Sequence record: PQ159479 | DNA length: 50,260 nt | Strand: one strand, 5' to 3' | From: Escherichia phage Henu4_2 | In this document: positions 1 through 50,260 of the stretch, piece by piece | Layout of the letters: every line of letters begins with the position of its first letter | How positions within the stretch are numbered: the first letter of the stretch is position 1 | Made by a program: the position numbers and the translations under genes | The notes under the pieces: generated by a model | Told to the model about the DNA's origin: nothing | The model's database searches: none | The model's input: the letters and a program-made list of their open reading frames with translations, nothing else

Positions 1-474
1 ATGGAAAACATGAGCTTTACCGAAAAACTACGCGAGGCAGCAAAGGCGCTTGCCAGTGGCGAGAAAAGCGAAATCGTGATCCCAACTGGCTACCTAGCTA
101 CTGAATTAGCCGGAAAGAAATCATCTGAGAATCCGGCTTCATACGTGCGCACCACTATGTCACGAGTGCCGGAAGTAAAAATGGTTGGCACTATCAAGAT
201 CAAAAAGACAATGTGCGACGATGACGAAAGTAACCTTTTCGGCATGGAAGTATTCAAGATCACACTCACGCATGAGAAGCGGAAAACGGTTTATAGCAAG
301 GCTGACGTTGAACGGCACAAGCGCCAGGCAGTGAACAAGGCAGCAGAGCGCTTTATGACGCTATCGCCAAACCTGGCAAACTATGCGCCGGAAGAATACG
401 CAACCGTAGCAAAAGTAATGCAAGAGCTTCATGCACTTGTGAAAATCAACTTTGTCAACAATGAGGATGAATAA
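1..474 (+). CDS. hypothetical early protein (gene 1; RBS and promoter lie at the 3' end of the window)
   Basis: 157-aa ORF starting at position 1; AGGAGA 7 nt upstream if the sequence is circularised; no recognisable motif. Confidence 0.5.
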   Translation: MENMSFTEKLREAAKALASGEKSEIVIPTGYLATELAGKKSSENPASYVRTTMSRVPEVKMVGTIKIKKTMCDDDESNLFGMEVFKITLTHEKRKTVYSKADVERHKRQAVNKAAERFMTLSPNLANYAPEEYATVAKVMQELHALVKINFVNNEDE

Positions 475-723
475 ATGGAAAACTTTGATTTAGAAGCATT
501 AATGGCAACAATCGACACGACAAGCGCAACGCAGTTTAACGTTGTGCGCCTTATAAACCTGGATGCAGCAGAAATAACGCTTGACCAGTTCAAAGAAATG
601 TTAAGCCAGGCCAAGAGCATTTATGAATCAGAAGAAGATCACGAAATCACCGTTATCTGCGTACAGCCGCGAGAGGATGAAAACACATTCCTTTACGCCT
701 TTGTGAATGAGGGTAATGCATAA
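475..723 (+). CDS. hypothetical protein
   Basis: 82-aa ORF starting 1 nt after the preceding stop; acidic. Confidence 0.45.
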   Translation: MENFDLEALMATIDTTSATQFNVVRLINLDAAEITLDQFKEMLSQAKSIYESEEDHEITVICVQPREDENTFLYAFVNEGNA

Positions 724-956
724 TGCTTTGTAAGATCCGCTTTAATGGTGTAGACCTACTGAAAGAGTCCAGGATGTGTACCACTGCAATTGTTAATCGC
801 CTATATCTAAGAAGTGGCGGCAACATAGTAAAGCTGGAATATCGTTCCGGTCGCATAATCCGCACAGACACCGGAAGATGCATAGAAACTAATGAATTGC
901 TATGGCACAACGCAAAAGGCCGTTTGCTTTTCAAAACTTTTGAGGATATCCGCTGA
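723..956 (+). CDS. hypothetical protein
   Basis: 77-aa ORF, start overlaps preceding stop. Confidence 0.35.
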   Translation: MLCKIRFNGVDLLKESRMCTTAIVNRLYLRSGGNIVKLEYRSGRIIRTDTGRCIETNELLWHNAKGRLLFKTFEDIR

Positions 957-1063
957 TGAAAACATTCGCATTTATCGCTGCAATGTGGTGCGTCTTAATC
1001 GGATCTCCTTTCGTGGCGCTTATTGTGCTTGTCTTGATATTGTTGGGGGCGTTTGATGAATAA
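956..1063 (+). CDS. small hydrophobic peptide (35 aa, single predicted TM)
   Basis: ATG overlapping upstream stop (TGATG), GAGGAT RBS, hydrophobic core IAAMWCVLIGSPFVALIVLVLILL. Confidence 0.3.
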   Translation: MKTFAFIAAMWCVLIGSPFVALIVLVLILLGAFDE

Positions 1064-1169
1064 GAAACTTTTAGATCATGCTGTTGTGTTCTTTATTGCT
1101 GCTGCTGGATTTTCATTGTTGTCAATTGCTTTTTCAATCCTAGCGTTTGCCGTGTCAATGCTGAAATGA
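1056..1169 (+). CDS. small hydrophobic peptide (37 aa, single predicted TM)
   Basis: GGGGG RBS, hydrophobic core VVFFIAAAGFSLLSIAFSILAFAV. Confidence 0.3.
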   Translation: MNKKLLDHAVVFFIAAAGFSLLSIAFSILAFAVSMLK

Positions 1170-1191
1170 TGATTTGCATTCTGATTGGTAA

Positions 1192-1235
1192 ATAGCACTT
1201 TTTGTTAAAACTGAATCGGGGTAGTTTGGCATAAT
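1192..1235 (+). promoter_or_regulatory. conserved early element copy 1 (motif + stem-loop GGGGTA/TACCCC containing CATAAT)
   Basis: ATAGCACTTTTTGTTAAAA then -10-like CATAAT 22 nt after TTGTTA; ATCGAAAC leader; ATG at 1267. Confidence 0.5.
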
Positions 1236-1266
1236 TACCCCATCGAAACACAACGGAGAAAATAAA

Positions 1267-1527
1267 ATGCAATTCGAACTAACCCGCGTAACTGTTGAAA
1301 TTCTGAATGACGGAACCTATGACGGAATGAAACATTTAACATTCCCGATCCGAATTGAGAATTGCCTTGATTATGGCGTTGAAGTCGGGATGGTTGACGT
1401 TCCTCTTGATGCCCTGGTTGCGGCTGGTTATGACAAGGTAAAAGGCCGCATGTGTGAAATTCCTGATTGCATGGATAGTGACACGTTTTTACCGTTCAGC
1501 TATGGCGAATGCCGGATTGTTAAGTAA
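1267..1527 (+). CDS. hypothetical protein
   Basis: 86-aa ORF downstream of early element, RBS GGAGAA. Confidence 0.5.
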   Translation: MQFELTRVTVEILNDGTYDGMKHLTFPIRIENCLDYGVEVGMVDVPLDALVAAGYDKVKGRMCEIPDCMDSDTFLPFSYGECRIVK

Positions 1528-1601
1528 GGAGCAACAAATGAGCAGTTGGCACAATGAGCACGTAATGCAATTCTACCGCCAAAGAATAAAGAAAATGCTC
1601 A

Positions 1602-1645
1602 ATAGCACTAATTGCTAAAACTAAATCGTGGGTATTTGATAAAGT
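1602..1645 (+). promoter_or_regulatory. conserved early element copy 2 (stem GGGTA/TACCC, TAAAGT)
   Basis: ATAGCACTAATTGCTAAAA; TAAAGT 22 nt after TTGCTA, preceded by TG. Confidence 0.5.
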
Positions 1646-1681
1646 ACCCACCGTTGAGTTAAGCAAAATGAGAAACAAACC

Positions 1682-2245
1682 ATGTTAAACATCAATAAAA
1701 TCAACTTCCCGATCACATTCAATGCCGGAATGGCTGGAAAGATAACATTTGCAAACGATCAGGATGGTGGCGTTTGGGAGAACGGAGAGAAAAGTGACTT
1801 CAAACTAAGCTACTTTGTAAAACAGCATAACCACCACAACATTCACAACAAAGTTGGTGCGCGATATCACTACGAAATGGCTGAGCCACGGAGAGAGCAA
1901 GACGACCAGGTTGACGCGCTGCAATATCTTCTTTCACGCGGCTGTGAGCTTTTCATTGGCGATGTGAAAATCAACAACGAGCTTATTGATGATACTGTAA
2001 AAGCTAATCGTGATATGTTCTGCAACATTGAGTGCATGCCAGTTGGCGCTACCATCCTGGCTATCAAGCGCAGTGCAGAAGGTTGGGACGATGTTACATT
2101 CACACCGCGCCGAATTGAGATTCACGATGATATGATCACATTGCTTTCCGGCTATGCTGGCGGCTATAGCAAAGATGGAAACAATTACGCACTTGAAATT
2201 AACATTAAGCGCGGCACGAAAGTAAAATACAGCACGAATTGCTAA
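1682..2245 (+). CDS. hypothetical protein
   Basis: 187-aa ORF; its stop codon lies inside the next motif copy. Confidence 0.55.
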   Translation: MLNINKINFPITFNAGMAGKITFANDQDGGVWENGEKSDFKLSYFVKQHNHHNIHNKVGARYHYEMAEPRREQDDQVDALQYLLSRGCELFIGDVKINNELIDDTVKANRDMFCNIECMPVGATILAIKRSAEGWDDVTFTPRRIEIHDDMITLLSGYAGGYSKDGNNYALEINIKRGTKVKYSTNC

Positions 2246-2272
2246 AATAGAATCTTGGGGTTGCGGTATAGT
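2229..2272 (+). promoter_or_regulatory. conserved early element copy 3 (stem GGGGTT/AACCCC, TATAGT)
   Basis: ACAGCACGAATTGCTAAAA; TATAGT 22 nt after TTGCTA. Confidence 0.5.
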
Positions 2273-2304
2273 AACCCCACGCCAAACGAAAGAAGGAAAT
2301 CAAA

Positions 2305-2589
2305 ATGAAATTAGCACGTAACGCTGTTTATGCAATCACAACTGAATTTAATAACGCAAATAACTTTGTTCACATCAATAAAAACGGGAAAATTAATCCG
2401 TTCTTTCTTGAAAAACACGGCTTTGATGTTCACGGAGAATTGCGCAATCATCCAGAGGGTTTACACGAGCATTGGAACGGAGCAATTAATTCATTCAAGT
2501 GCGTAATGGTTCAGAGTCACGTGACAAAGCCAAGCGAAGTAGATTTTAAGAAGTGCCGCAAGTTTGCTCGAAATTATAACCGCAAGTAA
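2305..2589 (+). CDS. hypothetical protein
   Basis: 94-aa ORF with RBS AGAAGGAAA. Confidence 0.5.
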   Translation: MKLARNAVYAITTEFNNANNFVHINKNGKINPFFLEKHGFDVHGELRNHPEGLHEHWNGAINSFKCVMVQSHVTKPSEVDFKKCRKFARNYNRK

Positions 2590-2632
2590 TAGCACAAAAT
2601 GTTAAGCGGCCATGTGTCCTGATGGGTATAAT
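2588..2632 (+). promoter_or_regulatory. degenerate early element copy 4 (GGTA-TAAT-TACC palindrome around TATAAT)
   Basis: TAATAGCACAAAATGTTAAGC then TATAAT at 2627-2632; ATCAACCAAC leader. Confidence 0.4.
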
Positions 2633-2664
2633 TACCGCATCAACCAACCAAAGGAGAAGTAAAA

Positions 2665-2772
2665 ATGTCTAAAGAGTCTATCAAGCAGTTTCTGAAATAC
2701 GGTTCTATGATTGTGCTCGCTACCGTTGTTCTGGCTGGCATCGCTTATAGCATTATTGAGTTTGCGGGGTAA
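2665..2772 (+). CDS. small membrane peptide (35 aa)
   Basis: strong RBS AAGGAGAAG; hydrophobic core MIVLATVVLAGIAYSII. Confidence 0.4.
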   Translation: MSKESIKQFLKYGSMIVLATVVLAGIAYSIIEFAG

Positions 2773-3336
2773 TTGATGTTTACGGTCAACTTATGGGGAA
2801 GGGATTACGTTAATCCCTATGTTGTGACAAAACAGCGTTTCGTTATTTTCGACCTAGACGGCACATTGTCAAATGGTGAGCACCGCTTGCACCTGTTGCC
2901 AACTGTTGACTTGCACCTTACTGAAAGCTGGAGTGAGTTTAACCGCGCGGCTAAGGATGATTTACCATTCAGCAATAACATTGCCGTGTGCAACGCCATG
3001 TTTGATGCCGGATACCTGGTTATCATCCTAACAGGCCGTAGCGATGAAGTAGAGGCTGAAACACGCGCCTGGCTAGCTGAAAACGGCGTTTCTTTCGATT
3101 GGCTGATTATGCGCCGCGCCAGCGATAACCGGAAAGATACCGTAATCAAAGAGGAAGTTTTACGGACTATAGGACTTGATCGCATTGTCGCATGTTGGGA
3201 TGACTCACCAAACGTTATTGCACACCTGCGCGGCCTGGGATTGACGGTTTACCAGGTCATTGACTACGGAGAGCAGTTACACGATCACTTAAGGTCTCAC
3301 GGAGTGGAGAAGTTGAGCGATGATTCAAACGCATGA
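2773..3336 (+). CDS. HAD-superfamily phosphatase (PNK-3'-phosphatase-like)
   Basis: HAD motif I FVIFDLDGTL near N-terminus; 187 aa. Confidence 0.65.
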   Translation: MMFTVNLWGRDYVNPYVVTKQRFVIFDLDGTLSNGEHRLHLLPTVDLHLTESWSEFNRAAKDDLPFSNNIAVCNAMFDAGYLVIILTGRSDEVEAETRAWLAENGVSFDWLIMRRASDNRKDTVIKEEVLRTIGLDRIVACWDDSPNVIAHLRGLGLTVYQVIDYGEQLHDHLRSHGVEKLSDDSNA

Positions 3337-3420
3337 TCCAATTGCGCTTGCCTGGGGAGTTGGTGCTTTTATCGTGGCGGTTGTGATTTGCTTATGGGAT
3401 ATCAACAGGAGGGATAGATA

Positions 3421-3609
3421 ATGCATTCAAAGAATATTCAGGATCGGCATGGTGACAATATTCTTGTTTACAGTCGCGGTGAATCAGTCTGGATTGATTG
3501 TAAATATGACGACGACACCAAATTGCAGTTTCGCGCCATATTAGACAAGAAAAGCGCAAGAGAATTAGCGGATCATATAAAGCGGCTTGCTGATGAATTG
3601 CCTTATTAA
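3421..3609 (+). CDS. hypothetical protein
   Basis: 62-aa ORF, RBS CAGGAGGGA; stop immediately before motif copy 5. Confidence 0.45.
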   Translation: MHSKNIQDRHGDNILVYSRGESVWIDCKYDDDTKLQFRAILDKKSARELADHIKRLADELPY

Positions 3610-3653
3610 ATAGCACTTTTTGCTAAAACTTGCTAAGGCACATTTGATAAAGT
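3609..3653 (+). promoter_or_regulatory. conserved early element copy 5 (8-bp stem AAGGCACA/TGTGCCTT, TAAAGT)
   Basis: AATAGCACTTTTTGCTAAAA; TGaTAAAGT 22 nt after TTGCTA. Confidence 0.5.
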
Positions 3654-3687
3654 GTGCCTTGTCGAGACAAGCAAAGGAGAATGACAA

Positions 3688-3999
3688 ATGAAAGTATTTA
3701 CAACTGTTGGATTTAGAACTAACCATTATTACATTGTTAACGATGACGGCGTTATTTTTGCCTCACAAAAACCGTTCTTTGATGGTGATAATTTTTTCAA
3801 GAGCGTATTTCAATCGCCTGGTGTTTTGGTAAGTATGTGCAATCGTGGCTCGTTAGCGCCGTACAATAAAGAGGCGAAGGATTTTGTTGATAAAGTTAAC
3901 GGTGTAAAAACAAAGCGCGAAATGAATAAACACGTTATCGCCGTTATCGTTTGTGTGGCAATTGCCGTTGGTTCTATTTTCATGGGGGTTTGGTCATGA
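3688..3999 (+). CDS. hypothetical protein with C-terminal TM segment
   Basis: 103-aa ORF, RBS AAAGGAGAA; C-terminal hydrophobic VIAVIVCVAIAVGSIFMGVW. Confidence 0.45.
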   Translation: MKVFTTVGFRTNHYYIVNDDGVIFASQKPFFDGDNFFKSVFQSPGVLVSMCNRGSLAPYNKEAKDFVDKVNGVKTKREMNKHVIAVIVCVAIAVGSIFMGVWS

Positions 4000-4178
4000 C
4001 ACTTGATAATAAATTAGAAACACAAAAGACGATCAACTATCTGCGAGCGCTTGCTGATGCTCTTGAATCTGGCGAGGCCGCATTAAATGATGTTGGTATT
4101 GAGTCAAGAAATCACGGATGGACTCAGATCGAAGAAACATTAACCGTTCAATATTTTAAGGTGAATAAAGATGGCTAA
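3996..4178 (+). CDS. hypothetical protein
   Basis: 60-aa ORF starting ATGA-overlapped with preceding stop. Confidence 0.4.
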   Translation: MTLDNKLETQKTINYLRALADALESGEAALNDVGIESRNHGWTQIEETLTVQYFKVNKDG

Positions 4179-4746
4179 AATTATCATCCTTAATGCGCCT
4201 CCTGGTGCTGGTAAAGATACGATAGGCAAGATGATTTCTTTCTATTCGCCAGGCGAGCAATGCCGCATTATTAGCTTTAAAGAGCCGATGTTTGACATTG
4301 CATTAGCTATCCTGGGTAAAGAGAACTATCAGCGCTTCATGTTGGCTTATGATGACAGAGAGCAGAAAGAAAGGCCGCAAACATTCCTGATGGGTATGTC
4401 ACCGCGTGAGTTCATGATATGGATTAGCGAGGATGTAATCAAACCTAAATTCGGCAAGGATTATTTCGGCGTAAGGTTTAACCAGAAAGTAAAAGAGTGT
4501 GATGCTCCTGTTGTTTGCACTGATGGAGGTTTCCCAGATGAAATTATCGCGCTAATCAATGCTGGTAATGAAGTGAAGCTATGCCGCTTGCATCGCGACG
4601 GGTTCACGTTTGCAGGTGATAGCCGCAACTACATTCGAATCAATCCATACTACCAGAAAAACGGATATAGTGAACACGATTACTTATTAACCAATGAAAA
4701 GCCGATGATTACAGTTAGCGAAATCATTCGCGATCACCTTAAATAG
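4171..4746 (+). CDS. P-loop nucleotide kinase (dNMP-kinase-like)
   Basis: Walker A NAPPGAGKDT at N-terminus, resembling phage dNMP kinases; 191 aa. Confidence 0.6.
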   Translation: MAKIIILNAPPGAGKDTIGKMISFYSPGEQCRIISFKEPMFDIALAILGKENYQRFMLAYDDREQKERPQTFLMGMSPREFMIWISEDVIKPKFGKDYFGVRFNQKVKECDAPVVCTDGGFPDEIIALINAGNEVKLCRLHRDGFTFAGDSRNYIRINPYYQKNGYSEHDYLLTNEKPMITVSEIIRDHLK

Positions 4747-4786
4747 CACGAATTGCTAAAACTTGCGCAAGGCCATTTGATATAGT
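4743..4786 (+). promoter_or_regulatory. conserved early element copy 6 (stem AAGGCCA/TGGCCTT, TATAGT)
   Basis: ATAGCACGAATTGCTAAAA; TGaTATAGT 22 nt after TTGCTA. Confidence 0.5.
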
Positions 4787-4824
4787 GGCCTTATTCAAGA
4801 GAAGCTACCAATCAGGAGAAAGTC

Positions 4825-5055
4825 ATGAAATACCAGATTTACAGCGCCATCGATGCAATCGACGATGCACAAAGCCTTTTCATGTTCGACGAAAATGACA
4901 ACTACACGGTTGTGTGTGATTGCTACACTGATGCAGATTATCTTGAGCAGTTAGCTCGCAACGGTGAAGGTTGTAATTGGAGCGACAACAAAAATGAAAC
5001 TCCACGTCGCCAAGATATGATCAATCCGGTTCTGGTTAAAGAGTTTGAGGTGTGA
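4825..5055 (+). CDS. hypothetical protein
   Basis: 76-aa ORF, RBS CAGGAGAAAG. Confidence 0.45.
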   Translation: MKYQIYSAIDAIDDAQSLFMFDENDNYTVVCDCYTDADYLEQLARNGEGCNWSDNKNETPRRQDMINPVLVKEFEV

Positions 5056-5057
5056 TA

Positions 5058-5252
5058 ATGAAAATCAAATGCACAATGTCAAATACGGACGCGCTTACAG
5101 TCGGGAAAGTTTACGATGTAACGCCAGCGGAGGAAGGGTTTAGCCCAACCGTTAAGCACGACAGTAAAGGGTTTTATTATCTCAATGGCAAAGATAATCT
5201 TTCTATCCTGGTGGTTAAGGCTGTAATTGCAGAATTTGAGGCGGTGGAATGA
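5058..5252 (+). CDS. hypothetical protein
   Basis: 64-aa ORF (ATG at 5058, RBS GAGGTG). Confidence 0.45.
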   Translation: MKIKCTMSNTDALTVGKVYDVTPAEEGFSPTVKHDSKGFYYLNGKDNLSILVVKAVIAEFEAVE

Positions 5253-5431
5253 TTAGGCACTTAATTATTTTTGCGATGGTGCTTTTAGGTACAATGCTTA
5301 TTGATAACGACACATGGGCTACTGCAATTGGAGGTTGTTTGCTTTTTGTTGCTGGCGGCATGTTTGGTGAGAATGAGGCAAAAAAGGAAAATAAACTTTC
5401 CGATCACTTACGCAAGGAGACTAAACGATGA
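5249..5431 (+). CDS. small membrane protein
   Basis: 60 aa with two hydrophobic stretches; ATGA overlap with upstream gene. Confidence 0.4.
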   Translation: MIRHLIIFAMVLLGTMLIDNDTWATAIGGCLLFVAGGMFGENEAKKENKLSDHLRKETKR

Positions 5432-5673
5432 ACAGAAAAATGCTTGTTCGCGCCTTTGCTAAAATTTCTAAAAGGTGGGGAGACTCTAACAAATCGCCTT
5501 ACACATTTAGCCGTTACGGTTATAAAAACGCTCGCGCCTGGGGTCGCTGCATTGCGGATAACTACAACGCCGAAATGCTGGAAGATTTCGCAAAGTGGAT
5601 TGATACGCCTTTGAAGGATTGGTGTCAATTTGACTATGACTATTTCGCAGAAGAAGAAATTTCTTGTTGGTAA
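5428..5673 (+). CDS. hypothetical protein
   Basis: 81-aa ORF, RBS AAGGAGA. Confidence 0.45.
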   Translation: MNRKMLVRAFAKISKRWGDSNKSPYTFSRYGYKNARAWGRCIADNYNAEMLEDFAKWIDTPLKDWCQFDYDYFAEEEISCW

Positions 5674-5684
5674 GGAGAGTAAAC

Positions 5685-6182
5685 ATGATCGCTAAAAATG
5701 ACCTTTGCAACCTGTTAACGGCTGGTAATGATTATCAGGTTTTGAATAGCACAAAAGACCGTTATTTTATTGAGTGTGACAATGGGGATCGCATGTGGCT
5801 TAAAAAAGGCTTTTTCGAAAGTGAGCATCTATGCAATGCAAAGCGAATCGCAGATGAAGCAAGCGCATTAGCAGAGCGTGAACGAATTCGCGATATAGTA
5901 GCGGAGCAGGTTAGAAATTCATGTTTGCCTGGTGGCGATATCTTCAAATCAATGCGCGGTGAAATGACGGTTGGAATTCAAGATCGCGTAATTGAAAAAT
6001 CAGTTGATCCTGTAATTGAGAATGCGCGATTCAATGCGTTGATTAACTCAGAGACTAACGAATACATTAAAGTGTTAGAGCAACTGCGTGAAGTGCTGCG
6101 AGTGCCGGAAGGTGAAAATATTGTCACTCATGCAAAAGTTGTAAGAGCGTTGGCTGATGCGCTGATTGGTCTGCAAAAATAG
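5685..6182 (+). CDS. hypothetical protein
   Basis: 165-aa ORF from ATG 5685 with RBS AAGGAGAG; stop TAG inside motif copy 7. Confidence 0.5.
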   Translation: MIAKNDLCNLLTAGNDYQVLNSTKDRYFIECDNGDRMWLKKGFFESEHLCNAKRIADEASALAERERIRDIVAEQVRNSCLPGGDIFKSMRGEMTVGIQDRVIEKSVDPVIENARFNALINSETNEYIKVLEQLREVLRVPEGENIVTHAKVVRALADALIGLQK

Positions 6183-6222
6183 CACTTTTTGTTAAAACTT
6201 CCGCGAGGGCATTTGTTAAAGT
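6179..6222 (+). promoter_or_regulatory. conserved early element copy 7 (TGtTAAAGT)
   Basis: ATAGCACTTTTTGTTAAAA; TAAAGT 22 nt after TTGTTA; weak GAGG/CCTC stem. Confidence 0.45.
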
Positions 6223-6256
6223 ATCCTCATTGAAGCGAAACACGGAGATTTAGGAA

Positions 6257-6466
6257 ATGGCTGTATACACTGGCAAAATGTTTGAAAGCGAAAACCCGAT
6301 TTACGGCGGCACTTATGAGCTAATCATTGATGAAGATCGTGTAATCCTAGCTGACGACGATAACCAGGAATATTACGAAGTAGAAGCCGATAAATGGGAT
6401 AACGACGTTATGTTTCTTGTTGATAATAGCCGAATCAAGTTTTATGCAGTGGAGGAAGAAGAATGA
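6257..6466 (+). CDS. hypothetical acidic protein
   Basis: 69-aa ORF, RBS GGAGATTTAGGAA. Confidence 0.45.
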   Translation: MAVYTGKMFESENPIYGGTYELIIDEDRVILADDDNQEYYEVEADKWDNDVMFLVDNSRIKFYAVEEEE

Positions 6467-6714
6467 TCACAATTAACCTATCAGAAGAACAAGCGAAATC
6501 ATTGTTGCGCGGCATGGGCTGGCGAATGGGTAGCGGTAGCGAGGCGGTTGTAAACATCAAAGAGGAAGTAGCAAAAGAGCTTTTTGCACAGCTTGAGCAT
6601 AAACTTATGCCAGCCTCAACAAGCGCGGCGGAGTTGGCAGTGTGGCGGCATGAAAACGGCCTTAATGAAATGGATGTTGAGAAGTGGAAGCGTAAAAACG
6701 AGGTGATGCAATGA
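6463..6714 (+). CDS. hypothetical protein
   Basis: 83-aa ORF, ATGA overlap. Confidence 0.45.
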   Translation: MITINLSEEQAKSLLRGMGWRMGSGSEAVVNIKEEVAKELFAQLEHKLMPASTSAAELAVWRHENGLNEMDVEKWKRKNEVMQ

Positions 6715-7139
6715 TTTATATTCATAGTTACGGCGTTGGTAAGTTTGGCAACAAGCAGATCCGAAATATTTACGACACTCTCGATGAAGCAATGGCACAG
6801 CAACGCGTTTTAGGTGGAGTTGTTCAGGCTTACGCAAAAGAGCCGGAAGTAAGAAAGCAACACGCAGAGTGGAGCGATAAAACATTTGGCGGCATTGATA
6901 AGATCGGGGCAATCGGACCACTTAAACACCTTGCTAAAGAGGCAATGGAGGCAGCAGAAAATCCAGGTGATTTATCAGAATGGGCTGATATGCAGTTTTT
7001 GTTATGGGACGCGCAAAGACGCGCAGGAATAACCGATGAACAGATAATCAATGCGATGATTGAGAAACTTAAAATAAACAAAGAAAGGTCTTGGCCTGAA
7101 CCTAAAGACGGCGAGCCGCGACACCATTTAAAAATTTAA
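6711..7139 (+). CDS. DUF550-like protein (MazG-like nucleotide pyrophosphohydrolase fold candidate)
   Basis: pattern EW..KTFG ... HL.KE..E ... DL.EWAD ... N.ERSWP matches my recollection of the DUF550 family. Confidence 0.45.
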   Translation: MIYIHSYGVGKFGNKQIRNIYDTLDEAMAQQRVLGGVVQAYAKEPEVRKQHAEWSDKTFGGIDKIGAIGPLKHLAKEAMEAAENPGDLSEWADMQFLLWDAQRRAGITDEQIINAMIEKLKINKERSWPEPKDGEPRHHLKI

Positions 7140-7160
7140 CGAATTTGAATCAAATTTAAA

Positions 7161-7199
7161 GCGCCTCAATAGCATTCTAAGGGGCGCTAATTTTGGAAA
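7161..7199 (+). terminator. putative intrinsic terminator (imperfect hairpin + T-rich tail)
   Basis: GCGCCTC...GGGGCGC followed by TAATTTTGG. Confidence 0.3.
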
Positions 7200-7208
7200 G
7201 GTGATTGT

Positions 7209-7337
7209 ATGCCTAACTACATAAAACCGTCGCAGTGGTGCGCACAGAAGCAAGAGGAAGCGTTAGAGCGCGGCGACACTGACACAGCATTGCACTATTT
7301 TGAAATGTACCAACTTTGGAAATCAAGAGGAATGTAA
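7209..7337 (+). CDS. small hypothetical protein (42 aa)
   Basis: short ORF, RBS AAAGGTGA. Confidence 0.3.
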   Translation: MPNYIKPSQWCAQKQEEALERGDTDTALHYFEMYQLWKSRGM

Positions 7338-7338
7338 A

Positions 7339-7566
7339 ATGTTTGGACTTAATGAGGCTGAATACAACATTGTTAAACGTGCTGCAAAAGAGTGCATGAA
7401 GGATCTGAAAGTTGAAGTGACAAGTGGCAACAAATACGATCATATTGCGGCTGGAATTATCACCAAACATCACACGCCAATTTCTACCCTAATCACTCGA
7501 ACAAAGTTTGTATGGCTTGCTGGCTATATTGCTGGTCGATGGGGTAAGCCTGGCGAGTATGAATAA
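7339..7566 (+). CDS. hypothetical protein
   Basis: 75-aa ORF from ATG 7339, RBS AGAGGAA. Confidence 0.4.
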   Translation: MFGLNEAEYNIVKRAAKECMKDLKVEVTSGNKYDHIAAGIITKHHTPISTLITRTKFVWLAGYIAGRWGKPGEYE

Positions 7567-7588
7567 TAAGCACTTGAATCAATGAAGG

Positions 7589-7617
7589 TTGACGGCGTGT
7601 TGTCTGATTGGTAGATT
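7589..7617 (+). promoter_or_regulatory. sigma70-like promoter (TTGACG-17-TAGATT) with -10 inside a 5-bp inverted repeat
   Basis: TTGACG 7589-7594, 17-nt spacer, TAGATT 7612-7617; GGCGT/ACGCC arms flank the -10. Confidence 0.4.
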
Positions 7618-7748
7618 AAACGCCGTGAACATAAGAGGCTCAATAGAGCAAAGCGCGGCGCGTTAGCCGTAAAACTTAATCGGATTGGATCGCAAGGCGA
7701 ATGACAATCGCGGGAGCCGTAACCCGCAACCGTTCAGGAGAATTCACA

Positions 7749-7910
7749 ATGCAAAACAAAGAAATCGCAAAGGTAACAATCATCGTTGAGCGCGAAGGAA
7801 AGAAAACGCGATATAAAAAGCGATTCAAGAAAGGCGAGGCGGTGTTAGGTCGCATTGGTGATTTTATGGTTAAGTTACAAGAGGACAAGCCTGATGAAGT
7901 GGAAAGTTAA
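7749..7910 (+). CDS. hypothetical basic protein
   Basis: 53-aa ORF from ATG 7749, RBS CAGGAGAA. Confidence 0.4.
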   Translation: MQNKEIAKVTIIVEREGKKTRYKKRFKKGEAVLGRIGDFMVKLQEDKPDEVES

Positions 7911-8082
7911 ACTTACTATCAGGCGCATGGGTCGCAATTGCGGATCATGCAAGCAAGATTTTGAATGCGAGGTTGACGCAAGAGGCGCTCTTGAGGCGGC
8001 AGCAAGAGCTAAAGAGCTTTCGGGCGCTAACCCTGATACACACCAATTTTCAATTAATTACGTGAGGGAAATATCATGCTGA
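7894..8082 (+). CDS. hypothetical Cys-containing protein
   Basis: 62-aa ORF (MKWKVKL...CGSCKQDFEC). Confidence 0.4.
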   Translation: MKWKVKLTIRRMGRNCGSCKQDFECEVDARGALEAAARAKELSGANPDTHQFSINYVREISC

Positions 8083-8306
8083 TGTTTATTGCAGGTTTTG
8101 GTTTTTGTGCTTTTCTGGTGTTTATGATTTATCTTTGTATTTCGTGGGGTGTTCGCGAATGCACAAAAGATAATGAGTTAGCTGTTGCAATTTATAAAAA
8201 CAAAGATGACGTTTGGAAGGTTTCACGAAACTTTGAGAAAATCGCAAGCATTATTGAAAACCGCCGCAAGTTTGGCAAGCCTGGAAGCATCAAGTATATT
8301 GACTAA
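8076..8306 (+). CDS. membrane protein
   Basis: N-terminal TM MLMFIAGFGFCAFLVFMIYLCISWG; 76 aa. Confidence 0.4.
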   Translation: MLMFIAGFGFCAFLVFMIYLCISWGVRECTKDNELAVAIYKNKDDVWKVSRNFEKIASIIENRRKFGKPGSIKYID

Positions 8307-8322
8307 TCCAAAGCCGAAACAT

Positions 8323-8347
8323 AACCCGCCTTGCGCGGGTTTTTTTG
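8323..8347 (+). terminator. rho-independent terminator closing the left early region
   Basis: ACCCGC-CTTG-GCGGGT followed by TTTTTTT. Confidence 0.7.
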
Positions 8348-8393
8348 TGCATACAATTTAGCTATAATCACGCATCAACAGGAGGATTTTATT

Positions 8394-8918
8394 ATGGCTA
8401 AAAAAACAGAAGCGCCAGCGGCGGAAAGTCTAAACTTTAAAAAGTTATGGAATAAGCGATATTCCGATCTGGTAGGTAGTGAGATTGATAAACGCGCAAC
8501 GCTAACGCCGGAACAGGTCATGAATCTGATTGTTCAGTATTTTGAATGGGCGGAGCTAAACGCTATTAAAGCAGGTGAAACGGCATCATTTCAGGGGCGA
8601 GTGTATCAGGACACGATTCACAAGCCGCGTATTTTTACATGGGAAGGATTAAAGCTTTTTTGCGGTTTTTCCGGCACAGCACTAGCAAAGTGGAAACTTA
8701 AACCAGGCTATGATGTTGTTATTGAGTTTGCAGAATCGGTGATCAAAGAACAAAAATACCAGTTAGCGGCAAACGGAATGATTAACAGCACCATGATCGC
8801 AAAAGAGCTTGGTATTGATAAAGGCGACACGTTCAATATTAGCGCTAACGCCAAAGAGCAAGACAATACAGAAGAAGCGATGAAAAACGCAGTCGCAAGC
8901 GTCCTAAGTAAGATTTAA
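8394..8918 (+). CDS. terminase small subunit (by position)
   Basis: 174-aa ORF immediately upstream of TerL; TATAAT at 8363-8368 and RBS GGAGGA. Confidence 0.5.
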   Translation: MAKKTEAPAAESLNFKKLWNKRYSDLVGSEIDKRATLTPEQVMNLIVQYFEWAELNAIKAGETASFQGRVYQDTIHKPRIFTWEGLKLFCGFSGTALAKWKLKPGYDVVIEFAESVIKEQKYQLAANGMINSTMIAKELGIDKGDTFNISANAKEQDNTEEAMKNAVASVLSKI

Positions 8919-8929
8919 AGGTGAATGCT

Positions 8930-10501
8930 ATGTTGATTTGGGAAGATTTAACAAAACTTGAAAAGCTGGCTATTAAGGAATTAAGTACACACGATTTTGA
9001 TACTTTCGTTAAAATATGGTTTCCGATCCAGCAGGGCGAAAAATGGATTCCTAACTGGCATCACCTTTATATTGCAAGGGCAATTGATGAAATTATTGAA
9101 GGTGTGCGCAAAGATACCATTTTTAACGTAACGCCAGGTTCAGGTAAAACCGAATTACTTTCGATCCACTTTCCGCCTTATTCATATCTAAAATTGAACA
9201 AGGTGCGAAATCTTAATATTTCGTTTGCTGATACGCTGGTTAAACGTAACAGCAAGCGTGTGCGCGATCTGGTTAACTCGCGAGAATGGCAAGAGCTTTA
9301 CCCCGCAAAAACTGGTACAAGCAAGGATGATGAATTTCAGATCCTTAATGACGCTGGCAAAGTTCGCCTGGAAATGATTAGTAAATCAATGGGCGGTCAG
9401 ATTACTGGTAGCCGTGGCGGTTACATCACGCCTGGTGTTTATTCCGGTTGCGTAACGCTTGACGATCCAGAAAAGCCAGATGATATGTTTTCGAAGGTGA
9501 AGCGTGAGCGCGGTCAAATGATCGCAAAGAACACCATTCGATCACGTCGCGCACATTCAGAAACGCCGATTATCGTTATTCAGCAGCGTCTACACGCGCA
9601 GGATATGACCTGGTTTCTGATGAATGGCGGAATGGGTATTGAATTTGATCAGATATCAATTCCGGCGATGGTTACAGAGGAATACGGGAAATCGCTTCCT
9701 GATTGGTTGCAACCGCACTTTGAAAAGGATGTGCTTTCGTCTGAATACATCGTTATTGACGGCGTGAAGTATTATTCTTTTTGGCCTAGCAAGGAAAGCA
9801 TTCATGACCTGAAAGCGCTACGCGATGCGGATTTGTACACGTTTCTTTCTCAGTATCAGCAAGAGCCAATTGCTCTTGGCGGTAACGCAATTAACGTTGG
9901 ATGGTTCCAGTATTATGGAACAGGAGAAAAATCAACGATGCCAAAACCGGATCGCTTTGATTATACGTTTATTACAGCAGATACCGCTCAGAAAGAAGGT
10001 GAGCTAAACGACTACAGCGTTTTGTGTTATTGGGGCATGTTCAAAGGCCGCATCTATTTTATTGACGGTGTGCGCGGCAAATGGGAAGCGCCAATGTTAG
10101 AAACGCAGTTTAAAGCGTTTGTTAAACAGTGCTGGAACCGTAACAAAGAATGCGGAAACTTGCGTAAAATTTACGTGGAAGATAAAGCGAGCGGCACAGG
10201 TTTGATCCAGAATTGCCGCAAAGCATTTCCGATAGAAATTACGCCAGTGCAACGCGATAAAGACAAAGTAACGCGATGCATGGACGCACAACCAGTGATC
10301 AAGAATGGTTATGTTGTATTGCCTGAATCGCATCACATGCTTGCTGAATTTCTGGCAGAGGCGGCGGCATTCACTTATGATGACAGCCATCCTCATGATG
10401 ATATTATGGATAACCTTTTTGACGCGGTTAATATTGAGCTTAACCTTGCTGATAATGCGGTTGATAGAATGAAGCGTTTAGCTGGATTAGCGAAGCGTTA
10501 A
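8930..10501 (+). CDS. terL: terminase large subunit
   Basis: N-terminal P-loop-like VTPGSGKTE; C-terminal RNaseH-like nuclease acidic motifs (ITADTAQKEGELNDYSV, HPHDDIMDNLFDAV); alternative GTG start at 8921. Confidence 0.85.
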   Translation: MLIWEDLTKLEKLAIKELSTHDFDTFVKIWFPIQQGEKWIPNWHHLYIARAIDEIIEGVRKDTIFNVTPGSGKTELLSIHFPPYSYLKLNKVRNLNISFADTLVKRNSKRVRDLVNSREWQELYPAKTGTSKDDEFQILNDAGKVRLEMISKSMGGQITGSRGGYITPGVYSGCVTLDDPEKPDDMFSKVKRERGQMIAKNTIRSRRAHSETPIIVIQQRLHAQDMTWFLMNGGMGIEFDQISIPAMVTEEYGKSLPDWLQPHFEKDVLSSEYIVIDGVKYYSFWPSKESIHDLKALRDADLYTFLSQYQQEPIALGGNAINVGWFQYYGTGEKSTMPKPDRFDYTFITADTAQKEGELNDYSVLCYWGMFKGRIYFIDGVRGKWEAPMLETQFKAFVKQCWNRNKECGNLRKIYVEDKASGTGLIQNCRKAFPIEITPVQRDKDKVTRCMDAQPVIKNGYVVLPESHHMLAEFLAEAAAFTYDDSHPHDDIMDNLFDAVNIELNLADNAVDRMKRLAGLAKR

Positions 10502-10515
10502 TGTGTAAAATCAAA

Positions 10516-10539
10516 GGCTGGAATATTCCGGCCTTTTTT
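10516..10539 (+). terminator. hairpin + T-run at the TerL/portal junction
   Basis: GGCTGGAATATTCCGGCC + TTTTTT, followed by ATTATGGGGGT. Confidence 0.4.
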
Positions 10540-10554
10540 ATTATGGGGGTATTT

Positions 10555-11850
10555 ATGAGCGACAAGGTAAAGGCCATTACTAAAGAAGATGGTTACAACG
10601 AAATTTTCGGATCTAAAGATGGAACGTTTAGGCCGAATGCTTTTTACATGCAAAGCGCGGCATTTAAAACGTTATCGCAATTTTATGAAGAAGATGGAAT
10701 GGCGCGGCGCATTGTAGATGTTATTCCAGAAGAAATGGTAACGCCTGGTTTTAAAGTTGACGGCGTGAAAAATGAAAAGTCTTTTAAATCGCGTTGGGAT
10801 GAATTGCGATTAAACGCTAAAATTATTGATGCGCTTTCATGGTCGCGTTTATTTGGCGGTTCTGCAATTCTTGCTGTTGTTGCTGATAACAGAATGCTGA
10901 AATCACCTGTAAAGCCTGGCGCACAACTTGAAGATATTCGCGTATATGATCGCTATCAGATCACCATTCAGGAACGTGAAACTAATGCGCGGAGTGTTCG
11001 TTACGGTGAGCCAAAACTTTATAAGATCTCACCTGGCGGAGATATACCGGAATTCTTTGTTCATTACTCGCGTATTTGCATCATTGATGGTGAGCGCGTA
11101 TCGAATGAAAAACGCCGTCAAAATGATGGTTGGGGTGCAAGCATTTTAAACAAGCGTTTGATTGAGGCGATTGTTGATTATAACTATTGCCAGGAATTAG
11201 CAACGCAATTGCTACGCCGAAAACAACAAGCAGTATGGAAAGCGCGTGATCTGGCTTTGATGTGCGACGATGAGGAAGGGCGCTATGCGGCGCGTTTGCG
11301 TTTGGCTCAGGTTGATGACGAAAGCGGAGTTGGTAAGGCAATTGGTATTGATGCCACCGATGAAGAATATGAGGTTCTCAATTCTGACGTTTCCGGCGTT
11401 CCAGAGTTCTTACAGGAAAAGATTGATCGAATTGTTGCGCTAACTGGCATTCATGAAATAATCCTCAAAAATAAGAACACTGGCGGCGTTTCAGCGAGTC
11501 AAAACACGGCGCTAGAGACTTTCTATAAGTTGATTGATCGCAAGCGCGGAGAGGATTACAAGCCAATTCTTGAATTCCTTTTGCCGTTCATGATCGCAGA
11601 AACGGAATGGTCTATTGAATTCGAACCGTTAAGCGTTCCGAGCGATAAGGACAAAGCTGAAATTATGGCTAAGAATGTTGAATCTGTTGTAAAATTGAAA
11701 GCTGAACAGGCGATTGATCTCAAAGAAACAAGAGACACTTTGCGATCCATTTGTCCAGATCTTAAAATCAGGGACAATGACAACATTGAATTGCCAGAGC
11801 CGGAAGATTTAGATCCAGAGCCAGGGCAAGAGGGGGGATTGAATAAATGA
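10555..11850 (+). CDS. portal protein
   Basis: about 430 aa between TerL and the Mu-F-like head protein; start chosen at ATG 10555 after GGGGG RBS (ORF is open from 10501). Confidence 0.7.
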   Translation: MSDKVKAITKEDGYNEIFGSKDGTFRPNAFYMQSAAFKTLSQFYEEDGMARRIVDVIPEEMVTPGFKVDGVKNEKSFKSRWDELRLNAKIIDALSWSRLFGGSAILAVVADNRMLKSPVKPGAQLEDIRVYDRYQITIQERETNARSVRYGEPKLYKISPGGDIPEFFVHYSRICIIDGERVSNEKRRQNDGWGASILNKRLIEAIVDYNYCQELATQLLRRKQQAVWKARDLALMCDDEEGRYAARLRLAQVDDESGVGKAIGIDATDEEYEVLNSDVSGVPEFLQEKIDRIVALTGIHEIILKNKNTGGVSASQNTALETFYKLIDRKRGEDYKPILEFLLPFMIAETEWSIEFEPLSVPSDKDKAEIMAKNVESVVKLKAEQAIDLKETRDTLRSICPDLKIRDNDNIELPEPEDLDPEPGQEGGLNK

Positions 11851-12518
11851 TGTTTCCCGATATGACAGAGAGCGACGTTGAAAAGGCGCTTAATGATCTG
11901 GCGGTTGATATCACTGAAAACAATGCTGATGTAGAGGCGGCAATTGCCGCCTTTATGTTGCTGGTTTACGGGTTCGCCGTTAGTGCATACAAATACCACA
12001 CTCGCCAATTTATCAGAATGGCAAAGCAAACAGGAGGAGCAAATAATAGATCCGTTATCCTTCTGATTGGTGGCGTTTACGGAAATATGAATGAACGTTG
12101 GTTCAATTCAAAATACATAACCTGGCGATCACTTATTGAGGCATCCGTAAGGAAATTTGCGTATAATGTGCTTGATGATTGGGAAGTGCAACAGCGTTTA
12201 AATGAGTTACGCGAGCAAGCAGAAACAAGAGCACAGATCCGAAAGCGTCTAAGAAAATATAAGGCGTGGGCTAAAAATAGGGCGTCTGGTTTTGTTGGTT
12301 CGTGGTATTCCGTGTTAATGTATCAACGCGTAGTTGATGCAGGAGTTACCCATTATATTTGGCGCACTCAGGAAGATAATCGTGTTAGACCTGAACACGC
12401 GAAATTGAACATGAAGCGGATCTCATTGGCAATAAAGCACATATTCCCAGGGCAGGAATATAATTGTCGCTGTTGGGCGCAACCGGATTGGGAAACAGAG
12501 CAAGAGGTATATTTATGA
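11847..12518 (+). CDS. head morphogenesis protein (Mu F / SPP1 gp7-like)
   Basis: motif YIWRTQEDNRVRPEHAKLN typical of the Mu F domain. Confidence 0.75.
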   Translation: MMFPDMTESDVEKALNDLAVDITENNADVEAAIAAFMLLVYGFAVSAYKYHTRQFIRMAKQTGGANNRSVILLIGGVYGNMNERWFNSKYITWRSLIEASVRKFAYNVLDDWEVQQRLNELREQAETRAQIRKRLRKYKAWAKNRASGFVGSWYSVLMYQRVVDAGVTHYIWRTQEDNRVRPEHAKLNMKRISLAIKHIFPGQEYNCRCWAQPDWETEQEVYL

Positions 12519-13624
12519 AGAAGGTGCAACGTTTTGATAGTGTCAGAGTAAAAGCGCATTTTGATGAACACGGTTTTTTAGTGGATCGGCCTATTGTGGC
12601 GCGAATTGGTTTGCAGATTTATCAAACGCCATACGGCGAGCGTAGAGAATTCAGGCCAGCAAGTGAAGTGTTTAAAGCTGATAGCCTGGCGACTTACGCA
12701 GGGAAACCAATCACAGTAGGTCACGTCACCGTAACGCCTGAAAACGCCGAAAAGGTTGTTGTTGGATCGTGTTCCGGTGCTGGCATTCCAAATGGTGTGG
12801 GTGTTGAAGCGCCGTTAAATATTTACGCAAAACGAGCAATCGAAAGCGCAAAGAAAAAGCAAACGGCTGAAATTAGCGTTGGTTATACGTCGATTGATAT
12901 TGATAAGCCTGGTTATGGATCTAATGAAACTGGTGAATACATCTTTGAAGAAGATCTAAAAGAAGATGAACAGCCGCCGGAAGGATGGGTAAAATTTGAT
13001 GCGCTGCAAACAAGCATTAGTGTTAACCATATTGCGTTAGTGTTTAAGGGTCGCGCTGGCATTGCAAAATTGAATCTTGATAGCGAGCAAGAATTCCCGT
13101 ATGATATCGACGTTAAATTAAATAAAGAGGACGAAGTTATGACCGTTAAAATTAAACTTGATGGTGCTGTTGAATTTGACGTACCAAAAGAAGTTGCTAC
13201 TTTTATCGAAACCGTGAAAGCAGACGCTACAGCGGCAAAAACTAAAGCCGATAGCCTGGAAGCAGAGCGCGATGCTCTACAGGCGAAAGTTGACGGCATT
13301 CCGGCGCAGATTGAAGAAGCCGTGAAAAAAGCAAAAGCTGACGCTGATGAACATGCCGCGCTGGTCGCTACCGCTTCCGAAGTTGGCGTAAAATGCGACG
13401 GCCTAACCGCCAAAGAAATTAAGATCGCATATGTAAAAGAGGTTATGGGTAATGACATTAGCGCAAAGGCTGATGCATATATTGATACCGCTTTTGATAT
13501 CGCTAAAGAATCTGATAAAATGGCGGCTCAACGTATCGCATTAAAAGGCGATGCAGCAAAAAACAAACAGGATGCAGCGGAAACAGTTCTTGATCCTTCC
13601 GCACGTCTTAATAAAGCTAAGTAA
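12515..13624 (+). CDS. scaffolding protein (candidate)
   Basis: position before capsid; C-terminal half Ala/Lys/Glu/Asp-rich, coiled-coil-like; ATGA overlap with upstream gene. Confidence 0.5.
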   Translation: MKKVQRFDSVRVKAHFDEHGFLVDRPIVARIGLQIYQTPYGERREFRPASEVFKADSLATYAGKPITVGHVTVTPENAEKVVVGSCSGAGIPNGVGVEAPLNIYAKRAIESAKKKQTAEISVGYTSIDIDKPGYGSNETGEYIFEEDLKEDEQPPEGWVKFDALQTSISVNHIALVFKGRAGIAKLNLDSEQEFPYDIDVKLNKEDEVMTVKIKLDGAVEFDVPKEVATFIETVKADATAAKTKADSLEAERDALQAKVDGIPAQIEEAVKKAKADADEHAALVATASEVGVKCDGLTAKEIKIAYVKEVMGNDISAKADAYIDTAFDIAKESDKMAAQRIALKGDAAKNKQDAAETVLDPSARLNKAK

Positions 13625-13636
13625 GGAGAAAATATT

Positions 13637-14116
13637 ATGGCTCAGATTTCAGCAAGTTATCATGTTGCAATGGCTCGCGCCTTGCCTGGTCAAGTTTCTG
13701 ACACTTCCGCGTATAACATCGACGGCGCTTGTGTTCTTGATGGTGATACCGGAACAACAATTTATGTTGGCGTTGGTGTTCAACATGGCGGAATTAGCGC
13801 AAGCGGTGAGAAATTAATTAAGGCTATGGCGGCGTCTGGTAATGCTTATGGTGTTGCTATTCGATCCAACTTCCAGACCACATCTAAAGATGGTCGAATG
13901 GTTTATGAGGCTGGTAGCGGAATTAACGTAATGACCAAAGGGCGCGTTTGGATGCTATCTGTAGAATCAGAAGCGCCAGCATTCAAAACACCTATCAAAC
14001 TTGACAATTCAGGGCAGGTTGATTTAACGTCTGGATTAATTGAAACTACTTGGATCGCAACTGGAGACTTTACGGAATTCCAAGGTCTAAAACTCGTTGA
14101 GGTTCAACTGGTATAA
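13637..14116 (+). CDS. structural protein, paralog A (head decoration/accessory candidate)
   Basis: shares YNIDG and KGRVWM...PAFKTPIKLDNSG motifs with the following ORF; RBS AAGGAGAA. Confidence 0.45.
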   Translation: MAQISASYHVAMARALPGQVSDTSAYNIDGACVLDGDTGTTIYVGVGVQHGGISASGEKLIKAMAASGNAYGVAIRSNFQTTSKDGRMVYEAGSGINVMTKGRVWMLSVESEAPAFKTPIKLDNSGQVDLTSGLIETTWIATGDFTEFQGLKLVEVQLV

Positions 14117-14122
14117 TAATAA

Positions 14123-14146
14123 GGCCGGATTATTCCGGCCTTTTAT
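14123..14146 (+). terminator. hairpin + T-run
   Basis: GGCCGGATTATTCCGGCC + TTTTAT. Confidence 0.5.
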
Positions 14147-14159
14147 ATATGGTGGTTTT

Positions 14160-14600
14160 ATGTCTGATTACGGTTCTATAATAGGTATAGTTGAAAATGG
14201 GTGCTTGGTAGATTCAAGCCTTTATAATATAGATGGCTCGCCAGTTATGGATGTTTCAGCCGTGATAGGTAAGGCCGTATGTGTTGATCACATATCTTGC
14301 GGTTACAAAATAATCAGCCACAATTTTAATGAAAACTCAAAGCATTACGGAATCGTTACGCGTGATTATATGGATTTTTGCAAAGAATATTACGACGCCG
14401 GAGATCCGGTTAACGTAATAACTCATGGTCGAATTTGGGTAATCACTCAGGACGAACAGGATATTCCATCGTATAAAGATCCTGTTTTTGTTAAAGACAA
14501 TGGCTCTATATCAACAAGTGGATTTCCTACCAGTTGGTTTTTTACTGGCGAATACGTAAGATATTCACACGGATATATTTTACTATCAGTTCAGTTGTAG
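14160..14600 (+). CDS. structural protein, paralog B
   Basis: YNIDGSPVMD and HGRIWVI...PSYKDPVFVKDNGS mirror paralog A. Confidence 0.45.
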   Translation: MSDYGSIIGIVENGCLVDSSLYNIDGSPVMDVSAVIGKAVCVDHISCGYKIISHNFNENSKHYGIVTRDYMDFCKEYYDAGDPVNVITHGRIWVITQDEQDIPSYKDPVFVKDNGSISTSGFPTSWFFTGEYVRYSHGYILLSVQL

Positions 14601-14649
14601 TGTTCTAACACAAAAAACACTTGAACGTTTAACAAAAAATGCTATATTA

Positions 14650-14674
14650 AAGCCGTTATTATGACGGCTTTTCT
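14650..14674 (+). terminator. hairpin + T-run immediately upstream of capsid RBS
   Basis: AAGCCGTTATTATGACGGCTT + TTCT. Confidence 0.45.
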
Positions 14675-14689
14675 ATGAGGGGAAATATT

Positions 14690-15664
14690 ATGTCTAAAGA
14701 AATTAAATATGATGAATTTGAAGCAAACGTGATCGCCAACCATATGCAGTTACGCGGCGCTAAAAACGACGCATCTGATATGGGTATTTGGACGGCTCAA
14801 GAGCTTCATAAAATTAAGGCTCAAGCCTATGAAAAAGAATATCCGGCAGGTTCCGCACTGCGTGTATTCCCTGTAACGTCCGAGCTTTCCGATACAGATA
14901 AAACCTTTGAATATCAGACTTTCGACAAAGTAGGGCACGCAAAAATCATCGCTGATTATACTGATGATCTGCCAACTGTTGACGCGCTGATGACTTCTGA
15001 ATTTGGTAAAGTGTTCCGCCTGGGTAATGCGTTCCTGATTTCCATTGACGAAATCAAAGCAGGTCAACGCACTGGCAAGAGCCTTTCCACTCGCAAGGCC
15101 AACGCCGCACAGAATGCGCATGATCAGCTTGTAAACCACTTGGTTTTCAAAGGCTCTAAACCGCATAAAATTATCAGCGTGTTTGATCATCCAAACCTGA
15201 CAACTATCAACTCCGCAGGTTGGAACAACGCCGCAGGTACTGGTAAAAAGCCGGAAACCGCACAGGATGAATTAGAGCAAGCGATTGAAAAAATCGAAAC
15301 GCTGACCAACGGGCAGCACCGCGCTAATATGATCCTGATTCCGCCGTCAATGCGTAAAGTTCTGATGGTTCGTATGCCGGAAACAACCATGAGCTATCTT
15401 GATTATTTCAAGCAGCAGAATGGCGGTATCACTATCGAATCCATTTCCGAGCTTGAAGATATCGACGGCGCAGGTACTAAAGCGGCGCTGGTTTACGAAA
15501 AAGATCCAATGAACATGAGCATTGAGATTCCAGAAGCGTTTAACATGCTGACCGCGCAACCTAAAGACCTGCATTTCAAAGTGCCTTGCACCTCTAAATG
15601 TACTGGCCTGACGATTTACCGTCCGTTAACGCTGGTTCTGATTAAAGGTCTTGTAGTAGGCTGA
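14690..15664 (+). CDS. major capsid protein
   Basis: 325 aa, position in head module, RBS GAGGGGAAA, followed by a strong terminator. Confidence 0.65.
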   Translation: MSKEIKYDEFEANVIANHMQLRGAKNDASDMGIWTAQELHKIKAQAYEKEYPAGSALRVFPVTSELSDTDKTFEYQTFDKVGHAKIIADYTDDLPTVDALMTSEFGKVFRLGNAFLISIDEIKAGQRTGKSLSTRKANAAQNAHDQLVNHLVFKGSKPHKIISVFDHPNLTTINSAGWNNAAGTGKKPETAQDELEQAIEKIETLTNGQHRANMILIPPSMRKVLMVRMPETTMSYLDYFKQQNGGITIESISELEDIDGAGTKAALVYEKDPMNMSIEIPEAFNMLTAQPKDLHFKVPCTSKCTGLTIYRPLTLVLIKGLVVG

Positions 15665-15680
15665 TAATTCAATTAATATA

Positions 15681-15708
15681 GGGAACCGTTAAAAGGTTCC
15701 CTTTTTTT
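15681..15708 (+). terminator. strong rho-independent terminator after the capsid gene
   Basis: GGGAACC-GTTAAAA-GGTTCCC + TTTTTTT. Confidence 0.75.
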
Positions 15709-15726
15709 ATATCTGGAGAAAAACAA

Positions 15727-15999
15727 ATGGCTAAAGAAAAAGAAATTACACTGGTTAACACTGGCGTTGCACTGATTATTATTGATCGCGTTGACGTTAT
15801 GCCAGGTAAGGAAATTACCGTTGCGGAAAGCGTGTTAGAGCGGCAGGGTACAAAATCACTGGTTGCACAAGGCAAGCTAACCGTAAAAGATAACATCGAG
15901 CTAAACGATAAGATCATTGAAGCGTTCAACGAAAAACGCAAGCCAAACCCAACCGAAGGCAAAAGCAAAGCACAGCTTGAGGACGGCGGCGAGTATTAA
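15727..15999 (+). CDS. hypothetical structural protein
   Basis: 90-aa ORF, RBS TGGAGAAAAA. Confidence 0.4.
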   Translation: MAKEKEITLVNTGVALIIIDRVDVMPGKEITVAESVLERQGTKSLVAQGKLTVKDNIELNDKIIEAFNEKRKPNPTEGKSKAQLEDGGEY

Positions 16000-16007
16000 T
16001 TAGAAAT

Positions 16008-16030
16008 GGCGCTCATGTAGCGCCTTTTTT
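16008..16030 (+). terminator. hairpin + T-run
   Basis: GGCGCT-CATGT-AGCGCC + TTTTTT then ATTATGGGGGT. Confidence 0.6.
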
Positions 16031-16045
16031 ATTATGGGGGTTATT

Positions 16046-16465
16046 ATGGTTGATGAAATTTATGGCGATATTGAGATCCTAGAGCAAATTTATAAAATCG
16101 CTCCAGCATTCAAGAAAGTTGATCCTGAATTGATTCAGGCATGGATTGAACTGGCTAAAGATTTCGTTTGCGAAAAGCATTTCAAAGACAAATATTTCCG
16201 CGCTGTTGCTCTTTACACTTTGCACCTGATGACTCTTGACGGAGCTATGAAACAGGAAAGTGAGAGCGTAGAAAGCTACTCGCATCGTATAGCGTCATTT
16301 TCCCTGACTGGTGAGTTTTCGCAGACGTTCAGCAAGGTTAGCGACGACACAAGCGGTAACACGTTGCGCCAAACGCCGTGGGGTAAAATGTATGAAGTTC
16401 TCAACAAGAAAAAAGGCGGCGGATTTGGCCTTACAACTGCCTTTCATCGGAGGTGCTCACGATGA
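16046..16465 (+). CDS. head-tail connector/adaptor (candidate)
   Basis: 139 aa, position after capsid. Confidence 0.4.
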
Positions 16466-16833
16466 ATTATGAACAAATCAGATCTATGGCATCGGCTGGA
16501 ATTAATTTTTTTAGCGATGGAACTGGTGAATTTGATTGCATTACTCAACCTGGAAGCGTTGAAATTGTTGGCGGTATTGAGGTTGAAAAACCTGAAATAA
16601 AGGTGAAGATTAAAGGTCTTGTGAGAGCACCACGGACGCGAGAAGTTGACGGAGAGACAATTAGAGTTACCGACAAGTTAGGCGTTTTTAATGCTGATGT
16701 AGAGCTTAAAAACGGATATCAGATTGATATCGACGGCGAGCGTTATGTTATGGTTGAAACAAGACCAATCAGACCAACAAGCATTACCGTTGCTTACCGT
16801 CCAATAATGCGGAGGGTTGCGGTTCATGGCTGA
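16462..16833 (+). CDS. head closure / tail completion protein (candidate)
   Basis: 123 aa, RBS GGAGGT, in head-tail joining block. Confidence 0.4.
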
Positions 16834-17266
16834 TTATTCGATCCGAGAATTTCATGGCAATGTTGACAAATGGATCGAGCAAGTAGAAAGCGGATTGAAT
16901 GACGTGATTCAGATTTTTGGTGAAAAGGTTCACGGCGCATTAGTTGATATTGCGCCAGTGGACACAGGACGATTCAAAGCCAATATGCAGATCACAGCAA
17001 ACAAGCCGCCTCTTTACGCGCTCAATCAATATGATCCTGATGGTGATAAAACAAAGGCGGAAGGTCGCAGGACGCTTTATGCTTTATTGCATGGCGGCGG
17101 CGCTATTAAATCAATATACTTCTCCAATATGCTGATTTACGCTAATGCTCTTGAATATGGTCATTCAAAGCAAGCGCCAGCGGGGGTATTTGGTATCGTT
17201 GCGATCCGGTTGCGCTCTTACATGGCGGAAGCGATAAGGGAGGCGAGAAAGAAAAATGCACTATGA
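16826..17266 (+). CDS. tail completion protein (candidate)
   Basis: 146 aa, RBS GGAGGG. Confidence 0.4.
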   Translation: MADYSIREFHGNVDKWIEQVESGLNDVIQIFGEKVHGALVDIAPVDTGRFKANMQITANKPPLYALNQYDPDGDKTKAEGRRTLYALLHGGGAIKSIYFSNMLIYANALEYGHSKQAPAGVFGIVAIRLRSYMAEAIREARKKNAL

Positions 17267-17648
17267 ATTATCTGTTGCGGCAAGAATGGCGCTGGCTCAA
17301 GAATACGAAAGCGAATATATTATCGCTTATGAAAACGTTGAATTTACGCCACCAAAAGGCGGCGGCATTTGGCTTAAATATGACTACAAAGAAGCAGATA
17401 CAATAATTCATGATCTGAAAAGGAAATGCATTAGCTATATTGGAATGGTTCAGATCGGAATTGAATTCCCGCCAGGTTCAGGAATTGATAAGGCTCGCAA
17501 GCTGGCAAAAAATATTGCTGATTTCTTTGAAGATGGTAAAATGCTTTCGAATGGCTATATTTCAGAAGGTGCAAAAGTGCATCAAGTTCAGAAATCAGAA
17601 TCAGGCTGGTTTTATCCAGTACGTTTTTATGTTCGTTATGATGGTTAA
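17256..17648 (+). CDS. tail terminator / tail completion protein (candidate)
   Basis: 130 aa, immediately upstream of putative major tail protein. Confidence 0.4.
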   Translation: MHYELSVAARMALAQEYESEYIIAYENVEFTPPKGGGIWLKYDYKEADTIIHDLKRKCISYIGMVQIGIEFPPGSGIDKARKLAKNIADFFEDGKMLSNGYISEGAKVHQVQKSESGWFYPVRFYVRYDG

Positions 17649-17662
17649 TAAAGGGGGCTATT

Positions 17663-18322
17663 ATGCACTTACCTAACGGATCACAGATTTTTATTGAAAA
17701 CACGCGCGGCTCAGAAATCAAAGCAACAGCAATCAGCAACGCAACAGATCCGGTGTTTACCGCGTCTGATACTGGCGGATTGAAAAAAGGTGATTATGTG
17801 ATTGTCACTGTATCAACGTGGGGTAAACTTCTTGATCGTGTACTGCGAGTTAAAGAGGTTAGCGATAACACAAGTTTCACGCTTGAAGGTATCGACACCA
17901 CTGATGAAAACGTTTTTCCGTCCGGCGCTACTGGTAGCGTTATGAAAATTGAATCATGGACAGAGATCCCATGCGTACAGGACTTGGGGCAGGACGGCGG
18001 CGAGCAGCAGTATTACAATTACCAGTGCTTGAGCGATGACCAAGAGCAGCAGTTACCAACCTATAAAAGCGCGGTGTCACTGACTTACACCTTTGCGCAT
18101 GAGTACGATAATCCGATTTATCCGCTCTTGCGTAAGGCTGACGAATCCGGCGACGTTAAAGCATTGCGCATGTATGTACCAAAAGCAAAAGAAATGCGCC
18201 TTTGGGCTGGTGTGCTTTCTTTCAACGAGATCCCACAAACGGCGGTAAACGAAATGGAAACCGTTTCTTTGTCGGTATCCCTGAAAGGTCGCTTTACTTT
18301 CTTGCCTTCTACTCAGGCTTAA
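17663..18322 (+). CDS. major tail protein (by position)
   Basis: 219 aa, RBS AAAGGGGG, followed by terminator and the G/GT chaperone genes. Confidence 0.55.
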   Translation: MHLPNGSQIFIENTRGSEIKATAISNATDPVFTASDTGGLKKGDYVIVTVSTWGKLLDRVLRVKEVSDNTSFTLEGIDTTDENVFPSGATGSVMKIESWTEIPCVQDLGQDGGEQQYYNYQCLSDDQEQQLPTYKSAVSLTYTFAHEYDNPIYPLLRKADESGDVKALRMYVPKAKEMRLWAGVLSFNEIPQTAVNEMETVSLSVSLKGRFTFLPSTQA

Positions 18323-18326
18323 TTTA

Positions 18327-18351
18327 AAGGGGCGCATTGCGTCCCTTTTTT
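18327..18351 (+). terminator. hairpin + T-run
   Basis: AAAGGGGCGC-ATT-GCGTCCCTTT + TTT. Confidence 0.55.
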
Positions 18352-18393
18352 ATTTGATGTAATATCACCTCAATATTTAACCACTCAGGAGAA

Positions 18394-18714
18394 ATGACAA
18401 TGGCTAAAATTAAATTGACTCTTGCCCCGCTTCCAGATTTCAAACTTCCAGTTAAATTTGTATTGCCGGATGGTAACGAGCAGAAAATTGTGTTTACCGT
18501 TAAGCATAAAAAGGCCAGCGAGATTCAAGAACTTTACCAGAAAGAAGGTATTAAAGATCCTGAATTTATCATGAATGTTGCCGTTGGTTGGGATCTGGAA
18601 GAAGAATTCAACGAAGAAAACGCGCAACTGTTAGTTGATTATTACCCTGGCGCGGCGCTGGCTCTTATGGGATCTTATTTAAGTGCGCTGGCAGGGCAAC
18701 GCGTAAAAAACTAA
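18394..18714 (+). CDS. tail assembly chaperone G
   Basis: 106 aa directly upstream of tape measure; ends in slippery A_AAA_AAC. Confidence 0.6.
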   Translation: MTMAKIKLTLAPLPDFKLPVKFVLPDGNEQKIVFTVKHKKASEIQELYQKEGIKDPEFIMNVAVGWDLEEEFNEENAQLLVDYYPGAALALMGSYLSALAGQRVKN

Positions 18715-19031
18715 AACGGGCGGTTTATCTGTATTATCAGAAACCGCCGACAGATGCAGAATTGCAAGCCGTAGGATTAACACGCGCAGACTATGAAGGA
18801 GAAGATCCGCCAGAGGTCATATTTGATGAAAGTATGATGCAATCATGGGATATATTTTGCGCGATGGGTACACAGTGGCGTAGTGCTGGCGCTGGTGCTT
18901 ACGGTTTTGATTATAATGTTTTGCCTATGTTATTCAGAATCTATAAAATAGACGATGAAGAAATGGCCTTAAATGACTTGCGCATCATGGAACAAAAAGC
19001 ACTGGAAATGATGCAAGCAAATAACAAATAA
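18394..19031 (+). CDS. tail assembly chaperone GT, -1 frameshift product
   Basis: heptamer A-AAA-AAC at 18705-18711; the -1 frame is open from 18708 to 19031. Confidence 0.5.
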
Positions 19032-19053
19032 AGCGCCTACGGGCGCTTTTTTT
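19031..19053 (+). terminator. hairpin + T-run upstream of tape measure RBS
   Basis: AAGCGCC-TAC-GGGCGCTT + TTTTT. Confidence 0.5.
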
Positions 19054-19068
19054 ATGAGGGTAAAATAT

Positions 19069-21978
19069 ATGGCTGAACAATTTGCAGGTTTAACACTTGG
19101 CGTGAACGTCGAGCAGTTAAACAAAGCTGTTAAGTCGTTACAGGACTTTAAAAAAGCCAACGACGAAGCAAAGAAAGGCGTTGAGAGCTTTGTTAACGAG
19201 GAAGAAGTTGCAAAGCAAAAGGCTAAACAGTTAGCTGATGAATTGGCGAAACAGAGCCGTGAATTTAAACGCATTCAGGACACTGTTGATCCGACAGCGG
19301 CGAAAATGCGCAAGCTATCTCAGGCCGCAAGTGATCTTGATAAGCTATGGCAAAAGGGCATTGTTCCCGATGAAACGTTTTTCCAGTTGGGGAGTATGCT
19401 GGAAACTCAGATCAGTAAGCTGGAGCGTAATAAAAAGGCGTTAACGGAAGAAGGCCGCGCAGCACTTGAGGAATCAAAAGCCAAAGAGAAAGCAGCATTA
19501 GCCGGAAAAACTTTCCTTGCGGATCTGGAATCGCAAGCCGCCGCGCTTGGAAAAACAAAAGCCGAATTGCTGGAAATGAAAGCGGCGCAACTTGGCGTAA
19601 GTGCTCAGGCCGCGCCATTCATTGCACAGCTTAAAGCGCAAGAAAAACAGATGAAGTTAACCGGAATTAGCGCGGGGCAATATAACCAGGCCATGCGAAT
19701 GCTTCCGGCTCAGATCACTGACGTTGTAACGTCGCTGGCTTCCGGTATGCCTGTTTGGTTGGTTGCAATCCAGCAGGGTGGACAGATTAAGGATTCTTTC
19801 GGCGGCGTTGGCAATACGTTTAAAGTGCTGTTGTCGTTTCTGAATCCGGTAAACGTTGGCCTTGCCGCATTAGCCGTTTCAATGGGTGCTCTTGTTAAGG
19901 CTGGTTATGATGCGTATAAGTCGCAACGTGACTTGCAAGAGGCGTTGGTGCTGACTGGTGGCTATGCTGGCACAAGCGGAGCACAGTTCGATAAGCTGGC
20001 GCAGGACATTAATAACAGCACTGATGCGACGATAGGAAACATCCGATCCATCGCAACAGAGCTTGCAAAATCAGGCAAATTCACGATTGATCAGATTAAA
20101 TCGATCACAAAGACTACCGCTCAGTGGTCAACGGTAACGGGTGAATCAAGCGACAAGATAACCGATTACTTTAATAAGATTGCTGGCGATCCGGTTAAAG
20201 GTCTTGCAGAGCTAAACGAGCAATTCAATTTTTTAAGCGAAGGGCAGTTAACTTATATTGCAGACCTGGAAAAAACAAAAGGCAAAACGGAAGCAGTAAC
20301 GGCGGCGACAAAGTTATTTGCTGATGTTATGGATCAGAGATTAGCTAAATTGGCAGACTCCGCAACGCCATTAGAAAAGATGTGGACGAACATTAAAAAA
20401 TGGGCGTCAGATGCATGGGGTTGGGTTGGGGATCACACGCTTGCGGCGCTTAACCTGATTATTGACGTTGTAGCCGGAACCGTTGAGCAAGTTCGCTATT
20501 TGCTTAATCAGGGTGATATTCTCATTGGTGAATTTATTGTATCGGCAACCAAAACGATGCAAAAAATCCCAGGGCTTGATAATGTTGGCGATTCTGTTAT
20601 TTCGCAGCAACAGAAGATTATCAATAACGCTAAGGAGAACAACAAGGAGCTATTAAAATCAATTGCAGAACGTAACGAGCGAGTCAAAAAAGGCGAGCAT
20701 GGTTACATTGACATGATGAAAAATCGTGCGGCGGTTGAACAGCAATATGCGACAAAAACAAAAGAGAATATCAGGAAGGAAGCCGAGGAATTAGCCAAAC
20801 GCGATAAAAAGCAAAAGGCTGAAAAAGTTAAGGTATCGGCTGGCGATAAGCTGGAAGAACAATATCAGCGTGATATCCTGGCGTTAGAAACTCAATTAAG
20901 AGTTTTGAAAGAGCACAAGACGATCACAGATACCATAAGCCAGCAACGTAAATCTTTATGGGCTGAACAAGCTAAAATTCAGATTTTGCAAGAAGCCTCA
21001 ACAAAACGGCAACTTACTGATGAAGAAAAAAGCATTTTAGCCAACAAAGATAAGATCCTAGCGATGGCTGAACAAAAAGCTATTTTAGGAGATCAGATTG
21101 TTGCACAAACGCGCCTTAATCAGTTGCAAGATAGCTCAATCAAGTTTATCCAGCAGCAGAAAGCAGCAACAGAAGCACTAGCCAAAACCAGAGGGTTAAG
21201 TGAACGTGAAGCAGCAAGAGCGGCGGAACGTGCAAAGGTTGAGGCTGATTATCTTGCCAAAGGAGGTAAGGAAGGAGATCCGCAACTCACCGCAATGATG
21301 GATGCATTAGACAATCGCTATAAAGAGGAAGATGCTAAACGTGCTGATTGGTTGGCTGGCTCTAAAAATGCCTTTGCGGAGTACGGCGAGGAAGCAATGA
21401 ACATGTATGATAATATCGGCAACATTGCGAGCCAGGCGCTAAACGGCCTATCGCAACAAATGGCTGATTTTTTGACTACTGGACAAGCAAACTTCAAAGA
21501 CTTTGCAAAATCGATCATTAGCCTTATTGTTCAGATGATCACAAAGATGGTTATCTTCAATAGCATTTCCGGCATGATGGGCGGCTCAACCTGGACGCTT
21601 GGAAGCCTTTTAAGCGGTGCTGGTTTTGCTGGCGGCGGTTATACTGGCGACGGTGGCAAATATGATCCGGCTGGCGTTGTTCATAAGGGTGAGTTTGTTT
21701 TCACAAAAGAGGCAACGCAAAGAATCGGAGCTAAAAACCTGTATCGCATGATGCGAGGTTATGCAAACGGCGGTCAAGTAGGAAGCGTGACAACTGGCGG
21801 CGCTGGCATCAATCGCGGTGCATCGCAATTTGCATTTGGTGATATCAACGTTAACATTGACAACGGTCAAGATCCAAAAGGGATGGAAACTGGTATCAAG
21901 ATGATTTTCACTGAAATGATTCAACGGTCATGCTCGCAAGGTGGCGAGGTTTATAATTTTGTTCATGGGAGGGCTTAA
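19069..21978 (+). CDS. tail tape measure protein
   Basis: about 970 aa, long coiled-coil regions, Gly-rich C-terminal region; position before lambda M/L/K/I/J homologs. Confidence 0.85.
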   Translation: MAEQFAGLTLGVNVEQLNKAVKSLQDFKKANDEAKKGVESFVNEEEVAKQKAKQLADELAKQSREFKRIQDTVDPTAAKMRKLSQAASDLDKLWQKGIVPDETFFQLGSMLETQISKLERNKKALTEEGRAALEESKAKEKAALAGKTFLADLESQAAALGKTKAELLEMKAAQLGVSAQAAPFIAQLKAQEKQMKLTGISAGQYNQAMRMLPAQITDVVTSLASGMPVWLVAIQQGGQIKDSFGGVGNTFKVLLSFLNPVNVGLAALAVSMGALVKAGYDAYKSQRDLQEALVLTGGYAGTSGAQFDKLAQDINNSTDATIGNIRSIATELAKSGKFTIDQIKSITKTTAQWSTVTGESSDKITDYFNKIAGDPVKGLAELNEQFNFLSEGQLTYIADLEKTKGKTEAVTAATKLFADVMDQRLAKLADSATPLEKMWTNIKKWASDAWGWVGDHTLAALNLIIDVVAGTVEQVRYLLNQGDILIGEFIVSATKTMQKIPGLDNVGDSVISQQQKIINNAKENNKELLKSIAERNERVKKGEHGYIDMMKNRAAVEQQYATKTKENIRKEAEELAKRDKKQKAEKVKVSAGDKLEEQYQRDILALETQLRVLKEHKTITDTISQQRKSLWAEQAKIQILQEASTKRQLTDEEKSILANKDKILAMAEQKAILGDQIVAQTRLNQLQDSSIKFIQQQKAATEALAKTRGLSEREAARAAERAKVEADYLAKGGKEGDPQLTAMMDALDNRYKEEDAKRADWLAGSKNAFAEYGEEAMNMYDNIGNIASQALNGLSQQMADFLTTGQANFKDFAKSIISLIVQMITKMVIFNSISGMMGGSTWTLGSLLSGAGFAGGGYTGDGGKYDPAGVVHKGEFVFTKEATQRIGAKNLYRMMRGYANGGQVGSVTTGGAGINRGASQFAFGDINVNIDNGQDPKGMETGIKMIFTEMIQRSCSQGGEVYNFVHGRA

Positions 21979-22325
21979 TGTTAGATGAATTTACCTGGTG
22001 TACGCAGATTCAGAGCGGCGGCGGTGTAATGACAACTACCAATAACGACAGGGAAGTTGTTTTTGGTAACGGTTATCGCCAAAAGGCATCTTCTGGATTT
22101 AACACGGAGCGGAGGGAGTTTTCTATTGTTTACGCTGGCACTGATTATAAAAAAGTGAAAGCGTTCATGACGGATCACAGATTAAAGCCTTTCTTGTGGA
22201 GGATGCCTGATGGTGATTTAGGGTTGTTTACGGTTAAAGCCGGAACGGTAGGGCTAACGCCAATAAGCCCAACCGTTCAGGAAGTCAAAGCAACTTTCAC
22301 GGAAGAATTTACATCCATGCGATAA
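21978..22325 (+). CDS. minor tail protein M (lambda gpM-like)
   Basis: F.W...VVFGNGYRQKA...FLWRMP matches the lambda M pattern. Confidence 0.85.
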   Translation: MLDEFTWCTQIQSGGGVMTTTNNDREVVFGNGYRQKASSGFNTERREFSIVYAGTDYKKVKAFMTDHRLKPFLWRMPDGDLGLFTVKAGTVGLTPISPTVQEVKATFTEEFTSMR

Positions 22326-22329
22326 ATCA

Positions 22330-22353
22330 AAGCCGCCATTGTGCGGCTTTTTT
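22330..22353 (+). terminator. hairpin + T-run
   Basis: AAGCCGCC-ATTGT-GCGGCTT + TTTT, followed by TATAAT at 22362. Confidence 0.6.
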
Positions 22354-22392
22354 ATTGTGTCTATAATGGTGCTTTATTGGAGGGCATAGAAT

Positions 22393-23151
22393 ATGGCTGA
22401 AAAACAGATCAAAAAGACTTTTGAAAATTGTCTGCAATCGCTTTTCCCTGGTGAAATAATTACGCTTGTTGAGGTTGACGGCACAAAATTTGGTGCGCAG
22501 GTTTACCGCTTTCATGCTGAAAATATCTCGTACACGCCAGAGGAATTAATGCAAGCGCGTGAAACTGGAATATTGCCGCCGAAAGATATTAAATTCCGTG
22601 GCGAGGTTTACGGGGCGCGGCCTTTTGGGATTACTGGCATTGGCTTTACAAGTAACGGAAAGGCAGAGAAACCACAATTAGCGCTTTCAAATTTAGATAG
22701 CCGCGTATCTGCATTAATCAGATCATATAATGGCATGATGCAAGCCAAAGTAACAATTTGGGTTACATCGGCTGATTTAATTGATGAAGAAGGAAACGTG
22801 GAGGACGGCGCATATAGAAAGCTGGTTTATTATATTGAGCGTCCGAATTTTGTTAATCAGACAGTTGCACGTTTTGAATTAACATCACCTTATGATATGG
22901 ATGGAATTATGATCCCGCCACGACTCACGCAAAGCGTTTGTTATTGGGCGCAAAGGGGATGGTATAGAAGCGGGAAAGGTTGCGGATATAACGGATCGGC
23001 AATGTTCGATAAAGACAATAATCCGGTAACAGATCCTAGCAAGGATTATTGCGCCGGAACGGTTACAGCCTGTAAATTGCGCTTTGGCGCTCAAAATGAA
23101 TTAGATTTCGGCGGTTGCGCGGTTGCATCACTATTGAGGAAAAACCAATGA
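22393..23151 (+). CDS. minor tail protein L (lambda gpL-like)
   Basis: C-terminal Cys cluster CYWAQRGWYRSGKGCGYNG...CAG..TACKLRFG...FGGC like lambda L. Confidence 0.9.
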   Translation: MAEKQIKKTFENCLQSLFPGEIITLVEVDGTKFGAQVYRFHAENISYTPEELMQARETGILPPKDIKFRGEVYGARPFGITGIGFTSNGKAEKPQLALSNLDSRVSALIRSYNGMMQAKVTIWVTSADLIDEEGNVEDGAYRKLVYYIERPNFVNQTVARFELTSPYDMDGIMIPPRLTQSVCYWAQRGWYRSGKGCGYNGSAMFDKDNNPVTDPSKDYCAGTVTACKLRFGAQNELDFGGCAVASLLRKNQ

Positions 23152-23870
23152 TTAACGCAAAAATTAAACTTGAAATTATGCGCCATGCCAATGACGTTTA
23201 TCCTAATGAATGTTGCGGCCTGGTAACTCAAAAATCACGCGTACAGAAATATCACCGGATCGACAACGTAAGCAAGGAGCCGGAAAAACATTTTGAAATG
23301 GACGCGGAACAATATGCAGAAGTTGAGGACGGCGGCGCGGATATCATAGCGATAGTTCACAGCCACACAGGGGAAGGGGCAACCACAATTCCTAGCGCAC
23401 ACGATTTGTGCATGTGTGATGAAACTGGTGTTTCTTGGGTTATCGTTTCTATACCAGAGGGAGACATGAGAATCATAGAGCCACAATCACGGCCTTTGAT
23501 TGGTCGCCCCTGGTCGCTTGGCGCTTATGATTGTTGGGGTCTTATTATGGCCTGGCATAAAGAGCAAGGCGTGATCCTGAATGATTTCCGCAAGCCGTAT
23601 GAATGGTGGAAGCCGGAACATGGTGAAAACCTTTATCAAGATAATTACTTGAAAGAAGGTTTTATAGAAACAGGCGAACCGCCAAAGCCAGGTGACATGA
23701 TCATAATGCAGTTGCAATCGCCAGTATGGAACCACGCCGGAATTTATTTAGGCAACAATCAACTATTGCATCATGCATTCGGCAAGTTGTCGCGGGTTGA
23801 TTTATATTCTGGATGGTATCAGGAACACACAACAATGATTTGCAGACATAAGGATCTGAAAAATGAATAA
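23148..23870 (+). CDS. tail assembly protein K (lambda gpK-like; JAB/MPN + NlpC/P60)
   Basis: JAMM-like HSHTGEGATTIPSAHD; NlpC/P60 Cys in GAYDCWGLI. Confidence 0.9.
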   Translation: MINAKIKLEIMRHANDVYPNECCGLVTQKSRVQKYHRIDNVSKEPEKHFEMDAEQYAEVEDGGADIIAIVHSHTGEGATTIPSAHDLCMCDETGVSWVIVSIPEGDMRIIEPQSRPLIGRPWSLGAYDCWGLIMAWHKEQGVILNDFRKPYEWWKPEHGENLYQDNYLKEGFIETGEPPKPGDMIIMQLQSPVWNHAGIYLGNNQLLHHAFGKLSRVDLYSGWYQEHTTMICRHKDLKNE

Positions 23871-24462
23871 GGTTATCAACGTAAAATTATCAGGCTCATT
23901 AGGTCGCCGCTTTGGTGTTTTCCATAAATACGCCGTTGAGAGTTGGCCTGAATGCGTAAGGGCATTATCAAGCCAAGTTGAAGGATTCAAAGAATTTATG
24001 CAAAGTGAAATCGGATCAAAGATGAAATTTGCAATTTTCGTTGATGGTAAAAATGTTGGCCTGAATAATGATAGCGCATGGCGTTGCGCTCGCGAGGTTA
24101 GAATTGTTCCCGTTCCAACCGGTTCAAAATCTGGAGGTTTATTTCAGGTTGTATTAGGCGCTGTAATTATGGTTGCTGCATTCTATACTGGCGGCGCTTC
24201 ACTTGCTGCAATGGGGGCTTTTTCTTCATCGGCTTTTATGATGGGCGGTGCTATGGTTCTTGGCGGAGTAATGCAGATGATTAGCCCACAACAGGGAGGC
24301 ATGAAAATGGAGAGTCAAAGCGCTGAAAATAAACCATCATATGCGTTTGGTGGTGCTGTTAATACTACGGCGGCAGGTTATCCGGTATGTTTGCCATATG
24401 GTTATAGAACGGTTGGTGGCGCTGTATTCAGTGCTGGCTCATACGCAGAAGATAAACTTTAA
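23863..24462 (+). CDS. tail assembly protein I (lambda gpI-like)
   Basis: GSKSGGLFQVVLGA ... VLGGVMQM pattern shared with lambda I. Confidence 0.85.
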   Translation: MNKVINVKLSGSLGRRFGVFHKYAVESWPECVRALSSQVEGFKEFMQSEIGSKMKFAIFVDGKNVGLNNDSAWRCAREVRIVPVPTGSKSGGLFQVVLGAVIMVAAFYTGGASLAAMGAFSSSAFMMGGAMVLGGVMQMISPQQGGMKMESQSAENKPSYAFGGAVNTTAAGYPVCLPYGYRTVGGAVFSAGSYAEDKL

Positions 24463-24470
24463 TTATATAA

Positions 24471-24495
24471 ACCCGCCGTTGCGCGGGTTTTTTGT
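24471..24495 (+). terminator. hairpin + T-run (near-duplicate of 8323-8347)
   Basis: AACCCGCC-GTTG-CGCGGGTT + TTTT; TACAAT follows at 24502. Confidence 0.6.
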
Positions 24496-24543
24496 TACAT
24501 GTACAATGGCAGCACGTTTAAATAGCACAAAAGGTTAAAAGCT

Positions 24544-27500
24544 ATGATCAAAAATATGATAACTGGCAGTAAGGGCGGTTCTTCAAAGCCTCATACACCT
24601 GTTGAAATGGAAGATAACCTAATTTCAATTAACAGGATCAGAATTCTTTTAGCCGTTTCTGATGGTGAAGTTGATCCAGACTTTTCATTGAAAGATTTAT
24701 ATTTTGATGACGTTCCGGTTATGAATCAGGATGGTTCACTAAACTTTCAGAATGTTAAAGCAGAATTCAGACCAGGGACGCAAACTCAGGATTATATTCA
24801 GGGGTTTACTGATACAGCCAGCGAAATTACAGTTGCTCGAGATCTGACAGCCGCAACACCTTATATTATTTCTGTTACCAACAAAAACCTTTCTGCGATC
24901 CGTATTAAAATTTTAATGCCTCGCGGGGTTACTCAGGAAGATAACGGAGATCTAACAGGTGTTCGCGTTGAATATGCTGTTGATATGGCTGTTGATGGTG
25001 CTGAATATAAAGAGGTTTTGCATGATGTAATTGAAGGTAAAACAATGAGCGGTTACGACAGAAGCCGCCGAATTGATTTACCTGTTTTCAATGATCGTGT
25101 TTTATTGCGCGTACGTCGCCTGACAGATAGCACGTCAGCAAGGGTGACGGATCTGATTAAAATGCAAAGCTATGCGGAAATTGTAGACGCTAAATTTCGT
25201 TACCCCCTGACTGGTTTAGTATATGTTGAGTTTGACAGCGAATTATTCCCTAATGCGTTGCCGAATATCAGCATTAAGAAAAAATGGAAAATCATTAATG
25301 TTCCATCAAATTATGATCCTATTTCACGCACTTACTCAGGGTCATGGGATGGAACCTGGAAAAAGGCATGGAGTAATAACCCTGCTTTTGTTCTGTATGA
25401 TTTGATTACCAATCAGCGTTACGGACTCGATCAAAGAGAGTTAGGCATAGCGCTTGATAAATGGAGCATTTACGAATGTGCGCAGTATTGCGATCAGATG
25501 GTTCCAGACGGTAAAGGCGGAACAGAGCCGCGTTATCTTTGCGATGTTGTGATCCAGAGCCAGGTAGAAGCGTATCAGCTTGTGCGTGATATTTGTTCAA
25601 TATTCCGTGGCATGAGCTTTTGGAATGGTGAGAGCCTTTCAATCGTGATCGATAAGCCTCGCGATGCGTCATACATCTTTACTAATGACAACGTGGTTAA
25701 CGGCGATTTCAGCTACACGTTTGCCAGCGAGAAAAGCATGTACACGCAATGCAACGTGACTTTCGACGACGAACAAAACATGTATCAACAGGATGTTGAG
25801 GGAGTTTTCGAAACGGAGGCGGCGTTACGATTTGGATATAACAGCACGTCAATTACTGCGATTGGATGCACACGACGCAGCGAAGCCAACCGCCGTGGAC
25901 GCTGGATTTTAAAAACTAACGTCAAGAGCACAACGGTAAACTTTGCTACAGGTCTGGAAGGTATGATCCCAACCGTAGGCGATGTGATTGTTGTATCGGA
26001 TAACTTCTGGTCAAGTGCTCTAACGCTGAATCTATCAGGTCGCGTGATGGAGGTTAGCGGGTTGCAGGTGTTCACGCCGTTTAAGGTTGACGCAAGAGCA
26101 GGTGATCGCATTCTGGTAAATAAGCCAGATGGTAAGCCAGTTGGTCGAACCATTGCGCGTGTAAGTGATGACGGTAAAACGCTAACGCTAAACACGACAT
26201 TTGGCTTTGACGTTCAGCCGGATACCATTTTTGCAATTGAGCGAACGGATATTGCACAGCAACGATATGTTGTAACCGGAATCACTAAGGGTGACGGTGA
26301 TGAAGAATTTACCTACAACATAACGGCTGTTGAATACGATCCTAACAAATACGATGAAATTGATTATGGCGTAAACATTGATGACCGTCCGACTTCAATC
26401 GTGCAGCCTGACATTTTGCCAGCACCGCAAAACGTCAAGATCGAATCTTATTCGCGAGTTGTTCAGGGTGCGAGCGTGGAAACAATGCACGTTTCATGGG
26501 ATAAGGTTGAATATGCAAGCCTTTATGAAATGCAGTGGAGAAAAGACAATGGCAACTGGAACAACACGCCGCGCACAGCCAACAAGGAAACGGAAGTTGA
26601 AGGAATTTACGCCGGAAACTATCACGTAAGGGTTAGATCTGTTGCGGCGAATGGTTCAGCGTCTGGATGGTCAGCCATTGTAAGCGCCGGACTAACTGGC
26701 AAGGTTGGCGAACCGGAAAGGCCAATTAACCTTACTGCGTCTGACAATGAAGTTTTCGGAATTCGCGTAAAATGGGGTATGCCAGAAGGAAGCGGAGACA
26801 CTGCATATATTGAGTTGCATCAAGCGCCGAACGGTGCTGATGGTCATCCTATCGTTGATGAAGCAACGCTCTTAACGCTGATACCGTTCCCGCAATATGA
26901 GTATTGGCATTCAATACTGCCAGCGGGTCATGTTGTCTGGTACAAGGCAAGAGCAGTTGACAAAATCGGTAACGTTTCTGATTGGACTGATTTTGTGCGC
27001 GGCATGGCTTCCGACGATACAAGCATTATCACGGATCATATTAAGGTCGATATTGAAAATTCTGATGGCTATAAGTGGTTGCAGGAAAACGCGATAAAGG
27101 CAAATGATAAGATCCACAGCACAGCGGAATCAGTGATTGAAAACGCATTAGCGAATGATAAAGATGTTCGACGTATGCGAGTTGAAAACGGCAAGCGCAA
27201 AGCGGAGTTCTTGCAATCGCTGAAACTCATTGCAGACGAAACAGAAGCAAGGGTAACGCAGGTCACTCAAATGAGTGCGCAATTTGACGAGAAATTAACG
27301 GCTCAAAATAGCGAATTGAGAGAGGTAATTGCTAACAGCACTGAAACCATTAGCCAAAGGATTGATCAGCTTACAGCTACGTTTGAGAGCGAAATTGATG
27401 GTGTTAAGCAGGATATCAAAGCACAGATAACTGATGTTAACCAGGCAATCACCAATGAAGCGGAAGCGCGAGCGTCAGCGGATAGGGCGTTATCAACTCA

Positions 27501-28320
27501 AATTGGTGATACCCAATCAGCGGTTAACCAGAAACTTGATTCATGGGTTAACGGTACAAGCGTTGGTGCGATGTACGGCGTTAAGTTGGGGATCAGGTAT
27601 AACGGGCAGGAATATAGCGCAGGTATGGCGCTTTCTCTTGTCGCTGATGGTGGCGGAGTTAAATCACAATTCCTGTTTGATGCTGGACGATTTGCGATCA
27701 TCAATAATGCTCAAAGCGGAGCCTTTACATTGCCGTTTGTTGTTGAAAATAATCAGGTGTTTATCAATAGCTTACTTGTTAAAAATGGTTCTATTGGCAA
27801 TGCACAGATTGCTAACTTCATCAACTCTAACAACTGGCAGAGCGGGGTTGCAGGATGGGCTATTAACAAAGATGGTTACGCAGAATTTAACCAGGTAACT
27901 GTAAGGGGTGGCGTTTACGCATCATATGGTTCATTCACCGGAAGCGTTTACGCGCAAGATGGTTGGTTTAGGGGTACTGTTTACGCTGAAAAAATTGAGG
28001 GTGACGTTGCAAAGGCTGTTGTTCTTCCGTTTAACGGATCGATTCACATTCCGGCGGTTAACTACAACAGACATCTTGTGATCCCTTATGTTGGTATTCA
28101 TGGGTACACATATTCAGGTGGTACATGGGGCGGCGGCACTGTTTGGGTTGATTCAACATATGGCGGTCGCCTTGCTAACGTTCGGGCAACTGCAATGCAT
28201 GGCGGATCAAGTGGCTATGTTCTGTTGCCAGCAGGTAACGCAACTACGCTTTCATATGGTGGAGATCTAAACCACGCAAACGCAGTACCGATCTTAACAG
28301 TTCTGCTATTCAAAGCATAA
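24544..28320 (+). CDS. tail tip / central fibre host-specificity protein (lambda gpJ-like)
   Basis: 1258 aa following M-L-K-I; conserved J-family architecture. Confidence 0.9.
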   Translation: MIKNMITGSKGGSSKPHTPVEMEDNLISINRIRILLAVSDGEVDPDFSLKDLYFDDVPVMNQDGSLNFQNVKAEFRPGTQTQDYIQGFTDTASEITVARDLTAATPYIISVTNKNLSAIRIKILMPRGVTQEDNGDLTGVRVEYAVDMAVDGAEYKEVLHDVIEGKTMSGYDRSRRIDLPVFNDRVLLRVRRLTDSTSARVTDLIKMQSYAEIVDAKFRYPLTGLVYVEFDSELFPNALPNISIKKKWKIINVPSNYDPISRTYSGSWDGTWKKAWSNNPAFVLYDLITNQRYGLDQRELGIALDKWSIYECAQYCDQMVPDGKGGTEPRYLCDVVIQSQVEAYQLVRDICSIFRGMSFWNGESLSIVIDKPRDASYIFTNDNVVNGDFSYTFASEKSMYTQCNVTFDDEQNMYQQDVEGVFETEAALRFGYNSTSITAIGCTRRSEANRRGRWILKTNVKSTTVNFATGLEGMIPTVGDVIVVSDNFWSSALTLNLSGRVMEVSGLQVFTPFKVDARAGDRILVNKPDGKPVGRTIARVSDDGKTLTLNTTFGFDVQPDTIFAIERTDIAQQRYVVTGITKGDGDEEFTYNITAVEYDPNKYDEIDYGVNIDDRPTSIVQPDILPAPQNVKIESYSRVVQGASVETMHVSWDKVEYASLYEMQWRKDNGNWNNTPRTANKETEVEGIYAGNYHVRVRSVAANGSASGWSAIVSAGLTGKVGEPERPINLTASDNEVFGIRVKWGMPEGSGDTAYIELHQAPNGADGHPIVDEATLLTLIPFPQYEYWHSILPAGHVVWYKARAVDKIGNVSDWTDFVRGMASDDTSIITDHIKVDIENSDGYKWLQENAIKANDKIHSTAESVIENALANDKDVRRMRVENGKRKAEFLQSLKLIADETEARVTQVTQMSAQFDEKLTAQNSELREVIANSTETISQRIDQLTATFESEIDGVKQDIKAQITDVNQAITNEAEARASADRALSTQIGDTQSAVNQKLDSWVNGTSVGAMYGVKLGIRYNGQEYSAGMALSLVADGGGVKSQFLFDAGRFAIINNAQSGAFTLPFVVENNQVFINSLLVKNGSIGNAQIANFINSNNWQSGVAGWAINKDGYAEFNQVTVRGGVYASYGSFTGSVYAQDGWFRGTVYAEKIEGDVAKAVVLPFNGSIHIPAVNYNRHLVIPYVGIHGYTYSGGTWGGGTVWVDSTYGGRLANVRATAMHGGSSGYVLLPAGNATTLSYGGDLNHANAVPILTVLLFKA

Positions 28321-28334
28321 AAGGAGGTAAATCA

Positions 28335-28378
28335 ATGCCCTGGCTTAACGGTCTGGGCATTTTGTTTTCTTTTGTTCC
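28335..28378 (+). terminator. putative terminator closing the late operon
   Basis: ATGCCC...GGGCAT stem followed by TTTTGTTTTCTTTT. Confidence 0.45.
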
Positions 28379-28429
28379 ATGATGTTCACAACTGAATCCG
28401 GCGTAAAATTGAAAACGTCTTGATAACAA

Positions 28430-28620
28430 AAAGAACAAATTAAATATCTATATAATACATACACTTAGAGTTTAATTATTATTATATATATCTATTTGTA
28501 TTCTTCTTGTTTCTATTGTTCTCTATGGTTTGTAGTGGTTGTGTGTTTTGTATTGGTTGATGGTTATATATCACATGGTATGTATTTATATATGGTATGC
28601 GGCGTAAATGTGTGAACAAT
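28430..28620. repeat. AT- and GT-rich low-complexity intergenic region (control region A)
   Basis: TATATAT runs and GGTTGT/GTTTTGT repeats; related to 49920-50080. Confidence 0.5.
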
Positions 28621-28724
28621 GGAACACAAAAACAACAATTAGCAAAATCATAAACTTACGATGTGATTTTGTTGTCAGTGCTAGTTGTAAACGTATGCAA
28701 AACAAAAAGAACACACAAAGGGTA

Positions 28725-28752
28725 TTGACTACATGCAACAAAGACCTATAAT
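28725..28752 (+). promoter_or_regulatory. near-consensus sigma70 promoter (TTGACT-16-TATAAT)
   Basis: TTGACT 28725-28730, TATAAT 28747-28752; RBS GAGGATGA; ATG 28781. Confidence 0.7.
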
Positions 28753-28780
28753 GCAGACATACCAACTAGAGGATGACCAA

Positions 28781-29836
28781 ATGAGCGATTTTAAAGTTTA
28801 CACCTTTGACCAGTTAACCAATGATGAATATCACGATCCTAAAGGTTGGGCGGCTGAATACGTTAGCGGTTCAAGCCTGGCGGAAATCTTTGCAACTTGT
28901 CCGGCTGCATGGAAATACAGACCACGCGAGGAAAGCAAAGCGCTTGTTTTCGGTACGCAGTCACACACCAACTTTCAAAGCAGTGAGTTGTTCGCAAAAG
29001 AGTACCGCCGAGCGCCAGCGCCGGAAGATTACGAAAACTTGATCACAAGCCAAACAGCATTAGCAAGCAAGTTAAAATCTTTTGGCCTGACTGGTACAAG
29101 CGGGAAAACTTATCCAGACCTGATAAAAATGATGGTTGATTGTGGTGAGGATCTTAATGTTCAGTGGCTGATTGAAATGATCGCAGAGAGCCAAGCGCGA
29201 GCGGATAACGTTGAATTGGTTCCGGCTAAAGATTACGACGCTTGCGTTACCATGCGCCGTGTGCTGGAAAGCATACCGGAACACAACGCTTGCATGAATA
29301 GCCCAACAGCACAACGAGAGCTATCAATTTTCGGTATTATCAAAGGCGTGAAAGTCAAAGTAAGGCTTGATCATGTTGATATTTGCAAAGATGTGCTTGC
29401 AACTGTGATTTCCGGTTATGATGGTGAAGGTAATCCGGTATATGAAACAACGCGATTTGAGGAAGCGATTGTGATCACGGATTATAAAACAACGTCAAGC
29501 GCTAACCCGTCAGAGTTTGCAAGGCTGGCATTCAATCACGGATACTACTTGAAAATGGCATTGCAGCACGATCTATTTAAATGCGCATATCCAGATGAAA
29601 AAAGGCCAATTGTAATGCGTTTGCTTGCTCAAGAGAAAAAAGAGCCTTATTTACCAATCGCATATCGCATGACGGATGAACATTTAAAGATCGGCGGCAT
29701 ACAATACATGAGCGTGATAAACCAGTTTGCAGAATGCCAGGCAAATGACGTTTGGCCTTCATATGCAAACGGAGAGCCGGAAATTGACCTTCAAACGCCT
29801 GATTGGGTTCGTCGTCAATACAAAGGTTTTTTATAA
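28781..29836 (+). CDS. PD-(D/E)XK recombination exonuclease
   Basis: motifs RLDHVD and VITDYKT; ATG 28781 chosen because the longer ORF would overlap the promoter. Confidence 0.7.
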   Translation: MSDFKVYTFDQLTNDEYHDPKGWAAEYVSGSSLAEIFATCPAAWKYRPREESKALVFGTQSHTNFQSSELFAKEYRRAPAPEDYENLITSQTALASKLKSFGLTGTSGKTYPDLIKMMVDCGEDLNVQWLIEMIAESQARADNVELVPAKDYDACVTMRRVLESIPEHNACMNSPTAQRELSIFGIIKGVKVKVRLDHVDICKDVLATVISGYDGEGNPVYETTRFEEAIVITDYKTTSSANPSEFARLAFNHGYYLKMALQHDLFKCAYPDEKRPIVMRLLAQEKKEPYLPIAYRMTDEHLKIGGIQYMSVINQFAECQANDVWPSYANGEPEIDLQTPDWVRRQYKGFL

Positions 29837-29879
29837 ATAGCACTTTTTGCTAAAAATGCCATTATATGCGTGGTATACT
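29837..29879 (+). promoter_or_regulatory. conserved early element copy 8 (stem GCGTG/CACGC, TATACT)
   Basis: ATAGCACTTTTTGCTAAAA; TGgTATACT; ATCAACCAAC leader. Confidence 0.5.
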
Positions 29880-29913
29880 ACACGCATCAACCAACGAGAG
29901 AGAGGAAATAAAA

Positions 29914-30204
29914 ATGGAACAGCAATTCAATGAGCAAGACATTCAAGATGTGCGCGATCACGTAGGCGGATTTGTAAACGCATTAGGAATTATGCAACGC
30001 CAGTTCTTGCGCGTAATTGACCCAAGCGAATCACCGGAAACTCTTGGATATGTTCGCAAGGTTGCATATTCGATTGATAACGTTGTGTTAACGGTTCTTC
30101 AAATGGAAAATAACGAAGAACACCGCAAGATGATTAATCAGGCAAGTGAAATCATGATCCAGAATTTGATTGATTATCACCACGAGAACGAAGAACAGCA
30201 TTAA
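29914..30204 (+). CDS. hypothetical protein
   Basis: 96-aa ORF, RBS AGAGGAAATAAAA. Confidence 0.45.
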   Translation: MEQQFNEQDIQDVRDHVGGFVNALGIMQRQFLRVIDPSESPETLGYVRKVAYSIDNVVLTVLQMENNEEHRKMINQASEIMIQNLIDYHHENEEQH

Positions 30205-30250
30205 TTAACACGGCGGCGCAAGCCGCCATTATTAAACCGGAGTCAATGAA

Positions 30251-30913
30251 ATGAAGTTTTCCGAACAAAACGCAAACGTAATTAAGGCATTGTTTGAGGC
30301 GCGTCAATTATTCACCAAAGTAAAAAAGGATAAGCAAAACACGCACCTGAAAAATAAATATGCAACTCTTGACAGCGTTCTTGATGCTATTATGCCTGGC
30401 CTTACTGATAAGGGTTTATTCCTTACTCAAGATCAGAAAGTTGGCGAAGATTTGAAATCAATGACGGTTTTAACTCGCTTTATTCACGTTGAATCAAATG
30501 AATGGGTTGAATATAGTTTCACGTTGCCAATGCAGAAATTAGATCCGCAAGGTGGCGGCTCAACAAACAGCTATGCGAGACGTTATGCGCTTTGCACCGC
30601 TCTTGGCCTGGCAACGGCTGACGATGACGCAAATCTTGCCACCAAAAACGCGCAGGATTGGAAAAAAGATCTTGATGCTTGCGATAACCTTACAGACTTG
30701 CAAGAAACGTTTAAAACGGCTTACAAGCAATCTGATGCGGCTAACCGGAGAATCATTAAAGAGCATTACGACAAGCTAAAAGCTAAAATGGAGATCGGAA
30801 AGGCTCGCGGTTTTAATCCGGCTGAACCAGCGGCAAATGTTGCGAAGAATGAAAAAGTTGAAAACCAACCGCAACAGGAAGTAAAATCACAGTCTATCAC
30901 TGACTTTGAATAA
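30251..30913 (+). CDS. Erf-family single-strand annealing protein (candidate)
   Basis: N-terminal N.HLKNKYATLDSVLDAIMPGL resembles the Erf signature; sits between exonuclease and SSB. Confidence 0.65.
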   Translation: MKFSEQNANVIKALFEARQLFTKVKKDKQNTHLKNKYATLDSVLDAIMPGLTDKGLFLTQDQKVGEDLKSMTVLTRFIHVESNEWVEYSFTLPMQKLDPQGGGSTNSYARRYALCTALGLATADDDANLATKNAQDWKKDLDACDNLTDLQETFKTAYKQSDAANRRIIKEHYDKLKAKMEIGKARGFNPAEPAANVAKNEKVENQPQQEVKSQSITDFE

Positions 30914-30951
30914 TTTATCGCGGGGCGATAACGCCCCGATAAGGAAATAAA

Positions 30952-31398
30952 ATGCACGTTATCACCGGAGAAATTCGCAAAGAGCCTTTTGTTAAGCAGG
31001 GGCAAAACGGCACACTATATATTGTTGAGCTTTCAGAATCATATAAGGATCGAGAAGGGAACCGACAATACACCAATTACAAATTCTTCTTTAATGCAAA
31101 AAGCGAGGGAATGAATAATTGGTATAGTGAGGCATTCCAGCAGGGTAAAATTATTTCTGTATCTTGCGATCAATTGCGCATTGATAGCAGTGAATATAAC
31201 GGGCAGATTTATAACACTCTAACAAGTGCCGGATTTGCTAACCTGCAATTTAGCCAGCGCGGAGGGCAGCAACAAGCGCCTCAACAATCGCAAGGCGGAT
31301 GGGGTCAACCTCAACAGCCACAACAGCATCAGCCACGACAGCAAGCGCCTCAAAATAACGAGCCGCCTATGGATTTTGACGACGACATTCCATTCTAA
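30952..31398 (+). CDS. ssb: single-stranded DNA-binding protein
   Basis: OB-fold N-terminus, Gln/Pro-rich linker, C-terminal DDDIPF tail identical to bacterial SSB tip. Confidence 0.85.
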   Translation: MHVITGEIRKEPFVKQGQNGTLYIVELSESYKDREGNRQYTNYKFFFNAKSEGMNNWYSEAFQQGKIISVSCDQLRIDSSEYNGQIYNTLTSAGFANLQFSQRGGQQQAPQQSQGGWGQPQQPQQHQPRQQAPQNNEPPMDFDDDIPF

Positions 31399-31402
31399 AA
31401 AT

Positions 31403-31425
31403 AAAGGGGCTTACGCCCCTTTTTC
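31403..31425 (+). terminator. rho-independent terminator after ssb
   Basis: AAAGGGGC-TTAC-GCCCCTTT + TT. Confidence 0.7.
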
Positions 31426-31664
31426 ACTTTCTTTGATACCCAAAACAGCAATTACCTTAACTGCGATCCGGCTTGCAAGTTCAAGCTGTTGAGCGTTAAG
31501 CGTTCCGGTATTCATGATAGACAACAGTCCAGGCATAGAGCCAAGAGCTTTAAAATCAGTAAAGGCTGATTTCATAATATCCATTTGTTGATGACCATCA
31601 TTCACAATCGCTTGTGCGATTTATTTTTGTAATAGATATTGGCTAACTGTAAATAATATGTAAA

Positions 31665-31690
31665 TAAAAAAGGGAGGCGTTTCGCCTCCC
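31665..31690 (-). terminator. terminator for the minus-strand tail fibre gene
   Basis: GGGAGGCG-TTT-CGCCTCCC, T-run on the minus strand. Confidence 0.7.
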
Positions 31691-31717
31691 TTTGTATTAT
31701 GGTAGTTCTGGAATTGT

Positions 31718-34009
31718 TTAAGCACTTCCGTTAAGCATTGATTTTACAATGTTTTTCAGTTCGTCTAACTCATTGCGTAATGTGTTAATTTCCTCCTGTT
31801 GCCTTGCAATTGTTTCATTTTGCTTATCAGAATCATCAATCATTTCATTGATTGCGTTAACCAAAAGAGCGGTAACGCCGTTATAGTTAACACCTAAAAT
31901 CTCACTATCATCAGATACTTTATAAACAGATTCCGGTAAAACCGTTTGCACATCTTGAGCTATTACACCAGCTTCCTCAGAGTAGAAAGAATATTCATCC
32001 TCAATTAGATTGTTTCTCTTGAAGTAAGTGTAACCTTTAATTGATTTAACTTTCTCCTTTGCTGTTTTAATTTCTTTTAATTGAGCCTTTAGGCGAATAT
32101 CGGATGTGCTAATCCAACTAGCGGCTGTTGCATTACCATTGGAAGCAAATCCAAACTCACCACCACCAACCAGAATCCTTTGAAAAGGAGATCCATCTTC
32201 ATAAATAACAATGTCAGAAGCGCAAGCATGTTGATCACCCCACCTTGTAACTTTCCATATGTTAGCAGCAGCGCCCCTTGTGTTTAGTTCAACCATTAAA
32301 CCACAGGCTCTATTCCTCCAATCAACATGAGCGCCAGCACCAACTACGCCAGATATAAATGATGAAGCATCACCATTCCTTACTCCTTGAACATAAGCAA
32401 ACCTACCAGATTCCACAACCCAAGAATTTAAAGTTCTATATAACGCAACTTCTGATGGTGTCCATGCAAAAATGTTTTGACCATTAGAAACAGCTTGAAT
32501 TACACCGTCGCTACTCCATCTCAATCCAGTGTCAGGATCACCAATCGTGATCGAGTAATCACCAAACGTTGATACTACATCGGGAGGCAGTAACATCAAT
32601 CGATTATCAGATCTTGCTATCCTGTACCATCCACCCCAAGAGCCAGCATTGCAAATTACTCCCCATTTATTACCGTTCATTGCTGTTGCAACAATATTAC
32701 CGTACTCAACATGACCACTTGCATTTCTACCGTGTACATGTAACTCAAACATCCACCATCCAGAGGCTTCAGGCGGTAAGTATGTTGCAAGATCACCGCA
32801 AGAGTAATAACCGCTTTCTGCGTATGTTGACATAAACCCAAGAACGTTTGAATTATTAGGGATGCCAATTGCTTGACCGCCAACAGGAGTATTCAAGTTC
32901 TTTCTTGCTCCAACATCACTTGTTGCACCAGTTCCGCCCTGTTGAATTCCAAGAGGAATCCAGCCACCTCCAGCATCAGTCCAAACACCCCAGCCATTAT
33001 CATTATTTATAGTGATTCTAAGTGGAGAATTGCCTGGCGCATACATCATAGTTTCAGTTGCTGATTGCCTGAAACGCTCAATCCCAAAGTTTATCTTTGC
33101 ACCTTCTACGTTTTCAGCACCAGTACCGCCAGCACCAATAGAAAGCGCAGATGTGCTGTTATTTTCATTACGCGCAACGCGCCATTCCCCATTGTTAGCG
33201 ATCCGTAATTCATAAGTCCATGCAGGATTACGAAAAGAATTATAAGCGCCAGCATATTGATCTTTTACAGAATTAACAGCCTCAACTTTTAGCGCCTCCC
33301 TTGCAAGGTCTTTGTTTGCAAGATCATTAAGGTTTTGATCCTTATGCAGAAGATTTTCAGGCTGTACCTGTTGCGCCCATTGGCGAGCTTCATCACGCGC
33401 GTCTAACGCTTCATTTTTAATTCCGGTTATCTCAGTAACGGCAGAATCTTTAATCTGTTGCGTTTGGTTTTTTATTGCGTCCGTGTCGGCCTTAATCTGA
33501 TTGGTTTCAGAAACAGCGGCATTTTTAATCTGTTGAGTTTCAGAAACGGCGGAATCCTTAATTGTTTGCGTGTCGCTTTTTAATTGTTCTGTCGCGGCTC
33601 GGTCTGCATCAGTTTTTTGAGCGGAAGCCTCAGCGCGAGCAACAAGATCCTGTAATGTTTTTAAATCAAAGTTTTTGAAAAATTCAAGCGCTTCCTCAAT
33701 AACAGTTTCTTTACTTTGGTAATAGCGCAGAGTTTCCGCAACATCTTGCGCCATTCCATCTACCGTTAAAGAGTCATTCAACAGGATCACATAATTTCCG
33801 TTTTCTACTGGCTCGCCGTCAGTCTGGATCGCTTTCATTTCCGTGTCGCTTACAATATCGCTAATCACAGCCAATTTAAGAGGCGATGTGAGAAATACGA
33901 TTGTTGCGCCAGTGCGGATAAGAGAAAGAGGCTCACGCCATTTTGTGCCAGTACCAGTAATAACGCCTTGCGCGTCCATTGCAGCCGTACCAGTGCGATA
34001 TAAAGCCAT
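31718..34009 (-). CDS. tail fibre with C-terminal intramolecular chaperone (peptidase S74) domain
   Basis: C-terminus TSDIRLK...GYTYF...GVIAQDVQTVLPESV typical of S74 autoproteolytic chaperone; Gly/Trp-rich beta region; coiled-coil repeats. Confidence 0.85.
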   Translation of the reverse strand: MALYRTGTAAMDAQGVITGTGTKWREPLSLIRTGATIVFLTSPLKLAVISDIVSDTEMKAIQTDGEPVENGNYVILLNDSLTVDGMAQDVAETLRYYQSKETVIEEALEFFKNFDLKTLQDLVARAEASAQKTDADRAATEQLKSDTQTIKDSAVSETQQIKNAAVSETNQIKADTDAIKNQTQQIKDSAVTEITGIKNEALDARDEARQWAQQVQPENLLHKDQNLNDLANKDLAREALKVEAVNSVKDQYAGAYNSFRNPAWTYELRIANNGEWRVARNENNSTSALSIGAGGTGAENVEGAKINFGIERFRQSATETMMYAPGNSPLRITINNDNGWGVWTDAGGGWIPLGIQQGGTGATSDVGARKNLNTPVGGQAIGIPNNSNVLGFMSTYAESGYYSCGDLATYLPPEASGWWMFELHVHGRNASGHVEYGNIVATAMNGNKWGVICNAGSWGGWYRIARSDNRLMLLPPDVVSTFGDYSITIGDPDTGLRWSSDGVIQAVSNGQNIFAWTPSEVALYRTLNSWVVESGRFAYVQGVRNGDASSFISGVVGAGAHVDWRNRACGLMVELNTRGAAANIWKVTRWGDQHACASDIVIYEDGSPFQRILVGGGEFGFASNGNATAASWISTSDIRLKAQLKEIKTAKEKVKSIKGYTYFKRNNLIEDEYSFYSEEAGVIAQDVQTVLPESVYKVSDDSEILGVNYNGVTALLVNAINEMIDDSDKQNETIARQQEEINTLRNELDELKNIVKSMLNGSA
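33410..33575 (-). repeat. in-frame ~33-bp tandem repeats inside the tail fibre gene
   Basis: repeated TTTCAGAAACRGCGGMATYYTTAATYKKTTG units encoding SAVSETxQIKN-like 11-aa repeats. Confidence 0.5.
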
Positions 34010-34074
34010 AATTACACCTCATTTTATTCATTGAAACAGTGTAGTGATTATGCGATATTGCTATGTTACATGCA

Positions 34075-34100
34075 ATAAAAAACCCCGCCTTAGCGGGGTT
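34075..34100 (-). terminator. terminator after primase gene (minus strand)
   Basis: AACCCCGC-CTTA-GCGGGGTT with T-run on the minus strand. Confidence 0.7.
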
Positions 34101-34164
34101 CGTCAACGACAACGAGAAATCAATGAAACAGATTCATCGAAAAGTGTTAGTAGCAGGATGAATA

Positions 34165-35091
34165 TTATAATAAGTCACTTGCCTTGTAAAGCCTCCGCTC
34201 TATTCCATTTTTGAATTTACCGTTAACTGGTAACATTACGTCTAATTCTCGATCATCAGCAGCAATCAAAGTATCGCGATCATTAGCATGGCACACAACG
34301 CGCATTTTGCGATCTCCTTTGTATCTGTATGCAACAATTTCAAGATTTGAAGGTGAAAAACACGCCCATACTTCTTGCCCCGTCGCCAGGTGTATATGTT
34401 GCGCATCAATCCAATCAACGCAAAGGTAAATTGTTTTGTCAGTCTTGCCAGTTACCGCAACGCTTCCGCGCGTGTAATCTTTCGCGTAAAAACTGCTTTT
34501 ACCTTCCTCATTGACGAAAAGAATATTGCACATGTCATCATCCAATTCATCACTATGCACCAGGTGGCAAGGAATAGCGTGTATATGCTCGCAATATCCA
34601 TTGTCATGAGTTTTTACGCCAACTTGATACGATTCGCCGTCTAATGGATAAAACGCCTCAAAAACGCTTAGGTTTGTTATTTCCATGCGTTCAGTTTTAT
34701 CCATCACCTCAACACATTTTTCATGAGGTGCTTGCGATCCGAAATTGTAACCGGAATCACGTTTTGCCGCTTTGTTAGCCTTGTTGACAACCTCAACCGG
34801 AACCAGGTTTAACCATTCGCCTAGCGTGTCGATTGCTTCACTGTAATTTTCACCACGTATGCGCATGAACAATCCGATCCCTGAATCATTCCCACATTGG
34901 TTGCAAATGTTGCCGCCGTCGCCTTTCTCGTTGATTTTGTCAGTCCAACGAAAGCGATCTTTACCGCCGCAATAAGGGCATGGTTGGTGTTTGCCGTTAA
35001 AGGTTAATTGAGGAATATCGCAAAGTTTCATTAATGCCGCTTGCCACATGCCGCGCATTTTTGGGATCACTTCTTCTTTTTGATAATGCAT
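34165..35091 (-). CDS. DNA primase (zinc ribbon + TOPRIM-like)
   Basis: Zn-ribbon HQPCPYCGGKDRFRW...CNQCG. Confidence 0.75.
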   Translation of the reverse strand: MHYQKEEVIPKMRGMWQAALMKLCDIPQLTFNGKHQPCPYCGGKDRFRWTDKINEKGDGGNICNQCGNDSGIGLFMRIRGENYSEAIDTLGEWLNLVPVEVVNKANKAAKRDSGYNFGSQAPHEKCVEVMDKTERMEITNLSVFEAFYPLDGESYQVGVKTHDNGYCEHIHAIPCHLVHSDELDDDMCNILFVNEEGKSSFYAKDYTRGSVAVTGKTDKTIYLCVDWIDAQHIHLATGQEVWACFSPSNLEIVAYRYKGDRKMRVVCHANDRDTLIAADDRELDVMLPVNGKFKNGIERRLYKASDLL

Positions 35092-35149
35092 TTCTCAATC
35101 TCCAAATAAAAAACCTGGCACGATGATAAACCATGCCAGGCCGGAATTT

Positions 35150-35758
35150 TTAGCAATCAGTGCTATCGACGGAAATCACAACGCGTTTCTTCTGATTGGC
35201 TTCCTTTGCTTTGCGCCGTTCTTCTTTCTCCTTGTCGCGTTCAGCCTTGCGCCGCGCTTTCTCCTTCTCGCGTTCTTCTGGAGTCATAGACCGTAACGGA
35301 TCGTAAGGCCGGACAAATCCCCTTGCTTCCGCTTCCTCTTTGGTTACAAATCGCATCAGCTTTCTGTTGCTGCAACGATTCTCTAATGGTTTTCCGTTAT
35401 TATCAAACTTGATATCTGGACGGCAATATGAAGCGCGAAAACCGTTAAAACCTTTGCGGCGGTAATCTTTCTGGATCAGTTCAGCGCCTTTAGTTGAAAT
35501 CATGCCGCGCTCTTTCCATCCCCATACTGTTTTAAGGTTAACGCCAATTTCACGCGCCAGGGCAGCGCAACCGCCGTAAGCGTTGACAACTTCATCAAGA
35601 CGCGCTTTTAATCCGGCTCTTACTTCTTCCTTTAATACAAGATAACCGCTAACAGGTGCGCGACGTTTGCGATCTTTACCACGTCTTACGCCGTTGTTAC
35701 CATTGATTGTGCGTTTGTCGATTTCGCCAGTTGAGGCGGCAATTTTGATTTCGCTCAT
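35150..35758 (-). CDS. HTH DNA-binding protein with polybasic C-terminal tail (putative regulator)
   Basis: HTH-like CAALAREIGVNLKTVWGWKERG; C-terminal KR/E-rich; start at ATG 35758 with RBS AGGTGA. Confidence 0.55.
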   Translation of the reverse strand: MSEIKIAASTGEIDKRTINGNNGVRRGKDRKRRAPVSGYLVLKEEVRAGLKARLDEVVNAYGGCAALAREIGVNLKTVWGWKERGMISTKGAELIQKDYRRKGFNGFRASYCRPDIKFDNNGKPLENRCSNRKLMRFVTKEEAEARGFVRPYDPLRSMTPEEREKEKARRKAERDKEKEERRKAKEANQKKRVVISVDSTDC

Positions 35759-35768
35759 ATTTTCACCT

Positions 35769-35811
35769 ATAGCACTTTTTGCTAAAAAACTTGATTGAGT
35801 TTGTGTATGAT
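35769..35811 (+). promoter_or_regulatory. conserved early element copy 9 upstream of helicase operon
   Basis: ATAGCACTTTTTGCTAAAA then TATGAT. Confidence 0.5.
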
Positions 35812-35835
35812 ATGCCGCAAATGGCATTTAGTCAA
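35807..35835 (-). promoter_or_regulatory. sigma70 promoter for HTH gene (TTGACT-17-TATCAT), -10 overlapping the plus-strand -10
   Basis: minus-strand TTGACT (35835-35830), 17-nt spacer, TATCAT (35812-35807). Confidence 0.6.
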
Positions 35836-35846
35836 AAGGATAAAAA

Positions 35847-37820
35847 ATGATTCCTAACATTGAAAAGCAGATTGCAGATCTTGGAGAGGAAAGGATTAAG
35901 GCAATACAGAAGCGTTTCACGGTTGGTGAGATTGTCCCGTATGAATACCAATGCGTTGCTTACGCTGAAATTGCAAAGCGCTTGAGTAAGTATGTTGATC
36001 CGTTTTTCGTAAAAGCGGCGGTATCGGCAGGTAAAACAATCATCTTTGCTATGGTTGCGGCTCAGTGCCGTAAAATGGGGTTGAAAGCGTTATTTCTGGC
36101 GCGTCAATCTGAAATTGTGGATCAGGATTCAAAAGAGATTAGCGCCTTTGGTGTTCCGAATTCCGTTTATTGCGCTGGCCTGAATACCAAAAGCGCTTAT
36201 TTCCCGATTGTTGTCGGATCGGAAGGCACTGTAATTGGTGGATTGAATAAAGCGTTGGGTGATTACGTCCCACAGGTTTTAGGTATAGATGAATGCCATC
36301 AAGTAAACTGGAATGACATTGTGGAAGCCGAGGAAAACGGCGAAAGCATAGAGCAAATGATGACTCCGAAAGGTGAACCAGTTGAAGGGCATCCGTTGCT
36401 GATTGGTTCAGGCCGCGCACAATACACCATTATCATTGCAGAAATGCGCCGCCGTTGCCTTGAGACTTACGGTCATCAGTTGCGCATATTTGGAATGACA
36501 GGATCGGAATATCGCGGAATTGAGCCGATACTTGTCGAAGATAAAAGAATTCCTGGGTTTTGGCGTGAGCAGATCACAAACATTGATACTGATTACTTGG
36601 TTAAATTTGGTTCAGTTGTTCCCACTTATTTTGGCAATGTTGGTGATTTGGGTTATGACTTATCAGAATTTACGCCAGTACATGAATTTGGCGTTGCTGA
36701 TTATGACCAGAAGCAATTAAAGGCAATGAGTGACAAGATTCACAAATCAGGAACCATGACGCAGAAAATAATGCAGATGGTTCATGAGGTGATGAAAAAC
36801 CGCTTGTGCGCTCTTGTTACTTGCGCTGACGAAAGGCACTGCAAAGAGGCGGCGGCGGCGCTTCCTCCTGGCACGAAATATCACATTATCACCGGAAAAA
36901 CTGGAGAGAAACAGCGGCGCTTATGGCTTGAGGATGCCTATGAAGGGCGCGTGAAATACATATTCCAGGTTCAAGCGCTAACAACTGGAGTGAACGTTCC
37001 GCCGTGGGATACTTCTGTTATTTTGCGTAAGATCGGAAGCCTGACGCTATTAACTCAGCTTTTGGGGCGCGGTATGCGTCAATTAAAAACTTACCATAAA
37101 GAAGTATTGGGAATGCACAAAACGGATCACCTTGTTTTGGATTTTTCCGGCACGATGTTTGAAATGGGTAATTTGTATTTCGATCCGATGTTAGAGCAAG
37201 CGCAATTCCAGTTGCGTAAATCACAGGATAAAGATCCGAAATATTGCCCGATTTGCGGCACAGAAAATTCATTCTATGCTCGCCGTTGCATTAATGAAGA
37301 TGAAAACGGAAATCGTTGTGAGCACTTTTGGACTTTTCAAACGTGTGAGGATCAGATTGATGACCGCACAAAGAAAATAACGGTAAAAGGTTGTGGTGCT
37401 AAAAATGACGTTGCGGCGCGTGTATGCCGTTGCTGTAATGTTCAGTTACGCGATCCAAATGATAACTTATCCGGCAAGATGTACCGTAAAAACGATTGGT
37501 GCGACGTGTTAGATTTTAATGTGACGCTGACAAAAAACCAGGCTGGGGTAATATTCTGCTACACGTTGCGTGATAGTGGCGGCGTAGAATTCAGGGCATA
37601 CGAAAAATATTTCCCTGAATCAGAACACAAGATATGTAAAACGCTTTGGACAAAGGCGGTTAGAACACACGTTATAGATCGCCAGGCCGCAAACTTTATG
37701 ATCACTTGCAGAAATGCAATTAAGATCATGAGTTATGCTGGGCAAATATTGCCACCAAAACGTGTTACCCATCGCAAGAACACAAAGAAAGAAGATTTGA
37801 TCGCACAGAAGGAGTTTTAA
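35847..37820 (+). CDS. superfamily II DEAH-type helicase with C-terminal zinc-ribbon region
   Basis: Walker A AAVSAGKT, motif II GIDECHQ; C-terminal CPICGT...C..C cluster. Confidence 0.85.
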   Translation: MIPNIEKQIADLGEERIKAIQKRFTVGEIVPYEYQCVAYAEIAKRLSKYVDPFFVKAAVSAGKTIIFAMVAAQCRKMGLKALFLARQSEIVDQDSKEISAFGVPNSVYCAGLNTKSAYFPIVVGSEGTVIGGLNKALGDYVPQVLGIDECHQVNWNDIVEAEENGESIEQMMTPKGEPVEGHPLLIGSGRAQYTIIIAEMRRRCLETYGHQLRIFGMTGSEYRGIEPILVEDKRIPGFWREQITNIDTDYLVKFGSVVPTYFGNVGDLGYDLSEFTPVHEFGVADYDQKQLKAMSDKIHKSGTMTQKIMQMVHEVMKNRLCALVTCADERHCKEAAAALPPGTKYHIITGKTGEKQRRLWLEDAYEGRVKYIFQVQALTTGVNVPPWDTSVILRKIGSLTLLTQLLGRGMRQLKTYHKEVLGMHKTDHLVLDFSGTMFEMGNLYFDPMLEQAQFQLRKSQDKDPKYCPICGTENSFYARRCINEDENGNRCEHFWTFQTCEDQIDDRTKKITVKGCGAKNDVAARVCRCCNVQLRDPNDNLSGKMYRKNDWCDVLDFNVTLTKNQAGVIFCYTLRDSGGVEFRAYEKYFPESEHKICKTLWTKAVRTHVIDRQAANFMITCRNAIKIMSYAGQILPPKRVTHRKNTKKEDLIAQKEF

Positions 37821-37822
37821 AT

Positions 37823-38230
37823 ATGGTTACTGACAAAGGCGATTATCTGGAGTATTACAACAAATCAGATCCAGACGATAGGAAGGAGGAAGCGCACCAG
37901 GTTGATTCTTATTCATGGCTAACATATGAGTTTACAATGTGGCTTGTTTGGCACACTAAAAACGAGGGGAAGAAAACCATAGGCACAGCCGTAAAGGATC
38001 AGCAAGCGGGTGTGAAAAAGGGAGTTAGCGACATTCTAATTCTGACTGGTTTTATTGGCTGCAAGTATTCATTTATAGCCATTGAGCTTAAACGCGCCAA
38101 CAAGAAAGGCACGAAAGTAAGCCAGGAGCAAAAGGAATTCTTACGACGCGTTAGGGAATGCGGAGGATTTGCCGCCGTATGCTATGGCGTAGAGCAAGTA
38201 AAATTGGCTATCGCAGACGCTACAAAATAG
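37823..38230 (+). CDS. VRR-NUC domain nuclease
   Basis: GVSDILIL...IAIELKRANKKGTKVSQEQKEF matches the VRR-NUC D..E.K and SxEQ pattern. Confidence 0.75.
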   Translation: MVTDKGDYLEYYNKSDPDDRKEEAHQVDSYSWLTYEFTMWLVWHTKNEGKKTIGTAVKDQQAGVKKGVSDILILTGFIGCKYSFIAIELKRANKKGTKVSQEQKEFLRRVRECGGFAAVCYGVEQVKLAIADATK

Positions 38231-38270
38231 CACTTTTTGTTAAAACAGGCGCAACGGAATGCGCCATAAT
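38226..38270 (+). promoter_or_regulatory. conserved early element copy 10 (stem GGCGC/GCGCC, CATAAT)
   Basis: ATAGCACTTTTTGTTAAAA; CATAAT 22 nt after TTGTTA; AACGAAACGGAG leader. Confidence 0.5.
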
Positions 38271-38301
38271 GCACCCATCAGAACGAAACGGAGAATTAAC
38301 C

Positions 38302-38580
38302 ATGAAAAAGATGTTATCAGTAGTTGCTTTATCACTTGCCCTTGTCGGTTGCATGGATAAACCAAAAACATATATTTGCGGAAATGAAGCGTTTGAGGTT
38401 GCAAGCGACTATATGAAAGTTGTAAGCGGTCCGAGCACAGGCGTTGTAATGGATAATATCAGCAAAAATCAATATAAGCTGTTTACGCCAATTGGGACGG
38501 CTTATTACACTGTTAACGATAACACCATTGATATTAAAGTTGGCGTTTATCAGCACACTCTAACTTGCGAGGTAAAATAA
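38302..38580 (+). CDS. outer-membrane lipoprotein (superinfection-exclusion candidate)
   Basis: lipoprotein signal MKKMLSVVALSLALVGC (lipobox LVGC); 92 aa. Confidence 0.6.
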   Translation: MKKMLSVVALSLALVGCMDKPKTYICGNEAFEVASDYMKVVSGPSTGVVMDNISKNQYKLFTPIGTAYYTVNDNTIDIKVGVYQHTLTCEVK

Positions 38581-38581
38581 A

Positions 38582-39319
38582 ATGGCTAAGGATTTTCAGG
38601 ACAAAGCAACCATTGATACTTTTGAGCCGGAAATGGATTTTCATGAATTGCAACACGGAAGATATTCAGATATTGCGCTGCGTTCAGGTGGTCATTATCA
38701 GCCAGTTAGAGAAAACACGTTTTTGAAGGTTAGCGGCAACCGTTATGCAGGAAGTAAAACGCCGGACGTTGTGCGCGATTTGTGGGAAACGCCAGATGAA
38801 ATTGTTGATTATCTTGCTGAACGTTACGGCAAATATGATCTTGATGCAGCCGCAACAGAAGATAATAAAAAATGCGATAAGTTTTACAGCAAAGAAACAA
38901 ACTGTTTAAAGCGTTGGTGGGGTAGCAATAAGCATGTTTGGCTTAATCCGCCATACAGCAATCCAGATCCGTTTGTGTTAAAAGCAATTGAGCAGATGGA
39001 ACACGGAAACCAGATTGATATTTTACTTCCGGCTGACAACTCAACCGCATGGTTTAGCGATGCACAAAAACACGCGGCGGAAATTATCTGGATCACTGGC
39101 GAAACATGGGAAGAAGAAGGAAAACAATATTCCCGCACTGGTCGAGTGTCGTTTATTTCTGGCATGACAGGTGAGCAAGTTAGTGGAAACAATAAAGGAA
39201 GCGTGATTTTTATCATGCGCCAACTGAAAGAAGGTGAGCAACAACAAACTCATTATGTGCCAATTAGTGAAATTTGCCCTTCTGTTAAGAACAAACGCAC
39301 AAAAGCGCGGAGTATTTAA
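38582..39319 (+). CDS. dam: DNA N6-adenine methyltransferase (Dam-like)
   Basis: catalytic NPPY motif in WLNPPYSNP. Confidence 0.8.
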   Translation: MAKDFQDKATIDTFEPEMDFHELQHGRYSDIALRSGGHYQPVRENTFLKVSGNRYAGSKTPDVVRDLWETPDEIVDYLAERYGKYDLDAAATEDNKKCDKFYSKETNCLKRWWGSNKHVWLNPPYSNPDPFVLKAIEQMEHGNQIDILLPADNSTAWFSDAQKHAAEIIWITGETWEEEGKQYSRTGRVSFISGMTGEQVSGNNKGSVIFIMRQLKEGEQQQTHYVPISEICPSVKNKRTKARSI

Positions 39320-39321
39320 AG

Positions 39322-39588
39322 ATGGAAAAGATTGAAACTATTGTTGAAAATGGCGTTGAATATCGACGCGTTGAATTAACTGAACGTGGTTTATGGTTGC
39401 TTTATCGCGCTATGGTGTGCGATGCGATAGAAAAGGCGAATGAAACTGAAACAGTAGGATCTGATTTGTGGATGTTCACAGATGTGCTTGATATGAGTTT
39501 TGATGAAACAAAAGAGCTTGTATTGAGCAAGTGGGAAGAAAAGATAAATCAAGATCTAAAAGAATTTTTAGCAGATCCGAATAAATAG
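39322..39588 (+). CDS. hypothetical protein
   Basis: 88-aa ORF, stop inside motif copy 11. Confidence 0.45.
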   Translation: MEKIETIVENGVEYRRVELTERGLWLLYRAMVCDAIEKANETETVGSDLWMFTDVLDMSFDETKELVLSKWEEKINQDLKEFLADPNK

Positions 39589-39628
39589 CACTTTTTGTTA
39601 AAAATGCCCCGCTTATGTGGGGCATAAT
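39584..39628 (+). promoter_or_regulatory. conserved early element copy 11 (stem ATGCCCC/GGGGCAT, CATAAT)
   Basis: ATAGCACTTTTTGTTAAAA; CATAAT; TTCAACGAAACGAAACGAGGA leader. Confidence 0.5.
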
Positions 39629-39660
39629 CATTTCAACGAAACGAAACGAGGATTTGTAAA

Positions 39661-39825
39661 ATGAAAATTGTTAATGTTGAATATTTCAAAGATGCTCAAT
39701 GGTTAGCAAGAGAATCTTTGTTTATGCTTGAGCGTAAAAACCCAAAAGTTATTGCGCAAATTCTTTGGAATGATGCTATGGAATTACTTAAAAAGGCTTA
39801 CGGTCATGAAAGTAACGAAGGGTAA
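39661..39825 (+). CDS. small hypothetical protein (54 aa)
   Basis: ATG after conserved leader and GAGGA RBS; below the ORF-track length cut-off. Confidence 0.4.
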   Translation: MKIVNVEYFKDAQWLARESLFMLERKNPKVIAQILWNDAMELLKKAYGHESNEG

Positions 39826-40048
39826 AAAGGAAACCTGGGAGTTAGCGAAAAAAGGCGGTCTTGATGAAGGGATCGCCAAAATAGCGCAATATTTCGATAT
39901 TAAAGACGTGTGCGTTATTGTCGGTGATGAAATGGCATATGTGGATGAAAAACCGCGCAAGGTTCATCGTGTTCCGGCAATTCCGACAACAATCGACTAT
40001 AAAGAAGTTATCAACAAAACCAAAGAGCAAAGGAAATATTACAAGTGA
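39806..40048 (+). CDS. hypothetical protein
   Basis: 81-aa ORF from ATG 39806 overlapping previous gene. Confidence 0.35.
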   Translation: MKVTKGKKETWELAKKGGLDEGIAKIAQYFDIKDVCVIVGDEMAYVDEKPRKVHRVPAIPTTIDYKEVINKTKEQRKYYK

Positions 40049-40141
40049 AAACAATTAAATTCATGTTTGCTGTTGTCTTGCCGCCAATGCTGGCATGGTT
40101 TATGATGTACGCCATTGTTATGAAATAAGAGGATTTGTGAA

Positions 40142-41257
40142 ATGAGTGCGGCAAAAATTACGGACGAACAACTTATTGCAGAAAGGGCAGCAGGTTTAAA
40201 ACTGCGTGAGATTGCTGAAAAGTACGGAATGAGCTTGCGACAGGTTGAGCACCGTCACAGCAAATTGGCTAAACGTGGGGAAATATCAACAATCGGATCG
40301 CCTGGCTTTGCTGTAATTGGCGAGTCAAAGTTAGTTGATAAGAATGGTAACACTAAACTAACATGGATTAAGACGCACAAAGACAAAGAGCAATTAGAGG
40401 CAATCATGCAAGCGGCTATGGCTGCATTTTCGGAAGAAGTGCCGCGCATCAAGCCGCAACCGGAAAAAATTACTGATTACTCGCAAACGCTGGCGTTATA
40501 TCCGATCTTTGATATCCATATTGGCGCAATGGCTCATAAGCATGAAAGCGGTGAGAATTACGACACGGCAACAGCGGAAAACGTAATGAATGAGTTTTTC
40601 GATTATGCAGTTGATAAAGCGCCGAATAGCGAAAAGGCCGTATTGCTGATTGGTGGTGATATGATTCACAGCGACGGATTAGAAGCCGTCACACCTGCAA
40701 GCGGTCACGTATTGGATCAGGATTCACGTTATGCAAAACTGGTTTATGTTGCCATTCGTGCCACGCGTAGAGCAGTAAGCCGTATGCTTGAAAAGCATAA
40801 AGAGGTTGAGATCCAGATCATTGAGGGTAATCACGACCAATCAGGAATGATCTGGCTACGTGCTGCAATGGCGGCGGCGTATGAAGATGAACCACGCGTT
40901 AATGTTGATGTTTCTCCGCGTGTAGTGCATCACACGCAATATGGAAAAACGTTCCTTGCTTATCATCATGGCCACACTGTACGCAAGCCAGAAACGCTTT
41001 TAATGATGTGTGCAGCGGATTGGCGGGAAGATTTCGGAAACTCCAATTCAATGTATGCGCATGTGGGGCATTGGCATCATCAGACAGTCACAGAAACGAG
41101 CCTGGGCATTGTTGAGGTTCATAGCACTATGGCGGCTAAAGATGCTTATGCGGCGCGTGGCGGTTGGCGTTCACGCCGTAGAGCGGCGGTAATTATCTAT
41201 GATAAGGAATATGGCGAGATAGGGCGCTTCATGTTCTACCCTGAAATGATTGCATAA
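40142..41257 (+). CDS. HTH + calcineurin-like metallophosphoesterase
   Basis: N-terminal HTH-like LKLREIAEKYGMSLRQVEHR; phosphoesterase motifs DIHIGA, GGDMIHSD, GNHD. Confidence 0.7.
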   Translation: MSAAKITDEQLIAERAAGLKLREIAEKYGMSLRQVEHRHSKLAKRGEISTIGSPGFAVIGESKLVDKNGNTKLTWIKTHKDKEQLEAIMQAAMAAFSEEVPRIKPQPEKITDYSQTLALYPIFDIHIGAMAHKHESGENYDTATAENVMNEFFDYAVDKAPNSEKAVLLIGGDMIHSDGLEAVTPASGHVLDQDSRYAKLVYVAIRATRRAVSRMLEKHKEVEIQIIEGNHDQSGMIWLRAAMAAAYEDEPRVNVDVSPRVVHHTQYGKTFLAYHHGHTVRKPETLLMMCAADWREDFGNSNSMYAHVGHWHHQTVTETSLGIVEVHSTMAAKDAYAARGGWRSRRRAAVIIYDKEYGEIGRFMFYPEMIA

Positions 41258-41369
41258 TTAAATTATCACATAAAAAGGCTGGCTAAATGCTGGCCTTTTT
41301 TTGTTTTTGTCGTTAACATAATCAGACTGTTTTTTGATATTGACTTTTTAATTTTTAAGGGATCTAGTT

Positions 41370-41585
41370 ATGCGTGAATTTATTAACTTTGCAACTTATT
41401 CAAGTGGTGGTGCTTCATTCTCTGGCGCTGCAACTGGTCAATTAATGTTGGCGGTTCTAACATTCATATTCTTTGTTATTTTCGGCGCTGTTGGCTTGTG
41501 GCTAAGGTGGCGTGACAGCAAGGCGATCCGAGAGGCGTTAGAGTGTGGAGATCTTAAAACCGCTCTTAAAATTAACCAAAAATAG
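41370..41585 (+). CDS. holin (class with single TM; pinholin candidate)
   Basis: 71 aa, TM LMLAVLTFIFFVIFGAVGLWL, charged C-terminus; directly upstream of endolysin. Confidence 0.65.
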   Translation: MREFINFATYSSGGASFSGAATGQLMLAVLTFIFFVIFGAVGLWLRWRDSKAIREALECGDLKTALKINQK

Positions 41586-41597
41586 GGAGTGAATTTA

Positions 41598-42092
41598 ATG
41601 GCTATTAAAAAGACAATAGCCGCTACCATAACGGGCGCGGCTTTAATGATGGCATCGCCCTTGATTGAAGAAATTGAGGGCGTGAGGTATAAACCTTACA
41701 AGGATATTGCAGGAATCTGGACGGTATGCCACGGAATCACAGGAAAGGATGTGATATTAGGAAAGGAATATACCAGGCGAGAATGTGACGCGCTACTTGC
41801 AAAGCATATGAAAGTTGCGGCTGACGCTGTTGATAAAGCGGTTAAGGTTGATATTCCTATTTCTATGCGAGCGGCTTTGTACTCATTCACATTCAACGCC
41901 GGAACAGGTGCATTCAGTAAATCAACCATGTTGAAGAAGATCAACAATGGTGATCTGTATGGTGGTTGTGGCGAGCTTTGGAACTGGACATATTACCGGA
42001 ACCCGAAAACGGGAAAAAAGGAAAAATCAAAGGGATTGAAGAATCGCCGCGCTGTTGAATATAAATATTGTGTAATGGATCTGAATAAATGA
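41598..42092 (+). CDS. endolysin, GH24 lysozyme with putative N-terminal SAR domain
   Basis: catalytic E-x8-D-x5-T in [19 protein letters not shown]; weakly hydrophobic Gly/Ala-rich N-terminus. Confidence 0.85.
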
Positions 42093-42478
42093 AAAGAAAA
42101 TTACTGGCTATTATGATGTGCATTGCTCTTTCTGGTTGTTCAGCTTCAAGCGTTTTACCTGGTCTGATTGGTAGCAAGCCTGATATAACGGCACAGGCTG
42201 GAGCGGAGAATGTGAAACAGACTGTTGGTGTGACCGCAAAGCAGGATACATCAAGCAAGCAGGAAACAACATTCAAAGAATCGGCAGTTGGTCAGGTTGA
42301 CACGTCAAATAAAAAGCAGGTGAGCACCTCAAGCATTAAGGCCGATAACATCACGGCGGAAAGAATAGAAATTCGCAACAATGACGGTCTTAACGTTCCG
42401 GCAATCGCAATGGGTATATTAATGTTTATTGCTGGTATGCTGGCAGGTTGGACACTAAAACGTAATAAGGCGGCATAA
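42089..42478 (+). CDS. unimolecular spanin (lipoprotein with C-terminal TM)
   Basis: lipobox LSGC at N-terminus plus C-terminal [17 protein letters not shown]; same architecture as T1 gp11. Confidence 0.7.
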
Positions 42479-42493
42479 GCCGCCTTTTCTTTT
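42467..42493 (+). terminator. rho-independent terminator after lysis cassette
   Basis: GGCGGC-ATAA-GCCGCC + TTTTCTTTT. Confidence 0.7.
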
Positions 42494-42689
42494 ACTCAAA
42501 TTTTCTAACATGAATTAGCAATTCACCATCATGATTTGTCAGTTGATGCTCTTGATCCCCAAACGCTCGCATATCGCTATAAAGCAACAGCATTAACGCA
42601 TAGACAAAATCATCATGCGGAATTTGCATTGCTGAACTTTCTTTCAAAATAAGATCTATCAAATGCTGGCTTGCTGAATAATTCTTCAT
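42492..42689 (-). CDS. hypothetical protein (overlaps next ORF by 77 nt)
   Basis: 65-aa ORF in a different frame from 42613-43005. Confidence 0.3.
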   Translation of the reverse strand: MKNYSASQHLIDLILKESSAMQIPHDDFVYALMLLLYSDMRAFGDQEHQLTNHDGELLIHVRKFE

Positions 42690-43005
42690 CGCTCATTTTC
42701 TCTATATTCATAATTTCCAAAACATAACGATTTTTATCACCTTCCAGGCTATATAGTTCGAAATTAAACGGTCTTTTCATCTTGTTTTTACACCAATATT
42801 CGCAGTGTACGCCGTCCAAATATCCAAAACCCATAAGGCGAGAAATAAACTCTTTACTCACACTTGATGCGAAATAGCGGGGAGTTACCCCCGCATTTTT
42901 TGCAAGCCTTTCACATTCACGGTTGCGGAATATAAATCTTGCTAATTCCTGGCGGTTGAATTTCTCGCGAGACTCACAAAAGCGATACAGATCTAATAAG
43001 AACAT
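42613..43005 (-). CDS. hypothetical protein translationally coupled to the DUF3987-like gene
   Basis: 130-aa ORF; ATG 2 nt after upstream stop (TAATCATG). Confidence 0.4.
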   Translation of the reverse strand: MFLLDLYRFCESREKFNRQELARFIFRNRECERLAKNAGVTPRYFASSVSKEFISRLMGFGYLDGVHCEYWCKNKMKRPFNFELYSLEGDKNRYVLEIMNIEKMSDEELFSKPAFDRSYFERKFSNANSA

Positions 43006-43007
43006 GA

Positions 43008-44588
43008 TTACCCCATTAACGCAGGATTGACATAAACAAATTTACCAACGCTGCAAACATAATTCTTTTCTTCAAGCATTGGCAATAATTGTTCTTCAAT
43101 TCGTTTCATAACGCCTGATTGACCTGTAAACGGCTTAACCTTACGCGCACTTTCATATATCGCTCTTGCATTGGTAACGCCTTTATTTTGACGTGAGATC
43201 TTAATGATGATTTCAATTAGCTTGCTCATTTCGGCATCATCGCCAGCGTGACCTGAAGCATTCGCGGCGTTAATATATGTTTTGCTTAATTCGCTGAACA
43301 TCACCAAAGCCTCTTGCATTGTCTCAACTTCAATTTCTCGCGACTTTTGCGGCGTACCGTTTGGATTAAACCAATTGCGGATCGTGTGCAATACTGACGC
43401 AATGCGGATAACTTGCTTATCCATTTTACCCAAAGCACCACGCAACATTGTATGTGAATATTTCCCGCCGTCTGCTAAATCTGGCTCTAATTGCTGTCGA
43501 GCAATATTAAGGACACGCATTGCAGAACGTGACGGCTTCAATACAACATTTTGTTCAGTCATGATGTTATGAATCAACTGGAAATATTGCGCCTTTAATT
43601 CTTTATCAACTGGCGTGTAATCAAGATCACCATTTTCATCAATAAATACACGCTCGCCTAACATTGTTTTTTCACGCACAAGCAAGAAACGTTCACTAAC
43701 ACCGATACCCCGCGCCCCTGCATCCATGATCCCTTTTATCGTTTCATCCTGGGCAATTACGCTCATGCAGCCCAACGCAACAAAACTCATATTGTTTTCA
43801 GAATTGGCGCGAGCTATTGAAACGTGTCCTGCGTCCCATGCTTTTAGAACCAATTCGCTGTTAGTCTTGCGATCACTATTAGCGTAAGTCAATCCGAGTA
43901 AGCTGTTGATGCTTGTTGCTTCATCGGAAATGACAGCAAAGTTACCCTGGCGATTGTTGATCTTTGCTAACCCTTCCGGCGTGGTGTCTGATACCGGAAA
44001 AACGATATCGCACATTTTTTCTAACTTTTCCTCTAATTCCTCCTTTTCCTCAAACAGCGCCGCTAACTCAGTGCCGGAACGTTCAGCTTTCAATTCCTTT
44101 TCAACGCCTTTTAATTTCGCTGCGATCTTCTTTCGCTCTTTCTTGCGTTGTTCGTTGATGCGCTCAACTTCACAGACCATTGGCGCAATAGCCAGGCTGT
44201 TGATTGCTGATTTACCAGTTGATGGCGGCTGACTGGTTACAACATAAAGCGCAGTTGGTTGTTCAGTGCCGTGGTACTCAACTTGGAAGCGTCCAACCAT
44301 AGCGGCGGAAACGCAACCAATGAAATGCATATAGGCCGATGATTCAGGAAATTGAACAGATTGCGCAATGCTACGTGACAGTTTACCCACAACATCAACA
44401 TCATTACCCAAAGAGATCACAGGATAACGGTCATTAGCGCCGTTGATATCCTTTACAGGTTCCCAAAAGCTGGACGATTGGCGGTAGCCGTTCGACTGAA
44501 TAGCAACGCGAAGCGGCGATGTTCCCTGCGATTCTGCAATGGCTATAACTTGTTGAGGTGTCAATTTGTTGGTGTCAAAGTCAAACAT
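43008..44588 (-). CDS. DUF3987-like P-loop protein (replication-associated, function unknown)
   Basis: Walker-A-like SQPPSTGKSA; DTTPEGL, SDEA, KAWDAGHVSIAR, IAQDE, RFLLV match my recollection of the DUF3987 consensus. Confidence 0.55.
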   Translation of the reverse strand: MFDFDTNKLTPQQVIAIAESQGTSPLRVAIQSNGYRQSSSFWEPVKDINGANDRYPVISLGNDVDVVGKLSRSIAQSVQFPESSAYMHFIGCVSAAMVGRFQVEYHGTEQPTALYVVTSQPPSTGKSAINSLAIAPMVCEVERINEQRKKERKKIAAKLKGVEKELKAERSGTELAALFEEKEELEEKLEKMCDIVFPVSDTTPEGLAKINNRQGNFAVISDEATSINSLLGLTYANSDRKTNSELVLKAWDAGHVSIARANSENNMSFVALGCMSVIAQDETIKGIMDAGARGIGVSERFLLVREKTMLGERVFIDENGDLDYTPVDKELKAQYFQLIHNIMTEQNVVLKPSRSAMRVLNIARQQLEPDLADGGKYSHTMLRGALGKMDKQVIRIASVLHTIRNWFNPNGTPQKSREIEVETMQEALVMFSELSKTYINAANASGHAGDDAEMSKLIEIIIKISRQNKGVTNARAIYESARKVKPFTGQSGVMKRIEEQLLPMLEEKNYVCSVGKFVYVNPALMG

Positions 44589-44603
44589 CTAAAAATCTCC
44601 TTC

Positions 44604-44659
44604 TTGTTGCCGCTAATTATAACGGCAACATTCTACAGCCTTTTAGCAATTCGTGCTAT
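44604..44659 (-). promoter_or_regulatory. conserved early element (minus), stem GTTGCCG/CGGCAAC with TATAAT in loop
   Basis: minus-strand ATAGCACGAATTGCTAAAA then hairpin with TATAAT; RBS AAGGAG. Confidence 0.5.
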
Positions 44660-44904
44660 TTGATCGGCTCAACCCTGGCTAATAACTTTCCGTCTATAAT
44701 GCTATGACATTCAAGAGTTTTAGGATCGAATGCAAGCGAACGATGGAACGTATGACCAATCAGCAAATATGAATGCTTATCCCTGATGCGATAGACCGTT
44801 TCACCTTCCTTTAATGAGGATATCGCACTGAAAACAACCTTGTAACGGTATTTTTGCATGGCCTCAGAACGGTGAGGAATGTAATCTTTTTCCGGTAAAC
44901 TCAT
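44656..44904 (-). CDS. hypothetical protein
   Basis: 82-aa ORF; stop TAG inside the motif. Confidence 0.45.
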   Translation of the reverse strand: MSLPEKDYIPHRSEAMQKYRYKVVFSAISSLKEGETVYRIRDKHSYLLIGHTFHRSLAFDPKTLECHSIIDGKLLARVEPIK

Positions 44905-45263
44905 GAGTATTTGGCCTCAAACAGATAAGCACCGCCAGCGGCTGAAAATCCAACTTCTTCCCGATACAGCGTGAAACGGTCGCCGTTTTCGTCGAAAACG
45001 TATCCAGCAACAGCACCTAACACGCGGCCTTGTTCGATCTGGTAACGCTTATCGGCTTTGAAAGTTTTCTTAATCTGCATGGAGTGGTTTACCCATGTGC
45101 ATTTAATGGTTTTGGTCTTAACATTTCGGAATGTTAATCCGGTTAAGTTGGCGTGAATCCATTTCCCATCTAACTTAACGAAAGTATCATCATTTTCGTC
45201 TACCCGCGCTTTGTATAGGCGGTTATCAGATCCGATAAGTTTGATTGATTTGAATTTAGCCAT
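44901..45263 (-). CDS. hypothetical protein
   Basis: 120-aa ORF, RBS AAAGGAGATAA. Confidence 0.45.
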   Translation of the reverse strand: MAKFKSIKLIGSDNRLYKARVDENDDTFVKLDGKWIHANLTGLTFRNVKTKTIKCTWVNHSMQIKKTFKADKRYQIEQGRVLGAVAGYVFDENGDRFTLYREEVGFSAAGGAYLFEAKYS

Positions 45264-45294
45264 TTGATTTATCTCCTTTTGTTTTCGTTGAAAG

Positions 45295-45339
45295 CATTAT
45301 GCCGGATACGTGATCCGGCGTTTTAACAAAAAGTGCTAT
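45295..45339 (-). promoter_or_regulatory. conserved early element (minus), stem GCCGGAT/ATCCGGC, CATAAT
   Basis: minus-strand AATAGCACTTTTTGTTAAAAC + hairpin + CATAAT + TTCAACGAAAAC leader. Confidence 0.5.
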
Positions 45340-46031
45340 TTCTGATTTGCCAGGCATACAGCAAGCGCAAAGCCGCGCGGAGTGAGTGAGCGGATCAGCT
45401 TTGTTCGCTTAGACTTACCGCCTAGCTTTTGCCAGCCTGGATTGTTGTTCCCTGTTGGCAATACTGCGTTTGTATCCGGCATTACAAAACCGTTACCCGT
45501 CCAAAGGCAAGTTTTTTTGGTGTACGCATCGCGAGCGGGAATGATTTCAGGAAAGTGAGGATGTTTATCATCTTCCGGCAACAGACCGCCAAATGCGCAA
45601 GGATGAAAGATAAAATCAGGTTGCCTCCACATCGACGACAGGACGCTAACAGGATTCTCGATCATGTATGGAACGTTAAACCGATCCGCAATATTGGCAG
45701 CAATCTTTGCCGTTTCAACCGCCTTTTTCTGGAAGTCTGGATCACGTTCACGCTTTGCTGCAAAGTGACGCGATCCGCTAACAGCTAAATCAGTGCATGG
45801 AGGGAATGCAATAATAAAATCTGGAGTGCCAAAGACGCGCATCATTGCGTTATGCTGGAATGATAATCCGATCCACTCATTCAAATAAACGATGTTGGGA
45901 TGAGTCACGCGCACTGATTGGTAATCACCATGATCAGCACCGTCGAAATTAAAGCACAGCACTTTGTGACCACGTTCAGCCCACGGCAACGCAGCATAAC
46001 CAGAACCATCAAATAGTGAGAAAATAAGCAT
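45336..46031 (-). CDS. putative DNA cytosine-5 methyltransferase (short form)
   Basis: motif I-like FSLFDGSGYAA, motif IV-like AFPPCTD, motif VI-like YMIENPV; ATG 46031 with RBS AAAGGA. Confidence 0.55.
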   Translation of the reverse strand: MLIFSLFDGSGYAALPWAERGHKVLCFNFDGADHGDYQSVRVTHPNIVYLNEWIGLSFQHNAMMRVFGTPDFIIAFPPCTDLAVSGSRHFAAKRERDPDFQKKAVETAKIAANIADRFNVPYMIENPVSVLSSMWRQPDFIFHPCAFGGLLPEDDKHPHFPEIIPARDAYTKKTCLWTGNGFVMPDTNAVLPTGNNNPGWQKLGGKSKRTKLIRSLTPRGFALAVCLANQK

Positions 46032-46140
46032 GTTTAAATCCTTTCTGTATGACCTTGTAAGGCGTTTTGTTTGTAGGTGTCGCAACTGTATTGGCTACGG
46101 CCTGAAATCGCGACACGACGCTAAACAGGCCGCTATTTTT

Positions 46141-46218
46141 TTACTTACAGAATGGGCATGTTGTTTTATCCCCGATTCCGCCGTGTTTTGGGCAGCAAAT
46201 TTTTTCGATAGGTGTCAT
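46141..46218 (-). CDS. zinc-ribbon mini-protein (25 aa)
   Basis: MTPIEKICCPKHGGIGDKTTCPFCK with strong RBS AAGGAG 8 nt upstream. Confidence 0.35.
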   Translation of the reverse strand: MTPIEKICCPKHGGIGDKTTCPFCK

Positions 46219-46230
46219 TTTAAATACTCC

Positions 46231-46473
46231 TTAGAATGGGAAACAACGCTTGCAAGATGGATCGAAGTTACAACCGCAATCATTGATTATTGCGTTAGGA
46301 TCAGCAAGCATCACGCTACTTTCTTGATCCATATCCATAGCGCCTAATGCGTCATCAAGCGTTATTTCAAGATAGGCAACTTTAAGCGCCCATTCTTTGT
46401 TAAGTCCAGCCGCCTCCGCTTCATGTAGGCGAGCAAAGAAAGCATCTTGAACCATATCAACCCCACTTCTCAA
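46231..46473 (-). CDS. hypothetical protein with C-terminal Cys cluster
   Basis: 80 aa ending CGCNFDPSCKRC. Confidence 0.45.
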   Translation of the reverse strand: MRSGVDMVQDAFFARLHEAEAAGLNKEWALKVAYLEITLDDALGAMDMDQESSVMLADPNAIINDCGCNFDPSCKRCFPF

Positions 46474-46678
46474 TAAACATGCTCATTTCGTCAATCATCG
46501 CGTAAGCATCACTTTCAGTTATTCGGCGGATTCTACCGCCTGGATGTTCGCCAACAGCGTAACCAGTTTTTACGCGGGTAATCGTTAACTGATGGAATCC
46601 AGAAGCGCGATCCATTTTCAAAACTACTTTCCCGTGAGCTTTGACAATGTTCATGATGGATTCAGTTTTCAGTTTCAT
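46457..46678 (-). CDS. hypothetical protein
   Basis: 73-aa ORF after motif copy; RBS TGGAGAA. Confidence 0.45.
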   Translation of the reverse strand: MKLKTESIMNIVKAHGKVVLKMDRASGFHQLTITRVKTGYAVGEHPGGRIRRITESDAYAMIDEMSMFIEKWG

Positions 46679-46709
46679 TTTTGATTCTCCATTTTGTTTG
46701 TGTGAAAGT

Positions 46710-46757
46710 ATGATACCAATCAGAGCGATATCGTTTTTAGCAATTCGTGCTGTTTAC
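46710..46757 (-). promoter_or_regulatory. conserved early element (minus), TGgTATCAT
   Basis: minus-strand ACAGCACGAATTGCTAAAAA then extended -10 TGGTATCAT. Confidence 0.5.
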
Positions 46758-46904
46758 GGCGATAAACGGATAGCCTGTTAAATCTGCATTTCTATAACGC
46801 GCAGACCTAACCCAACAGCCGCCTTTGCTCATAATTAAAGCGTTTTTATGACGCAGGTTTACGCGGTAAATTCTTCCGGTTTTTATGTTTTTGAAATATG
46901 TCAT
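46737..46904 (-). CDS. small hypothetical protein (55 aa)
   Basis: ATGA-coupled to upstream gene; stop inside motif; below the ORF-track cut-off. Confidence 0.35.
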   Translation of the reverse strand: MTYFKNIKTGRIYRVNLRHKNALIMSKGGCWVRSARYRNADLTGYPFIAVNSTNC

Positions 46905-47098
46905 AGATACGTGATCCTATCTTCTGTTACCCACTCGCAACGCTGGCGCTCAATTGTTTTGCCATATTTTTTATTAATATGATCGCTGTTGTAATCTTCA
47001 AGAGCTTGCAACGCATTTGCTAAATTATTAGCAGTTGCAATAAGTGTTTTATCATTCGCGTCAATTCTGCTAACCAAATAACACGCATAACGGATCAT
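46901..47098 (-). CDS. hypothetical protein
   Basis: 65-aa ORF. Confidence 0.4.
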   Translation of the reverse strand: MIRYACYLVSRIDANDKTLIATANNLANALQALEDYNSDHINKKYGKTIERQRCEWVTEDRITYL

Positions 47099-47328
47099 AA
47101 TTTAACCTCATGATATTCTATAAATTCTTGCACATATGCGCATTCTCGCGGAGACTCCTGGCCTTTTAACACTTCACAGCCACCATTAAACAGATAGCAG
47201 TGCTGGCAAAGGTTGCCGCCTACGTTTTCCTCAGCGATCTGAATTCCGGTACACAAACCGCCACCAAACCTATGAGGAAAATCGTAAGCCTGGCAGCGGC
47301 ACGTTGCTTGATGCCGCTTACGTTTCAT
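47095..47328 (-). CDS. Cys-rich (putative zinc-binding) protein
   Basis: 77 aa with CRC...C..C...C..C...C pattern. Confidence 0.45.
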   Translation of the reverse strand: MKRKRHQATCRCQAYDFPHRFGGGLCTGIQIAEENVGGNLCQHCYLFNGGCEVLKGQESPRECAYVQEFIEYHEVKL

Positions 47329-47609
47329 TAAATGTTCTCACTGATAAACTGGATAACCTGGCGAAGATGTTTTTCATCTTTAATGAATGCTGGCAATTCT
47401 TCCATAACTTCTTTTTTCAGATAAATGTTTGCATTCCATGTGAATGATCCATCACCATTTACGCGGTAAGAACAAAGCCATTCGCAATCATTATCCACTT
47501 CCCAAATGCACAGCGTTTCAAATTCTTCAAACTTGTTGTAACCCGTTTCAATGCTTAACTCAATGCCACGTTTGCCAGCGAAATTAGTAGTTGTTTTTGA
47601 TACCATCAT
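47328..47609 (-). CDS. hypothetical protein
   Basis: 93-aa ORF after motif copy; RBS CCGGAGAA. Confidence 0.45.
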   Translation of the reverse strand: MMVSKTTTNFAGKRGIELSIETGYNKFEEFETLCIWEVDNDCEWLCSYRVNGDGSFTWNANIYLKKEVMEELPAFIKDEKHLRQVIQFISENI

Positions 47610-47640
47610 TTTTAAATTCTCCGGTTCGTTTCGATGAATG

Positions 47641-47686
47641 CATTATGCCAAAACAAACCGGATCGCTTTTAACAAAAAGTGCTATT
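47641..47686 (-). promoter_or_regulatory. conserved early element (minus), CATAAT
   Basis: minus-strand AAATAGCACTTTTTGTTAAAAGC ... GGCATAATG ... TTCATCGAAACGAACC leader. Confidence 0.5.
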
Positions 47687-47867
47687 TAGTGAGTTGATCA
47701 AGCCAATATCTCATTTTTTGCCAGCGTTTAAACCATTGTCTATCTTTTGACAGTTTTTGATCTTTACAATGAAGCATTGCATATAGCAAATACTCTTTTT
47801 CGTTTTCTATTCTCTCAATGAGTCGGCGGCACTTGCCTTTATTAGTAAAGCGGCGCAACAGTTTCAT
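47682..47867 (-). CDS. hypothetical protein
   Basis: 61-aa ORF, stop TAG in motif. Confidence 0.4.
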   Translation of the reverse strand: MKLLRRFTNKGKCRRLIERIENEKEYLLYAMLHCKDQKLSKDRQWFKRWQKMRYWLDQLTK

Positions 47868-48061
47868 TAATCACTCTCCATGACAATTACAGGCTCCAGG
47901 CGCTCAAGCACCACTTTGAAATCGGCGTAAAAAGTAGGGCGGCGTTTTGTTAATTCCTCATATGTATCAGTTGCCAGGCAAGCGCGATCACCTTCATAGC
48001 ACACAACGCGTTTACCATTTGCGCGACTGATTGCAACTACGCGATATGTATTATTGATCAT
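47867..48061 (-). CDS. hypothetical protein
   Basis: 64-aa ORF, RBS GAGGTGA. Confidence 0.4.
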   Translation of the reverse strand: MINNTYRVVAISRANGKRVVCYEGDRACLATDTYEELTKRRPTFYADFKVVLERLEPVIVMESD

Positions 48062-48294
48062 TTTATCACCTCAATTGAATAAATACTTTCAACGCCTGGC
48101 GCGTATAACCGCTTTCCATCTTCAGTTATGCAAAGACAAAGGGCAAGGCCGCGATTGTCTGAAATATGCAAGTCATTTTGTCTATCCATCAAAATTTCAT
48201 ATTCGCGATCTTCATCAAAGCGCCAAACGCTTAACATGCACTTTCCAGATGATTTAACTTTTACTTTCTTTCCGGTGAAATTTAAACGACTCAT
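48058..48294 (-). CDS. hypothetical protein
   Basis: 78-aa ORF, RBS GAGGTGG. Confidence 0.45.
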   Translation of the reverse strand: MSRLNFTGKKVKVKSSGKCMLSVWRFDEDREYEILMDRQNDLHISDNRGLALCLCITEDGKRLYAPGVESIYSIEVIK

Positions 48295-48515
48295 TGCGCC
48301 ACCTCAACAGTTTCAAATACGGTATTGAATGCCAGAAGTTTAAATTTATTGCCTGGTTCAACCACTGCGATATTCCAGGTAATGCCGCCGTGATATGCAA
48401 CCATATCATCAATATCGACGGTGATTTGTGCGCCCTTCTTGAATAAACCTTTCTCATGAGTAGCGTCACGTTCAGTAACTACAGTTTCGAATTGCGTTTG
48501 TTGTTCAAAGTTCAT
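48291..48515 (-). CDS. hypothetical protein
   Basis: 74-aa ORF after motif copy, RBS AAGGAGAA. Confidence 0.45.
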   Translation of the reverse strand: MNFEQQTQFETVVTERDATHEKGLFKKGAQITVDIDDMVAYHGGITWNIAVVEPGNKFKLLAFNTVFETVEVAQ

Positions 48516-48545
48516 CGTTGATTCTCCTTATTGGTTGATGTGTGT

Positions 48546-48590
48546 ATTATGCCGGATTGCTCAGGCGATGTTTTAACAAAAAGTGCTATT
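48546..48590 (-). promoter_or_regulatory. conserved early element (minus), CATAAT
   Basis: minus-strand AATAATAGCACTTTTTGTTAAAAC ... GGCATAATAC ... ATCAACCAATAAGGAG. Confidence 0.5.
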
Positions 48591-48873
48591 ATTCCCCAAC
48601 GATCCCAAAGATAGAAATTATTGAGTTTGTACGGCTGCGGCGATATTTGCGCATAACAACCGTTAAGTTTTCGCCTTGCTGATGACCTAACGTGATCGGC
48701 ATTTCAGATCCATCACCGAATTCATCACCAACCTTTTTTGGCTTTTCCCGCCACGCGCAAATGAAACCAAATTTATCACGCGTGATATATCGGTATATGT
48801 TAGGAAGGGGAATATTAACCCCTTCAAAGTCTACCGTTTGCGTGTAACTGCGAAAATTAAGCGTGGAATTCAT
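48589..48873 (-). CDS. hypothetical protein
   Basis: 94-aa ORF, RBS GGGGAGGTGA. Confidence 0.45.
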   Translation of the reverse strand: MNSTLNFRSYTQTVDFEGVNIPLPNIYRYITRDKFGFICAWREKPKKVGDEFGDGSEMPITLGHQQGENLTVVMRKYRRSRTNSIISIFGIVGE

Positions 48874-49015
48874 AAATCACCTCCCCAAATTCTCCGATTA
48901 CTTGCGCCTTGTAATATCCGCCACGGTTAGCCAACAAATACGCCTGACTAAGTGTTTCAAACACGCGGGTTACTGGCTGGCTGTTTTCGTGTTCCCAGGT
49001 AATCAAAGTAGTCAT
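48857..49015 (-). CDS. small hypothetical protein (52 aa)
   Basis: ATG at 49015 after motif copy and GAGGA RBS; below the ORF-track cut-off. Confidence 0.35.
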   Translation of the reverse strand: MTTLITWEHENSQPVTRVFETLSQAYLLANRGGYYKAQVIGEFGEVIYEFHA

Positions 49016-49040
49016 TGCTAAATCCTCATTTCGTTTCGAT

Positions 49041-49093
49041 GGGATAACTATATCAAGTTACCCCGATCCGGTTTTAACAAAAAATGCTATTTA
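49041..49093 (-). promoter_or_regulatory. conserved early element (minus), stem GGGGTAAC/GTTATCCC with TATAGT in loop
   Basis: minus-strand AAATAGCATTTTTTGTTAAAAC + hairpin + ATCGAAACGAAATGAGGA. Confidence 0.5.
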
Positions 49094-49525
49094 CAGCCAT
49101 TCGCCGGAAACAATGAAATCAGTGAAATCGTCATGATCCAAAATGCTGTGATAGCCAGTGCAATAATCATTTTTAACCATGTGACCACGCAAACGCACAT
49201 AATCAGCCTTTCGATCCGTAATCCAACGAATAAAGCGAGCGTTACGTTGTGGTATCGTTCCGGCGTAAGCCTCTTTGAATCCAATGTGTGCGATGAATGC
49301 CACAAAGCGGATTTGCAAGCCTGGATTGTCTTTCTTTGCCTCGTTAACAAGATCTCGGAAGTTTTCACGCGTTGGCTTGACCGGAACCAATTCGCCTAAC
49401 TCGATCATTCGGTTGAAGTCTGAAATGCTGGAATATGATTGCATAAACAGCCCATCGCTACCAAACATCACAACGCCGTTTTCGATGAAGTAAGTTTGTC
49501 CGTTGTATTTGTTTGTGTATTTCAT
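49091..49525 (-). CDS. hypothetical protein (first gene of right-arm early cluster)
   Basis: 144 aa from ATG 49525 with RBS GAGGAA (ORF is open from 49561). Confidence 0.5.
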   Translation of the reverse strand: MKYTNKYNGQTYFIENGVVMFGSDGLFMQSYSSISDFNRMIELGELVPVKPTRENFRDLVNEAKKDNPGLQIRFVAFIAHIGFKEAYAGTIPQRNARFIRWITDRKADYVRLRGHMVKNDYCTGYHSILDHDDFTDFIVSGEWL

Positions 49526-49556
49526 CGTGAATTCCTCAGTTCGTTTCGATGAAGTA

Positions 49557-49602
49557 ATCATAGCAATTCGTGACTGATTGGTTTTAACAAAAAGTGCTAT
49601 TC
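49557..49602 (-). promoter_or_regulatory. conserved early element (minus) with adjacent half-copy, TATGAT
   Basis: minus-strand GAATAGCACTTTTTGTTAAAACC followed by CACGAATTGCTATGAT and TTCATCGAAACGAAC leader. Confidence 0.5.
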
Positions 49603-49608
49603 ATGCGA

Positions 49609-49638
49609 TAGACCGATTGGTCTAGACCGTTTGGTCTA
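49609..49638. promoter_or_regulatory. two overlapping 16-bp palindromes (operator-like)
   Basis: TAGACCGATTGGTCTA and TAGACCGTTTGGTCTA sharing a central TA. Confidence 0.5.
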
Positions 49639-49670
49639 ATGAACACATCGTTTCTTGTATCGAACGGATT

Positions 49671-49706
49671 CACGATCACGTTATGCGATCACAATATGAT
49701 CACGTT
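49671..49706. repeat. cluster of three GATCAC (Dam-site) repeats at 11-13 bp spacing
   Basis: GATC at 49674, 49687, 49698, each in a CGATCAC context. Confidence 0.5.
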
Positions 49707-49720
49707 GATGATTGATGTGT

Positions 49721-49770
49721 GAGTTGATGTGATGTGATTTGATTAGATTTGATTAGATTTGAGTAGCGAG
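49721..49770. repeat. five tandem 10-bp iteron-like repeats
   Basis: GAGTTGATGT / GATGTGATTT / GATTAGATTT / GATTAGATTT / GAGTAGCGAG. Confidence 0.5.
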
Positions 49771-49919
49771 AGAGTGGAAATAATCACACCTTGCCGATCT
49801 CGTGAAAACTTTTCCGCAAAACATCACACCCTGGCTTGCGCGTTGTCTAAAACGTTCCACGATGTTCACGGGTTTACCTTCCGTAAAAAAGCGAAACAGA
49901 AAACAACAATGAATCACCC

Positions 49920-50080
49920 TATAACATACTAAAAAGTAAGATAATTTTATTTATATATCTATAAAAGTTTCTAGTTGTTTAGCTTGTTCTCTATATATAG
50001 GGATACCCCACGTATATTTTCTAACTTTATATGGTTATGTGTATGCTCCAGGGTATATGTATATATATGGGTATGTTCCG
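49920..50080. repeat. AT-rich low-complexity region (control region B, related to 28430-28620)
   Basis: shares TATATATCTAT, GTTCTCTAT and TATATATGGTATG blocks with region A. Confidence 0.5.
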
Positions 50081-50199
50081 AAATCGGCGTAGTTTTTGAA
50101 AACGCGCCGCAAAACATTGAAATCAAAGGCGATAAACACAAAAAGGCGTCTAAACAGAACAATATTCTGATTGTAGACATAAGAACAACAGAAAAAACT

Positions 50200-50228
50200 T
50201 TGACTATGCGCCAGCACATCAGCATAAT
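50200..50228 (+). promoter_or_regulatory. near-consensus sigma70 promoter (TTGACT-17-CATAAT) for gene 1
   Basis: TTGACT 50200-50205, CATAAT 50223-50228; ATCAAAACCAATCAGGAGAAAACCCT leader runs to the window end; ATG at position 1 on circularisation. Confidence 0.65.
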
Positions 50229-50260
50229 GCACACATCAAAACCAATCAGGAGAAAACCCT

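Follow-up and report, generated by a model that had tools for sequence, protein, structure and literature searches.

A shared -10 element and a marbox-like repeat between the Cro-like regulator gene and the helicase operon of a T1-like phage: a candidate bidirectional promoter

Gene layout around the helicase/regulator gap

The locus described here lies in a window of 50,260 nucleotides, the whole stretch of DNA that was analysed, from Escherichia phage Henu4_2 (sequence record PQ159479). Over positions 35100-36100 the sequence has 99.8% identity with Salmonella phage YSP2 and 97% with Escherichia phage TLS, which identifies the window as a near-complete Tlsvirus genome (Drexlerviridae, T1-like). 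T1-like phages are common laboratory and industrial contaminants as well as phage-therapy candidates, and the family of TLS is described as virulent (PMC11447400). Two genes diverge from an 88-bp gap. To its left, the minus-strand reading frame 35150-35758, defined by its ORF and start codon, encodes a 202-aa homologue of TLS gene 57 that is annotated as 'transcriptional regulator' in relatives and is called the regulator below. Its ribosome binding site (RBS), AGGTGA at 35763-35768 on the minus strand, is read from the sequence and is annotated at the equivalent place in phage Stevie. To the right, the plus-strand helicase gene helA (35847-37820) opens a rightward operon that continues with a VRR-NUC nuclease and a Dam methylase; its RBS, AAAGGA at 35835-35840 on the plus strand, is likewise read from the sequence, with AAAGG conserved across lineages. 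A longer regulator frame of 225 aa from an ATG at 35827 was considered and rejected, as this start is upstream of the predicted transcription start and has no RBS, and relatives are annotated from the equivalent of 35758. Folding of the regulator 5' leader gives no significant structure (z = -1.2). One GenBank record labels the region 'integrase', a label that is absent from the RefSeq copy of the same record.

The left gene had been taken for a helix-turn-helix (HTH) protein in an earlier note made from the sequence alone, and Pfam, PDB profiles, AlphaFold2 and Foldseek all lead to a Cro-like fold. The Pfam family YdaS matches at 2.2e-5 (24.6 bits, short of the curated cut-off of 30), several homologues of the regulator carry precomputed PF14549/PF15943 matches, and PHROG 2856 matches at 9e-76. 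Among PDB profiles, XPH1, P22 Cro and Xfaso1 Cro match with E-values of 0.003-0.006. The AlphaFold2 model has a mean pLDDT of 83, and Foldseek aligns it with Xfaso1 Cro (3bd1) at probability 1.0 and a TM score of 0.70; its nearest structural neighbours are Xfaso1 Cro, N15 Cro and the controller proteins of restriction-modification (R-M) systems. As modelled, residues of about 40-105 form an all-helical Cro-like HTH domain. Disorder is predicted for the N-terminal 38 residues, which nevertheless contain an invariant basic motif, and a lysine/glutamate-rich C-terminal tail is specific to Tlsvirus. The gene is present in 830 phage records, essentially all from Drexlerviridae.

Two predicted divergent promoters read the same -10 base pairs

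The heptamer TATGATA at 35806-35812 reads directly as a -10 hexamer on either strand, with TATGAT on the plus strand (35806-35811) and TATCAT on the minus strand (35812 to 35807) overlapping at 35807-35811. Position 35807 serves both as the -11A of the plus strand and as the -7T of the minus strand, and position 35811 is in turn the plus-strand -7T and the minus-strand -11A. Going by hexamer positions only, the predicted starts fall at about 35800 (leftward) and 35818 (rightward), 18 bp apart. The leftward promoter, P57, consists of TTGACT (35835 to 35830, minus strand), a 17-bp spacer and TATCAT, and scores 10/12 in a consensus scan; its -35 lies within the DNA that encodes the helicase 5' leader. 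P57 has what is expected of a sigma-70 promoter, namely two near-consensus hexamers, a spacer in the range of 16-18 bp and preservation in relatives. The same promoter was predicted in silico in TLS, as one of only three intergenic sigma-70 promoters of that phage (PMC11447400, Table S1). Genome-wide, sigma-70 matches number 92 against about 107 expected from shuffles, and since there is no enrichment, a 10/12 match by itself proves little. A search of the literature for a transcriptome or mapped start sites in this family found none.

The rightward arm is built differently. No plus-strand promoter passes the consensus scan, and two candidates for a canonical -35 were tried and discarded, TTGATT at 9 bp and TTGCTA at 21 bp from the -10, neither of which is usable. 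The hexamers that do lie 16-18 bp from the rightward -10 are A-rich (AAAAAA, TAAAAA, CTAAAA). What precedes this -10, at a distance of 18 nt, is a 19-bp direct repeat, ATAGCACTTTTTGCTAAAA, at 35769-35787 on the plus strand, which corresponds to DR11 of TLS and is the upstream element of the helicase promoter. The earlier note had proposed that a minus-strand TTGACT-17-TATCAT promoter for the HTH gene and a plus-strand early element for the helicase share -10 base pairs. All three parts hold: TATGAT and TATCAT have 35807-35811 in common, the leftward promoter is read in the sequence and recovered by the scan, and the early element is real, with 17 genome copies of the repeat at three or fewer mismatches where 0.09 would be expected.

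The 19-bp repeat marks a set of promoter cassettes

At four or fewer mismatches the repeat has 19 genome copies, all of which are oriented toward the next gene. A hexamer of the form nAnnnT (CATAAT, TATAGT, TAAAGT, TATGAT and others) follows 18-19 nt after the repeat in 18 of the 19 copies, and is itself followed by a short leader, an RBS and a start codon. The combination of the repeat with a -10 at fixed distance identifies these copies as promoter cassettes of early and replication genes, located at the two ends of the genome and in the neighbourhood of the replication module. The -10 is of the extended TGn type in 7/19 copies. Within the repeat lies the dyad TAGCA-N5-TGCTA (5+5, 10 bp from centre to centre), centred near -42; sequence varies at positions 8-10 and 14, with position 10 invariably A or T. 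A sigma-54 reading of the repeat was rejected, as the AG-GC spacing is 8 rather than 10 and a sigma-70-type -10 stands at fixed distance. The 2024 reannotation of TLS lists 18 intergenic copies, DR1-18, including DR11 at the position equivalent to the one described here; its authors suggest stoperators, enhancer sites or UP elements, and name the function of the 21-base repeat an open question (PMC11447400).

Both arms are conserved across the family

We compared 85 loci (80 further loci having been collected), with 54 distinct sequences in the promoter comparison; the 85 loci fall into 15 clusters that are less than 75% identical to one another in the variable parts. The arrangement in which the helicase gene diverges from the regulator gene, with the primase gene after the latter and a gap of about 90 bp between the diverging genes, is found in Tunavirus, Webervirus, Rogunavirus, Sauletekiovirus and one Vibrio phage. 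All 85 loci have the repeat beside the regulator RBS, then 18-20 nt, then a 7-mer of the TAT(T/G)ATA type. The seventh base is A in 14/15 clusters versus 6/18 of the other cassettes in the window. In most genera the 7-mer is TATTATA, so that the regulator strand reads TATAAT without a mismatch; TATTAT is used by no other repeat cassette in the window.

The opposite strand is also retained. Promoters equivalent to P57 score 9-11/12 among the 54 distinct sequences, and a -35-like hexamer is found at 16-18 bp on the opposite strand in every one of the 15 clusters. Its mean score over the clusters is 3.87/6 versus 2.55 +/- 0.24 in shuffles, and none of 5000 shuffles reaches 3.87. Within the window, the best antisense promoter lying over a cassette -10 scores 10/12 at the helicase/regulator gap and 3-8/12 at the other 18 cassettes. 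Within the gap, family-wide conservation is confined to the 19-bp repeat, the 7-mer and the two RBSs, and the spacers between repeat, 7-mer and -35 have diverged freely. Given the conserved elements, the seventh-base A and a -35 above shuffles, both arms look selected; judged by these alignments, the divergent layout is clearly under selection. Since only the repeat, the 7-mer and the RBSs are conserved, a regulatory protein more likely acts at the repeat than elsewhere in the gap.

The repeat resembles a class II marbox

Scanned with the marbox motif gcannwwntgnnaaa, as published (PMC12052159), the repeat matches at 35772-35786 with zero mismatches, with GCAC at 35772-35775 as the A site and TAAA at 35783-35786 as the B site. 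The motif has 20 matches in the window versus 2.2 expected, 18 of the 20 being the repeats, and the positions at which the repeat varies coincide with the positions that the motif leaves unspecified. Read from the E. coli genome, the mar marbox, ATGCCACGTTTTGCTAAATC, is identical to the repeat at 15/20 positions, and the micF marbox, ACAGCACTGAATGTCAAAAC, which is accompanied by a -10 (TAGAAT) and the annotated MicF start, at 15-16/20. Measured from the G of GCAC to where the -10 begins, the distance is 34 in the helicase cassette and one other and 35 in 17 cassettes; in the E. coli genome it is 35 at micF and 34 at fumC. The fumC promoter was reportedly placed in class II of the marbox promoters by Martin et al. 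in 1999. Under strict criteria no box is found at the E. coli sodA, inaA and nfo promoters. Like the cassettes, micF and fumC have forward-oriented GCAC and YAAA sites, a distance of 34-35 bp between the G and the -10, and a poor or absent -35, whereas the phage repeats, here candidate sites, keep closer to the consensus and hardly differ among themselves.

A class II marbox promoter has a forward box over the -35, centred at about -41.5, with a GCAC A site and a CAAA B site (PMC12052159). The rightward arm shows the motif match, the forward orientation with a centre near -41, and a weak or absent -35, and on sequence and geometry the cassettes would qualify as class II sites for MarA, SoxS or Rob by each criterion that can be tested. 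We tentatively propose, as a reading that is well worth considering but somewhat short of probable, that the roughly 19 repeats of the T1 family are near-consensus class II marboxes through which the host activators MarA, SoxS, Rob and RamA drive early and replication genes, and that the helicase/regulator node works as a polymerase-competition switch.

Searches with tblastn and phmmer find no MarA/Rob homologue encoded by the phage, and the activator would therefore have to come from the host. Several observations speak against the proposal. Cells that are not under stress contain little MarA or SoxS, and their Rob is for the most part inactive; a lytic phage that thrives in plain broth would therefore rely on weak basal activation. 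We found no literature linking marboxes to phage promoters, and no report that ties rob, marA or soxS to growth of T1-type phages, the latter of which counts against a host activator. Vibrio phage Vc1 carries the identical repeat, which we also count against it. Conservation of the repeat is stricter than that of host marboxes, and at the level of sequence such strictness could reflect a dedicated phage protein instead.

The Pantoea myophage AAM37 (Dibbivirus, a different genus) has the replication module in common with the T1-like phages and contains at least 8 cassettes in which the same repeat is followed by the same gap of 19 nt. It also encodes a 136-aa protein of the AraC/MarA family (Pfam HTH_18 at 1.8e-14, 29% identity to MarA), a type of gene present in 10 of 50,697 phage records. 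This protein is without the helix-3 base contacts of MarA (W42/Q45/R46), and the helicase/regulator gap of AAM37 has neither the repeat nor the shared -10. Subject to these two points, we take the joint presence of cassettes and AraC/MarA-type protein as a coincidence that supports the marbox reading.

A proposed bidirectional promoter with polymerase competition

We consider it reasonably probable that one bidirectional promoter of the common '18-bp' type fills the 88-bp gap, and that in it activator-dependent rightward firing competes with transcription of the regulator. RNA polymerase would sit on TATGATA in one orientation or the other and never in both together. Because P57 has a near-consensus -35 at 17 bp, the sigma-70 polymerase of the host should use the leftward arm unaided; host polymerase alone would then give leftward transcription of the Cro-like regulator, in an RNA ending at the hairpin 35112-35142. 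On the rightward arm, a MarA/SoxS/Rob-type activator would substitute for the -35 contact at the class II marbox-like repeat. With the activator on the repeat, polymerase would be drawn rightward onto the same -10 and the helicase operon would be turned on. Rightward firing would then lower transcription of the regulator through simple polymerase competition, as at acrA/acrR with SoxS. More speculatively, the regulator may feed back on the repeats, either as a competitor of the activator or as the activator itself. We infer both starts, the competition and the identity of the repeat-bound protein, for which the host proteins Rob, MarA, SoxS or RamA would be our first choice and the phage regulator the second. 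If host activators are indeed used, phage development would be wired to the stress state of the host, and exposure to antibiotics or bile would alter phage growth, which bears on combined phage and antibiotic treatment.

The architecture itself belongs to a known class. Bacterial bidirectional promoters are recognised by a pseudo-symmetric -10, where the -11A of each strand pairs with the -7T of the other, 18 bp being the commonest distance between the two starts (PMC10268837). The same reciprocal pairing occurs at the phage locus. The earlier note's description of the layout as unexpected is not supported, as no type of bacterial bidirectional promoter is commoner than the one in which starts 18 bp apart use a single pseudo-symmetric -10 (PMC10268837, PMC12825309). 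Most members of the 18-bp class (Warman et al. 2021, as described in PMC10268837) are weakly conserved and often make a non-coding second RNA, whereas the phage locus would give two mRNAs and is conserved family-wide. The closest counterpart is E. coli PacrA/acrR (Warman et al., NAR 2026, PMC12825309), where a regulator gene and an operon likewise diverge from one pseudo-symmetric -10. There, the operon arm is activated by SoxS or MarA via a marbox and regulator transcription drops by polymerase competition, a worked example of how strong activation of one arm represses the other (PMC12825309). The same authors find the basal activity of natural bidirectional promoters to be often too low for competition (PMC12825309). 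PacrA/acrR is a host locus whose AcrR belongs to the TetR family and represses its own gene from a known operator, whereas the phage locus, to judge by its sequence, combines a marbox-like element in class II position with a Cro-like regulator.

The stoperators of mycobacteriophage L5 are asymmetric, intergenic repressor sites that point along transcription in a temperate phage with its own repressor. The repeats agree with them in orientation and intergenic position; the phage studied here is virulent and each of its repeats has a -10 at fixed distance, which marks the repeat as a promoter element. The phi29 A2b/A3 promoters (with p4) and the Mu Mor/C promoters, which act in lytic-cycle control, have an activator site upstream of a promoter without a -35 and redirect host polymerase in this way. 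In phi29 a divergent early promoter is shut off simultaneously, although its promoters have no -10 in common. The proteins and sites of phi29 and Mu differ from those of Tlsvirus.

Both elements of the locus are already published, separately and as in-silico predictions: DR11 and P57 of TLS (PMC11447400) correspond to 35769-35787 and 35807-35835 here and are listed separately in that paper, which does not mention a fixed -10 after the repeats, the shared -10 or the likeness to marboxes. As far as the searchable literature goes, these three points and the family-wide conservation of the shared -10 appear to be new. The present analysis contributes a description of the repeats as promoter upstream elements with a fixed-distance -10, concrete candidates for what binds them in the form of host MarA/SoxS/Rob-type activators, and a node where one -10 serves both a repeat promoter and the canonical promoter of the only transcription factor that can be recognised in the family.

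Alternative readings of the locus

One possible alternative is that the phage's own Cro-like regulator binds the 19-bp repeat, either as the activator of all repeat-type promoters or as a late shut-off repressor ('stoperator'). In the first version TAGCA-N5-TGCTA, centred near -42, would be occupied by a regulator dimer in the manner of lambda cI at OR2 or of Mu Mor. In the second, the repeat lies at about +14 to +32 of the regulator transcript, and the regulator would limit its own synthesis too. The 5+5 dyad with its 10-bp centre-to-centre spacing suits a dimer of this kind, and in its HTH domain the regulator is similar to Cro and to R-M controllers, proteins that both activate and repress. 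Regulator and repeat are near-universal in the family and well conserved, and as the sole conserved block in the regulator's own upstream region the repeat is, on sequence, the only conserved candidate target there. The rarity of canonical sigma-70 promoters in TLS, with P57 among only three, would also fit a master regulator that is expressed first. Against this, the dyad is imperfect in about half of the copies (TGTTA) and its conserved flanks are asymmetric. Where the repeat varies and where it is constant corresponds to the asymmetric marbox more than to a palindrome. Moreover, AAM37 has a homologous HTH gene facing the helicase across a gap without the repeat. Covariation between regulator and repeat across genera, the Vibrio phage included, is not seen, a comparison that has no power given an invariant repeat. 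Conservation of the repeat as a regulator target is not needed either, because promoter function already explains it. We regard direct binding by the regulator as a serious contender, although an unlikely one.

A second alternative questions the leftward arm. If the rightward promoter alone mattered, the leftward -10 would be a by-product of symmetry, and the regulator would be transcribed weakly or from elsewhere. Symmetry of the -10 does yield many non-functional or weak divergent starts (PMC10268837), and the leading TT of the -35 comes partly free from the A-rich stretch before the helicase RBS. This reading leaves aside the TATTATA 7-mer that most genera have at the locus, with its perfect regulator-strand TATAAT and a TATTAT used by no other cassette of the window, the preference for A as seventh base that the other copies lack, and an opposite-strand -35 that scores well above shuffles. 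In addition, the regulator gene needs a promoter, and the gap is merely about 90 bp. We judge this reading to be quite improbable, and prefer the bidirectional promoter described above.

Slightly less probable again is that the repeat acts independently of any factor, as an UP-like element read by the alpha subunits of polymerase, in which case the cassettes would be constitutive and there would be no switch. The possibility of UP elements was raised by the TLS authors (PMC11447400), the repeat occupies about -50 to -32 and is rich in A/T, and the extended TGn -10 of 7/19 copies points the same way. The invariant G/C positions of the repeat (GCAC, TG) are however foreign to UP elements, and its T- and A-tracts are shifted by about 8 bp from the UP consensus. 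The perfect match to the marbox motif would also be left unexplained.

The inverted repeat beside the shared -10

The inverted repeat ATGCC-N6-GGCAT, with ATGCC at 35812-35816 and GGCAT at 35823-35827, lies inside the P57 spacer at about -6 to +10 of the rightward promoter. The earlier note was right that the repeat is there; its standing as a meaningful element fell away. A perfect 5-bp repeat with a 3-10 nt gap occurs in 60% of shuffles of the 88-bp region, and the ATGCC/GGCAT repeat has a fold z-score of -0.7, while strong repeats are found in 13/18 of the other cassettes. The genome has a single copy of ATGCC-N6-GGCAT. In the close relatives Stevie and LL5 the left arm has become ATGGT and ATTCC, respectively, with the right arm unaltered, that is, without compensation, and no significant repeat is found at this position in any of the 15 lineages. 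As it is at chance level, unique and not conserved, the inverted repeat is probably incidental and probably no operator. An RNA hairpin was rejected on the same grounds, and its left arm would also be upstream of the predicted start.

The lambda-style switch, in which the HTH protein on ATGCC-N6-GGCAT would set both promoters, is very improbable despite a position well suited to a repressor and the precedent of AcrR, which represses both acrA/acrR arms from a similar place (PMC12825309), as the site fails in the ways just given while the HTH protein is conserved, and the locus has neither a second regulator gene nor multiple operators. The lambda PRM/PR pair at OR does resemble the phage locus in being divergent and next to a gene for a Cro-fold HTH protein. 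In lambda, however, the promoters stand back to back with starts about 80 bp apart, against a predicted 18 bp here, and three related operators, two antagonistic regulators and a temperate life style have no parallel in the phage locus. Its right-hand gene is a helicase and it offers one 5-bp repeat instead of several operators. The 'classic genetic switch' of the earlier note is therefore not what is found: a single regulator gene faces a helicase operon, with no set of related operators, in a family that is virulent (PMC11447400).

The end of the regulator transcript

On the minus strand, a hairpin with a T-run at 35112-35142, terminator T57, would end the regulator transcript. The primase gene is on the minus strand downstream of the regulator. 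A second copy of the 19-bp repeat at 35148-35166 (minus strand), which corresponds to DR10, belongs to the primase promoter and overlaps the regulator stop codon. The -10 of this promoter, TATCAT, is contained in the loop of T57.

Predicted promoter cassettes across the genome

Scanning the window for the 19-bp marbox-like repeat (the direct repeat, DR, of phage TLS, which resembles the MarA/SoxS/Rob site motif in sequence) gave approximately 19 predicted promoter cassettes. The parts come in one order in each: the repeat and, 18-19 nt beyond it, a -10-like hexamer, after which a short leader precedes the ribosome-binding site and start codon. Ten are listed on the plus strand, with repeats at 1192, 1602, 2229, 3610, 4743, 6179, 29837, 35769, 38227 and 39585, and nine on the minus strand, at 14645, 35166, 44659, 45339, 46753, 47685, 48589, 49090 and 49600. 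At the two ends of the genome, these predicted cassettes serve the early genes and the replication genes, and the repeats are almost absent from the long structural-gene block (approximately 7000-29000). Matches to the sigma-70 consensus are not enriched across the whole window, with 92 found versus approximately 107 in shuffled sequence.

The leader is itself conserved. Immediately 5′ of the ribosome-binding site, many cassettes carry a sequence close to CATCGAAACGAAAC(G)GAG, for example at 1243-1260, 38276-38295 and 39633-39653, and at 47615-47640 on the minus strand. The same leader also occurs in the helicase leader of several other genera. A separate 34-nt repeat is present in three copies at 33432-33573 (79-100% identical), two of them adjoining and the third 75 nt upstream, inside the tail-fibre gene and on the strand opposite the coding sequence.

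Inverted repeats and a nested terminator

In the 42 nt 3′ of each repeat copy (for example 3629-3670, 39604-39645 and, on the minus strand, 35105-35147), a strong inverted repeat (fold z < -2) was found in 14 of the 19 cassettes, either within the spacer or around the -10. The arms differ in sequence between copies; it therefore seems to be the structure, and not the sequence, that is conserved. These inverted repeats cannot be in the transcript that starts at their own promoter. One possibility is that they form 3′ hairpins or terminators for the unit upstream, another that they are structures at the DNA level. At 35112-35166 on the minus strand, the repeat of the predicted primase promoter overlaps the stop codon of the Cro-like regulator gene, and the primase -10, TATCAT, sits in the loop of the regulator terminator hairpin (T57 in TLS), so that the predicted terminator and promoter are nested.

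The regulator and related phages

Residues 14-33 of the regulator (35150-35758), its N-terminal arm, hold an invariant motif (D14, K15, R16, N19, G20, N21, N22, G23, R26, D29 and R33) despite predicted disorder; the arm may wrap DNA or be a peptide that binds protein. Pantoea phage vB_PagM_AAM37, a myophage of a different genus, has the replication module and repeat cassettes in common with the window, with repeats at, among other positions, 21473, 24351, 26308, 33463, 35217 and 35488. It also encodes a small AraC/MarA-family protein (25901-26311), which is rare among phages (10 of 50,697 records) and does not keep the helix-3 contact residues of MarA.

Some database records look mislabelled: GenBank KR296690 calls the regulator region ‘integrase’ (transcriptional regulator in its RefSeq copy), one titled Streptococcus phage has 97% DNA identity, and a regulator homologue (approximately 54% protein identity) occurs in others titled Campylobacter phage.

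Follow-up and report, generated by a model that had tools for sequence, protein, structure and literature searches.

Mutants of phage T1 that are defective in host-DNA breakdown transduce better. Breakdown of the host genome is a trait of both T1 and TLS, and according to the TLS re-annotation the gene responsible has not been identified (PMC11447400). In two other phages this activity has been assigned to enzymes of the metallophosphoesterase (MPE) type. Phage T5 A1 is toxic when expressed alone, is both necessary and sufficient for digestion of the host chromosome, and works with the DNA-binding protein A2 (bioRxiv 10.64898/2026.04.02.716235). Gp48 of the cluster A mycobacteriophage A10ZJ24 is an early, host-toxic MPE with phosphodiesterase and DNase activities that breaks host genomic DNA (PMC12287305). 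[quoted passage not shown] In the same February 2026 preprint, frameshift mutants of bas01_0050 formed plaques, and lambda escapers of DRT7 carried mutations in gam, in parallel to those in bas01_0050. These findings imply that the gene is not needed for plaque formation, harms the host and renders the phage sensitive to a defence linked to DNA metabolism.

The gene examined here is an ortholog of bas01_0050 and lies at positions 40142-41257 (+ strand) of the window, by which we mean the whole 50,260-nucleotide stretch of DNA analysed, from Escherichia phage Henu4_2 (PQ159479). The window amounts to an essentially complete genome of a Tlsvirus (Drexlerviridae), collinear with that of phage Tls, in which the ortholog is gp66. 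The gene forms a single ATG-to-stop ORF of 371 amino acids plus the stop codon. Its DNA is 99.6% identical to that of Salmonella phages GJL01 and YSP2, and its protein matches the GJL01 "putative phosphoesterase" at 100% identity; bas01_0050 is syntenic and shares 59% identity over the full length. Residues 4-370 matched profile positions 2-389 of the 390 in PHROG 704 ("DNA repair exonuclease") with an E value of 8e-152. A tblastn search with the protein returned homologs in 2,036 phage records, while an exhaustive HMMER search at E ≤1e-3 returned 4,635 representatives of 50%-identity clusters. The gene is therefore real and is widely conserved in T1-like phages; the PHROG 704 match, the identical GJL01 protein and the thousands of homologs also establish that it is already catalogued. 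As an annotated family member it represents no new fusion and no new system; being a plain member of PHROG 704, it differs in nothing from Tls gp66, bas01_0050 or the GJL01 protein. The names attached to the family do not derive from biochemistry: the PHROG 704 name is an automatic label, and the "proof-reading exonuclease" given to gp66 in the 2024 TLS re-annotation was assigned by homology only (PMC11447400).

Two features of the database records deserve mention. In the records of Salmonella phage 36 (35784-36897) and phage Jk06, the ortholog appears as two or three separately annotated ORFs, the phage 36 match covering 1,114 nt against the 1,116 nt of the query. Such splits could reflect natural frameshifts or sequencing errors; if natural, they would fit with dispensability of the gene. 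Separately, near-identical T1-like sequence was found in the records of Streptococcus phage MBBL140, Campylobacter phages A143 and A110b, and Pseudomonas phage PsgS01F, which are probably laboratory T1-type contaminants or carry mislabelled hosts.

A sequence-only reading of the window had described the ORF as a helix-turn-helix (HTH) domain of about 50 residues fused to a calcineurin-like MPE. Domain searches and structure prediction recovered both parts. The HTH domain occupies residues ~1-50 (40142..40291, + strand), for which AlphaFold2 gave three N-terminal helices (residues 8-16, 21-28 and 32-44) at a pLDDT of ~77-85. The assignment is weak for the single protein, with sub-threshold matches to HTH_23 (E 0.0023), DUF6362 (E 0.001) and sigma70-ECF (E 0.011). 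The N-termini of 120 family representatives also matched HTH models, best Sigma70_r4_2 (1.5e-9) and GerE (2.4e-8), and the best PDB sequence match of the family profile was GerE (E 0.023). The profiles and the model suggest a domain of the sigma-70 region 4 / GerE-LuxR type that is conserved across the family and is predicted to bind DNA. It is followed by a linker module at residues ~55-110 (40304..40471, + strand), consisting of a beta-hairpin (58-65, 71-78) and a long helix (79-97), in which W75 is nearly invariant. A minority of homologs without the HTH keep this hairpin-helix linker, and the homolog of Campylobacter phage F356 begins at it. Across 146 representatives the median number of residues preceding motif I was 142, with nearly all members between 115 and 200. 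Because nearly all members carry such an N-terminal extension, the HTH plus MPE layout is ancestral to the family; the two domains do share one chain, as had been noted, but the word "fused" does not apply in the sense of a recent event. The toxicity of bas01_0050 could arise from this HTH instead of from catalysis.

The catalytic core extends over residues ~114-371 (40481..41254, + strand) and adopts the four-layer beta-sandwich MPE fold. All five motifs of the calcineurin-like MPE superfamily, DxH, GDxx(D/H), GNH(D/E), H and GHxH, are present, and their conservation was scored in 146 representatives with 30-57% identity to the Henu4_2 protein. The three motifs named in the sequence-only reading were all found, their metal-binding residues being retained in 142 to 146 of the 146 representatives: motif I, D124-I-H126 (40511..40519), in all 146; motif II, G172-D173-M-I-H176 (40655..40669), with D173 in 146 and H176 in 142; and motif III, G229-N230-H231-D232 (40826..40837), with N230 and H231 in 145. 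We identified two more, motif IV, H276-G-H278 (40967..40975), with H276 in 146/146, and motif V, G309-H310-W-H312-H313 (41066..41080), with H312 in 146/146 and H310 in 139/146. All five motifs lie on the + strand, and D124, H126, D173, H276 and H312 are invariant throughout the sample. The Pfam Metallophos model (PF00149) scored the protein at 15.0 bits, below its gathering cut-off of 21.5 (E 0.035), and matched 26 of the 120 family representatives at E ≤0.01. The family is thus a divergent MPE clade that is recognised through its motifs and fold. Searches of PDB sequences with either the single protein or the family profile returned no solved relative of the catalytic domain. A family-specific insertion of 24 residues follows motif II (residues 177-200, SDGLEAVTPASGHVLDQDSRYAKL; 40670..40741, + strand); within it T184 is invariant and D192 and R196 are nearly so, while its modelled structure has very low confidence (pLDDT 39-56).

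DxHxG, GDxxH and GNHD are the motif forms found in Mre11. In the comparison with known enzymes, the values obtained were 13.4 for the MJ0936 phosphodiesterase, 12.7 for SbcD, 12.5 for PolD DP1, 12.4 for the Pol delta B-subunit and 12.3 for Mre11, against 8.6 or lower for the PPP protein phosphatases. An hhalign comparison of the family profile with the T4 gp47 family covered 182 columns at E 3.3e-5, although with a probability of only 72%. The alignment placed residues 121-345 on gp47 residues 5-219, taking in motifs I, II, III and V as well as the C-terminal stretch TLAAxDAYAxRGGW / TLTAGDENDPRGFW. In hmmsearch, matches to PDB SbcD and Mre11 sequences were weak (E 0.65-2). Taken together, the fold and profile comparisons suggest that the protein lies nearest to the nuclease branch comprising Mre11/SbcD/T4 gp47 and PolD-DP1. 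It differs from Mre11, SbcD and gp47 by the N-terminal HTH and hairpin-helix module and by the insertion after motif II, which has no counterpart in gp47 in the family profile alignment. The capping domain that would follow the MPE core is also absent: the chain ends just 59 residues past motif V (H312 to residue 371), too few to accommodate one, and the model past residue 345 contains just two strands and a short helix, whereas gp47 runs ~120 residues beyond the aligned region. No Rad50/SbcC/gp46 ATPase partner is annotated in the collinear Tls genome. With neither a capping domain nor a Rad50-like partner, Mre11-style mechanics cannot simply be assumed.

Neither the lambda-type protein phosphatases nor T5 A1 are close to the protein. 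The lambda-type PPP signature, as in NinI, is GDxHG / GDxVDRG / GNHE. Neither this signature nor a PPP-like fold was found in the Henu4_2 protein. It is highly improbable that the enzyme is a protein Ser/Thr/Tyr phosphatase, as a positional analogue of lambda NinI (lambda-PP) would be. That proposal draws on the shared superfamily, on the annotation of some homologs as "protein phosphatase (phage lambda like)", and on position, as NinI also lies between replication and lysis genes and the present gene sits at a similar nin/Q-equivalent boundary. For T5 A1, hhalign against the family gave a probability of 19-21% over 20-36 columns only, with nothing over the core, and A1 matched PHROG 1745 only; a specific kinship with A1 was negative in both single-sequence and family alignments and was rejected. 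A1 and the Bas01 ortholog are alike in being phage proteins of metallophosphatase type, toxic alone and tied to DNA, but T5 requires A1 whereas the ortholog can be lost in Bas01, and the A1-A2 system pairs a metallophosphatase-type protein with a separate DNA-binding partner whereas here the HTH and MPE share one chain. A10ZJ24 gp48, likened to this family by its described activity, has motif I from residue 10 and so lacks the HTH and the linker.

A small-molecule phosphodiesterase of cyclic or linear nucleotides, Ap4A or (p)ppGpp-like signals, serving in counter-defence against nucleotide-signalling immunity or in salvage, would be a rather improbable identity for this protein. A conserved, predicted DNA-binding HTH is unexpected on such an enzyme, and the GDxxH and GNHD variants together with the gp47 profile match point to nucleases. 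Loss of the gene helps the phage against DRT7, where counter-defence would predict harm. No anti-defence signal was seen, and PADLOC defence-system models gave no match to the protein at E ≤0.1. Papers on the calcineurin-like defence enzymes Metis and PUA-Cal-HAD were set aside, as they concern host proteins and T-even denA and not this protein.

The DNA-metabolism genes of the window encode a helicase, Dam, RecE, Erf, SSB and a primase. The gene is the last in a rightward operon with the order helicase (35847), two small ORFs, Dam (38582), three small ORFs and the MPE gene. A Shine-Dalgarno sequence, GAGGA (40129..40133, + strand), lies 8 nt upstream of its ATG. The resemblance of this context to that of the small gene at 39661, pointed out in the sequence-only reading, is genuine within the window, where the 16-mers GAGGATTTGTAAAATG (39648-39663) and GAGGATTTGTGAAATG (40129-40144) are the sole two exact matches to a degenerate 16-mer; the orthologs of Tls and Bas01 do not share it. 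A shared regulatory element was rejected because of this absence, and the two contexts are read as two strong ribosome-binding sites. Directly upstream of the gene, a GTG-initiated small ORF (40046-40128, + strand), which has no annotation in YSP2, encodes a 27-residue hydrophobic peptide (VKTIKFMFAVVLPPMLAWFMMYAIVMK).

A 21-nt direct repeat, ATAGCACnnnTTGnTAAAA, occurs 20 times in the window, where chance would give 0.29 copies, and has already been described for phage TLS (PMC11447400). Its sites include 1192, 1602, 3610, 4743, 6179, 29837, 35148(-), 35769, 38227, 39585, 44641(-) and 49582(-); these copies share the strand of the genes beside them and are concentrated in the early arms and in the replication operon. 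Nearest upstream of the MPE gene is the copy ATAGCACTTTTTGTTAAAA (39585..39603, + strand), which heads the sub-unit 39661..41257. Between this copy and the gene at 39661 stands a GC-rich hairpin (39604-39628, ATGCCCC-GCTTATGT-GGGGCAT), which is not a typical terminator because no U-run follows it. Downstream, an intrinsic terminator with a 12-bp stem, a 5-nt loop and a U-run lies before the holin gene (41272..41308, + strand; RNA fold -22.9 kcal/mol, z = -3.78). This terminator closes the helicase-Dam-MPE transcription unit and stands between the MPE gene and those for holin, endolysin and spanin.

This arrangement bears on the proposal, raised in the sequence-only reading, that the protein regulates the early-to-late switch. 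In such a scheme the HTH would act on phage promoters or the 21-nt repeats, or on RNA polymerase as a mimic of sigma region 4, and would time the middle genes or the late lysis genes, the MPE being auxiliary. The resemblance of the HTH to sigma-70 region 4 and GerE is consistent with it, as are the 20 repeat copies, for which no binding protein is known, and the position of the gene just upstream of the holin-endolysin-spanin lysis cassette in 508 of 522 Drexlerviridae (PMC13164509) and, in other phages, frequently ahead of endolysin, holin or terminase genes. Against it, a separate promoter-like site accompanies the terminator before the holin gene, a separate putative regulator gene is present (Tls gp57), and homologs without the HTH exist. 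Every catalytic residue is strictly conserved, which shows that selection acts to keep the enzyme activity. Because frameshift mutants of the ortholog are viable and plaque, and a strong terminator precedes the lysis genes, an essential switch is unlikely, and we consider a primarily regulatory role of any kind very improbable.

The neighbourhoods of homologs were compared in 53 dereplicated loci drawn from viral contigs, prophages and annotated phages; a scan of genome contigs gave only 5 loci. No constant gene partner, whether Rad50-like, an immunity protein or a helicase, was found among the neighbours in the 53 loci. Endolysin/holin, portal/terminase, HNH and DnaB genes were over-represented downstream, and Holliday-junction resolvases and nucleotide kinases were among the upstream neighbours. 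The gene showed only a loose tendency to stand where DNA-metabolism genes meet lysis or packaging genes. In individual phages the homolog adjoins ligase and resolvase genes or thymidylate synthase, follows Q and precedes terminase, or comes behind the lysis genes. In temperate E. coli phages of the mEp010 type, its neighbours are an HTH_36 initiator-like gene on one side and a DnaB-type helicase on the other. Homologs 66-67% identical to the Henu4_2 protein are found inside the replication module of E. coli prophages and mEp010 (L003, L011, L012), where the gene order is cI-like repressor, HTH_36 protein, homolog, DnaB-type helicase and NinB, so that the homolog holds the slot expected for a helicase loader.

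Homing-endonuclease-type genes (HNH, HNH_3, T5orf172/DUF4379) directly adjoin the ortholog in several unrelated phages, at 39965-40636 in Tls (L002; endY), 14209-14694 in Bas01 (L013), 11070-11660 in mEp010 (L011), 8007-8516 in a Vibrio phage (L009) and 9042-10034 in L003; in the window, no such gene lies beside the MPE gene. This recurrence suggests that the ortholog is a repeated target of homing.

The protein might instead be a replisome accessory that takes no action on host DNA, either a PolD-DP1-like 3'-5' proofreading or flap exonuclease or a helicase-associated factor working with the phage helicase, the primase and host Pol III. We regard this as unlikely. Archaeal PolD DP1 and the eukaryotic polymerase B-subunits differ from the Henu4_2 protein, which has no OB-fold domain and no partner polymerase, and DNA polymerase is not encoded by T1-like phages (PMC11447400). 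Bas01 can do without the gene, the 53 loci share no conserved neighbour, and toxicity upon expression alone fits a free nuclease better.

The best-supported reading, to which we give an even chance, is an HTH-tethered, Mn-dependent nuclease that acts on DNA, is accessory in function and is co-expressed with the replication genes. The five invariant MPE motifs, the gp47 alignment, the family-wide HTH and the DNA-metabolism neighbours suggest it from sequence, and the precedents of T5 A1 and A10ZJ24 gp48, both toxic MPEs that degrade host DNA, would support it by analogy. The toxicity and the DRT7-escaper mutations of bas01_0050 and the host-genome degradation by T1 and TLS point the same way. 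The enzyme would be a phosphodiesterase with a binuclear metal centre, probably Mn2+, belonging to the Mre11/SbcD/gp47-like branch of nucleases. Its sigma-region-4/GerE-type HTH and hairpin-helix linker would tether it to DNA, the presumed substrate, and as the last gene of the rightward helicase-Dam operon it would be co-transcribed with the replication genes. The function would be accessory, not essential, and would proceed without a Rad50/SbcC partner. Overall, what the sequence-only reading observed was borne out, and its interpretation, which had included a DNA-targeted nuclease, is partly supported.

In the infected cell, such a nuclease might initiate or drive host-chromosome breakdown. 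Alternatively, it might trim DNA ends or structures for recombination-dependent replication with RecE, Erf and SSB. The DNA damage or ends so produced may be what DRT7 senses. Homologs in the early operons of temperate phages are hard to square with indiscriminate destruction of the host chromosome and favour, at least ancestrally, a more selective nuclease that processes ends or structures. More tentatively, the family could be the enzyme with which T1 and TLS degrade the host chromosome, namely a Rad50-free, HTH-guided, Mre11-like nuclease whose activity, through DNA ends or fragments, would switch on the DRT7/UG10 reverse-transcriptase defence. In a bolder variant, the sigma-region-4-like HTH may recognise the 21-nt repeats that head ~20 transcription units, steering the enzyme to or away from phage DNA.

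The Henu4_2 gene is itself an ordinary core gene, but it represents a very large family, ~4,600 clusters at 50% identity. Its function bears both on the old question of host-DNA breakdown by T1 and on the new question of DRT7.

Follow-up and report, generated by a model that had tools for sequence, protein, structure and literature searches.

The lysis cassette of a TLS-like siphophage: a predicted pinholin, SAR endolysin and unimolecular spanin

The closest described lysis systems are those of T1-family phages. In the spanin survey of Kongari et al. 2018, the holins of these phages are termed pinholins, and, apart from two, every member of the T1gp11 unimolecular spanin (u-spanin) family lies within a cassette that pairs a pinholin with a SAR endolysin (PMC6139136). 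The prototype of the family, T1 gp11, has the lipobox LSGC and complements lambda RzRz1, and phage TLS is listed among its 28 members (Table 5, PMC6139136). The lysis proteins of T1 have also been expressed one at a time. On its own, the endolysin causes E. coli to lyse from within, whereas the cytoplasmic T7 endolysin does not; the holin alone inhibits growth without marked lysis; and the spanin alone is lethal (PMC10954549). The T1 proteins are under engineering as antibacterials (PMC10954549), an application for which settling the SAR status of T1-type endolysins and the span count of T1-type holins would have some practical value.

Phage 21 provides a second reference system, with the pinholin-antiholin S21-68/71, the endolysin R21 and the spanin pair Rz/Rz1. 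We analyzed a lysis locus in the genome of Escherichia phage Henu4_2 (sequence record PQ159479; 50,260 nucleotides, hereinafter the window), which has in common with phage 21 the logic of a small holin combined with an exported endolysin. R21 is a clear homologue of the endolysin of the window, with the same catalytic triad and the same fold. In contrast, the holin of phage 21 is unrelated in sequence to that of the window, which also lacks the dual start, and the Rz/Rz1 pair is replaced in the window by one chain.

The window is closely related to several phages already in the databases. Between positions 41200 and 42600, its DNA shares 99.9% identity with Salmonella phages GJL01 and YSP2, 99.2–99.6% with vB_EcoS_011D2 and KKP 3830, and 89% with phage TLS; over its first 25 kb, the window matches the GJL01/YSP2 group at 98% identity. 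Because of this DNA identity of 98–99.9%, we assign the window to the species Tlsvirus YSP2 (Drexlerviridae, Tempevirinae). An earlier note on this DNA had placed it with T1-like phages, and the window is indeed that of a T1-family phage, with TLS rather than T1 as the nearer relative. The cassettes of GJL01, YSP2 and TLS (holN, LysN and rzlA) have the same gene order, gene sizes and flanking genes as the window. The records of GJL01, YSP2, KKP 3830 and TLS already carry the labels holin, (SAR) endolysin and unimolecular spanin, those of KKP 3830 and TLS naming the SAR endolysin and the u-spanin as such. Judged by these comparisons, the cassette is an ordinary lysis module, already published for TLS-like phages of the T1 family that infect Salmonella or E. 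coli.

The lysis block occupies positions 41370–42478 of the plus strand and, in the ORF list and the sequence, consists of three tightly packed, head-to-tail ORFs. Specifically, the first ORF (41370–41585) encodes a 71-aa holin homologous to T1 gp13 (phrog_2877, E = 3e-37), the second (41598–42092) a 164-aa GH24 (T4-lysozyme-type) muramidase with a predicted SAR domain at residues 1–23 (PF00959, phrog_7), and the third (42089–42478) a 129-aa u-spanin (PHROG phrog_1804, Rz-like spanin, E = 1.3e-51 over the full length). The earlier note had described a compact three-gene lysis cassette at this place, consistent with the fact that all three products match lysis families in PHROG. With PHROG E values of 3e-37 to 4.5e-53, and 3.6e-36 for Pfam Phage_lysozyme, the identity of the cassette is not a matter of chance.

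The cassette is bounded by hairpins on both sides. Upstream, a terminator-like hairpin on the plus strand (41272–41300), with a 12-bp stem and a T run behind it, ends the exonuclease gene (40142–41257) and delimits the lysis unit on its 5' side. Downstream, a bidirectional terminator-like hairpin (42467–42486), with an 8-bp stem containing six GC pairs and with T runs on both strands, overlaps the spanin stop codon and forms a 3' boundary common to the cassette and the convergent minus-strand genes. A hairpin scan found six terminator-like sites, compared with 1.5 expected in shuffled sequences. A weak sigma-70-like promoter match, TTAACA-17-GATATT, lies on the plus strand at 41313–41341 with 9 of 12 positions matching. 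It is a candidate promoter for the cassette and serves as a lead only, because a promoter scan counted no more sigma-70-like sites in the region than in shuffled sequences.

Translation signals accompany the three starts. The hexamer AAGGGA lies 8–13 nt 5' of the holin ATG. The endolysin ORF in the mechanically generated list opens at GTG 41589; this start was dropped in favor of ATG 41598, which has GGAG 8 nt upstream. The endolysin gene is thus placed at 41598–42092, because of the Shine-Dalgarno spacing of this ATG and because the resulting N-terminus matches those of the T1 and TLS homologues. The spanin ATG shares the tetranucleotide ATGA with the endolysin stop codon, and this stop/start overlap suggests translational coupling of the two genes.

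Alignment to the T1 proteins, proposed in the earlier note, gave full-length matches for all three products. The holin is 59% identical to gp13 over 71 aa, ungapped; the endolysin is 60% identical to gp12 over 162 aa; and the spanin is 39% identical to gp11 over 130 aa. T1 and the window also share the three-gene order, the flanking terminators, the LSGC lipobox, the E-x8-D-x5-T motif and the 71-aa holin length. The terminators annotated in T1 occupy the same relative places as both hairpins of the window, including the position relative to gene 11. The two loci differ between the exonuclease and holin genes, where T1 has an HNH endonuclease gene (ST15) and a stand-alone SH3/DUF7244 gene (ST14); the latter has recently been proposed as an accessory lysis component (PMC13164509). 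No counterpart of either ST15 or ST14 was found in the window by tblastn. The description of the cassette as compact is therefore apt, since these two T1 genes are absent here.

Gene order, homology, catalytic residues, lipobox, hydrophobic segments and flanking terminator-like hairpins are all visible directly in the DNA and its translations. We read the locus as the late lysis operon of a TLS-like siphophage that uses the pinholin, SAR-endolysin and u-spanin pathway of T1-family phages, and we give this reading a probability of about 0.85. The earlier note had regarded the combination of holin, SAR-type endolysin and u-spanin as typical of T1-like phages. The spanin survey bears this out, and because of what that survey reports on cassettes, the combination is a published trait of T1-family phages (PMC6139136).

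In such a pathway, the 71-aa holin would accumulate in the inner membrane through its transmembrane domain (TMD) at residues 25–45, with its charged C-terminal tail in the cytoplasm, and would trigger at a set time to collapse the proton-motive force. The endolysin would be exported by Sec from the start, and its weakly hydrophobic N-terminal segment would tether it, inactive, to the inner membrane. Depolarization would speed the release of the endolysin to the periplasm, where the GH24 domain (E27/D36/T42) would refold and cut the glycan strands of peptidoglycan. The u-spanin would receive its lipid at Cys17 and, as predicted from the Ser at position +2, go to the outer membrane, with its C-terminal TMD staying in the inner membrane. 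The single chain would thread the murein, and loss of the murein would be followed by collapse and by fusion or disruption of both membranes, probably fusion. The topologies, the SAR release, the small holes and the membrane fusion of this scheme we infer from what is known of the family, namely from work on phage 21, P1 and T1.

The membrane topology of the holin is disputed. The protein is 100% identical to the GJL01 holin and belongs to a small family (precomputed family PF27028) of 16 clusters when grouped at 90% identity; 1.84 billion proteins yielded 10 representatives of it at the 50% level, and IMG/VR yielded four loci with close relatives, too small a set for comparison. In local Pfam, the holin and the spanin gave only sub-threshold noise (PspB, DUF2501, Mucin). 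No charge interrupts the 42-residue run from 4 to 45 of the holin, and a highly charged C-terminal tail comes after it. Within this run, residues 25–45 constitute a strong TMD, with a summed dGapp of −3.5 kcal/mol for residues 25–43, while residues 4–23 form a weak segment rich in Gly, Ala, Ser and Thr, with a summed dGapp of +8.2 kcal/mol for residues 4–22.

We lean slightly towards a single-pass holin. The earlier note had called the holin a single-TM protein. The part of that claim that stands is the one strong TMD, together with the note "single transmembrane domain" in the T1 RefSeq record and the note "1 TMD predicted using DeepTMHMM" in the TLS GenBank record. The part that is disputed is the total count. 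The same TLS record names the holin "pinholin class 2", and a re-annotation of TLS assigns two putative TM segments to both the TLS and the T1 holins and places them in class II of pinholins (PMC11447400).

The alternative, to which we give a substantial chance that nonetheless falls short of even odds, is a two-TMD pinholin (class II, N-in/C-in) of the S21-68 kind, in which residues 4–23 would act as a SAR-like TMD1 whose exit from the membrane activates TMD2. The re-annotation and the term pinholin used by Kongari et al. argue for this arrangement (PMC11447400, PMC6139136). The uncharged run of residues 4–45 is long enough for two spans, and the value for residues 4–22 is close to the summed dGapp of +6.4 kcal/mol that we obtained for the proven TMD1 of S21-68, using a sequence confirmed to be 100% identical to the phage 21 genome. 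In addition, G13, G14 and the junction T22-G23-Q24 are present in all members of the holin family, with Glu in place of Gln in TLS and P0140, and a conserved, Glu-tolerant junction is expected of a turn at the membrane surface. Against two spans, the T1 RefSeq and TLS DeepTMHMM notes count one TMD, and the putative hairpin would have no loop, with a junction of three residues compared with about seven polar residues in S21-68. The AF2 model, although of low confidence (pLDDT 68, and about 50 at residues 11–20), also lacks a hairpin; it shows a helix at residues 2–13, a break at the invariant GG and a long helix at residues 19–58. BLASTP detected no similarity between the holin and S21-68 at E values up to 100, and an exhaustive profile search found no clearer two-TMD layout among the 10 cluster representatives.

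In the active form of S21-68, TMD1 lies outside the membrane, so a single-pass holin and a two-TMD holin would converge functionally. The small-hole (pinholin) nature of the protein is itself presumed from its pairing with a predicted SAR endolysin and from the T1 holin, which when expressed alone inhibits growth but causes no marked lysis. A dual-start antiholin has been proposed for the TLS holin, which has a second start Met (M1..M7) (PMC11447400). The holin of the window has no second start codon, and an antiholin of the TLS type therefore cannot apply to it.

The enzyme domain of the endolysin is of the GH24 type. It matches PHROG phrog_7 (E = 4.5e-53) and Pfam Phage_lysozyme PF00959 (E = 3.6e-36), and its best relatives of solved structure are R21 of phage 21 (3HDE and 3HDF; E = 3.9e-45) and RrrD of the DLP12 prophage (4ZPU). 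Over the catalytic domain, it is 53% identical to R21 by BLASTP. The E-x8-D-x5-T triad reported in the earlier note is present as E27, D36 and T42, none of which varies among 40 homologues of 55–87% identity. The AF2 model has a mean pLDDT of 88, and the top folds retrieved with it by Foldseek are 4ZPU and 3HDE, with a TM score of 0.73, followed lower in the list by P1 Lyz. A GH24 domain carrying an E-x8-D/C-x5-T motif is what SAR endolysins of the R21 and P1 Lyz type have, and the endolysin of the window fits that description.

The N-terminus of the endolysin begins with MAIKK and continues with 18 uncharged residues, 56% of which are Gly, Ala, Ser or Thr, with a mean Kyte-Doolittle value of 1.61. 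The weakly hydrophobic, Gly/Ala-rich segment ahead of the triad that the earlier note had pointed out is thus seen directly in the sequence. In each of the 40 homologues, a basic n-region leads into 14–20 uncharged, Gly/Ala/Ser/Thr-rich residues that end in ..SPL[LI]EE[IV]EG. A weakly hydrophobic segment after a basic n-region is the arrangement expected of a SAR domain, and we consider it likely, by homology to R21, that the endolysin is SAR-exported.

There are differences between this segment and the proven SAR domain of R21, which is longer and more hydrophobic. Specifically, the uncharged run comprises 18 residues here and 24 in R21, and on the summed Hessa dGapp, the best 19-mer scores +5.5 kcal/mol here and +0.8 kcal/mol in R21. 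The linker from the segment to the catalytic Glu is six residues longer in R21, and because of this shorter linker in the window, the refolding mechanism of R21 may not carry over. The disulfide caging of the P1 type is excluded, because the segment contains no Cys. In the AF2 model, residues 3–27 form a continuous N-terminal helix of low confidence (pLDDT 50–71), which cannot tell whether the segment packs as in active R21; the superposition on full-length 3HDE has a TM score of 0.73 and an rmsd of 7.3 Å.

It is possible, although we think it unlikely, that the T1/TLS-type module is a distinct variant of the pinholin-SAR system, in which a single-pass N-out/C-in holin is combined with an endolysin inactivated by the proximity of Glu27 to the membrane. 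In such a variant, the Gly/Ala/Ser-rich N-terminal 20 residues of the holin may never insert, and the protein may resemble the S21 pinholin minus TMD1. The endolysin may be inactive as Glu27 sits about three residues past the membrane segment, unlike R21, which relies on refolding, and P1, which relies on disulfide caging.

We also think it unlikely that the N-terminus of the endolysin is a Sec signal peptide of the usual kind, removed by cleavage. In that case, the enzyme would be a soluble periplasmic lysozyme whose activity is restrained by another means, such as dependence on the proton-motive force, as is the case for the endolysin of Oenococcus phage fOg44. The n-region MAIKK and a core of only 18 uncharged residues including Pro22 are nearer to signal-peptide than to transmembrane size, and the segment is far less hydrophobic than the SAR domain of R21. 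There is also reportedly a precedent in T4 RI, whose predicted SAR domain is said to have proved to be a cleaved signal peptide. The lysis caused by the T1 endolysin alone implies holin-independent export of the T1 orthologue, which fits SAR export and cleavage equally. Small-residue (−3,−1) signal-peptidase patterns are present in all homologues of the endolysin and could be counted in favor of cleavage. A simple scan found them in R21 and in all 42 relatives, however, and it does not discriminate, because Ala-rich segments always contain such patterns.

Several observations argue against cleavage. The endolysins of T1, TLS and the window have a single strict (−3,−1) site, GAA|L, whose cut would follow residue 15, at the centre of the hydrophobic core and too near the N-terminus, and the ALA|L site of many relatives is not kept in the window. 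The length and pattern up to the catalytic Glu (GAAL..SPL[LI]EE[IV]EG) are conserved, unlike those of a freely drifting signal peptide. The nearest characterized relatives, R21 and RrrD, are SAR enzymes, and both T1 gp12 and TLS gp68 have been annotated as SAR endolysins by specialists. SAR export remains our preferred reading of the segment.

The third gene encodes a protein with membrane signals at both ends. The N-terminal 17 residues form a lipoprotein signal, in which a motif scan identified the lipobox LSGC with Cys17, followed by Ser at +2 and no Asp. The only cysteines are at positions 11 and 17. The periplasmic domain of about 85 aa is rich in Ser, Thr, Lys and Gln and contains no Cys, consistent with the survey, in which none of 58 u-spanins has a periplasmic Cys (PMC6139136). 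The C-terminal TMD spans residues 105–123, with a summed dGapp of −0.6 kcal/mol, and is followed by KRNKAA. The earlier note had placed a lipobox and a C-terminal TM in one chain; both were found, and lipidation at Cys17 is predicted.

In SpaninDB, membership of the T1gp11 u-spanin family is defined by at least 40% identity over at least 40% of the length to a member. Because the spanin itself falls just under this threshold against gp11 (39%), it enters the family through TLS RzlA, to which it is identical at 128 of 129 positions. The periplasmic domain of the TLS protein, which differs by one residue from the spanin of the window, comprises 83 aa with 4.8% helix and 30% strand predicted by Jpred (Table S2, PMC6139136), which agrees with the beta-rich rather than coiled-coil prediction expected in this family. 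On the strength of its identity, its lipoprotein signal with sorting residue, its C-terminal TMD and its Cys-free domain, the protein is predicted to be a u-spanin of the T1gp11 family.

It is highly improbable that the third gene encodes an outer-membrane lipoprotein of another role, such as a Cor-like superinfection-exclusion protein, since the weak PHROG match that suggests it (phrog_1119, E = 0.0045, residues 1–55) is confined to the lipoprotein signal region, compared with a full-length match to the spanin family phrog_1804. In addition, the gene closes the cassette and its start overlaps the endolysin stop, the product has a C-terminal TMD that Cor-type lipoproteins lack, and the protein is 99% identical to TLS RzlA, whose family prototype complements lambda RzRz1.

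The window thus carries a standard Drexlerviridae lysis module, and its meaning is mostly one of correct annotation. In the GJL01 record, the endolysin start is placed 16 codons too late and the export segment is lost. Public records for the species Tlsvirus YSP2 mis-start the endolysin and drop this segment. Compared with TLS, the exonuclease of the window is 96% identical, the endolysin 96% and the spanin 99%, but the holin only 58%. The identity of the holin allele is thus well below the 96–99% of its neighbors, which suggests that the holin has been exchanged independently of the genes on either side or has diverged fast.

The holin is the divergent member of the lysis cassette. Its product (window 41370-41585, + strand) shares 58% amino-acid identity with that of TLS (1671-1895 in the coordinates of the TLS locus), whereas the adjoining genes are much more alike in the two phages, with amino-acid identities of 96% for the exonuclease (window 40142-41257), 96% for the endolysin (window 41598-42092) and 99% for the spanin (window 42089-42478). 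This uneven pattern suggests that the holin allele has been swapped or is evolving independently within an otherwise conserved cassette. The GenBank product name of the TLS holin is 'pinholin class 2', with the note '1 TMD predicted using DeepTMHMM'. This note is at odds with the TLS paper, which describes two putative TM segments for the holin (PMC11447400). The protein called 'T1 Gp67' in the same paper is actually the T1 holin, gp13 (PMC11447400).

The interval upstream of the holin differs from that of T1. In T1, the exonuclease and the holin are separated by ST15, an HNH endonuclease gene, and ST14, which encodes SH3/DUF7244 as a stand-alone gene (6029-6760 in the T1 locus), whereas the window has just a 112-nt spacer (41258-41369), and tblastn found no counterpart of ST15 or ST14 anywhere in the window. 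The SH3 gene ST14 has recently been proposed as an accessory lysis component (PMC13164509).

Unlike the TLS and T1 endolysins, which are annotated from the upstream start, the endolysin CDS in the GJL01 GenBank record begins at an internal Met (position 1947 of the GJL01 locus, corresponding to window 41646). This start removes 16 N-terminal residues (window 41598-41645), which carry the predicted export, or signal-anchor-release (SAR), segment.

Downstream of the cassette, two minus-strand ORFs lie in different frames and share 77 nt. The first (42492-42689) matches phrog_9539 (3e-37); the second (42613-43005), a homologue of T1 ST10, matches phrog_2794 (5e-61). Only the counterpart of the first is annotated in the GJL01 record, and only that of the second in the TLS record.

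GenBank record OR786094.1, named 'Streptococcus phage MBBL140' with Streptococcus agalactiae as its stated host, matches this enterobacterial Tlsvirus at 84% identity across the entire 1.4-kb cassette. Its lipoprotein spanin, of a kind suited to a Gram-negative envelope, makes the stated host look mistaken. The record carries no annotated gene.

Follow-up and report, generated by a model that had tools for sequence, protein, structure and literature searches.

Escherichia phage Henu4_2 (PQ159479; all 50,260 nt of this record are referred to as the window) is a T1-like phage (Drexlerviridae, Tlsvirus) whose genome carries a recurrent 19-nt element. This element marks about 19 promoters, and its sequence, orientation and register agree with those of a class II marbox. 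On sequence grounds, we consider it somewhat better than an even chance that these boxes are class II marbox promoters read by the host proteins Rob, MarA or SoxS. The phage probably borrows such host activators to turn on most of its early and middle genes.

The box has the consensus layout ATAGCAC-N5-G(T/C)TAAAA and is present in 19 good copies in the whole window once variants with a GAATT core are counted. Written as plus-strand text, TTTTAACAAAAAGTGCTAT occurs exactly at 45321-45339, 47667-47685, 48571-48589 and 49582-49600 and with one mismatch at 49072-49090, and the core variant ATAGCAC/ACAGCAC-GAATT-GCTAAAA (4-5 mismatches relative to TTTTAACAAAAAGTGCTAT) is found at 44641-44659 and 46735-46753. 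An earlier note on this DNA had listed seven minus-strand copies in the right arm; all were recovered, each co-oriented with a minus-strand gene, and the gene starts it gave are exactly those of right-arm promoters 1-7 in Table 1, with the boxes 52-57 nt upstream. A mismatch scan of the whole window returned 15 matches with at most three mismatches, compared with 0.05 ± 0.22 expected from 100 dinucleotide-preserving shuffles. Its estimate of 18 or more copies with fixed geometry was correct, as 18 of the 19 copies precede a gene in the same orientation and one is an orphan, and the genome-wide regulatory signal that it proposed for both divergent arms is borne out. The idea of two divergent early regions under the same control stood only in part: the element is common to both arms but is not specific to them, with further copies upstream of recombination, primase, helicase, Dam-methylase and neighbouring genes (29837, 35148, 35769, 38227 and 39585). 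Nor are the arms separate, for on the circular map they merge into one divergent region around 49600-50260 and 1-1190.

As summarised in Table 1, the elements follow a common order: the box, 19 nt, a -10 hexamer, a leader of ~25 nt and ATG. The spacer between box and -10 measures 19 nt at 17 of the 19 boxes and 18 nt at the other two. In a stricter scan, 17 of the 21 high-scoring hits of the MarA matrix described below had a -10-like hexamer after a 19-nt spacer, against a background of 2.3% per position (P about 1e-22). The -10 is preceded by TGn in 11 of the 19 promoters. No -35 hexamer matching at 4/6 or more positions was found among the 19 phage box promoters, and the best match (2.4/6) does not exceed that of random sequence (2.5/6). 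Scans for sigma-70 promoters over 1-8500, 34900-36000 and 42500-50260 picked up none of the box promoters and revealed two strong canonical promoters upstream of genes. The box is predicted to lie at about -50 to -32, and transcription to begin with the A of ATCGAAAC, a conserved leader; a stable hairpin follows 14-15 of the 19 boxes, in most cases without a U-tract. Because no binding, transcription or start-site data for T1-like phages were found in the searchable literature, the start sites and the register numbering are predictions.

Table 1. Box promoters, orphan box and canonical sigma-70 promoters of the window (+1, predicted start).
Feature	Span	Strand	Box	-10 or promoter sequence	Predicted +1	Gene start	Remarks
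Right-arm promoter 1	44609..44659	-	44641-44659 ATAGCACGAATTGCTAAAA	TATAAT 44616-44621	near 44609	44588	19-nt spacer; box 18.7 bits with E. coli MarA matrix; 526-aa DUF3987 helicase-like protein
Right-arm promoter 2	45289..45339	-	45321-45339 ATAGCACTTTTTGTTAAAA	CATAAT 45296-45301	45289	45263	Hairpin CCGGAT..ATCCGG in spacer
Right-arm promoter 3	46703..46753	-	46735-46753 ACAGCACGAATTGCTAAAA	TGn + TATCAT 46710-46715	46703	46678	
Right-arm promoter 4	47635..47685	-	47667-47685	TGn + CATAAT 47642-47647	47635 (A of ATCGAAAC)	47609	TAG within box is stop codon of upstream gene 47682-47867
Right-arm promoter 5	48539..48589	-	48571-48589	CATAAT 48546-48551	48539	48515	PF25180 Gp54-like protein
Right-arm promoter 6	49040..49090	-	49072-49090 ATAGCATTTTTTGTTAAAA	TGn + TATAGT 49047-49052	49040	49015	DUF7170; -10 enclosed by hairpin
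Right-arm promoter 7 (first of the arm)	49550..49600	-	49582-49600	TGn + TATGAT 49557-49562	49550	49525	
Left-arm promoter	1192..1242	+	1192-1210	CATAAT 1230-1235		1267	
Left-arm promoter	1602..1652	+	1602-1620	TAAAGT 1640-1645		1682	
Left-arm promoter	2229..2279	+	2229-2247	TATAGT 2267-2272		2305	
Left-arm promoter	3610..3660	+	3610-3628	TAAAGT 3648-3653		about 3681-3688	
Left-arm promoter	4743..4793	+	4743-4761	TATAGT 4781-4786		4825	
Left-arm promoter	6179..6229	+	6179-6197	TAAAGT 6217-6222		6257	
Middle-region promoter	29837..29886	+	29837-29855	TATACT 29874-29879		29914	18-nt spacer; upstream of ERF recombinase and SSB genes
Primase promoter	35116..35166	-	35148-35166	TATCAT 35123-35128		35091	-10 within 13-bp-stem terminator hairpin (35142-35112)
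Helicase promoter	35769..35818	+	35769-35787	TATGAT 35806-35811		35847	18-nt spacer; overlaps divergent sigma-70 promoter of Cro-like regulator gene
Promoter	38227..38277	+	38227-38245	CATAAT 38265-38270		38302	Upstream of Dam methylase gene
Promoter	39585..39635	+	39585-39603	CATAAT 39623-39628		39661	
Orphan box	14627..14645	-	14627-14645	TAGAAC (poor)			Against late operon; adjoins hairpin 14650-14672 upstream of major capsid gene
sigma-70 promoter	50200..50228	+		TTGACT-17-CATAAT			10/12 matches
sigma-70 promoter	35807..35835	-		TTGACT-17-TATCAT			10/12 matches; Cro-like regulator gene 35150-35758(-)

Resemblance to the marbox was measured in several ways. When the window was scanned with a weight matrix derived solely from 33 E. 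coli MarA ChIP-seq sites (PMC5684230 Table 1), the 19 boxes took the first 19 places, with 15.1-19.4 bits; the E. coli sites themselves reached a median of 10.8 and a maximum of 19.0 when scored by leave-one-out; 21 hits of at least 14 bits were obtained, compared with 1.9 ± 1.4 in 200 shuffles. The box at 1602-1620 scores 19.4 bits and has a core, GCACTAATTGCTAAA, that is identical (15/15) to the MarA ChIP-seq consensus gcactaattgctaaa, the site itself lying at 1605-1619. Exact matches to the published working definition gcannwwntgnnaaa (PMC12052159) number 20, against 0.61 in shuffled sequence. When set against the 20-bp marbox consensus AYNGCACNNWNNRYYAAAYN, of which the phage 19-mer spans 19 positions, the box fits every specified position except one (13/14); position 19 is A in the phage and not Y as in the marbox. 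The frequency matrices of phage box and marbox correlate (r = 0.88) in the forward register only, and at other offsets or in the other orientation r does not exceed 0.17. Boxes of the window vary mostly where the marbox is degenerate (Y at 2, H at 7, the central N/W and Y at 14), and their GCA and AAA cores do not vary.

The register is that of a class II promoter, a type defined by a forward box overlapping the -35 and having no recognisable -35 (PMC12052159). In E. coli micF the 19-mer ACAGCACTGAATGTCAAAA is followed by 19 nt and TAGAAT, and the phage GCAC falls at predicted positions -47 to -44, as does GCAC in the micF promoter of the Rob-RNA polymerase structure, where Rob contacts -47G and -45A and keeps sigma region 4 off the -35 (PMC9178005). 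With the class II Mar/Sox/Rob promoters of E. coli and Salmonella (micF, and also lpxC P2, lpxL P1 and rfaY P1) the phage promoters share the asymmetric box, the GCAC element, the 7-bp A/T-rich spacer, the YAAA element, the missing -35 hexamer and, with micF, an identical spacing to the -10. Unlike them, they sit in a phage of a virulent group (as described for TLS) and not at a host stress gene, and they have further conserved features, namely the leader ATCGAAAC and hairpins that span spacer and -10. Host boxes are degenerate, whereas the phage carries about 19 near-consensus copies per 50 kb. The phage boxes are also far less variable than host marboxes, a point against reading by a host protein.

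MarA, SoxS and Rob, together with RamA in Salmonella and Klebsiella, are monomeric activators with two helix-turn-helix motifs that recognise an asymmetric site. Each box would serve as the upstream activator site of a promoter without a -35: an activator of the Mar/Sox/Rob type would bind GCAC (-47 to -44) and TAAA (-36 to -33), replace sigma-70 region 4 at the missing -35 and touch alpha-CTD and sigma, and RNA polymerase would then work from the -10 element. Host stress regulators could thereby turn on about 18 transcription units of the early and middle classes, in both arms and the replication/lysis region; we infer both the binding itself and the dependence on host proteins. Among these proteins we regard Rob, which is constitutive and abundant, as the likeliest activator. 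It is also reported to be largely sequestered in unstressed cells, which speaks against a host reader.

Earlier publications on T1, Stevie and TLS describe the repeat and give its function as unknown, and its role is listed as an open question in a 2024 paper on TLS. We find that the intergenic 21-22-bp direct repeats of T1-like phages (T1, TLS, Stevie, Rtp and Rogue1) are the same element as the box of the window. Consensus sequences were given for Stevie (VWATAGCAYKWWTTGYTAAAAV, 16 copies) and TLS (aaATAGCACnnnTTGnTAAAA, 21 copies); in both phages the copies lie between genes and follow the direction of transcription, and the distance of about 76 nt from the start of the TLS repeat to the start codon agrees with the geometry seen here. 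Six copies in the orthologous right arm are annotated as repeat_region in the Stevie record. The published proposals ('unknown', stoperator-like, enhancer site or UP element) make no mention of the fixed 19-nt register to the -10, the missing -35 or the marbox. T1 and Rtp keep that register, with 15 of 24 box hits at 19 nt in T1 and 15 of 22 in Rtp, and KP36 has boxes as well; phage lineages of the T1, Rtp and KP36 types have only about half of their nucleotide sequence in common.

The main alternative, which we consider less likely, retains the same promoter layout and assigns the box to an activator of the phage itself, expressed from one of the two canonical sigma-70 promoters. Such a protein would occupy, as a dimer, the pseudo-dyad TAGCA-N5-TG(C/T)TA centred near -42, and the likeness to the marbox would be coincidence or mimicry. 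Two proteins are candidates: the Cro-like HTH protein encoded at 35150-35758(-), which is homologous to T1 gp23 and is the foremost phage candidate, and the DUF7174 protein (1-474), an immediate-early product. The promoter at 50200..50228 has the -10 and leader of the box promoters but a true -35 instead of the box, and is predicted to drive the operon 1-474 (DUF7174), 475-723 and 723-956. Two canonical promoters driving two possible DNA-binding proteins form a classic activator-cascade layout, and the 5-N5-5 pseudo-dyad might be read by an HTH protein acting as a dimer. The model is provided by lambda cI at PRM and Mu Mor/C, with sites centred near -42 to -43.5 that overlap the -35 and a phage-encoded HTH activator, expressed from an early promoter, that contacts sigma and alpha. 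Their sites, however, are dyad-symmetric and co-evolve with their phage protein, whereas the box of the window is invariant across divergent lineages and asymmetric where the marbox is: C7 has no mirrored G11, A17-A18 have no mirrored T at positions 0 and 1, and a C mirrors the invariant G4 at no more than about half of the sites. For the Cro-like regulator, the predicted recognition helix differs among the window, T1, Rtp, Motto and Vc1, and candidate palindromic operators are lineage-specific, while the box stays unchanged; a conserved host protein as the reader would be expected to give this pattern. DUF7174 is barely recognisable in T1, falling below the Pfam cut-off and giving no match with hhalign. 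A 13/14 consensus match arising by chance together with the micF register is very unlikely.

Searches for an AraC-type protein encoded by the phages also favour a host reader. Pfam scans detected no AraC/HTH_18 domain in the non-structural proteome of the window, and among the matches listed by tblastn of E. coli MarA against phage records there were no Klebsiella records and only 13 Escherichia records; the T1-type regulator is carried by more than 800 phage records. In T4 middle promoters, too, an activator box replaces the -35 of a whole promoter class and the sigma-70 -10 is retained, but T4 uses a MotA box (TTTGCTTTA) whose centre lies near -30 and whose reader is the phage's own MotA, acting with AsiA, while the box of the window is centred near -40 and fits a host activator site. 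Neither a MotA nor an AsiA family was detected in these Pfam scans.

A phage-encoded activator is supported by 'Pseudomonas phage Motto', which carries about 18 identical boxes and is reported to form plaques only on P. aeruginosa. A genome scan for the MarA/Rob recognition helix KWHLQRMF yielded Enterobacterales and three Streptomyces, with no Pseudomonas among the matches listed. If the host assignment of Motto is right, a host Mar/Sox/Rob reader cannot be universal. We regard this assignment as doubtful, because the reported 255-nm tail disagrees with a tape measure of 978 aa (about 147 nm predicted, at 0.15 nm per tape-measure residue), the genome has 45% G+C and T1-like phages are notorious contaminants.

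It is improbable that the box works without any activator, as an RNA polymerase contact (UP-element-like or an unusual substitute for the -35) that together with an extended -10 would give strong constitutive promoters. The frequent TGn, the A/T-rich 3′ half of the box and the UP-like elements proposed by the TLS authors are consistent with such a contact, yet neither the core GCAC, which is invariant, nor the G at position 13 is A/T-rich, 22 nt separate the TTG(T/C)TA hexamer from the -10, too great a distance for a -35, the best -35 match is no better than random and 8 promoters have no TGn. We consider it still more improbable that the box acts negatively, as a stoperator-like roadblock for a phage or host protein or as part of terminator modules between units. 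Like the stoperators of mycobacteriophage L5, which are repressor roadblocks of a temperate phage, the boxes are short, asymmetric, multi-copy intergenic sites in a single orientation relative to transcription, and several of the hairpins that follow them are annotated as terminators in T1. Yet L5 stoperators have no fixed relation to a -10, whereas the fixed 19-nt gap and the constant spacing to the start codon are traits of a promoter and not of a roadblock. A U-tract is missing from most of the hairpins. The non-structural proteins gave neither an integrase nor an immunity-repressor domain in Pfam scans, and no immunity system was recognised; the type member of the genus, TLS, has been described as virulent. 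Least probable of all is a non-transcriptional role in which the boxes tether Rob for replication or genome organisation or titrate Mar/Sox/Rob off host genes. About 19 high-scoring sites per genome copy and the first isolation of Rob as an oriC-binding protein would fit such a role, but it explains neither the strict co-orientation with genes nor the fixed register to the -10, nor why about 18 transcription units have no other promoter. With activation by a host Mar/Sox/Rob protein, a decoy effect could arise as a by-product. The arrangement of the orphan box is found also in T1, at 15083(-) and 18847(-).

All seven copies of the element that the earlier note had placed on the minus strand of the right arm were recovered at their positions: four of them are perfect, one carries a single mismatch, and two are core variants. 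Each is co-oriented with a minus-strand gene, as had also been noted, and the start codons of these genes lie 52-57 nt downstream. In a check against shuffled background, 15 matches with at most three mismatches were obtained in the whole window vs. 0.05 expected; the repeat is correctly described and is far beyond chance. With the core variants counted, the 19-nt box (ATAGCAC-N5-G(T/C)TAAAA) occurs 19 times in the window. Eighteen of these copies are co-oriented with a downstream gene, at a distance of 52-63 nt from the end of the box to the start codon.

Positions of the repeated box and of other features discussed in the text
Feature	Position	Strand	Details
Box, zero mismatches	45321, 47667, 48571, 49582	-	TTTTAACAAAAAGTGCTAT (plus-strand text)
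Box, one mismatch	49072	-	
Box, core variants	44641, 46735	-	ATAGCAC/ACAGCAC-GAATT-GCTAAAA
Start codons downstream of these seven boxes	44588, 45263, 46678, 47609, 48515, 49015, 49525	-	
Orphan box	14627-14645	-	
Hairpin adjoining the orphan box	14650-14672		
Leader, examples	47635-47622, 49040-49027, 1242-1255		ATCGAAAC(G/A)AA
Promoter-core hairpins, examples	1211-1245, 1621-1655, 3629-3665, 44605-44640, 45290-45320, 49035-49071		
Hairpin with U-tract	35142-35112		
Canonical sigma-70 promoter	50200-50228	+	TTGACT-17-CATAAT, 10/12 matches; operon 1-474 (DUF7174), 475-723, 723-956
Canonical sigma-70 promoter	35835-35807	-	TTGACT-17-TATCAT, 10/12 matches; Cro-like regulator gene
Cro-like regulator gene	35150-35758	-	
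Overlapping 16-bp palindromes	49609-49638		TAGACCGATTGGTCTA, TAGACCGTTTGGTCTA
Tandem repeats and TATATA-rich stretch of the divergent region	49712-49765, 49950-50075		GATTTGATTAGATTTGA-type repeats; several inverted repeats
Gene with PF25180 match	48291-48515	-	

Henu4_2 is a T1-like siphophage of the Drexlerviridae, genus Tlsvirus, with 98.8% identity to Escherichia phage vB_EcoS_011D2 and about 96% identity to Citrobacter phage Stevie. Its box, in 19 copies, fits the intergenic direct repeat ('DR') of the T1 family (Stevie, TLS, T1), for which the consensus is VWATAGCAYKWWTTGYTAAAAV / aaATAGCACnnnTTGnTAAAA; like that repeat, it belongs to a Drexlerviridae genome and is intergenic, oriented with transcription and placed before start codons. 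Orthologous copies are annotated as repeat_region in the Stevie record. The element is already known in Drexlerviridae and is not new; mention of it reportedly goes back to the genome paper on T1 (Virology 2004). The announcement of the Stevie genome describes 16 copies of VWATAGCAYKWWTTGYTAAAAV and 20 copies of a comparable repeat in T1, and states their role as unknown (PMC4319613). For TLS, the 2024 paper on this phage counts 21 copies of aaATAGCACnnnTTGnTAAAA and no more than three promoters of the sigma-70-like type; stoperators, enhancer sites and UP elements are put forward as possible roles, and the function of the repeat is named as one of the questions still to be answered in T1-like phages (PMC11447400). 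The full-text literature searched (marbox, MarA, SoxS or Rob with phage, Drexlerviridae, start-site mapping; the 2004 T1 paper lay outside this scope) gave no link to the repeat. A scan of the whole window against Rfam revealed no RNA family, so the repeat corresponds to no known RNA motif.

One box, the orphan, faces against the late operon between the decoration-like and major capsid genes, and a hairpin adjoins it. T1 has equivalents at 15083(-) and 18847(-). The orphan box might be the promoter of an antisense transcript, or a binding site with another role.

Downstream of the boxes we observed hexamers of the -10 type (CATAAT, TATAGT, TAAAGT, TATAAT, TATCAT, TATGAT, TATACT), at a distance of exactly 19 nt in 17 of the 19 cases and of 18 nt in two. 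The hexamer has A2 and T6 in 18/19 promoters and is preceded by TGn in 11/19. A conserved leader, (C)ATCGAAAC(G/A)AA, begins 6-7 nt past the -10, its A being the predicted start, and is followed by the Shine-Dalgarno sequence and the start codon. None of the 19 box promoters showed a match of at least 4/6 to TTGACA at 16-18 nt from the -10, and the best -35 match (mean 2.4/6) was no better than at random positions (2.5/6); the box promoters were likewise not detected by sigma-70 scans. Since the register to the -10 is fixed and no -35 was found, the box occupies the place of the -35 (about -50 to -32). Box promoters serve about 18 transcription units, in both arms and in the recombination/replication/lysis region. 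We conclude that the box is very probably the activator site of promoters without a -35, which holds for a host and for a phage activator alike.

Two motifs inside the box were considered as promoter elements and rejected: TTGTTA as a -35, because TTG(T/C)TA lies 22 nt from the -10, which is too far, and TAAAAN as a -10, because it has no T at the last position. The leader ATCGAAAC(G/A)AA is an initial transcribed sequence common to many box promoters. T1 and Rtp have this leader too, and the canonical promoter at 50200 carries it in the form ATCAAAACC; it may act on translation or RNA stability.

The box was first likened to the marbox, at which MarA, SoxS and Rob, monomeric activators of the AraC family, bind, and the likeness was then checked against published data. 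Descriptions of the marbox include a 20-bp consensus, AYNGCACNNWNNRYYAAAYN (PMC2064960, PMC3709825), and ChIP-seq-based forms, namely GCAHWWWWTGYYAAA; gcannwwntgnnaaa (PMC12052159); and the consensus gcactaattgctaaa (PMC5684230). The phage box differs from AYNGCACNNWNNRYYAAAYN by one mismatch, at position 19, and gcannwwntgnnaaa has 20 exact matches in the window vs. 0.61 in shuffles; the box thus has the asymmetric sequence of a class II marbox. Using a matrix derived solely from the MarA ChIP-seq data of PMC5684230 (33 E. coli sites), we found that the top 19 hits in the window are the 19 boxes, with 15.1-19.4 bits, compared with leave-one-out scores of the E. coli sites themselves of median 10.8 and maximum 19.0. 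Hits of at least 14 bits numbered 21 in the window vs. 1.9 +/- 1.4 in 200 dinucleotide shuffles, and 17 of these 21 had a -10-type hexamer at 19 nt (background 2.3% per position, P about 1e-22). At 1602-1620 the core equals the MarA ChIP-seq consensus, and by sequence comparison others among the boxes are at most one base away from sites bound in vivo, e.g., ypeC. The frequency matrix of the phage boxes correlates with that of the marbox (r = 0.88) in a single register and orientation. Positions at which the boxes differ are mostly those where the marbox is degenerate, and within the window the GCA and AAA cores never vary.

Class II promoters of the Mar/Sox/Rob regulon carry a forward box over the -35 position, without a recognisable -35, and by definition the box is centred between -36 and -55, or 30-42 bp ahead of the start site. 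The phage box faces its gene, and the centre of its core is near -40 from the +1 predicted from the -10, which is a class II position; the phage promoters also combine a sigma-70-type -10 with the lack of a -35 hexamer. As class II controls we used only micF, for the exact register, and fumC; nfo and sodA were left out, as their boxes were not placeable with confidence. In micF of E. coli K-12, ACAGCACTGAATGTCAAAA is followed at 19 nt by TAGAAT, and the annotated RNA start is 8 nt past this hexamer. The spacing between box and -10 in micF equals that of the phage promoters, and in fumC it is 19-20 nt. The cryo-EM structure of micF bound by Rob and RNA polymerase shows contacts between Rob and two bases of the GCAC element, -47G and -45A; at the second element Rob lies over the -35, with sigma-70 region 4 excluded (PMC9178005). 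Counted from the predicted starts, the phage GCAC is at -47 to -44, and the phage promoters would therefore be superimposable on this structurally defined class II complex.

T1 (Tunavirinae) and Rtp (Braunvirinae) share the box together with its register: of 24 matrix hits in T1 and 22 in Rtp, 15 in each genome have the 19-nt spacing. Boxes are present also in KP36 (Webervirus, Klebsiella) and in Pseudomonas phage Motto. Nucleotide identity between Stevie and T1 is only about 48% (PMC4319613). Among the matches listed in a pattern scan of IMG/VR, most were T1-like contigs of about 50 kb; the single matches beside them are taken as chance.

Taken together, the evidence points to class II marbox promoters as the specific answer on function, with a phage-encoded reader as a serious alternative. 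On balance we lean towards promoters read by the Mar/Sox/Rob activators of the host, whose binding, the dependence on them and the start sites we infer from sequence. A host reader is favoured because the sequence and register of the box match the marbox and micF, and because no AraC-type domain was found in the phage: Pfam and PHROGs searches of the complete set of non-structural ORFs, down to the small, presumed immediate-early ones, gave no AraC/HTH_18, MotA, AsiA, sigma factor or RNA polymerase. The scarcity of MarA-like coding sequences next to the T1-type regulator (a Cro-like protein homologous to T1 gp23) argues in the same direction; a tblastn search of 50,697 phage records with MarA of E. 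coli as the query matched no Klebsiella and only 13 Escherichia records, the latter not inspected individually, and the T1-type regulator occurs in more than 800 phage records. It is further favoured because the box stays invariant across lineages that differ in their candidate phage regulators: the Cro-like protein retains 45-56% identity across lineages, with none of its likely base-contacting HTH positions invariant, the T1 version of DUF7174, a probable immediate-early gene product, is barely recognisable, and the palindromes of the divergent control region are specific to their lineage. Finally, marA, soxS and rob all have homologues in the documented enterobacterial hosts, which also speaks for a host reader.

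That the box is instead read by a phage-encoded activator, with the Cro-like protein or DUF7174 as candidates, we regard as rather unlikely. The layout of the genome would suit such a reader, as two strong canonical promoters drive two possible DNA-binding proteins, which is the usual arrangement of a phage activator cascade. These were the two strong canonical promoters upstream of a gene in the regions scanned for sigma-70 promoters (1-8500, 34900-36000 and 42500-50260), and they probably drive immediate-early genes. The plus-strand promoter has the -10 and leader of the box promoters, yet a true -35; the minus-strand promoter overlaps the helicase box promoter divergently. The Cro-like protein has an HTH of the P22_Cro/YdaS type, the predicted model of DUF7174 (pLDDT 80.6) suggests a weak winged-helix-like similarity, and a pseudo-dyad, TAGCA-N5-TG(C/T)TA (5-N5-5), can be recognised in the box. 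A dyad operator of a Cro/CI-type activator would be two-fold symmetric and would co-vary with the phage HTH dimer that reads it; the symmetry of this pseudo-dyad is broken at three mirrored position pairs, and the recognition helix of the Cro-like protein varies while the box is invariant.

A phage reader is also supported by Motto (ON843697), which carries about 18 identical boxes and is reported to form plaques on 32 of 50 P. aeruginosa isolates and on none of E. coli, Klebsiella, Citrobacter and Vibrio (PMC10978715), a host report that argues against universal Mar/Sox/Rob dependence. Searching a genome collection for the MarA/Rob recognition helix KWHLQRMF (GC-codon version) gave at least 120 matches and, among the matches listed, Enterobacterales and three Streptomyces and no Pseudomonas, which is weak evidence that Pseudomonas is without such a protein. 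We discount the Motto report somewhat because of a misfit in tail length, a G+C content of 45% and the possibility of T1-like contamination, T1-like phages being notorious laboratory contaminants. By the rule of 0.15 nm per tape measure residue, the tape measure gene of Motto (ON843697 10100-13036; 978 aa) predicts a tail of about 147 nm vs. the reported length of about 255 nm. This misfit and the G+C content raise doubt as to whether the sequenced Motto genome is that of the phage growing on P. aeruginosa.

The N-terminal motif DKRxINGNNGxxRxxDxKxR of the Cro-like regulator is invariant across T1, Rtp, Motto, Vc1 and others, and at its C-terminus the Henu4_2 protein carries a long tail, rich in lysine and glutamate, which T1 lacks. 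About 20 unannotated 'Campylobacter phage' records of 47 kb (MG065663, MG065665, MG065667 and others) encode the T1-type regulator; in appearance these are T1-like genomes, and their host labels are doubtful. Just upstream of the first right-arm promoter are two overlapping palindromes, unique in the window. They were rejected as a conserved operator, not being conserved in T1, Rtp and Motto, and are a candidate lineage-specific operator; other palindromes (TGATT..AATCA) are present in the corresponding region of Motto.

Pure UP-element promoters, served by RNA polymerase only, are unlikely. UP elements are A/T-rich sites for the alpha-CTD, located roughly from -40 to -60 and with no invariant G/C, whereas the box spans -50 to -32 and has invariant G4, C5 and G13, with C7 in 17/19 copies; moreover, eight box promoters are without TGn. 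A stoperator or roadblock element would leave unexplained both the fixed register to the -10 and the missing immunity system: stoperators of the L5 type are roadblocks for a temperate immunity repressor and have no fixed relation to promoters, unlike the box with its 19-nt register, and Pfam scans of the non-structural proteins gave neither an integrase nor an immunity repressor. The T4 middle promoter, with a MotA box near -30 read by MotA and AsiA, is not matched by the phage box near -40. A decoy or tethering role would be a side effect at most.

Reading of the boxes as class II marboxes would explain where the missing promoters are. The wider proposal, to which we give a little less than an even chance, is that Drexlerviridae swapped the -35 of nearly all early and middle promoters for near-consensus host Mar/Sox/Rob sites. 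Expression would then be licensed by, and could sense, the antibiotic, bile or oxidative-stress state of the cell, and about 19 sites per replicating genome might drain the regulators from host defence genes. If true, host regulators of stress and antibiotic resistance would be required for most early and middle transcription in a phage group that is described as virulent. Phage susceptibility would be tied to the mar/sox/rob state of the cell, with a bearing on phage-antibiotic combinations, gut bile exposure and the control of T1 contamination. TolC, which serves the type phage of Tlsvirus as receptor, is induced by the Mar/Sox/Rob regulon, and for TolC-using phages the receptor would thus be under the same regulon as well. 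Should a phage activator be the reader, it would have a site that mimics the marbox, which would likewise be new.

A stable inverted repeat lies in the spacer or encloses the -10 in 14-15 of the 19 box promoters, with stems that differ by site; the mean folding energy was -11.4 kcal/mol vs. -4.4 kcal/mol for random 38-mers (P = 1.7e-7). Counterparts of these hairpins in T1 are annotated as rho-independent terminators. Most hairpins in the window are without a U-tract, and some look like true terminators, e.g., the one at 35142-35112, which has a U-tract. Those that enclose the -10 and have no U-tract are wholly upstream of the predicted start, and would therefore act on read-through transcripts or on DNA. 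Speculatively, the phage may pack the 3' hairpin of the upstream unit into the spacer, the sequence of which class II promoters leave free.

The product of one right-arm gene matches PF25180, 'Phage antiviral trigger protein Gp54', with E = 1e-30. The 600-bp non-coding divergent region contains short tandem repeats of the GATTTGATTAGATTTGA type, and a TATATA-rich stretch with several inverted repeats, and it could serve as an origin or a pac site, or have a regulatory role.

Follow-up and report, generated by a model that had tools for sequence, protein, structure and literature searches.

The window analysed here is the whole 50,260-nt genome of Escherichia phage Henu4_2 (PQ159479), a genome of the Tlsvirus type. 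On its right arm lies a minus-strand coding sequence of 231 aa (45336..46031, including the stop codon), which was assigned as a C5-type methyltransferase from the ORF, PHROG 757, its homologues and its predicted fold. The ATG at 46031 that opens this reading sits inside a longer minus-strand ORF (45336..46085), in which an alternative in-frame TTG start at 46085 would yield a protein of 249 aa by adding the stretch 46032-46085. A Shine-Dalgarno motif read from the sequence, AAGGA (46039..46043, minus strand), is located 7 nt upstream of the ATG. Moreover, two family alignments, one with 70 and one with 79 diverse homologues, start at the methionine of the 231-aa form, with M1 conserved at a level of at least 90%. 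The shorter form is favoured over the TTG start because of this ribosome-binding site and because the family alignments begin at that methionine. The gene of about 230 aa that a sequence-only reading had placed at 45336-46031 is therefore a real one. Among the relatives, upstream starts have been annotated in Citrobacter phage BlueShadow (249 aa) and phage Tls (259 aa); judging from the sequences, these 249-259-aa forms in public records are probably over-extended start-codon annotations.

The right arm is read leftward throughout this region, with the methyltransferase gene followed by two small ORFs and then, downstream, by the gene for a DUF3987 protein of 526 aa (43008-44588, minus strand; PF13148, E 5.9e-43) in the same leftward operon. 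In Tls and Bas06, the counterparts of the DUF3987 protein carry the label 'putative ATPase' or 'putative helicase'. The block consisting of a gene at the DUF3987 position, the two small ORFs and dcm is kept in Henu4_2, Tls and KarlJaspers/Bas06; in KarlJaspers the DUF3987 position is taken by a gene of the same size that is annotated as a putative helicase. The ORF directly downstream of dcm (44901-45263, minus strand) encodes 120 aa and is a neighbour of dcm in Tls and Bas06 as well. Its sole Pfam match, to PF11512 (Atu4866), stays below threshold with 18 bits where 25 are required. Between the dcm stop codon at 45336 and the beginning of this next leftward ORF at 45263 are 72 bp that contain a perfect 7-bp inverted repeat, GCCGGAT-acgtg-ATCCGGC (45301-45319), followed by GTTTT on the plus strand. 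A promoter and terminator scan of positions 44500-47500 returned fewer sites than shuffled controls and none attributable to the methyltransferase gene, and the inverted repeat was absent from the terminator output for this interval. Elsewhere in the window, on the plus strand, lies a Dam-type N6-adenine methyltransferase gene (38582..39319). The earlier assignment of this gene as a Dam-like methylase with an NPPY motif is upheld by its ORF, its match to PF05869 (E 6.8e-63) and the NPPY motif itself.

Close relatives of the 231-aa protein are found at the same genome position in several phages, annotated either as longer proteins or as hypothetical. An ORF of Salmonella phage phSE-2, deposited as 'hypothetical', is 100% identical, the 'putative DNA cytosine methyltransferase' of BlueShadow is 99% identical, and the 'dcm' product of phage Tls (AAR09305.1; Drexlerviridae, Tempevirinae, Tlsvirus) is 86.6% identical. 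The Dcm of KarlJaspers/Bas06 (QXV82308.1) shares 65% identity from end to end (E 3e-116) and is encoded by a 711-bp gene of genome MZ501090 annotated 'Dcm-like C5 cytosine methyltransferase'. The two proteins are similar in length (231 and 236 aa) and in gene neighbourhood, and both phages belong to the Drexlerviridae (Tempevirinae) and carry a Dam-like gene in addition. They differ, however, in 35% of their residues and in the genus of their phages (Hanrivervirus for KarlJaspers, Tlsvirus-type for Henu4_2), and the record that is 100% identical to the Henu4_2 protein comes from a Salmonella phage.

This compact family is widely distributed. Residues 1-230 match PHROG 757, 'DNA methyltransferase' (E 1.5e-86), and members were found in 1533 of 50,697 phage records, covering T1-like phages, Dhillonvirus, Webervirus-type Klebsiella phages, rV5-like phages, phapecoctaviruses and some myoviruses of ~165 kb. 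Clustering at 90% identity divides the family into 5404 groups, and at 50% identity (E<=0.001) it has 1231 representatives. Compact enzymes that are 40-59% identical occur in large myoviruses with genomes of 136-172 kb, for example OR167178 MIZ2, MK573636 PHB13, rV5-like phages and phapecoctaviruses; a C5-methyltransferase would serve no purpose there if the cytosine of these phages were modified. The same module is also found as one domain of bigger phage proteins of ~400 to 1400 aa (BFVD A0A6J5SE15, A0A6J5NPY6), and one larger phage protein that contains it is annotated Helicase/UvrB N-terminal; the family is thus not always a stand-alone enzyme.

Standard domain libraries do not recognise the protein. 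Pfam and NCBIfam scans of the 231-aa sequence gave no match even at E<=10, and neither the single protein nor a 70-sequence profile picked up a methyltransferase in PDB sequence searches. An HMM search for the C5 DNA_methylase family, which the sequence-only reading had proposed as a check and whose failure it counted towards a refutation, therefore fails for the protein itself, and the link to PF00145 shows by way of its close homologues and of profile and fold comparison. Among the 79 aligned family members, 11 match PF00145 at E<=1. Three homologues of ~60% identity pass its gathering score (24.7-28.5 bits, cut-off 22) with matches confined to profile positions 4-94 of 324, that is, to motifs I-IV; Bas06 Dcm scores 11.1 bits, below the cut-off of 22. 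When the family profile was compared by hhalign with the catalytic domain of DNMT3A (a query sequence identical to PDB 5yx2_A), it aligned over motifs I-IV with a probability of 76% (E 2.3e-5). Against M.HhaI alone, 22 columns around the PC were aligned, and the comparison with a 120-member HhaI-family alignment, a narrow one with at least 71% identity among its members, was insignificant (probability 0.3). Since the M.HhaI family profile gave no significant match, the compact family is, as far as sequence can tell, nearer to the DNMT3 type than to the classical bacterial type.

The relationship to DNMT3A and DNMT3B is claimed no closer than that of a superfamily. Identity to the mammalian catalytic domains is 14-18%, with the C-terminal half aligning at low confidence only. 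The Henu4_2 protein has neither the PWWP and ADD domains nor the partner subunits of the mammalian enzymes, and carries an extra insertion of 30 residues between strands 6 and 7.

Structure prediction points to the same class. An AF2 model built from the family alignment, with the Bas06 row left out, reached a pLDDT of 95 and a pTM of 0.91, and a Foldseek search of this model against the PDB gave C5-methyltransferases for all of the best 50 matches, with Dnmt2 matches ranking below DNA methyltransferases. The predicted protein begins directly at strand 1, its strands and helices succeed one another as in class-I methyltransferases, and on this model the three-dimensional fold of a C5-methyltransferase is present. 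Taken together with the PHROG 757 match, the 65% identity to the Bas06/K42 enzyme and the conserved catalytic residues, these comparisons substantiate the earlier proposal of a second methyltransferase, of the C5 type, besides Dam.

The three motifs that the sequence-only reading had picked out (FxGxG-like, PPC and ENP/V) are present as FDGSG, PPC and ENP, in the order expected of a C5 enzyme. Motif I, F7-D-G-S-G11 (45999..46013, minus strand; family consensus SLFDxTG), is the putative SAM-binding loop after strand 1 and pairs with 'SLFDGIATG' of DNMT3A in the hhalign comparison. Motif IV, P77-P78-C79 (45795..45803, minus strand), contains the predicted catalytic cysteine, pairs with PCNDLS of DNMT3A and corresponds to C82 of the Dcm of phage K42. 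Motif VI, E125-N126-P127 (45651..45659, minus strand), is the equivalent of ENV, with E125 corresponding to E128 of K42 Dcm; it is in register with FENV of DNMT3A and MENV of HhaI in an extended hhalign alignment of low confidence. Each of C79, E125, N126 and P127 is retained by 90% or more of the diverse homologues in the family alignment, which argues that the FDGSG/PPC/ENP series is no chance match.

What sets the protein apart from classical bacterial C5 enzymes is its C-terminal half. E. coli Dcm is 472 aa long and possesses a target recognition domain (TRD) of 80-100 residues and clear motifs VIII-X. M.HhaI, of the PF00145 family, has 327 aa, likewise with a TRD of 80-100 residues and clear motifs VIII-X. 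In the AF2 model of the phage protein, by contrast, strand 7 (residues 174-179) is followed by a coil of ~18 residues (180-197), by helices at 198-202 and 208-215 and by a terminal helix at 219-229, and a conventional TRD, of roughly 50-100 aa or more between motifs VIII and IX, is absent. The part behind motif VIII, which normally forms the TRD, is here cut down to a short loop and small helices, and this accounts for the small size of the enzyme. The suspicion raised earlier, that so short a protein may lack a conventional TRD, thus agrees with the ~18-residue coil between strand 7 and the C-terminal helices.

Two further elements of this half are recognisable. The family alignment and the predicted secondary structure delimit an insertion of ~30 residues between strands 6 and 7 (residues 143-173; 45513..45605, minus strand), in which P144 and Y170 never vary, while D168 and K172 are conserved at a level of at least 90%. 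This insertion is a candidate DNA-contact element and may take over the DNA contacts of the TRD. Its last residues, K172-K173, stand before strand 7 in place of the RxR (QxRxR) of motif VIII. Near the C-terminus, the stretch R214-S-L-T-P-R-G-F-A-L-A-V225 (45357..45392, minus strand) follows the family consensus IRSxTPRGFAxAV, with R214, P218, G220 and A224 conserved at a level of at least 90%. From its pattern and the order of the helices it is probably the equivalent of motif X, like 'GRSWSVP' of DNMT3 and 'GNSV' of HhaI. It also resembles motif IX ('RxLTPRE'), and hhalign confidence in this part is near zero.

Experimental data on the family come from work on retron Ec86 (Eco1), first released as a preprint, since published and now cited as established. 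The phage used, K42, shares 95.4% genome identity with KarlJaspers/Bas06, and the dcm genes of the two are nearly identical. Lesions in the 711-bp 'dcm' gene were present in every K42 escaper of retron Ec86, and escape mutations were also found 9 bp upstream of its start codon. K42 Dcm triggers the defence, and its expression led to more 5mC on msDNA as determined by LC-MS, a rise that was not seen with the C82A/E128A/K175A/K176A mutant. A Dcm of the K42 type was encoded by 34 of 35 Ec86-sensitive phages. In a pairwise alignment with Bas06 Dcm, the four mutated residues of the K42 enzyme correspond to C79, E125, K172 and K173 of the Henu4_2 protein. Because of this conservation, and because of the identity to Bas06 Dcm over its whole length, the finding belongs to what is already known: the gene is an ordinary feature, a member of a compact Dcm-like family that is widespread among T1-like phages and other phages of enterobacteria.

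Very probably the gene product is a SAM-dependent DNA C5-methyltransferase of this family that is active and methylates replicating phage DNA. For the Henu4_2 protein itself we infer activity from homology, from the conserved catalytic residues and from the predicted fold. After infection, the substrates of the enzyme would be the cytosines of replicating phage DNA and of whatever other DNA is accessible. By the standard Cys-addition mechanism, Cys79 would attack C6 of a flipped-out cytosine, Glu125 would protonate N3 and the methyl group would move from SAM to C5. The benefit would presumably be shelter from 5mC-sensitive restriction enzymes such as those of the EcoRII type, and the price would be vulnerability to defences that sense methylation, such as retron Ec86. 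McrBC-type enzymes are further defences of this kind. Dual methylation may broaden the evasion of restriction, as the sequence-only reading had supposed; among Drexlerviridae, however, resistance to restriction did not follow in any simple way from the methyltransferase genes carried, according to the BASEL study.

Two readings that deny DNA methylation as the activity were weighed against this one. The protein could be a weak or inactive methyltransferase-like protein with a role in DNA binding or elsewhere, or an enzyme acting mainly on RNA in the manner of Dnmt2. This is very unlikely, given that the catalytic cysteine, the ENP and the region of the SAM loop are strongly conserved across more than 1000 diverged representatives and that the K42 homologue raised 5mC on DNA in a manner dependent on its catalytic residues; an action on RNA is further opposed by the lower scores of the Dnmt2 matches. 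Even less probable is an enzyme with the C5-methyltransferase fold whose transferred group is not methyl, for example a cytosine C5-carboxymethyltransferase using Cx-SAM, which CmoA of an enterobacterial host supplies. The model for such an activity is CmoX, a phage DNA cytosine C5-carboxymethyltransferase (PDB 8yf3), which is recognised by SPPC, by an arginine at the position of HhaI Asn304 and by adjacent genes for CmoA, the Cx-SAM synthase, or for the ligase CmoY. The Henu4_2 protein has FPPC instead of SPPC, and PPC occurs in ordinary C5-methyltransferases too. R214 may fall at the Asn304 position, in a part where hhalign aligns with no confidence, and DNMT3A, a methyltransferase, likewise has an arginine there (GRSWS). 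Neither the annotated Tls genome nor the neighbours that were scanned offered a product resembling CmoA or CmoY, or an unassigned ORF of suitable size for one, and the product measured by LC-MS after expression of the K42 homologue was 5mC. Membership of the CmoX group was rejected on the FPPC and on the lack of a CmoA- or CmoY-like gene in Tls and among the scanned neighbours.

The sequence that the enzyme methylates is a separate question, and one that concerns mechanism only. CCWGG may be proposed as the target of the Henu4_2 enzyme by analogy; in the K42 study it was taken over from the host Dcm, with mutations in the msDNA stem as its sole support. In these, changing CCTGG to AATGG, ACTGG or CATGG abolished defence. 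The literature searched held no direct determination of specificity and no methylome map for the Dcm family of T1-like phages. Over the whole 50,260-nt genome of Henu4_2, CCWGG (108 observed against 96 expected, a ratio of 1.13) and GATC (287 against 251, 1.14) are among the few short palindromes that are not avoided. Those that are avoided include CCSGG (0 observed, 16 expected), GGSCC (0 and 9.5), GGWCC (2 and 15), GGNCC (2 and 24) and RCCGGY (1 and 30). GGCC (64 and 130) and CTAG (21 and 52) are also depleted, and 22 of the 64 six-base palindromes are absent altogether, including TCCGGA (29 expected), GCGCGC, GGATCC and GGCGCC. This pattern would fit methyl protection of just GATC and CCWGG, but the host's own Dam and Dcm could explain it equally well.

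An active DNA C5-methyltransferase with a target other than CCWGG, whether shorter, relaxed or biased towards single-stranded DNA or hairpins, is a possible though doubtful alternative. The short coil in the usual place of the TRD speaks for it, as do the borrowed origin of CCWGG in the K42 work and the state of msDNA in dcm+ MG1655, where 5mC on it was scarce before expression of the phage enzyme, which was described as probably toxic. Because msDNA had so little 5mC beforehand in a host with its own Dcm, a phage specificity equal to that of the host enzyme fits poorly. Against a different target stand the loss of defence with the altered msDNA stems and the retention of CCWGG, beside a complete lack of CCSGG, in the Henu4_2 genome. 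Furthermore, sequence specificity is possible for small enzymes. A more particular version, that the compact family reads DNA unconventionally with the 143-173 insertion replacing the TRD and with a specificity unlike that of the host Dcm (relaxed, shorter, or directed at hairpins or single strands, for instance msDNA stems), is offered as speculation that we hold to be somewhat unlikely. If true, unconventional recognition would explain why retron Ec86 is fired by the phage Dcm but not by the host Dcm.

Under the favoured reading of an active DNA C5-methyltransferase, Henu4_2 is a Tlsvirus-type phage with two methyltransferases, one of the Dam type and one of the C5 type, like many Drexlerviridae, and the compact enzyme is one of a very common phage type to which Pfam and NCBIfam are blind. 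The triggering of retron Ec86 is the only experimentally shown consequence of the compact Dcm-like family. Since it is a homologue of this protein that triggers the retron, the gene is a known liability and is relevant to the prediction of host range.

Follow-up and report, generated by a model that had tools for sequence, protein, structure and literature searches.

Comparative evidence for a mobile 25-codon micro-gene near two unrelated small cysteine-rich protein genes in a T1-like phage

Small cysteine-rich ORFs in a phage genome pose a question that the letters of a single genome leave ambiguous: are they genes, do they belong together, and what might their products do? The window studied here is a stretch of 50,260 nucleotides from Escherichia phage Henu4_2 (record PQ159479), a T1-like phage assigned to Tlsvirus within the Drexlerviridae. 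An original prediction had described three neighbouring products in its right-arm early region, of 25, 80 and 77 amino acids (aa), as a cluster of Zn-ribbon-like mini-proteins, and had pointed out that such proteins often inhibit host enzymes. All three cysteine-rich ORFs were indeed found on the minus strand where they had been placed (Table 1). Their cysteine content is 20% for the 25-aa product, 5.4% for the second product (74 aa long, as shown below) and 9.1% for the 77-aa product, compared with about 1.6% for the ORFs of the window, a crude baseline taken from a greedy set of gene-like ORFs that includes some spurious ones. Further small cysteine-rich ORFs picked up by a crude scan (28608-28751, 49753-49917 and 49971-50234) were dropped, as they resemble non-coding chance ORFs.

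Table 1. Features of the locus in the coordinates of the window.
Feature	Position	Strand	Description and basis
Dcm-like DNA cytosine methyltransferase gene (phrog_757)	45336..46031	-	adjoins the micro-gene in Drexlerviridae contexts A and B
Hairpin CGGCCTG...CAGGCCG	46098..46132	-	within the 109-nt spacer from the micro-gene to the methyltransferase start
Micro-gene, 25 codons plus stop, MTPIEKICCPKHGGIGDKTTCPFCK	46141..46218	-	ORF, tblastn and codon-position pattern
Shine-Dalgarno sequence AAGGAG of the micro-gene	46227..46232	-	8 nt 5' of the ATG; sequence reading
74-aa protein gene (phrog_9323)	46231..46455	-	conserved helical N-terminal domain, acidic linker, C-terminal CxC-x5-CxxC-FPF knuckle
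Promoter-like intergenic module, repeated	46683..46754	-	repeat analysis, families D1/D2
77-aa protein gene (phrog_5016)	47095..47328	-	motif CxCxAYxFPHRxxGGxC...CxxC...CxVxxGxE...C
Promoter-like module, repeated	47615..47686	-	repeat analysis; heads the unit 93 aa - 77 aa - 65 aa - 55 aa

The claim of a 25-aa peptide with a strong ribosome-binding site was borne out, since both the ORF and its AAGGAG are present. This AAGGAG, at the same distance of 8 nt, is conserved in Tlsvirus, HCF1 and Vc1; Tunavirinae have GGAG or GAGG. In the window it is overlapped by the stop codon of the preceding 74-aa gene (TAA, 46231-46233). In Skatevirus the start of the micro-gene itself overlaps the preceding stop as TGATG, and in Pseudotevenvirus, where the micro-ORF is 30 aa long with an MKILT extension, the overlap is TAATG.

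Comparison of the available versions of the micro-gene (31 distinct DNA versions, encoding at least 19 versions of the peptide) revealed how its codons vary. Among the 31 DNA versions, third codon positions varied in 24 of 24 cases, first positions in 9 and second positions in 12. The sense frame is the only one that is open in all of them. Start and length are fixed, apart from the extended form of Pseudotevenvirus, and the stop is constantly codon 26, irrespective of whether it is TAA, TAG or TGA. The invariant residues of the peptide are each encoded by two to four synonymous codons, and the most divergent pairs have a pS of about 0.9-1.1 versus a pN of about 0.25-0.3. Judged by this comparison, the coding signature is unusually clear and the 25-codon ORF is a genuine micro-gene that encodes a peptide. 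The allele in the window has Ile at residue 15, and because this departs from every other version seen, all of which have Ser15, the allele could be impaired.

Using tblastn, the micro-gene was detected in 140 phage records belonging to Drexlerviridae, Skatevirus and Pseudotevenvirus, all virulent enterobacterial phages. A further 21 IMG/VR and 8 metagenome loci belong to the same phage groups where their neighbouring genes were identifiable, while neither 185,579 bacterial genomes nor plasmids gave a match. Of the 29 non-Skatevirus records listed, 25 do not annotate the gene; among the carriers that leave it out are RB43 and Tls, both of which are well curated. A query made of five concatenated micro-peptide variants matched nothing in a database of 5.8 billion proteins, which is why we consider this database blind to ORFs of such a size; it also gave no sign of the motif as a domain within larger proteins.

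Five contexts of the micro-gene were distinguished. It lies between the 74-aa gene and the methyltransferase gene, behind a methyltransferase gene, behind NMNAT/Nudix genes, behind a ParB-like gene, or in one context specific to Tunavirinae, and in each of these it is co-directional with, and close behind, another gene. Citrobacter phage CF1 DK-2017, a Tlsvirus relative, is missing precisely a 92-nt cassette that includes the Shine-Dalgarno sequence. Taken together, these findings indicate that the micro-gene is a self-contained 92-nt cassette, consisting of the Shine-Dalgarno sequence and the 25 codons, which is exchanged among at least three phage lineages. In the viable genome-reduced CiPGr seszw mutants the last five residues of the micro-peptide are replaced, and no specific phenotype was reported (PMC9825161). 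From this relative and these mutants we conclude that the micro-gene is accessory and, in a related phage, dispensable for growth in the laboratory.

The different contexts also bear on an alternative in which the 25-codon ORF is not the source of a functional peptide in trans, but a cis-acting leader or uORF whose translation, or whose nascent arrest peptide, controls the methyltransferase via the hairpin spacer. The arrangement in Tlsvirus, HCF1 and Vc1 is as this would have it, with the micro-gene directly upstream of the methyltransferase gene and a conserved hairpin, and no promoter module, between the two. Sequence conservation is, moreover, possible in leader and arrest peptides some 24 aa long, TnaC among them. 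We nevertheless regard this alternative as unlikely. In Henuseptimavirus-like phages the methyltransferase gene is located upstream of the micro-gene, which is followed by a terminator-like hairpin, and the carriers in Pseudotevenvirus, Skatevirus and Tunavirinae have a wholly different downstream sequence and no adjacent methyltransferase gene. Whereas a leader peptide would be constantly linked to one regulated downstream gene and an attenuator, the genes downstream of the micro-gene differ among its five contexts. The hairpin in the window has a folding z-score of just -1.96, and it is still present in CF1 DK-2017, where the micro-ORF is missing. Finally, conservation of metal ligands, as described below, is unexpected in a leader peptide. 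An Rfam scan of the entire window returned zero RNA families, and a simple promoter/terminator scan was uninformative because it scored more matches in shuffled sequence than in the window itself.

The second product had been predicted as an 80-aa protein with a cysteine-containing C-terminus. This C-terminus, CGC-x5-C-x2-C-FPF, is real, but the length is 74 aa: the 80-aa ORF starts at a TTG that overlaps the preceding gene, and since every homologue and GenBank record begins at the ATG (MVQDAFF), the gene was set to the shorter form. In line with this, the match to phrog_9323 (E 1.4e-45) begins at residue 7 of the TTG-started ORF and runs to residue 80, and so covers the 74-aa form. In a sample of 21 sequences, conservation reaches 90% or more for C62, C68 and C71, a minority carry another residue in place of C60, and one homologue has no such tail at all. 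Across the Drexlerviridae the gene is always found upstream of the Dcm-like methyltransferase gene. A Rosetta-stone fusion of the two proteins was not found, and in JLBYU07 the two genes are separated by one for an HNH endonuclease.

For the 77-aa protein, six or more cysteines had been claimed; it has seven, all conserved. Cys 10, 12, 26, 41, 44, 51 and 63, together with His19, do not vary among nine close homologues and keep a conservation of at least 90% among 57 distant ones, and these eight conserved putative ligands would suffice to build two Zn sites or one Fe-S cluster. The protein matches phrog_5016 over its full length (residues 1-77, E 1.2e-42) and belongs to a large siphophage family. 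With the nine close homologues AlphaFold2 reached a pLDDT of 39.6, and a confident fold was obtained only with distant homologues from an exhaustive HMM search. Searches with this predicted fold gave no informative neighbour and no matching solved PDB structure. Neither the 74-aa nor the 77-aa protein has a relative in Pfam, NCBIfam or the PDB, and their sole family matches are PHROGs of unknown function.

The Zn-ribbon-like patterns of the original prediction correspond to real Cys/His patterns, either ribbon- or knuckle-like, on which purifying selection acts in each of the three products, so that metal-binding small proteins are a sound reading of them. The same cannot be said of the cluster. 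The 74-aa gene adjoins the 25-aa gene, but the 77-aa gene is separated from both by genes of 73, 55 and 65 aa and by the promoter-like module at 46683-46754. This module, part of which is annotated as 'repeat_region' in the record of phage Stevie, appears to head a unit 73 aa - 74 aa - 25 aa - (methyltransferase). The unit that contains the 77-aa gene has a module of its own, and sequence reading showed stop/start overlaps within it (TAATG at 47326-47330 and ATGA at 47095-47098). Profile-profile comparison gave probabilities of about 1% or lower among the three proteins, on which grounds paralogy was rejected, and their distributions differ, with 140 phage records for the 25-aa, 267 for the 74-aa and 531 for the 77-aa family. 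Because three unrelated families sit in two promoter-defined units, the reading of the region as a functional cluster finds no support.

It might still be argued that the three proteins form one functional module, for instance as subunits or sequential inhibitors of one host target, as their genes lie inside 1.2 kb on the same strand and in Tlsvirus the 25-aa gene directly follows the 74-aa gene. This is quite improbable. Besides the lack of a detectable relationship and the separate units, the T4-like and Skate-like carriers of the micro-gene have neither the 74-aa nor the 77-aa gene in the flank of up to 3 kb that was examined, and some relatives that lack the micro-gene retain both of the others. 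The 77-aa family, moreover, reaches phages of Pseudomonas and Bordetella. The 77-aa protein and the 74-aa protein, the latter with its C4 tail and its synteny with the methyltransferase, are therefore best described as separate accessory proteins.

To return to the micro-peptide, 13 representative peptides were used to score invariant residues, and the knuckles were scored on the 31 DNA versions as well. M1, T2, P3, E5, K6, C9, H12, G13, G14, G16, C21, P22 and C24 are invariant. C8 is not: RB43 and vB_EcRAM-01 have Ala or Ile there. The predicted metal site is a single one formed by Cys9-His12-Cys21-Cys24, with the spacing C-x2-H-x8-C-x2-C. The 25-aa peptide had zero matches in Pfam, PHROGs and NCBIfam, and sequence searches of the PDB with the single micro-peptide, and with profiles of all three families, gave no meaningful match. 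A literature search with the peptide string matched no paper, and none was found that describes the three proteins.

A first likeness is with the zinc-finger micro-proteins, a class defined operationally by a length below 70 aa and two C(P)XC-type knuckles. The micro-peptide is a conserved, small stand-alone ORF product with two such knuckles, C9-P-x-H12 and C21-P-x-C24. Haloferax volcanii HVO_0758 and HVO_2753 are one-domain members with two C(P)XCG knuckles, and some of the Haloferax-type micro-proteins do not bind zinc (PMC6562870, PMC10716476, PMC11241148). Like these two proteins, the micro-peptide stands alone, with one predicted metal site made from two CPx[C/H] knuckles (CPKH-GG and CPFC-K) and no further domain. 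Unlike them, it is far smaller at 25 aa, its first knuckle ends in His instead of Cys, it is encoded by virulent phages, and it shares no sequence homology with them.

A second likeness concerns DnaJ. The stretch CPKHGGSG resembles the DnaJ motif CxxCxGxG (PF00684) with the second Cys changed to His, and hhalign over residues 8-24 placed C9, H12, C21 and C24 on C161, C164, C183 and C186 of DnaJ zinc centre II, with a probability of only 9.7%. Whereas PF00684 has four repeats and two zinc centres, the micro-peptide consists of one CxxHxGxG (residues 9-16) and one bare CxxC (residues 21-24), which gives one centre with four ligands in total. The inter-knuckle hairpin of about 10 residues is missing, the second motif is without GxG, and Pfam gave no match to PF00684. 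Going by these alignments, the likeness to zinc centre II is a statistically weak resemblance and not membership.

Lar/RalR of the Rac prophage (PF14354) is likewise small and phage-borne and contains CPFC, and the micro-peptide could be read as a member of this 'restriction alleviation' family that alleviates type I restriction. The TPA entries DAE45886.1, DAG79302.1, DAM11494.1 and DAG30314.1 (38-aa extended version, metagenome-derived) bear this name, CPFC is common to the micro-peptide and the N-terminal KPCPFCG of Rac RalR, and the micro-gene adjoins a methyltransferase gene. Yet PF14354 gave no match even at E<=10, neither with the 25-aa peptide nor with extended versions of 30-44 aa, and the hhalign alignment to Rac RalR comprises 9 columns round CPFC (probability 59%). 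The architectures do not fit either, because CPFC is the first of two knuckles in Lar, while in the micro-peptide it makes up residues 21-24 of 25, the last four before Lys and the stop. Compared with RalR, which is 64 aa long and whose current annotation is that of a type I toxin DNase, the micro-peptide would thus be reversed and truncated. The lead had been taken from a database name and was rejected as a single-knuckle match; we consider membership very improbable.

That the 25-aa ORF exists by chance, or that the stretch is a non-coding element, with the two annotated proteins alone being real, might be suggested by its missing annotation in the records mentioned above, its size under the length limits of gene callers and its absence from the 5.8-billion-protein database, but this extremely unlikely reading is effectively refuted by the comparative data, namely the codon-position pattern, the fixed length, the ligands with their synonymous codons, the five contexts and the absence of an Rfam match.

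The explanation that we favour, with moderate confidence, is that the locus encodes three unrelated metal-type small proteins, one of them from a mobile 25-codon micro-gene whose product would be a zinc accessory peptide acting in trans. The micro-peptide would fold round one Zn(II) via Cys9, His12, Cys21 and Cys24, and this would expose the invariant MTPxEK N-terminus and the HGGxG loop as a binding surface. It may then act in trans as an accessory factor by binding a protein common to Enterobacteriaceae, possibly a host enzyme or chaperone or a component of anti-phage defence, and it may be useful in nature while being dispensable in the laboratory. With regard to the suggested inhibition of host enzymes, which the data neither favour nor contradict, searches of Pfam, PHROGs, NCBIfam and the PDB revealed no homology to a characterised inhibitor for any of the three proteins. 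The methyltransferase and NAD-salvage NMNAT/Nudix genes beside the micro-gene are of a counter-defence type, and its neighbours in Tunavirinae and Skatevirus are uninformative; guilt by association therefore makes only a weak case for a counter-defence role.

Phage products of comparable size provide some precedent. Enki of Vibrio phage 1.080.O, a predicted zinc-ribbon protein of 52 aa, inhibits AbiH and a retron (bioRxiv 10.1101/2024.06.14.598830). Like the micro-peptide, Enki is a very small phage protein built round a predicted zinc site, and it sets a precedent for defence neutralisation; its length, however, is double, it comes from an unrelated group of phages, and an anti-defence role of the micro-peptide would be a hypothesis. 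T4 Stp, at 26 aa close to the micro-peptide in length, is an example of a phage peptide that can act on a host restriction enzyme, and it contains no Cys. Mu Com is a zinc finger of 62 aa that is encoded beside the DNA-modification gene mom and acts on the mom mRNA in a cis-linked fashion. Unlike com, the micro-gene has no modification gene next to it in three of its five contexts.

A bolder version, which we put forward as possible though doubtful, is that the micro-peptide is one of the smallest metal-binding effectors known to stand alone, encoded by a 92-nt 'plug-in' cassette traded among phages of unrelated families, and that it neutralises one enterobacterial factor. One candidate for this factor would be a defence, such as a modification-dependent restriction enzyme that attacks DNA methylated by the phage Dcm-like enzyme. 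The other would be the DnaK/DnaJ chaperone cycle, with the micro-peptide mimicking DnaJ zinc centre II. The BASEL study left differences in restriction sensitivity among Drexlerviridae unexplained and referred to 'unknown factors' (PMC8594841), of which, on this bolder version, the micro-peptide could be one.

Genes of less than about 30 codons escape gene callers, and the majority of the phage records in which the micro-gene occurs do not list it; comparative genomics by itself can certify a gene of this kind. The 77-aa family is a separate target for structural genomics because of its 531 records, its confident predicted fold unmatched in the PDB and its eight conserved putative ligands. The micro-peptide itself is a concrete object of 25 residues with 13 invariant positions, which can be synthesised cheaply and tested for metal and for a host or defence target. 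If a role in anti-defence or host takeover were established for it, few known factors of that kind would be as small, and the catalogues of accessory genes by which phage host range is explained would then be missing a class of determinants.

The window represents an essentially complete T1-like genome. Over the 3.3 kb around the finding it shares 99.6% identity with Salmonella phage GJL01 and 94-99% with a range of phages of Salmonella, Escherichia and Citrobacter that belong to the genus Tlsvirus (Drexlerviridae, Tempevirinae). Every gene in the 42.6-50.2 kb arm lies on the minus strand. All three cysteine-bearing ORFs that the original prediction had read as one cluster were found in the window, with cysteine contents of 20% (25 aa), 5.4% (74 aa) and 9.1% (77 aa), as compared to a background of ∼1.6% from a crude set of gene-like ORFs of the window. 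The 77-aa product contains seven cysteines, in line with the six or more reported, while the supposed 80-aa ORF exists but had been counted from a TTG overlapping the preceding gene; the true gene encodes 74 aa and has the same ATG start (MVQDAFF) in every homologue and every GenBank record. The detail was thus largely right, but the grouping was wrong. The three ORFs are non-contiguous, since genes for 73, 55 and 65 aa separate the 74-aa from the 77-aa gene, and they are divided between two units. Because profile-profile comparisons among the 25-, 74- and 77-aa proteins revealed no relationship, "cluster" can only be a positional term. The main outcome is a new micro-protein family, very small, mobile and nearly always unannotated, together with two uncharacterised Cys-rich families.

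Features of the minus-strand arm (positions in the window)
Feature	Position	Strand	Remark
Mini-ORF	46141-46218	minus	product MTPIEKICCPKHGGIGDKTTCPFCK, 25 aa
Mini-ORF codon 15	46174-46176	minus	ATC (Ile)
Mini-ORF Shine-Dalgarno	46227-46232	minus	AAGGAG, 8 nt upstream of ATG
Mini-ORF/methyltransferase spacer	46025-46145	minus	possible stem
Dcm-like methyltransferase	45336-46031	minus	
74-aa gene	46231-46455	minus	
73-aa gene	46457-46678	minus	
77-aa gene	47095-47328	minus	
Module copies (repeat analysis)	44616-44660, 45269-45340, 46683-46754, 47615-47686, 48546-48590, 49020-49091, 49530-49601	minus	45-72 nt

The arm contains seven copies of a promoter-like intergenic module, reading AATAGCACTTTTTGTTAAAA, ∼20 nt, TGGCATAAT, GGAGA and ATG. 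Its sequence has the appearance of a repeated promoter of the extended -10 type with a conserved upstream box; a simple sigma-70 scan of the window missed it, and part of it is labelled 'repeat_region' in the record of phage Stevie. The predicted promoters divide the arm into short units or operons, one encoding products of 93, 77, 65 and 55 aa with overlapping stop and start codons, and another encoding the 73-, 74- and 25-aa products. The methyltransferase probably belongs to the latter unit, because no module lies between it and the mini-ORF. Many related records label the 73-aa product 'putative polyribonucleotide nucleotidyltransferase'; it had no match in Pfam or NCBIfam and its PHROG family lacks an assigned function, and the label is probably a propagated misannotation.

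The mini-ORF was found by tblastn in 140 phage records, and the fetched loci hold 31 distinct DNA versions encoding at least 19 peptide versions. Across the 31 versions, 24 of 24 third codon positions vary, versus 9 first and 12 second positions, and each invariant residue is encoded by 2-4 synonymous codons. Only the sense frame is open in all versions, and the distance from MTP to the stop (TAA, TAG or TGA) is always exactly 25 codons. In the most divergent pairs pS reaches ∼0.9-1.1 (saturated) versus a pN of ∼0.25-0.3. The upstream gene ends on the TAA within the TAAGGAG that precedes the ORF, and an Rfam scan of the whole window matched no family. Comparison of these versions showed that the mini-ORF is a real gene, whose coding sequence is of the translated type, experiences strong purifying selection and is accompanied by translation signals. 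Of the 29 non-Skatevirus records among the tblastn matches listed, 25 leave it without annotation, and three of the four that do annotate it use an arbitrary upstream start (38-44 aa). A database of 5.8 billion proteins yielded no usable relative of the peptide. Codon 15 of the window's mini-ORF differs from the AGC or AGT (Ser) of the other 30 versions, and no phage record in the collection matches the window's peptide at 100%; Ile15 may reflect genuine variation, a deleterious mutation or a sequencing error.

Neighbour mapping of all loci revealed five contexts. In context A (Tlsvirus, Hicfunavirus HCF1, Jhansiroadvirus Vc1) the order is 73-aa gene, 74-aa gene, mini-ORF, a 108-nt spacer and the methyltransferase. 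In context B (Henuseptimavirus BubbaBully, Klebsiella phage RCIP0096 and three metagenomic contigs) the methyltransferase follows the 74-aa gene, and the mini-ORF starts 10 nt past the methyltransferase stop and precedes a terminator-like hairpin. The mini-ORF directly follows a bifunctional NMN-adenylyltransferase/Nudix gene in context C (Pseudotevenvirus RB43, Lw1, CfP1 and vB_EcRAM-01), where an MKILT extension yields 30 aa and the ATG overlaps the upstream stop (TAATG), and a gene for a ParB-like DNA-binding protein in context D (Skatevirus Skate and seszw; TGATG overlap). In context E (Tunavirinae Sfin-1 and BrunoManser) it is flanked by two small genes lacking an assigned function. In Citrobacter phage CF1 DK-2017, a Tlsvirus relative, precisely the 92 nt from the Shine-Dalgarno sequence through the mini-ORF stop are missing; its flanking stop codon and downstream hairpin are intact. 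Many viable genome-reduced mutants of seszw have been obtained by CRISPR-based iterative deletion (PMC9825161). In those mutants a deletion replaces the last five residues of the peptide (CPYCK) by unrelated sequence, and plaque formation on the laboratory host therefore does not require the peptide. Comparison of the loci thus showed a horizontally mobile, accessory cassette. It was absent from the 185,579 bacterial or archaeal species genomes and the 72,556 plasmids searched; the only carriers elsewhere were 21 IMG/VR loci and 8 metagenome loci, and those with identifiable neighbours belong to the same phage groups. The junction between the 74-aa gene and the methyltransferase appears to be an insertion hotspot. 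Escherichia phage JLBYU07 (locus L050, 667-1194) has an HNH endonuclease gene between the two, at the point that holds the cassette in Tlsvirus.

In the 74-aa protein, a conserved N-terminal domain of helical type (DxFFARLHEAEAAGLNKEWALKVAY) is joined by an acidic linker to the C-terminal motif C(G)C-x5-C-x2-C-FPF. Among 21 sampled sequences, three of the four cysteines in this tail show at least 90% conservation. A DNA query of the 74-aa gene, mini-ORF and spacer revealed similarity in 267 phage records, in most cases limited to the 74-aa gene. In every locus examined the 74-aa gene lies upstream of the methyltransferase, and no fusion of the two was found among these loci. This constant synteny suggests a functional link; some records mislabel the 74-aa protein as a methylase.

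The 77-aa protein has few close homologues (n = 9). An exhaustive profile search gave 225 cluster representatives, and tblastn located the family in 531 phage records, mostly Klebsiella, Escherichia and Salmonella Drexlerviridae, with members also in Pseudomonas, Serratia and Bordetella siphophages. Its signature is CxCxAYxFPHRxxGGxC ... CxxC ... CxVxxGxE...C, with seven cysteines and one histidine at least 90% conserved; these eight putative ligands could bind either two Zn ions or an Fe-S cluster. A 137-aa distant homologue (P0152) has an extra zinc-ribbon segment (CPRCGG) at its N-terminus, which matches Pfam Lar_restr_allev below threshold (E 1e-4, 23 bits versus a cut-off of 28.6). No known domain was found in the longer relatives P0081, P0088 and P0105 (170-235 aa).

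Several relative records are doubtful. Citrobacter phage HCF1 (NC_054897.1; L005, 650-2120) has opposite-strand ORFs with identical translations at the same or adjacent coordinates, such as 1829-2086 (minus) and 1832-2116 (plus), with more in the methyltransferase region, and 77-aa gene fragments match both strands. Inverted duplications, which may be artefacts of assembly, seem to be present in this record. Streptococcus phage MBBL140 (OR786094.1) is 96-97% identical to the window's Tlsvirus region, and the genes of ∼20 'Campylobacter phage' records (MG0656xx series) and of 'Pseudomonas phage Motto' are typical of enterobacterial Drexlerviridae; these host labels look doubtful.

The invariant residues of the mini-peptide are M1, T2, P3, E5, K6, C9, H12, G13, G14, G16, C21, P22 and C24. 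Cys8 is variable (Ala in RB43, Ile in vB_EcRAM-01), and the ligand set is therefore C9-x2-H12-x8-C21-x2-C24, predicted to form one tetrahedral C3H site. Pfam, PHROG, NCBIfam and PDB searches gave no match. By kind, it is predicted to be a phage or prokaryotic zinc-finger micro-protein with two C(P)XC-type knuckles, like the one-domain micro-proteins of Haloferax (PMC6562870, PMC11241148), although smaller and phage-borne. Its CPKHGGSG fits the DnaJ motif CxxCxGxG with His replacing the second Cys, a closer formal likeness than that to Lar. With hhalign, residues 8-24 aligned to DnaJ zinc centre II (C161, C164, C183, C186), matching each of the four ligand positions with the intervening hairpin deleted, at a probability of only 9.7%; Pfam did not detect a DnaJ-type motif, and we treat the likeness as structural analogy, not homology. 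The name 'restriction alleviation protein' is attached to some metagenome-derived GenBank entries of the extended, 38-aa form. Likeness to RalR/Lar of E. coli K-12 Rac is limited to nine columns around CPFC, a knuckle that is the first of two in Lar but terminal in the mini-peptide, and membership is not supported by these alignments.

The mini-peptide would bind one Zn(II), because of its invariant C/H/C/C array. Given the near-total conservation of its 25-residue surface, the lack of a fixed neighbour gene and its restriction to virulent enterobacterial phages, it would be a trans-acting factor that binds a protein shared by Enterobacteriaceae. Inhibition of host enzymes, as proposed for small zinc proteins, is a possibility. 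In two of the five contexts the mini-ORF lies beside counter-defence-type genes (DNA methyltransferase; NAD-salvage enzyme), and Enki, a phage protein of 52 aa with a predicted zinc ribbon, has proven anti-defence activity (bioRxiv 10.1101/2024.06.14.598830). By association, an anti-defence role is attractive. The spacer contains a possible 9-11-bp stem (GUGUCGCGA...UUGCGACAC) nested with a GGCCUG/CAGGCC hairpin, with a folding z-score of only -1.96 and a structure conserved even without the mini-ORF. Since neither the gene nor the structure downstream is constant among contexts, a cis-acting leader peptide is unlikely. No genomic feature explaining restriction sensitivity among Drexlerviridae emerged from the BASEL study (PMC8594841), and unannotated micro-genes such as the mini-ORF are candidates for this gap.
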